NCBI RefSeq assembly: GCF_024521635.1
Contig: NW_026250423.1
Span: 676,802-696,801 of the forward strand
Length of the DNA stretch: 20,000 nucleotides
From: Tricharina praecox
Taxonomy: Eukaryota
Reading direction: 5' to 3'
In this document: piece by piece, positions 1-20,000 of the stretch
Position numbering within the stretch: position 1 is the stretch's first letter
How the letters are laid out: each line of letters starts with the position of its first letter
The notes under the pieces: model-generated
Told to the model about the DNA's origin: nothing
What the model saw: the letters and a program-made list of their open reading frames with translations, nothing else
Databases searched by the model: none
Program-made: the position numbers and the translations under genes

Positions 1-49
1 TCCTCCTCCTCCTCCATGCGCTGTGGGGAACAGCGAAGGGTGGTGGGGC

Positions 50-115
50 ATTGTGATTGTGATTGTGATTGTGATTGTGATTGTGATTGTGATTGTGATT
101 GTGATTGTGATTGTG
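50..115. repeat. (ATTGTG)11 hexanucleotide microsatellite
   Basis: Perfect tandem run followed by degenerate copies up to ~130. Confidence 0.97.
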
Positions 116-325
116 AATGTGAATTTGTGATATGCAGCCTCGAGTACATACTGATCAAGTAGTTACCGGTACTCTACATAAGGAAGTATGTAAGAAGTGA
201 GAAGTACTTGCCTACCGCGCTGTGCTGCACTCTACATAGACTCTGGAATACGGTATGTAGTACTCTACTATGTAGAGTAGGTGCGCCTAAATCCAGAACC
301 GATAAAGCATGCCCAACCCGCAGCC

Positions 326-366
326 CATCCCGCGCCTCCATCCCGCGCCTCCATCCCGCGCCTCCA
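326..366. repeat. 13-bp tandem repeat (CCATCCCGCGCCT) x~3
   Basis: Read directly from the sequence. Confidence 0.85.
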
Positions 367-1283
367 TTCCGCAGGCCGCTGTCCCCGGCCCGCACATGGG
401 CCCGCACATGGACACGGACATTGCAAGGGCAAGGAATGGACCAGGACATGGGCATGGACAAGGAACTCTGGGGCCGATATCGATAAGTCCTTAGTTGGCC
501 ATGGCATGAGCTGAAGTCCCATCCCATCGCGCCGGGGGAGGTGGACGTCATCGAAGACATGGGGCAGGATCTGAGTATTGCATGTATGGTACTTGCAAAC
601 TCCGGTTCTGGGTGGCTCCAAGCGACGGCACCGCGAAGGCTCCACAAGGTAACTACTCCACTGCTCCAGTCCGTTTGTTTTTTTTCCTGCTTGCTGGCCT
701 GCTTGCTGGCCTCGTCGCGCGCAAAGCAGGTCAGGGCTGAACACTGCGGTGCGGGTGTAATCCGGTTATCGTCGCGGTGTGGCCGATTGACACTGCCACA
801 TGGCCACATGGTTACTGAGGGGGGGAATCGCAAATTCTTCCGAAGCGCTACAGGTGGGTCCGTGGTCGGTGGTCAGTGGTTGTGCTATCATGTTGGCTTC
901 ATGCTTCGCATTCGCAGCGCCGCAGAGCAGCAGAGCAGCCCATGCCATGCCATGGCGAGGACCAGGAAATTGGGCGGCGATACGATGCGATGCGATGCGA
1001 GGTGAGGCGATCCGGTGTGGTGCGGAATGTGTGTAAGAAGTGTGCACCCTCTCTCAAGCTTTTGCAGTGTGCACGGTGGAGAGCGCACGGGAGTTGCTGG
1101 TTGGTTGCTGGTGAGGTGCCGGTTGGACTGGTCGGTTCCTTGCCTTCCTTCCTCCTCCTCCTGCTCCTCTCTCGAGCTCGAGCTCGAGCTCTCGCGCGCT
1201 CACTGCTCTGTGCGCGGTGTGCGGTGTGCGGTGTGCGATGCATCTTCAGGCTTCAGGCTTCAGCGAAGCAAAGCACATGCGCC

Positions 1284-1357
1284 AGAAGCAAGAAGCAGAA
1301 GCAAGAAGCAGAAGCAAGAAGCAGAAGCAAGAAGCAGAAGCAAGAAGCAAGAAGCAA
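1284..1357. repeat. Compound (AGAAGC/AGAAGCA)n repeat
   Basis: Read directly from the sequence; it produces the spurious KKQKQEAEARS ORFs. Confidence 0.93.
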
Positions 1358-1685
1358 CCGCCCGATCGAGTACAGCAACGCAGCAAGCAGCAACCAAGCG
1401 ATGCGAGTGAGAAGGCACCGGTAGATTACGTGCGTGCGTGTAGTCAATAACCGTGCACGCTCGTCAGTAGCCCTGTCTCTGCTCTTGCTCTTGCTCTTTG
1501 CTCTTGAAAGCTGAGTATTTGCCGCCGAAGCATCGAGCGGCGAGCAAACGAACCCGAGACTCGAGTCGCTCACAGGCCCCGCATATTGACATATGATATG
1601 CACAGAGAAAAGTTTGAATGCACCCATCATAGGTATGCAGTAACTCACGGATACCACCGTCCATACCACCGTACAACTTGTGCTT

Positions 1686-1706
1686 CTGCTGCTGCTGCTG
1701 CTGCTG
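1686..1706. repeat. (CTG)7 microsatellite
   Basis: ctgctgctgctgctgctgctg. Confidence 0.9.
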
Positions 1707-2095
1707 TGTGCTTTTCGTTTCTTTCCTTCTCTTTTCTTTCCTTCTCTTTTGCTTGTCTTCTCCACGACCCTGCAGCGCAGCGGCGCAGCTACGGTACACG
1801 GAGCCTGTGCTTGGGAACTGCCGCCGCAGAGGGGAGGGCACGACTGGCCGTTGTCAAAGACAAAAGACACAAAAGAGGGCGTAGGCGCTGCCGGCGGGTA
1901 CGTACGTGCAGCTGGACGGAGTCTCATGATGTGCTGGAGTGGGGACACCGGTCCAGCTCTACGGGTACTATGATGGATACTGCAGGCAGACTGTGCGAGC
2001 CTCTGCGAGACTCTGCGAGGGAGCGAGGGCATGGTGCGGTATTGGAATACATACTGGAGGACTGGGGTACCGGTGAAGCAACGATGATTCCCCAT

Positions 2096-2126
2096 GTACC
2101 CAAGTACCCAAGTACCCAAGTACCCA
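2096..2126. repeat. (GTACCCAA)~4 octamer repeat
   Basis: gtacccaagtacccaagtacccaagtaccca. Confidence 0.9.
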
Positions 2127-2610
2127 CCTACCAATGCGAACCCGAAACCCATCGCAAACAAAAGTGCACTCTCACAAGCTGATGACAGAAAGAGGTCACG
2201 CCGTCACACATACACAACCAACAGACATCTACCGCCGACCGGTATCTACATTCTATCTATGTGTCGTAATGTTTGGTAGCGAGACGGCCCCCTCCCCCCC
2301 ATCTCTCCCCTCCCTCCCCTCCATTCCTCACCCGGGCACCGACCCGACTTACTTTTTCCTTCTTTTTTTCTCATTCCTGTTCTTTCCTGTCCTGTTCTGT
2401 TCTACCTATTCTGCTCTGTTCACCGGTGGGACCGGAAGTGCCTGCTGCTTTTGTTTTCGCTAGCGTCATGTCGACGCGTGAGCGGCGAAGACCGACGACC
2501 AAAAGACCGAGGTTACTTTTCTGGGCAACTCGCTGTTCTGTGAGCACTCGCTGCAAGCACAAGACAGCTGCATCATCATCGTCTGGGATTCTGTGCTGTA
2601 TGCAATTCTG

Positions 2611-2670
2611 TTTCTCTGTGTGCGTTTCTGTTTCTCTGTGTGCGTTTCTGTTTCTCTGTGTGCGTTTCTG
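2611..2670. repeat. 20-bp minisatellite (TTTCTCTGTGTGCGTTTCTG) x3
   Basis: Three perfect copies plus partial flanks. Confidence 0.93.
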
Positions 2671-2708
2671 TTTCTGTTTCCTCAGACTGCAAGCACGGCC
2701 GATGGTTA

Positions 2709-2731
2709 ACCACCACCACCACCACCACCAC
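2709..2731. repeat. (ACC)~7 microsatellite
   Basis: accaccaccaccaccaccaccac. Confidence 0.9.
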
Positions 2732-4400
2732 TAGATACTACAAACAACAGAAGAGGTATGCATACATACCTCCTATACTCCGTAGGTAGTAGGTTATGCA
2801 TCATCCGCATCGGCATTAACAGCGCATCAGCGCATCAGCGGTACGGTATCGTGAGATTGCCGCCGCCGAGGAAAAATAGGCATCAATGTAAGTATGATAT
2901 ACTTTAGCTTTAGAGCAGCTTTCGCGATCAGTCGCTACATACCGTTTTCCCCCTCCCCACCCTTCTCATGTACTCTGTGTATGTAGAGTACGCGTACCCC
3001 GCCCCGAAGAACAATCCAGATTCCACAGCCCGCCGGTCTAGGTACTGCTGCTGGTGCTGGTGCTGCAGCTTTCTCGTGGCCCGTTAAACTACTTCTACGA
3101 GCAACTAGCTCCAGGGCCTGCCTGCACGATGGAAGGAAGGATGGTTTGGATGGATGGATGGATGAACCCGGACCCGAGCTCTAGATAACTTCTAAGCGCC
3201 CGCTGTGCAGAAACTGTCCTGCTAGTCCACGACTGCACGACTCCACGACTCCACGTCGCGTCGGGATTTACTGTACTCTACTGGAGATATGTATTCGATG
3301 CATACGCTCTGCGGGTCTGCAAGTCTGCAAGTCTTGCTCTCCTCAGTGCATAAACTCACTTATGCACGCATTCGCGTCGTCGTTGTCGTCGTTGTCGTCG
3401 TGTCGTCGAAGGCGCCTGCTGGTCCATCAAACGGAGTGGTTTCCTGCGCAGGAGTCGAGTGCGCCGTGTGCACTGTGCACTGTGCAGAGTATCGGAAAGA
3501 ATCTTCCGCCCCCATTGCGAGGGACGGACTCGCAAAATCATTTCATTTTCTTTCCACGACACGGACTGGCACAGTGGCAGGGCGCTTCATCGACCCTCGC
3601 CATTCGTTCATTCTTCCTTTTGCACTTTGCCTGCCAAGCGAGGGAACGAGGACGAATGCGAGGCTCGCTAATCTGCGTTCTGCGGTCGGTCTGCGTTCTC
3701 GCGAGTCGCCACCCCTCGCGTGCCTGTCGGCTCTAACTCTACTAACTAGCTCTAATAACTAGTAGAGTACCTAGGATGGATATGGATATGGGGGGAGATG
3801 GGGGTGGGGGTGAGGGTGAGAGAAGATGGGGCGAATTCAAGTCGAAGTGGACGGGACGGGACAAGGCGGAACGCGATATGATATGATATGAGATGTTAGA
3901 TAGATCCAACATGTTGAGCTCTGTTGGTTTCTCCTCTGGATACATACCTGGTCTACGGAGCTGTTGGAACTCTACTTAACGGAGCTGTTGGTATTTACTA
4001 TACTATTCTACAGAGCTGGGGGTAGGGGGAGGGGCCTGGTGGGGGACGGGGGGAGGGGGGTTCGCTAACTACTGTAACTATTGCAGCACGAAATCACGCA
4101 AGATGATCAACGATTGGTTATATGTAAACTATCATATGTAGCGCAATATAATGATGGATTGGGGGCAGTCACGGTCGCGGTCGTGGCCGCCCACCATGGT
4201 CTTGATCAATGCGACGAGTCTCCATAGCTCTAGTTACATACATGATACGGCACGGATGGTGCAGGTGCGGGTGTGATAAACGGTAGCCTAATTGTACTCT
4301 ACCTATCATAGGTATCTGGTAGCTACATACACGTATGTTGAGATGTAGAGTACATGGCGTGAGCTGTCATGATCCAACTGCATCCGTAGATACCGTATCC

Positions 4401-4439
4401 GTTCGTTCGTTCTTTCGTTCGTTCGTTCGTTCGTTCGTT
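4401..4439. repeat. (GTTC)n tetranucleotide microsatellite with one interruption
   Basis: gttcgttcgttctttcgttcgttcgttcgttcgttcgtt. Confidence 0.9.
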
Positions 4440-6119
4440 TTTCCCTGCCGGCTCGATGTTATAGGTGAAGTGGGGGAGGGGGGACGCCTGATCGCTAGCC
4501 CACCTACCTACGTCCGCACCTATGTAGCTGAGATATGTATCATGTTGTCCCATCACATCACATCACATCGGCACGGATGCTGCATGAGTTTTGAATTTCG
4601 CCAATTCGTCAATCCGAACCACTCGGATCCGTGGGCGTTGAACTTGCGCGTTGGGGGCCAAAAGTGAGGCCTCGCGAGGCCTCGCCTGGCGAATCGAATC
4701 GAGTCGAATCTGCCTCGCCAGGTTCCAGGCCGGAGTGATGGGCTGTGAGTCGCTCAAGAGGTCGAATCCTATGTATGCATGTATTGTACGAATTCCTCTG
4801 CCGTTCGTTCCCGGGTTCTGCGTGTCTCTGAAGTACATACTTGGCGAGGGCGTGCATGTATATAGTTGGTATGGTATGGGAGATATCTGCTCACGGGAAC
4901 AAACACCGGTCAAATCACAAGTACCAATGTACAGGTACTTACAGCAGGTACGCACATACACACTCGCAGCGAAATTTGCAGATGTTGCTCAGTGCCGAGT
5001 CTAGTTCTGGATGACTTGTAATTGGAATTCTCATGGTGAAAACCCTCGCCAAAAGGCATCAGAACCATCGCGATGCACCCAGCTCCTCCCCGCTGACCAC
5101 CCTATGCCCGTGCTCGTGCTCATGCCCATGCCCATGTGTATTCTATGTACGTGTGTAGATACCGTATGCATGCACTCCACATTCCTGAAGTGCAATTTTG
5201 CTTCTGCTAGACGCCACCTTGACGCATTGGGACTTATAGTTTTCTCGCCCCGCAACTGCACCGTAAGCCCGCTGTCCATGGGTTCAGCCGCGCGGATCAT
5301 ATCTCTATCTACTATCATACTCCATGTTTTGCTCGGTAGTAACTAGATCTCGCATGCATCCCATCCCCTCCCATCCCCTCCCCTCCCCTCCCCTCCCGCC
5401 CGCGTCCTGACTGCACTGGACTGCACTGGACTGGGCTTCCCCAGAAATTCACCCTGGCGCGCGGATGCTGGAGATGAGATGGGTATGTACTCTAGGTCGA
5501 TATGTGGGTATGTGGTAAGGTCAGGGCATCTCGCCTCGCGTCAACGGGCGCAGTACTGCTGCCAGTAGGTGGTAATGTGCGTTTGTTTCATATCGTTGCC
5601 GCTAGATATCGACGTAACACGGGCGTCGGGGACGTGATTTCCTTCTTTTCGCCCGTTGTTCACTCCCGAGCGGGGCTCCTGAGGTGTGGTGGAGGTGGAG
5701 TTTAGTCGCCGCTTGTTAGTTGTCTCAGGCAAGCCGCTATCCGAGCTGTTGTTGTGGTTGTCGTGATCTTGCACGGATGTGGGACACTGGTCCGCTCCGT
5801 TTAGTTAGTCTCCATTACCATTCCCCTCCCTCTTCTCTATCTATTGTTGCGCATCGTTGCGCACATTCATGCACTACTCTGAATACAGCAGATTGAGCGT
5901 CGGAGCTGAGAATCTTGAACCGTGAGATTTGCAGTGCAGTGCCAGTGCAGTACGGGCGGGCTGCGAGTGTGCTCAGCTAGCTAAGCTGGCTAGCTGCTCT
6001 AGAGTAGGTAGTGGGGAAGCGGCTCGCCTCGTATCGTATCGTCTCGCCCCTCCACCTCCACTCTTTGGCTGCTACCTATTGGCTATGATGTGACGGCGGG
6101 ACTCCAGTGGATTGAGGGT

Positions 6120-6151
<32 letters not shown>
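6120..6151 (+). repeat. Poly-G tract (32 G)
   Basis: Read directly from the sequence. Confidence 0.95.
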
Positions 6152-6152
<1 letters not shown>

Positions 6153-7332
6153 CGTTCTCGCTCCAGGATAGTTCTAGCTGCTCTGTGAAAGCGGATAAGC
6201 ATCATGTCTAAGGCCCCCCAGGGCTGGGGTATGTTCTGCGCCGAGAACCACGGCTACACTCTCGAATCAGAAGACCCACCATCTGTCGTCCAAGAGAAGC
6301 TACAGCCCTCCCTCCCTCGCTCGCTGTCCCGTGTCCCGTGTCCTCAAGATCGATCCAAACACATTCCTCGCTGGCGGGAGATGACTGGTCGCGTTGGACC
6401 AGGCTCTCTTACAACCTGTATGATACATACCCCGCCCATGCCTCGCCGCATTCCAAACGCGCGTTGGTGGTGGTTGTAACTTGTGTCGGATCGGGCGGGG
6501 TTCGTGACCGTCCCGTCCAGTTGTGGAAAAGAGTGAGTGCTTGCGTGTGAAGATGCTGTTTGCCCGCTGCGATCGCACTCTGGTTTGGTTGGCGGAGGAT
6601 ATGTAGAGTATGTGCATACGGACTCGGCCCTGGGGCACTCAACTCGTGCGAATCCTCTCTCCTCCTCCCGGACGGCGTCAAGCGCGCGAAAACCAGTCCA
6701 ACCCCTCGGCGCGATCACGCACTGGCACTCGCGCAACCCGGACTCGGACTCGGACTCGGAGCGTCGAGTGTGCATCGTACAGGACATAGAGTATATAATC
6801 TCAACCGGCGTATTCGCTTCGGCATCCCTGGGTACCTCCACGCACTCGCCCGTGCGTGGGTATCAGCGCAGGCTGTTCCTCGGTTCCTCTGTGCCCTCCC
6901 TCCCCCTTGGAACTTGATGTGAAGCGGATCGAAGCGGCAGTACGAAAGGCGAACGGTCAATCGCAGCCTGTAGTGGATGCGGAGCTAGGTACTATACTTT
7001 GAGTAGCCACAGAGTAGAGTAGGGTCGATACGGCCCAGCCGGGGTCGGAGGGACACAGGGACCGCCTGTGTGCGGCATGATTGGTCACTCGTGGGATAAC
7101 TAGAGAAACCGTTCATTCCACCTCATCCCCAAAAATTATCCGCCCAAACGACATCTTCATTCCTTACATAAAACTCCTATTCTCGGCCATCATCCGGCCT
7201 CTTATTTCGCCCTCTTCAACCGATCTTGGACTATGCCTCGACGTTGGCACACCTGCATTCCAGTAGCAATTAGCCGCGTTCCCGCTAACGGCAGCCAAGG
7301 GAAACAGCGACAAATTGTACTTATCGTCGGTC

Positions 7333-9667
7333 TCACTCCTCCATGGCAGCAATCGCTTTGAGCAGTCGCTTCACGATATCTGAATAGCGCTTTTGAGTGG
7401 CTATATTCAATGCCGTGAGACCCAGGCTGGTCTTGGCCTTTATGTTGGGATTCCGGCGGAGCAGTTCATCCACTATACTTGTGTGTCCGCTCTGGACCGC
7501 CAGGTGAAGCGCTGTCCAGCCGTCTCTATCCGTGGCCTTTATGTCGGCATTCCAGATAAGCAGTACCCGCACTGCATATATGCGCCCGCCCTCAGCCGCT
7601 ATGAGCAGTGCTGTGAGACCCCGGCTGGTCTTGGCCTCTATGTCGGCATTCCGATCGAGCAATAGCCTCAATGTCTTGTATCTTCCGTACGCGGCAGCCT
7701 CGTGGAGCGGTGTACGGTTGTCTTTCGTCGTAGCCTGTACGTCGGCATTCCGGTCGAGCAGTAACTGCACTGTATCTGGGTCAAAGTTCCGGGCTGCCAG
7801 ATGAAGCGGTGTCAAATCGTCTTTCGTCGTAGCCTTTATGTCGTCATTCCGGTCGAGCAGGAGCTGCACTGTAGCTGTGTGTCCCATCTGAGCCGCCAAC
7901 TGTAGCGCCGTACAACCGTGGAGCTCCTTGGCTTTAATGTCGGCATTCCGGTCGAGCAGAAGCTGCACTGTAGCTGTGTGTCCGTCTCCAGCCGCTGCGA
8001 GTAGTGCCGTATAACTTTTGTCATTCTTGGCCTCTATGTCGGCATTCCGATCGAGCAGTAGCCGCACTGTATTCGTGGATCCGTAATGTGCCGCTACGAT
8101 CAGCACCGTAGCACCCCCGAATCGCGTGGCTTTGATATCGGCATTACGGTCGAGCAGAAGCTGTACTGTAGCTGTGTGTCCGTTTCTGACTGCGTGGTGA
8201 AGCGATGTCCAGGAGTCATTATCTATCGCTTCGATGCCGGCATTTCGGTCGAGCAGTAGCTGCACTGTAGCTGTGTGTCCCATCTGAGCCGCGAACTGCA
8301 GCGCCGTAAAACCGTGGAGCTCCTTGGCTTCAATGTCGGCATTCCAGTCGAGAAGAAGCTGCACTGTAGCTGTGTGTCCGCCCCAAGCCGCTAAGTGAAG
8401 CGGCCTCCGAGACGCCTCCGCCTGCTCGGCCTCTATGTCAGCGCCCTGGTCGAGTAGGTGTTTCGCTGTATCGGTATGCCCGTTGATGACTGCGAAGTGA
8501 AGCGGAGTTCTTCCTGCAGTGGTGTCTATGGCCTCGATGCTGAGGCCCAGACTTTGTACGAGCGACATGACGGCGATGGTGTTTCCCCTGCCAGCGGCGG
8601 CGTGTAACAGAGACGTCCTGGAACTATAGGGTGTCATGTGATATCGAACTGAGGTGGTAAGATTGATGCTGCCCTTTCGAAGCCGTTGCAATTGCCCCAC
8701 AATGAGCCCCTCTCCGGCCACGCGGCCACCAGTTTCCCTCCCGCTCCGGCTGTACATGTCGCCATTGTTCAGCTCGGAAATATTTACTGGAAGACAAATG
8801 ATCGATAAGTTCGGAATCTGGGCCATGCTCAGCCCACTGAGCTGGCTCGACCTAGAATCCGACGTTCGGATGCTCCTAAGAGAGCCGATTGCTGAATTTC
8901 CGGCTGCCTGTTTATTCACTCCATTCTCAACCGGAGTCTGCTCATGCTCGGTTGAGAAATGGCGAAAGCACCTTTCCGATATTGTGGAGAGGATCGAAGT
9001 TCGGGAACGAACCGAGGATACATCATCATCCCCCGACGAAGCATCCACCATGCGCGCCTCGAGGCTCGGATTCGCCTCCATGATTGCCGTCATGAATCGT
9101 TTCAGTTCGGCCATGTCGCGTTGCACTTGCTGCGTCGACGAACTAAGGTACACCGTAAATGTCTGTAGCATGTACATACACGCGGTCATGGGGCATAAGA
9201 GGTGGGGGATAAACCGGAAATTATTGGACCTACCATGTGTAAATGCCGAGTAACAGGCTCAGAGATGTCTTATGCATTTGCAGGTTTCGCAGAATCTTCG
9301 CGATATCCTGGTCTTTTGCCGCCCATTTGCCGCGATCCCAGATACCAAACTTGGACTTGGGATCGTCGCTGTGGTCGGTCTTGAGGCCCTTGAGCTCTTT
9401 ATCGAGTTCGGAGAAAGTGCACACACAGCCCGTCAAAGTAGCGACCAGATCCTCGACGTAGATTCTAGATTTCCGGGCCATGCTCTGCTCAGTGAAGTGG
9501 ACTATGAAGTCCTCCAGCTGGCCAAAGATCGCGTGCAGTGATTTGACCTCGGCGAGCACGTTACGCGCGGTACTGGGAGCGTCGATAGTGGTGGAAAGGA
9601 GCCCGATGACCTTTGCTCCGATTTGCAATAGTCCCGTAACTGACGTTGCAACCGAAAGAGGGTCCAT
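7333..9667 (-). CDS. Paralog 1 (intact): HeLo-like N-terminal domain + conserved linker + 13 ankyrin repeats, no NOD; join(9667..9234, 9142..7333), 747 aa
   Basis: ORF 9230-9667 starts MDPLSVATSVTGLLQIGAKV and ends LQMHKTSLSLLLGIYT, typical of fungal Helo_like_N/STAND N-terminal domains. A GTAGGT donor at 9233 and a CTTAG acceptor ending at 9143 join it in frame (TG+T=Cys) to ORF 7333-9189. That ORF has 13 countable ~33-aa ankyrin repeats (T[PA]LHxAAxxGHTATVQLLLDRNADIEAK). Exons total 434+1810=2244 nt, divisible by 3. Confidence 0.88.
7336..8616 (-). repeat. ~99-bp-period ankyrin coding repeat array of paralog 1 (13 units)
   Basis: Recurrent + strand core gtcgagcagNagctgcactgtagctgtgtgtcc at multiples of 99 bp. 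Confidence 0.92.
9143..9233 (-). other. Phase-2 spliceosomal intron of paralog 1 (91 nt)
   Basis: TG|GTAGGT...TACCTTAG|T. The same position and phase occur in paralogs 2 and 3, and splicing restores the frame. Confidence 0.85.
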
Positions 9668-9741
9668 GACTTGCTAACCAAAGTATGGGTGTGTAGTGAG
9701 CTACCTATTGGACGCCGGCTGGTGGTAGAGATCCAGTGTCA

Positions 9742-9748
9742 TTATATA
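9742..9748 (-). promoter_or_regulatory. Putative TATA box (TATATAA) of paralog 1
   Basis: TATATAA on the minus strand about 75-80 bp upstream of the ATG at 9667; supported by motif and position only. Confidence 0.4.
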
Positions 9749-10563
9749 CCACAATATTCCCCGCAGATGCACAGCCCTGCGAAACACCTATCTAGGAGCC
9801 TCGTGGCTTAGCGGTACCGGTAGCTAGATACGAGCGGCATGCAGCCATTGGCAACGTTTCTTTTGAAAACCCGCCGGAGCACTTGGACACATCGGGCAGG
9901 ACGCCAGAAGGCACCGAGTCCGTCGGACGCGGCGGCGGTGGTGCACGTGGTGGCGGATTGCGAACCTAAATCGTGTGCAGAACGCTTCTCAAAATATCGA
10001 AGGCTAATCGTACGGCTCCATGTCTGGCGTACTGCGGGTATGATGACATAGCCCGGCAGAGGGAACGGTGAAAATAAACAAGATGGAAAAGTTGGGGTTG
10101 TATTCAACTTCGAAGAACCATCGAATATGGCTCTCCTCTGCTGCCTAGAACGTTTGGTGCCACCCGATCCGGCTAGTTCGGCTCTCCCTACCATTCGGAT
10201 ACACCGATCTGACTAGCTCATCCTCCTATCTTATCTGATCGCCCATCTATCCTACATCCCTCCTCCCATGGTGGTGGCAGACAACTCCCAGTCACAGCCG
10301 GGGGGCAGCTAACTACTAGGAGTCCTGTGGGGCATAGCGATCTCGAACCACCCGGCAGCGAATGTAATATACAAATACCTATTCAACAGGCGAGAGTACG
10401 GAAGAAATTCCCACTCGCACGTACCTACGGCATTCCCATCCCGATCCTCCGCTGCGACTGCCACAACTCTTATGTACGACTACTAATGTTACTACTATGT
10501 ACTGTGTATCACGTGGTCTCGTAGTCAGTCCATGTCCCCAGCAGGCGTACCTCGTGGGTCTCT

Positions 10564-10734
10564 CTACGAAGTTCCGATGGGGAGCACGGGCGTATTGGAG
10601 CCACTAGTGTCTATAGCCTCTAGCCCACGCGGCACCTGTGCTGCGGCATGATTGTCATTCTCTACAGCTAGGGGCAGCGGCGTTCAACAGTACTGATCTT
10701 TGGCCTGGACGTCAGCTCCGCGGTCGAGTAGCAA
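10564..10734 (-). pseudogene. Decayed ankyrin tail of paralog 2 beyond its current stop
   Basis: The frame continues as LLLDRGADVQAKDQYC*TPLPLAVENDNHAAAQVPRGLEAIDTSGSNTPVLPIGTS*, aligning with the paralog 3 C-terminus (LLLDHGAVVHARDRHGWTALQLAENNGHEATAQLLR). A second stop, TGA, lies at 10684-10686. Confidence 0.8.
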
Positions 10735-13391
10735 TTACAATATATCAGGGAACCCATCACGTGACACCCGGTGAAGCGGTGTCCGGCCGTCCTTGTCCCT
10801 TGTCTTGATGTCTGTACCGCGGTCGAGTAGTAGCTGCACTACAACCGTGTGTTCGTTCTGTGCCGCTAGGTGAAGCGGCGCCAAATCGCCGCTCTGCTTG
10901 GCCTCAATGTCGGCACCACGGTCGAGCAGCAGCTGGGTTATGGCTAGATTCCCGTTCATGGCCGCTCGATGAAGCGCCGTGTGGCCGCTGTTGGCGTTGG
11001 CCTCAATGTTCGCGCCGCGGTCCAGTAGTAGCTGCACTGTAGCTATGTGTCCGTTCTGGACCGCTCGGTGAAGCGGTGTCCAGTTGCCGCTCTGATTGGC
11101 CTCAATGTCGGCGTCCGAGTCGAGCAGCAGCTGTACTGTATCTATGTGCCCGTTCTGAGTCGCTGCGTGCAGCGCGGTAAAGCCCAGATCCGTCGTAGCC
11201 TCAGTATCGGCAGCCCGGTCGAGCAGTAGCTGCACTGTCGCTCCGTGTCCTTCGTAGGCCGCTGTGAGCAGTGCCGTGAAGCCCTCATCGGTCTTGGCCT
11301 CAATTTCAGCACCTCGGTCAAGAAGTAGCCGTATTGCGACTGTGTATCCGCCCTGGGCCGCTTGGTAAAGGGCCGTACGACCACTTTTCGTCTTAGCCTC
11401 GATGTTAGCACCGCATTCGAGCAGCAACCTTAATGTAGTTGTGTGCCCACTCTGTGCCGCTTGGTGGATCGGCGTACAATCGTTGGTTGCCTTGGCCTCG
11501 ATGTCGGCTCCTCGGTCGAGAAGTAGCTGCGCTATAGTGGTGTGCCCGTGCAAGGCCGCTCGGTGGAGTGCCGTGTGACTGGTGTTGGTCCTGGCCTCAA
11601 TGTCGGCACCAAGTTCGAGCAGTAGTTTCACTGTAGCTATGTGTCCGTCCAAAGCTGCTCGGTGAAGCGCCGTATGACTGTTGTTCCCCTTTGCCTCGAT
11701 ATTAGCACCACAGGCGAGCAGTAGCCGCACTGTACCACTAGTGAGCTCATTCAGGGCAGCTCGGCGAAGCGCCGTATGACCGCGGTTTGTCGTAGCTTCG
11801 ATGTTGGCACCACGGTCGATTAGTAATCGGATTGTCGTAGTGTTCCAGTTCCAAGCTGCTCGATGAAATGCCGTGTGACCGCTGTTGGTCTTCGCCTCGA
11901 TGTCGGCCCCAAGGTCGAGCAGCAGCTCTACTGTATGTAGATGACCTTTCCAGGCAGCCCGGTGAAGTGATGTCCAACCGTTGTTGTCCTTCGATTCTAT
12001 GCCGGCACCGTGGTCGAGCAACTGCTGCACTGTAGTTGCACGCCCATGGTCAACGGCCGTGTGAAGCACCGTGGAACCAACGTTATCCTTAGCCTCGATA
12101 TCGGCACCGCGGTGGAGTAGTAGCTGCACTATAGCTGTTTGTCCGTTTTGTGCCGCCCGATGGAGCGGTGTACAGTCGTCGGGTTCCGTGGCCTCGATAT
12201 CAGCCCCGAGTTCGAGCAGCAACTGCACAGTATCGATCTTCTCTGAAACAACTGCCCTGTGCAGCGCCGAACTTTCTTCTTCCCAATCCCGGGAGTCTAC
12301 ATCGACGCCCAGCCTGTGTACAAGCGCTTCGACAGTGGCGTTATCTCCTTTACGAGCTGCATCATGCAACGCAGTGACCCTTTCGTTCACGGGTGTGAAG
12401 CGGTGTCGAATAACGGTGGTGATGGTGCTGCCGCTCATCCGTAGCCGTTGAAGTCCTTCCACAGAGGGCCATGCACTCCGGATATTGCGAAGTTGCACCA
12501 CACTGTCGCTGGATTTCTCCTGGGCATACATGTAACCATTATTTAGTTCCGAAATGGATATAGGAAGACAGAGGAACGATATTTTTGAGATGTGCGCCAA
12601 GCTCAGCCCAGTACGTTGGGACCATTTGGAATCCATCGTGCCGGTGGTCTCGAAAGAGCTTGATGAATCGTTCTTCCACGCCTTGGTGTATTCCCTAGTC
12701 TCCGCTAGAATTCCTGCTATCATGGGCTCTGCGACGTCCGGGAACGTCTTCCTGACAGCTGTCAGAGACTGCTCGAGTTCTGCCATGGCGTCTTGCAGTT
12801 TTTGCGTTGAAGTACTAATCTTTGTCAGCAGTGATACGTAGAAACGCAACGGCTGGACGGGAGAGAGATCATCAATCCGCCTTAAACGGCTGGGTGTCGC
12901 CTAGGTATGGGAGTTGCCATCACACATCGGTGAGGACCCAGGACTAACCATGTGTACACCGACAGCAACAAGCTCAAAGCTATCGTGAGCATCTGCAGGT
13001 TCCGCAGTATCTTTGCGATATCCGGATCCTCCGCGGCCCACCTAGCACCCTCCAAGCGCCTACGCTGAGGCCTATTACTGTTGCCGCTGCCAGCCGCCCT
13101 TACACCCCCAAGCTCCTTATCCAGATCCGAGACAGTACGCACACAGCCGGCCAGAGTAACGACCAGATCGTTGACATAGATCTGCGATTTTCGCGCCATG
13201 CTCTCCGGCTCGGCGAAACGGCCGACTATGCAGTCGTCCAGCTGCCGGAGAATCGCGTGCAGCGCTTGCACCTCGTCATGCACGTTACGCGCAGTGCGGG
13301 GAGCGTCGACGGCGGCGGAGATAACACTGATGATCGTTGTGCTGGCCCGCAGTAGCCCCGCGACCGATGCGGGAACCGAGAGGCGATTCAT
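10735..13391 (-). CDS. Paralog 2: divergent HeLo-like N-terminal domain + linker + 16 complete ankyrin repeats and a truncated 17th; join(13391..12949, 12814..10735), 840 aa
   Basis: ATG at 13391 (MNRLSVPASVAGLLRAS) aligns with MDPLSVATSVTGLLQIG of paralog 1. GTTAGT donor at 12948, GCTGAC branch site and ATTAG acceptor ending at 12815. Exons total 443+2080=2523 nt. Ankyrin homology continues past the TAA at 10735-10737. Confidence 0.82.
10738..12378 (-). repeat. ~99-bp-period ankyrin coding repeat array of paralog 2 (16 units plus a partial unit)
   Basis: Repeats of HTALHRAAxxGHxxTVQLLLDRGADIEAK. Confidence 0.92.
12815..12948 (-). other. Phase-2 spliceosomal intron of paralog 2 (134 nt)
   Basis: TG|GTTAGT...GCTGAC.AAAGATTAG|T, at the position homologous to the paralog 1 intron. 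Confidence 0.85.
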
Positions 13392-14529
13392 CGAGGAAAC
13401 GGCAGCTTGTATGTAAGCGGTCGAAGGTTGGAGGACGGACGATAGGTCGGTGTGCGCGCGGCGTGGTGTTTGGTATGCACAGTAGGCGGCCTGTTGCGGA
13501 GTCGGGTCACTCACCCGCCCCCACCACCCCCATCCCTCTAGGTGTTCCCCTCGCTGCTGGCAGCCTTGTGCGACGCCCGGTCTTCCTTATACTCTAGGTT
13601 GTCGCATTAGTAATATCCTTCGGGACCAACCAGAGTATGATCCACGGGGATCTCGCATTAGCGATGCCGAGGACAGTGTGCTCCGTAGTCCGGCCCGAAC
13701 GGCCGTCCAGACCGTTTGGAGGTAGTCCGTCCGGTCCGAGGTGGCGCCTGACAGGGTTGGTCCCAGTCCGATGGTGGCGGCCAGCCGCCCACGTCACGTG
13801 ACTATGATCTACACACTAGTCCCATTACGGTCATAAACCAGCAGGCAGCAGCGAAACGAGTGAGATATAGTTAATGAGATTTGTGCGGGAGCAACTACTT
13901 TGGCACTTACGGCGATATGACGGTGGTGGCCACGACTTGCCCTTGGCCTGAGAATCATAACTACGACAGTCCTAGAGAAACCCGTTCTGATGGGTATCCG
14001 GCCATATGGGTTCGCACGGTGCACCTCACCTTGCCAGTCACTCGTTCGACCTCGTACGTACAATAGGATGTTTTGCTTCACCCTCCGGGCACTACCTACA
14101 GTGCTTCAAAAGGTATTCATGGGGGCCTGCAGGCTGCTCGCCATACGGCACCACCATATAATGTGTGATTCTACCTATCTGTGCTCGCCACATGCCGCCC
14201 CTCGGCAGTGCCTGTTCTCACCTCACACATCCTCAGCTCCGACTTGTTACCGGAGGATTAGCAGAAGGTCGTGGTTTGCTGCGCACTTTTCGGCGATGAG
14301 GTGGCCGCTCGGTGGCGGGCTATCTTGAGTACCTAGCTCGGGCAACAAATGTGAATTGGAACTTGGAAGCGAAGCCAGTATGTATTACACTGTTTCTACT
14401 GCTATGTACAGGTCCGACAGCTGCCCATCTTGCTAATAGTATCATACCAATCGTGCGGCGTCGTCATTTGCGCCTGTTCCGGGAAACCGAACCAGCAACC
14501 GCAGCCTGGTCCTCCTTAGGGGTGCCAAT

Positions 14530-15681
14530 TGCAAACTGTCGAAGCAGCTGTGCCGTGGCCTCGTGCCCATTATTTTCGGCTAGTTGCAGAGCCGTCCAGC
14601 CGTGCCTATCTCTGGCGTGGACAACAGCACCGTGGTCGAGCAGTAGTTGTATTATAGCATCCCACTTATAAAGCGCCGCCACGTGAAGTGGCGTCCGGTC
14701 GTATTTGCCTTTGGCTTCGATATCGACACCCAGGTTAAGTAGAAGCTGCAATGCATCTGCATGTCCGTTCTGGACTGCCAGGTGAACATGTGTCCAGTCG
14801 TTGTCCACGGCCTCGGCACACCGGTCGAGTAGTAGCTGGACTGTAGCTGTGTGTCCTTGTTGAGTCGCTATGTTCAGCGGCGTAGAACCCCGGTTTTCTT
14901 TGGCTTCGATGTCGGCATTACGGTCGAGCAGTAGTTGTACTTTAGCTGTGTCTCCGTCCTCAGCCGCCATGTGCAACGCGGTGAATCCTCGGATGGTCAT
15001 CACCTCTATGTCCGCATTCCAGTCGAGCAGTAACTCCATTGTAGCTGTGTGTCCGAAGCGGGTTGCTGACTGAAGTGATGTTCAGTCGTTGTGGTCCGTG
15101 GCTTCGACGTCGGCATTCCGATCGAGCAGCAGCCGCACTCTATCTATATGTCCGCTTTTGGTCGCTAAGAGCAACGCTGTAAAACCTTGTTTTCCCTTGG
15201 CTTCAATGTCGGCATTGCGGTCAAGCAGAAGCCGCACTGTAGCTGTGGATCCTTTGTCGACTGCTAGGTGAAGCGGTGTCCGATCTTTATCGTTAGTGGA
15301 CTCGATGTTGGCATTCCGGTCGAGCAGTAGCCGCACTGTAGCTATGTGTCCGTACTGAGCCGCTAAGTGCAATGCCGTAGCATGCCGGTTTTACTTGACT
15401 TCAATGTCGGCATTCTGGTCGAGCAGTAGCTGCACTGTAGGTCTATGTCCGTAGCGGGCTGCTAAGTGAAGTAGTGTCCAGCCGGAGTCGAACCTAGCGT
15501 CGACATCGGCATTCCGGTCGAGAAGTAGCTGCACTGTAGCTACGTGTCCGATGTACACCGCTATGTGCAGTGGCGTAAAGCCTTCGCCATCCCGGGACTC
15601 AACGTCGACACCTGGCGTTTGTAGAAGAGCCTTGACCGTGATGTCATCTCCCTGGCGAGCTGCTTCGTGTAGTGTAATGAC
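14530..15681 (-). repeat. ~99-bp-period ankyrin coding repeat array of paralog 3 (12 units)
   Basis: Repeats of TxLHLAAxxGHxATVxLLLDRNADIEAK; unit 9 has a 3-codon in-frame deletion (DRCAEAVDND). Confidence 0.9.
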
Positions 15682-16192
15682 TTGCTCTGTAACTGGGGCC
15701 AAGCGATGCCGAACCGTGGTGGTGGTGGTGATCTTGCGGTGGCGTTTCCATGGCTTTTTAATCCTTCCTAAGGAGAGCAACCCACCCGTGATGCTCTGTA
15801 GTTGCGCCCCGCTGTCGCCGGTTTTCCCCTGGTCATACATACTGCCGTTATTCAGCTCGCAACTGTATACCGGAAGATAGAGGACGGATATATTCGATAT
15901 CTGGGCCAGGCTCAGACCGGTGAGCTGAGACTATTTGGATTCCGTCGTGCGGGTGGTCTTGAAAGAACTAGCTGATGAGTCCATAGCCGCTTTCTTTTAT
16001 ACCCGAGTCTCAGCCAGAACTCTGCAAAAGCCGTGTCCAGATGCTGCCGAAAGGCCTAGCAATGCATCGTCGTTACGCTCAAGAGGAGTTGCTGCTGCTA
16101 TACGCTCGACAAGGTCCGGGACCGCCTCCCTGACTGTCACCATGAACTGCTTCAGTTCTTTCATGTCGGGTTGCAGTTGCTGAGTTGATGCA

Positions 16193-16319
16193 CTAGGTAA
16201 TAAGCTCTGTATCAGCAACTATTCGTACGCACGTGTTGGCCGTGTGCGAAAGAGATCAGGCTTCGGGAAGGGCTGGGTGGAGCCCCGGGGAAGTATCATC
16301 GACGGGACCCTAGACTAAC
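16193..16319 (-). other. Phase-2 spliceosomal intron of paralog 3 (127 nt)
   Basis: TG|GTTAGT...GCTGAT...CCTAG|T, at the homologous position; splice signals are intact. Confidence 0.8.
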
Positions 16320-17149
16320 CATGCATAAACCGACAGCAATAGATTCAGCGAAGTCTTATGCATCTGTAGGTTCCGCAGTATTTTGGCGATATCCTGTTCT
16401 TTGGCTGCCCACTTGACGCTGTCCCAAGGCCGAAACTGATATTTGGTGCTGTAGGCGTAGTCCGTCTTGACGCCTTTGAGGTCCCTATCTAGCTCAGAGA
16501 ATTTACACACGCAGCCCGTCAGGATGACAACCAGGTCGTCGATTGCAATCCTGGATTTGCGAGCTATGCTCTGTTGGGCGAAAATTACGATGAAGTCGTC
16601 CAGCTAGCGAAATATCCCGTGGAGTGCTTGTACTTCTACGAGAGTGTTGCGGGCAGTGCTGGGGGCGTCGATCGCGGTGGAAAGAAAGCCGATGACCTTG
16701 GCTCCGACCTGCAACAACCATGCTACCGATGGGGCAATCGAAAGAGGGTCCATCGTGGAAGTAGTGGCCGGTTGACGCTCGTGGTCCGGTGGGCAGAGGG
16801 TGTTCATAGGCGATCACGGGGTTCGTGATGTGCGGCTGTAAGCGCACATCATGCATGGTATCGGTGGCACCTATGTATCAAATCTTGCACACGTTCCACG
16901 GATTCACCGTGTAGAGACAATCAATCAAAGCGGATACTATTTGTACCATGTCGTCCGATCAGCGACTCAAGTGCCAATGCGCAGCGCTACAATACCTAGG
17001 TAAATCGCTTCGAGCCCTCTATATATATGCTCGTTGGATCCAAGGCACGATATTCATACGTAGGAGATACTCAGATCTTTTGGCTTCCAAAACACGTACG
17101 GCCGCCACGGCGATCCACCAAGGGCCATTACCATCTTCACTGGTACAAC

Positions 17150-17337
17150 ACTAGGAGTGATACCTTATGCATGTGTAGATTCCGCACGATCTCCGCGATA
17201 TCCCGGATTTTTGCCGCCCACTTGACACCAGCCCAGGTATCACACTTTGACCGAGGATCGTCTCCAATGTCCACAGCCTGTTTTGAGGCTTTTCCGCTCC
17301 CTATCGAGTTTAGAGGAGCTGTACACGCAGCCCGTCG
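17150..17337 (-). pseudogene. Paralog 4 relic: frameshifted 3' half of the HeLo-like exon
   Basis: One frame reads TGCVYSSSKLDRERKSLK (compare TGCVCTFSELDKELKGLK). After a frameshift near 17265-17285 it reads DDPRSKCDTWAGVKWAAKIRDIAEIVRNLHMHKVSLL (compare DDPKSKFGIWDRGKWAAKDQDIAKILRNLQMHKTSLS). I could not recognise an N-terminus or an ankyrin exon for it. Confidence 0.8.
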
Positions 17338-19324
17338 ACATAGGTAGGTACTACCCTGTGAAATTTGCACCTTAAGCGTAACCGCGGATTCCCACGGTGT
17401 AATTCCTCGGCGGCGGTGCCACTACTCATATATGTAGGTATTCCAACAGAGTTGCGAAAGAATCTTCCAGTGAAGTTCAACCTCGTTCCTATTACTCTCG
17501 ACTTCTTGCAGCTGCTGGTGGCGGCAAAGAACCCCCCGTTATCATCAGTGCTATCCTATGGATCGTAACGCGCTGGAGTTCCAAAATCGCCTCAGAAATG
17601 GCCACTCCTCCACCCACCCAGTCGCACCACCAACACCCCGGAGTAGGGCTGTGACTAGATAGAGTTTTTCTTTAGATACGAATAAAGGGTTTCAATCATA
17701 TTATGGTAGTTCTAATGATGGTTTAAGGCTAGCTTTCCACCCAGAAGCGCAAATTAACTTTCCACGACCATACTGGCCCACCACCACATGACCCTTGCCC
17801 TCAACCCCTAGAACTCATAAAATATGATGTAGCCACTCTAGAAATTGATGTGACGCAGCGGCGCCCCCCAGACCTTACGCGATCATTGGGTTTTGGACGC
17901 AAATGTCGACATTTTTCGTCATCTCAAAACGAGGCTAATTTTTGTCCGGCGGTCTATGCCATCGTAACATTTTTAAAAATAGGATTTATTCTGGGTTACC
18001 TTTCGTAGCAATACTGAAGATCATAAGCAACCCTCAGAGGTAAATATGGAAGAATAAAAATGTCGTCTCCTCGAGAAGAATTTGGACACTTGGACCGCTT
18101 CTATAGCCTTCCACGACAGGGCAGCTGGCGATGTGACGTTTGGAATGCGATAGAGTAGTGCTGTAGAGAAAGATTGGTGAAATCAGGGCTTCCAGGACTT
18201 GTTTTGAGACATCAGAGGTGTGATTTATCTGTCTGCCAGGTTTCAGCGAGTGATATACCGTGCGGCAGCATTTATTCATCGGTGCTTTGTCTTTTGGAAA
18301 GTTGATGACCGTCAAGGGCTTTTAATGTATCATCTCTTTGCCCCCAGAGTATTCATTATTTAGGTGACGATTTTTGTGCTGAATGGGGCAAGTTTGTATC
18401 TGAAATTGCGACTTGCCAGATGGCGAAGATCTCTCGCGCCTCTTCTCGTTTAAAACCTCAATCACAAGCGTGAAAAACTTTCAAAATTCACTAGATTGTA
18501 GCCACGAACCAAGAGAACAACTCTCTCCGCAAATTCTTTGGACATATTCTGGCCTACTTTTGGAGATTTTCCGGGTTGAGTGGAGTCGCGTGGCCATTTT
18601 GGAACTCTAAGTCTAAAGTTACGATCCAAGTGATGGATGAGGTTGAATTTAAGGGGTAACCAGTGGGAGTGGTTGTTACATGAGGTGTAGCTGTCGGGTT
18701 GGGATGGGTTGCCGTTCTGGTAGTGGCGATGCAGCCCTGTAGACTGTAGAACATGAGAACCAAAGTCCCGAAGTCTTGCCTACTACCGTACATTCGTGGA
18801 CTCTGCTATTTCGAATCCAGAGATTTACCATCGTAACGTACTTGCTTGAACATATCCGACTCGTTAAGTGCAATGCTTATTTATGCTGCCTATTCTGTTC
18901 TAAGCCGAGACGGCCGGATCAGAGGGCGAGCACCCACGCTCAACTCGCAGCGCCAGCCTTCGGCAGACCGTCCAGTTCGGCCCGAGACGGGACGGCGTGC
19001 AATAGACCGTCCATGTAGCCATCGCCGTCCCTCTCTTGAGTCAAACTGAGCTCCCTAGTGTGGGATTCGGGGCGGGGGCGCCTCCGTGTTGCAGTAAGCG
19101 GCGGGCGGCGAGCGGCGGTAACTATGGTGAGACCAAGATGTGAAGGCGGGTAGACCTGATGCCGTCTCTCAACGTTGAAATGTCCTCTGATACTGCTTTT
19201 ATGTTCGTCTACATAGTCGGTCAGTCTCTTGTTCAATACATCAGACGCACCTATTATCAACCACCACAGATATCCTCAAAAGGTTCATAGACGATAGGCC
19301 TCCTTTTCTTCCGTTGCTTTTCAC

Positions 19325-19891
19325 CTAATTGAATCAGTTCATCAGTTGTCCATACCCGTCGCGGGACTCTCACTGCTCTAGTAAACTAGACGCTGTCCGC
19401 TGAATCCACTTGCAGGGACTGGACTCACCGCGCGGGGAGGGCGTTAATCACACACAACTTGCGAAACCGGATATATTGCGCCCCGGCCGTCGTCTCCCAC
19501 CAATTGCATCAGCTCCTGATAGGTCGGTTTCTCTAGCCCACCTTCATAGCATATCAACAAGAGCCCTTCGAGCATGTCTCGAGTAACGACCGCAGACACT
19601 TTTCTACCTTGATAGGTAGAGTACTCACGTCGGTGCCAAGTCCTTCAGGGCGGCGATGTTAGCCCTGCGGAGCTGCATACGCGAGGCGGGCGAGCGATGA
19701 CGTTCGACGAAACCCAGGAGCCCACGGGTTCGGCAGATGATGATACTGGTACCTTGGTCTTGTTATTGAGATTCGACGAGCAGAAAACTATGCATGGATT
19801 TGGGCGTGTTGGATGCATGCATGAGGGCTAACTAACTAACCTCCCAAGCGGATGCGACGAGATGCCGGAACCCGGGCTACCGGTAGTTAGT
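19325..19891 (-). other. Possible part of an unidentified multi-intron transcript
   Basis: Minus-strand signals: ACTAAC branch (19891-19886) with TAG acceptor (ending 19877); 36-nt exon PGFRHLVASAWE; GTTAGT donor (19840); GCTAAC branch (19663-19658); GTGAGT donors (19628, 19428); CTGAT..TTAG acceptor (ending 19325). No recognisable protein. Confidence 0.3.
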
Positions 19892-19948
19892 TTCGCTTGA
19901 ACGATCAACCGATTACGCCATCTGCCGCCGCTCTGCCGATCCTCAAAC

Positions 19949-19989
19949 ATTTCTAAGCCGGCGCTTGACCATTTCTAAGCCGGAGCTTG
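19949..19989. repeat. 23-bp-period direct repeat (ATTTCTAAGCCGG[C/A]GCTTGA) x2
   Basis: catttctaagccggcgcttgac followed by catttctaagccggagcttga. Confidence 0.75.
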
Positions 19990-20000
19990 AAATTTTCGAC

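Follow-up and report, generated by a model that had tools for sequence, protein, structure and literature searches.

In Tricharina praecox, a relative of soil cup fungi, a 20-kb stretch of genomic DNA (the window) was analysed, the minus strand of which harbours at 7333–17337 three same-strand paralogs and a relic. The array is composed of the intact single-intron genes A (747 aa) and B (840 aa), the pseudogene C and a 190-bp fragment. A preceding sequence-only reading had recognized the paralogs and the relic, but took all three copies to be full-length, whereas copy C contains five in-frame stop codons. Each paralog possesses one phase-2 intron at identical position, i.e., after the codons for ...Y-T/A, and this junction agrees with the annotated T. 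praecox protein P0001.

Based on ORF and translation, exon 1 of gene A (9234–9667, ATG at 9667; all features on the minus strand) comprises codons 1–144 plus 2 nt and encodes helices 1–4 of the N-terminal domain (N-domain). It is followed by a 91-nt intron (9143–9233, GTAGGT...TTAG, phase 2) and the coding part of exon 2 (7333–9142, stop codon at 7333–7335), which accommodates the last N-domain helix (extending to 9019), a 41-aa motif in the linker region (8749–8865) and 13 ankyrin (ANK) repeats (7336–8622). Gene B shows the same succession of exon 1 (12949–13391, ATG at 13391, product beginning with MNRLS...), a 134-nt intron (12815–12948, GTTAGT...TTAG, phase 2) and the coding part of exon 2 (10735–12814, stop codon at 10735–10737) with linker, 41-aa motif (12520–12639) and 16 complete ANK repeats together with one incomplete repeat (10738–12381). 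Both genes are transcribed and spliced: contigs from two public runs (X1 and X2) lack exactly the predicted introns, namely 9143–9233 (91 nt, CT..AC ends on the plus strand) in gene A, exon 1 of which they cover in spliced form, and 12815–12948 (134 nt) in gene B. The DNA run X3 extends into the intron of gene A, and its record 19 is continuous through that of gene B. A further intron of 68 nt (7251–7318) resides in the 3' UTR of gene A, where the X1 and X2 contigs join 7250 to 7319, again with CT..AC ends.

Copy C (14464–16753) has the exon/intron layout of genes A and B (intron at 16193–16319) and 12 ANK repeats. Since its codons 50, 210, 232, 412 and 515 are stops (16604–16606 TAG, 15997–15999 TAA, 15931–15933 TAG, 15391–15393 TAA and 15082–15084 TGA, respectively) and X3 DNA contigs (records 19 and 20) carry the same letters with 0 differences, it is considered a pseudogene. 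Copy C is free of frameshifts, and its pieces taken singly matched no Pfam family (E ≤ 0.01). The relic (17146–17335) corresponds to N-domain residues about 79–139 and consists of two pieces in different frames, represented by tblastn HSPs at 17335–17279 and 17274–17146 with 58–63 % identity to A. The paralogs share 46–50 % amino-acid and 61–62 % nucleotide identity and are therefore old. As part of an overall explanation to which we give about an even chance, the locus is viewed as an old tandem array under birth-and-death, in which two genes are alive, one copy is disrupted by nonsense codons and another is reduced to a fragment.

Domain composition of the encoded proteins

The proteins are built from an N-domain of 186 aa, a Ser/Thr-rich linker of 108–134 aa and 13–17 ANK repeats. 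The N-domain is helical and spans the intron, so that the earlier estimates of a ~145-aa domain and a linker of ~145–175 aa have to be revised. We take its family to be Pfam PF17111 (PigL_N, formerly Helo_like_N). Exon 1 of gene A matches this profile with E 1.3e-6 and 28.4 bits, a marginal score relative to the cut-off of 27.2 bits, and the homolog P0001 with 32 bits across profile positions 1–173 of 209; the previous designation as HeLo-like is thereby upheld. PF17111 was also matched at E ≤ 0.001 by 35 out of 51 scanned relatives of at least 300 aa, and neighbours in the ESM Atlas belong to PigL_N/SesA clusters at 0.96. Exon 1 of gene B, which is 54 % identical to that of gene A, gave no PF17111 match on its own (Pfam, E ≤ 0.01); with the clade profile of the NOD-less proteins described below it reached 164 bits.

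The AF2 model of A exon 1 displays four long helices (pLDDT 88.3), while that of P0001 reaches pLDDT >90 at residues 41–220 and 88–91 across the motif at 281–310. Searching 48,161 structure chains with the A model returned IncA as best match (Z 13.1) and MLKL on ranks 4 (4btf_A, Z 11.8, rmsd 2.4 over 100 aa) and 5 (6ux8_A, Z 10.9), the Z-scores for MLKL being of a size that the tool itself regards as generic among helical bundles. The top 50 also included CC-R and CC domains of plants (NRG1.1 CC-R, Z 10.1; MLA13 CC, Z 8.9), and the P0001 model retrieved the same families. HET-s HeLo was absent among the structure matches listed, and Foldseek with the predicted N-domain retrieved nothing at E ≤ 0.001. 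Of the fold proposed from sequence, the four-helix bundle is predicted with confidence, whereas its likeness to MLKL does not exceed the generic range. Helix 1 (MDPLSVA.SV.GLL...) is hydrophobic, its best 19-mer having a Kyte-Doolittle mean of 1.56–1.69, which is borderline for a transmembrane segment. The bundle is predicted to be of the membrane-interacting MLKL/HET-S/HELL type, an assignment belonging to the same evenly balanced overall explanation. HeLo and HELL domains are homologs of the MLKL four-helix bundle, with the N-terminal helix driving membrane targeting (PMC12881547, PMC10197012, PMC9815663).

The mostly disordered linker carries the 41-aa motif S.LSLAQISNISV..LP....EL.N..Y, missed in the sequence-only reading, which is near-invariant but located at variable distance from the bundle. 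It is present in 69 of 75 NOD-less relatives (≥330 aa) and in none of 10 NLR-type proteins. The motif appears unlike the PP pattern. Copy A has 13 repeat units of 33 aa, B has 16 and part of another, and C has 12, in agreement with the 12–17 ANK repeats counted before. The repeats share 52–53 % amino-acid identity and 65–76 % nucleotide matches with one another, in contrast to the nearly identical repeats that have been linked with NLR sensors of fungi. Variability concentrates at repeat positions 1, 3, 8, 11, 12, 32 and 33, which are the usual binding-face positions and generic to ANK repeats.

No Walker A, GK[ST] P-loop or hhhhD[DE] motif was detected in A or B, and NACHT, NB-ARC or AAA domains were found by Pfam neither on any piece (E ≤ 0.01) nor in the linkers (E ≤ 1). 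Likewise, NOD segments from 10 NLR-type relatives, used as tblastn queries, revealed no NACHT-like DNA anywhere in the window. In the linker of 108–134 aa these searches uncovered no cryptic P-loop NTPase, and the initial view that these proteins lack Walker motifs and room for a NACHT or NB-ARC domain proved correct. Nor did the 20-kb window reveal an NLR or amyloid-motif gene.

Relatives and known systems

Sequence comparison places A, B and C in a Pezizomycotina-wide NOD-less clade distinct from the N-domains of HeLo-like NLRs. In a quick tree, NOD-less and NLR-type N-domains split at 97 % SH-aLRT, and the clade profile assigns 160–235 bits to NOD-less relatives and 37–75 bits to NLR-type proteins. 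Canonical PF17111-NACHT-ANK proteins are detectably related to the family profile (E 5e-11 to 6.5e-4). None of the 51 scanned relatives (≥300 aa) contains NACHT or NB-ARC; fusion partners among them are RhoGAP (4), G-alpha (3), ubiquitin (3) and CRIB/PBD (2) as well as SH3, kinase and GIT_SHD (one each). Named clade proteins add Ras/Roc-type GTPases, PH and further CRIB and kinase fusions. Domains of small-GTPase and cortex signalling thus predominate among the partners of the N-module, and partner type tracks N-domain subclades, each extending across several fungal classes (quick tree). The range of partners in the wider clade (CRIB, RhoGAP, Ras-like, G-alpha, SH3) together with the class-wide subclades resembles housekeeping cortical signalling more than immunity. 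The survey across fungi advised in the sequence-only reading recovered the N-module and the motif throughout Pezizomycotina, while the ankyrin fusion was observed in Pyronemataceae.

Nearest database proteins are T. praecox BZA05DRAFT_399098 and _453445 (P0001 and P0002, both partial models) and Geopyxis carbonaria KAI5781264.1 (P0015); P0001 shares 76 % identity with A exon 1 and 79 % with C. The 712-aa P0015 has N-domain, motif and ANK layout as in the window genes and clusters in the quick tree not with the window copies but with proteins that are SH3-fused or unannotated. For all three, annotation goes no further than hypothetical or ankyrin protein; the architecture is, therefore, already in public databases without being annotated as such, e.g., P0015 as "ankyrin repeat-containing domain protein". 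Since MrPigL of the Monascus azaphilone cluster, which carries PigL_N judged by family name alone, is the namesake of PF17111, the combination of PigL_N and ANK is not new to databases. The literature searched contained no functional data on members of the NOD-less clade.

Fungal "all-in-one" NLRs of the HeLo-like-NACHT-ANK type share with the present proteins the N-terminal Pfam family, the C-terminal ankyrin domain and the occurrence in filamentous ascomycetes (PMC4986451, PMC12258605). They differ from them in having a NACHT/NB-ARC domain, where the present proteins have only the linker of 108–134 aa, in lacking the 41-aa motif (10 of 10 NLR-type proteins) and in the separate clade of their N-domains. 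The NLR surveys (Dyrka et al. 2014, PMC4986451; Sordariales survey, PMC12258605) report HeLo-like domains "almost invariably" with NACHT and 97 % of HeLo-like NLRs as T-NACHT; as such surveys select for a NOD, the NOD-less class is invisible to them. HET-S and HELLP likewise have a HeLo-type bundle with hydrophobic N-terminal helix and no NOD of their own; their HeLo or HeLo-like domain is followed by a C-terminal amyloid motif and triggered by a neighbouring NLR (PMC9815663, PMC12881547). The C-terminus here is, in contrast, a long ANK solenoid where those proteins have a short prion-forming motif, the conserved motif occupies an internal position, and the window is devoid of an NLR gene. MLKL (4HB - brace - pseudokinase) and plant MLKLs are equally NOD-free and combine a four-helix bundle, a linker and a regulatory or binding domain. 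Of the biologically related structures, MLKL matches the A model best, though at 13–15 % sequence identity in the structural alignment and with Z-scores in the generic helical range; the regulatory domain here is ANK, and the fungal clade itself includes proteins fused to a kinase (P0105, P0163).

Possible modes of action

The overall explanation referred to above, to which we assign a roughly fifty-fifty probability, is an array of NOD-less HeLo-like proteins with an ANK-controlled, motif-latched bundle targeted to membranes in MLKL style. Most likely, the ANK solenoid would bind a protein partner and the linker motif would keep the bundle closed, until helix 1 is released, either because a partner binds or because the Ser-rich motif is modified, and the protein moves to a membrane. 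The idea of a latch derives solely from one AF2 model, in which the motif has high pLDDT and shows isolated beta-bridge residues. Following the logic of MLKL (bundle, linker, regulatory domain), an oligomerising NTPase would not be needed, and the protein may either damage the membrane and kill the cell or merely change its location.

Less probable, albeit a serious contender, is a constitutive membrane or cortex anchor, in which the N-module would tether an ANK docking platform for polarity or small-GTPase signalling, with neither switch nor death. The fusion of same-clade N-domains to CRIB/PBD, RhoGAP, G-alpha, SH3, kinase, GIT_SHD, ubiquitin, Ras/Roc-type and PH domains speaks for it, as do partner types following multi-class subclades, expected for conserved cell-biological functions, and a helix 1 just borderline as transmembrane segment. 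However, the ANK subgroup is lineage-restricted and tandem with pseudogene and relic, a turnover less typical of housekeeping, and a near-invariant motif whose spacing from the bundle varies points to regulation more than to a passive tether; moreover, the domain family is otherwise known from cell-death executors (PMC9815663, PMC12881547, PMC10197012). The minimal non-self receptor originally envisaged, with ANK sensing a foreign ligand directly and releasing a lethal HeLo-like executor, appears unlikely. Its architecture is confirmed, A and B are expressed, the tandem array undergoes birth-and-death turnover, variable residues lie on the ANK binding face and the N-domain is of predicted MLKL-like fold class; yet these ANK positions are generic, the repeats diverged internally, the paralogs are old, endogenous signalling domains prevail among the fusion partners of related N-modules, the window holds neither an NLR gene nor one with an amyloid motif, and evidence of diversifying selection was not obtained. 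Most improbable are remnants of HeLo-like-NACHT-ANK NLRs after loss of the NOD, which would either serve NLRs as decoys or regulators or be in decay. The detectable relatedness of canonical PF17111-NACHT-ANK proteins and the pseudogenization of C would agree with such an origin, but the N-domains group with the NOD-less clade by SH-aLRT and bit scores, the linker motif is missing from 10 out of 10 NLR-type proteins, NACHT-like traces are absent from linkers and window, and the reading frames of A and B are intact, with their introns precisely removed. An origin from NLRs by loss of the NOD was, therefore, rejected in favour of a separate NOD-less clade with a hallmark motif.

For the preferred membrane-targeting bundle, a putative role in immunity or cell death is plausible, with a non-lethal membrane scaffold as serious rival. 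Given the prevalence of small-GTPase and cortex domains among the fusion partners, a "minimal immune receptor" fits no better than a regulated or constitutive membrane-targeting module. Judged from sequence relationships, the layout is part of a large, uncharacterised fungal family rather than a stripped-down immune receptor.

Gene models and splicing of the array

Three paralogous genes, all on the minus strand and with a single phase-2 intron that interrupts the same codon in each, were modelled from stop-to-stop ORFs, the sequence at exon ends and coordinate-based splicing. Gene A consists of exon 1 (9667–9234), a 91-nt intron (9233–9143) and exon 2 (9142–7333) and encodes 747 aa in an open frame. 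Gene B, likewise open, encodes 840 aa in exon 1 (13391–12949) and exon 2 (12814–10735), separated by a 134-nt intron (12948–12815). The third copy, C (exon 1, 16753–16320; intron, 16319–16193; exon 2, 16192–14464), comprises 720 codons and is broken by five in-frame stops (TAG, TAA, TAG, TAA and TGA at codons 50, 210, 232, 412 and 515) across 2.2 kb (14464–16753), with zero frameshifts. Hence, of the three full-length copies described in the sequence-only reading, A and B are open and C is a pseudogene; the shared strand and the accompanying relic, an N-domain fragment (residues ~79–139) in two frames at 17335–17146 (minus strand), were recovered as described. Outside the array (1–7000 and 17500–20000), only short, mostly low-complexity stop-to-stop ORFs occur in all six frames, the longest of which has 316 aa (1253–2203, minus strand).

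In X1 and X2, public runs that stem from two different studies, the contigs lack exactly 9143–9233 and 12815–12948, the skipped segments having CT..AC ends on the plus strand, i.e. GT..AG on the minus strand. Since these contigs drop GT..AG introns that DNA runs keep (record 19 of the soil-metagenome DNA run X3 is unbroken over 12328–15168), X1 and X2 were treated as transcript assemblies, their RNA status being a guess ('RNA?') with no run on record as RNA. This exact intron removal means that both genes, A and B, undergo transcription and splicing. The annotated T. praecox homolog P0001 (BZA05DRAFT_399098) crosses the same exon junction (...SVYTC before and SSTQQ... after it), and the X1 and X2 contigs additionally reveal, just past the stop codon of gene A, a 68-nt GT..AG intron (7251–7318, minus strand) in its 3' UTR.

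The stops of C are also present in DNA contigs of X3 (records 19 and 20, 0 differences) and are therefore not errors of one assembly. Most of C (13669–16125 and 16477–17500) is covered by X3 DNA and uncovered by X1/X2 contigs, which does not equate to silence. The paralogs share 46–50 % protein and 61–62 % DNA identity, transitions and transversions among them are about equally frequent, and no clear RIP signature was detected. RIP as main cause of the stops in C was rejected ((CA+TG)/(AC+GT) 1.11; TA/AT 0.95; GC 0.54); a single C>T or G>A change from the relatives' codon could explain only three of the five.

Two related soil-metagenome contigs of run X4, with many differences nearby, carry G for A at 16606, converting the first TAG of C (16604–16606) to CAG (Gln); from this reading, copy C may be intact in a relative. 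Word depth in X1/X2 was very high at 11212–11562 and 16126–16476 (555–730 and 35–40), and contigs with differing letters occur at 16376 and 16382; additional paralogs at other genomic sites probably contribute transcripts that map to these stretches.

The N-terminal bundle and its relatives

Against PF17111 (PigL_N, formerly Helo_like_N / HeLo-like, HELL; curated gathering cut-off 27.2 bits), exon 1 of A alone scored above the cut-off with 28.4 bits (E 1.3e-6), and the spliced homolog P0001 reached 32.0 bits over 183 residues (profile positions 1–173 of 209). Neither B exon 1 nor any piece of C matched PF17111 at E ≤ 0.01; a clade profile built from relatives recognized them with 164 and 193 bits. 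The expected combination of Helo_like_N and Ank without NACHT/NB-ARC was accordingly found for A exon 1, for Ank and for the lack of a nucleotide-binding domain, and not for the Pfam assignment of B exon 1 and C. The profile from relatives delimits the N-domain to residues 1–186 or 1–187 in A, B and C; it therefore crosses the intron and exceeds the ~145 aa originally proposed. The most conserved stretch of the family is its extreme N-terminus, with D2, S5 and G12 near-invariant, and the best 19-mer of helix 1 (residues 6–28) has a Kyte-Doolittle mean of 1.56–1.69, borderline for the transmembrane propensity of the N-terminal helix in HeLo/HELL executors. A profile search of PDB sequences yielded only insignificant matches, those of helix 1 (A, 9595–9661) to influenza M2 transmembrane peptides (E 0.04–0.3), a resemblance probably just to a small-residue hydrophobic helix.

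For A exon 1, AlphaFold2 with an alignment of 150 sequences predicted long helices at residues 3–25, 32–56, 71–96 and 110–143 (pLDDT 88.3, pTM 0.82), and the model of P0001 (397 aa) has pLDDT >90 over the bundle, which there includes a fifth helix, and 88–91 over the linker motif described below. When the A model was compared with 48,161 chains by VIA-align, mouse MLKL (4btf_A; rank 4, Z 11.8, rmsd 2.4 Å over 100 residues), the human MLKL N-terminal domain (6ux8_A; rank 5, Z 10.9), NRG1.1 CC-R (rank 10, Z 10.1), Sw-5b (rank 11) and MLA13 CC (rank 23) were retrieved, Z values below ~13 being common for helical bundles in general. The top match was IncA (Z 13.1), and designed bundles were interleaved with the MLKL and CC matches. 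The P0001 model retrieved the same families (Z 7–8.4). The HeLo domain of HET-s is missing from both VIA-align lists, an absence only and not evidence, and Foldseek found nothing in the PDB at E ≤ 0.001 for either model. PF17111 has been proposed to belong to the HeLo/MLKL fold class (PMC9815663, PMC12881547, PMC10197012). Because the MLKL Z values lie in the generic range and Foldseek was blank, the predicted four-helix bundle is designated only as compatible with the HeLo/MLKL class, structure alone being no proof.

With A exon 1 as query, phmmer searched 1.84 billion representatives (clusters at 50 % identity) and yielded 826 matches at E ≤ 1e-3, many of them exon-1-sized ORF calls, and 354 (roughly 350 such clusters) at E ≤ 1e-10. 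Among the best 150 matches, 51 proteins of at least 300 aa were scanned with Pfam: PF17111 was present in 35 (E ≤ 0.001), NACHT or NB-ARC in none, and a recognizable C-terminal partner in 16, namely RhoGAP (4), G-alpha (3), ubiquitin (3), PBD/CRIB (2), Ank (1), SH3 (1), protein kinase (1) and GIT_SHD (1). Named relatives belong to Dothideo-, Sordario-, Leotio-, Geoglosso-, Lecanoro- and Pezizomycetes and include additional fusions to Ras/Roc-type GTPase, PH and beta-lactamase domains.

For canonical PF17111-NACHT-ANK proteins (NLR-type; 1664–2746 aa), matches to the family profile were limited to E 5e-11 to 6.5e-4, and the clade profile gave them 37–75 bits versus 164–227 bits for A, B and C. 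In a quick maximum-likelihood tree of 88 N-domains (midpoint-rooted, SH-aLRT support, NLR-type rows long-branched), a group of 11 rows, comprising nine NLR-type proteins and the relatives P0231 and P0241, was separated from 77 NOD-less rows (NOD, NACHT/NB-ARC NTPase) with 97 % support; P0236, an Aspergillus protein with NACHT-like and ANK domains, had been left out by the coverage filter. A, B, C and P0001 form a 100 % clade, nested in a 15-row group (95 %) with Pezizomycete proteins of Geopyxis, Sphaerosporella, Wilcoxina and Trichophaea, and partner type tracks N-domain subclades. Judged by these comparisons, the NOD-less PF17111 relatives form a large sister group with its own linker motif and many signalling partners, NOD being found in 0 of the 51 scanned.

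Ankyrin repeats, linker motif and missing NOD

The second exons match only ankyrin families in Pfam. Counted by 33-residue periodicity, A has 13 repeats, B 16 plus a partial one and C 12, in agreement with the 12–17 of the sequence-only reading. Their consensus is xGxTALHxAAxxGHTATVQLLLDRNADIEAKxx, with variation concentrated at repeat positions 1, 3, 8, 11, 12, 32 and 33. The linker following the N-domain (60–66 % polar, 23–26 % Ser+Thr) measures 108–134 aa and is thus shorter than the ~145–175 aa estimated earlier.

No Pfam NACHT, NB-ARC or AAA match was obtained on any piece at E ≤ 0.01 or in the linkers at E ≤ 1, and A and B lack Walker A and B patterns (G.{4}GK[ST], [AG].{4}GK[ST] or hhhhD[DE]). 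When the 650 residues following the N-domain in ten NLR-type relatives were used as tblastn queries against the window, only ANK repeats were hit, with nothing else below E 0.4. The proposed NOD-less architecture is upheld by these results, and a cryptic P-loop in the linker was rejected, Pfam, pattern search and tblastn all being blank. The array proteins belong to PF17111. They are not NLRs, since NLR/STAND receptors are defined by a central NACHT/NB-ARC P-loop NTPase, which these tests showed to be absent.

A regular expression picked out a stretch shared by the linkers: besides A, B, C and P0001, it matched 28 of 57 relatives with at least 250 aa and 15 of 36 additional proteins, and it matched none of the nine NLR-type proteins. 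From 46 seed instances an HMM was derived with the consensus TRSTAWSVLSGLSLAQVSNISVIALPIYISELSNSEWYVEG, corresponding to the 41-aa pattern S.LSLAQISNISV..LP....EL.N..Y. Of 75 NOD-less relatives with at least 330 aa, 69 were found by this HMM to carry the motif (the 69 include the seeds, so that 23 were gained independently), compared with 0 of 10 NLR-type proteins. In the array it occupies residues 238–276 of A (8749–8865, minus strand), 207–246 of B (12520–12639, minus strand) and 227–267 of C (i-Evalues 1e-17 to 1e-18), and no Pfam family covers it. The gap between bundle and motif has a median of 68 residues (range 20–126). Since the motif is kept across NOD-less relatives, bundle, spacer and motif are, on sequence grounds, regarded as a conserved, shuffled module. 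A, B and C both group with the NOD-less relatives and carry the 41-aa motif, which places them in this clade. In P0038, P0047, P0058, P0105, P0163, P0179 and others, relatives from other fungi, N-domain and motif are joined to CRIB, RhoGAP, G-alpha, Ras/Roc GTPase, SH3, protein kinase, ubiquitin, GIT_SHD, PH or beta-lactamase domains.

A candidate latch, its rivals and their meaning

The directly supported steps end at architecture, expression and family placement; beyond these we infer a mechanism. In HET-S, HELLP, MLKL and plant CC domains (PMC12881547, PMC10197012), a four-helix bundle with hydrophobic helix 1 is inert until a C-terminal element changes, whereupon it targets the membrane. 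By analogy, the motif would pack onto the bundle near helix 1 as a latch, the ANK solenoid would provide partner binding, and binding of the partner, or modification of the Ser-rich motif, would free the bundle. This latch model, to which we give an even chance, is favoured because of the HET-S/MLKL precedent, the conserved N-terminus, the borderline helix 1, the confidently predicted motif and isolated beta-bridge residues in the P0001 model (bundle positions 43 and 108; motif positions 283 and 294). The bundle-only model of A exon 1, a different sequence, has no bridges at equivalent positions, and a complex prediction of P0001 residues 39–225 versus 266–335, in which the alignment was unused, scored 0.00 and is no evidence either way.

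The bundle could instead serve as a plain membrane tether or scaffold, a less probable reading that nevertheless deserves weight: the partners CRIB, RhoGAP, Ras-like, G-alpha, SH3 and GIT_SHD represent a cortical small-GTPase signalling set, and subclades are conserved across fungal classes. A dedicated immune sensor, as proposed in the sequence-only reading of a minimal NOD-less immune/cell-death receptor, is considered unlikely. In fungal NLRs, sensor repeats of the highly internally conserved (HIC) type are near-identical and arranged in tandem, with hypervariable positions. The present repeats differ from this type, with a mean pairwise identity of 52–53 % (maximum 76 %) and, at the DNA level, 65–76 % matches in TRF arrays of 99- and 198-bp periods. 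Least probable is a remnant of, or decoy for, an NLR; tblastn with NLR-type NOD segments revealed no NLR-like gene in the 20-kb window.

Among known systems, MLKL appears nearest in design to A and B, with bundle, linker and regulatory domain, a likeness by architecture; its layout is copied by the kinase-fused relatives of the N-domain and motif module. HET-S/HELLP amyloid effectors have a C-terminal amyloid signalling motif and an adjacent NLR gene with the matching motif, whereas the C-termini encoded here are ANK repeats. The combination of PigL_N and ANK already exists in databases (Geopyxis carbonaria P0015, KAI5781264.1; partial Tricharina models), and the Monascus 'ankyrin repeat protein' PigL, matched to it by name, has no role in pigment synthesis. 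The literature consulted treats HeLo and HeLo-like domains solely as N-termini of NLRs or as executors triggered by amyloids, and NOD-based surveys describe HeLo-like domains as 'almost invariably' tied to NACHT. No report on a NOD-less HeLo-like-ANK family or on the linker motif was found in these texts, the supplements of PMC9815663 and PMC4986451 being places that could list it.

Should the bundle prove to be a regulated membrane effector, these proteins would represent the MLKL design in fungi and add to the means of cell death known from NLRs; should it be a mere membrane tether, caution would be due against calling every PF17111 match an immune or death domain. More broadly, and rather speculatively, the family may represent an undescribed Pezizomycotina-wide class in which a NOD-independent, MLKL-like bundle and the 41-aa latch are combined with interchangeable triggers (ANK, kinase, CRIB, RhoGAP, Ras/Roc GTPase, G-alpha, SH3 or ubiquitin). 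Were this so, fungi would possess, besides the NLR system, numerous modular switches of a 'sense-and-puncture' or a 'sense-and-relocate' type, of which the ANK-fused, tandemly duplicating genes of Pyronemataceae would be the direct-binding sensor version.
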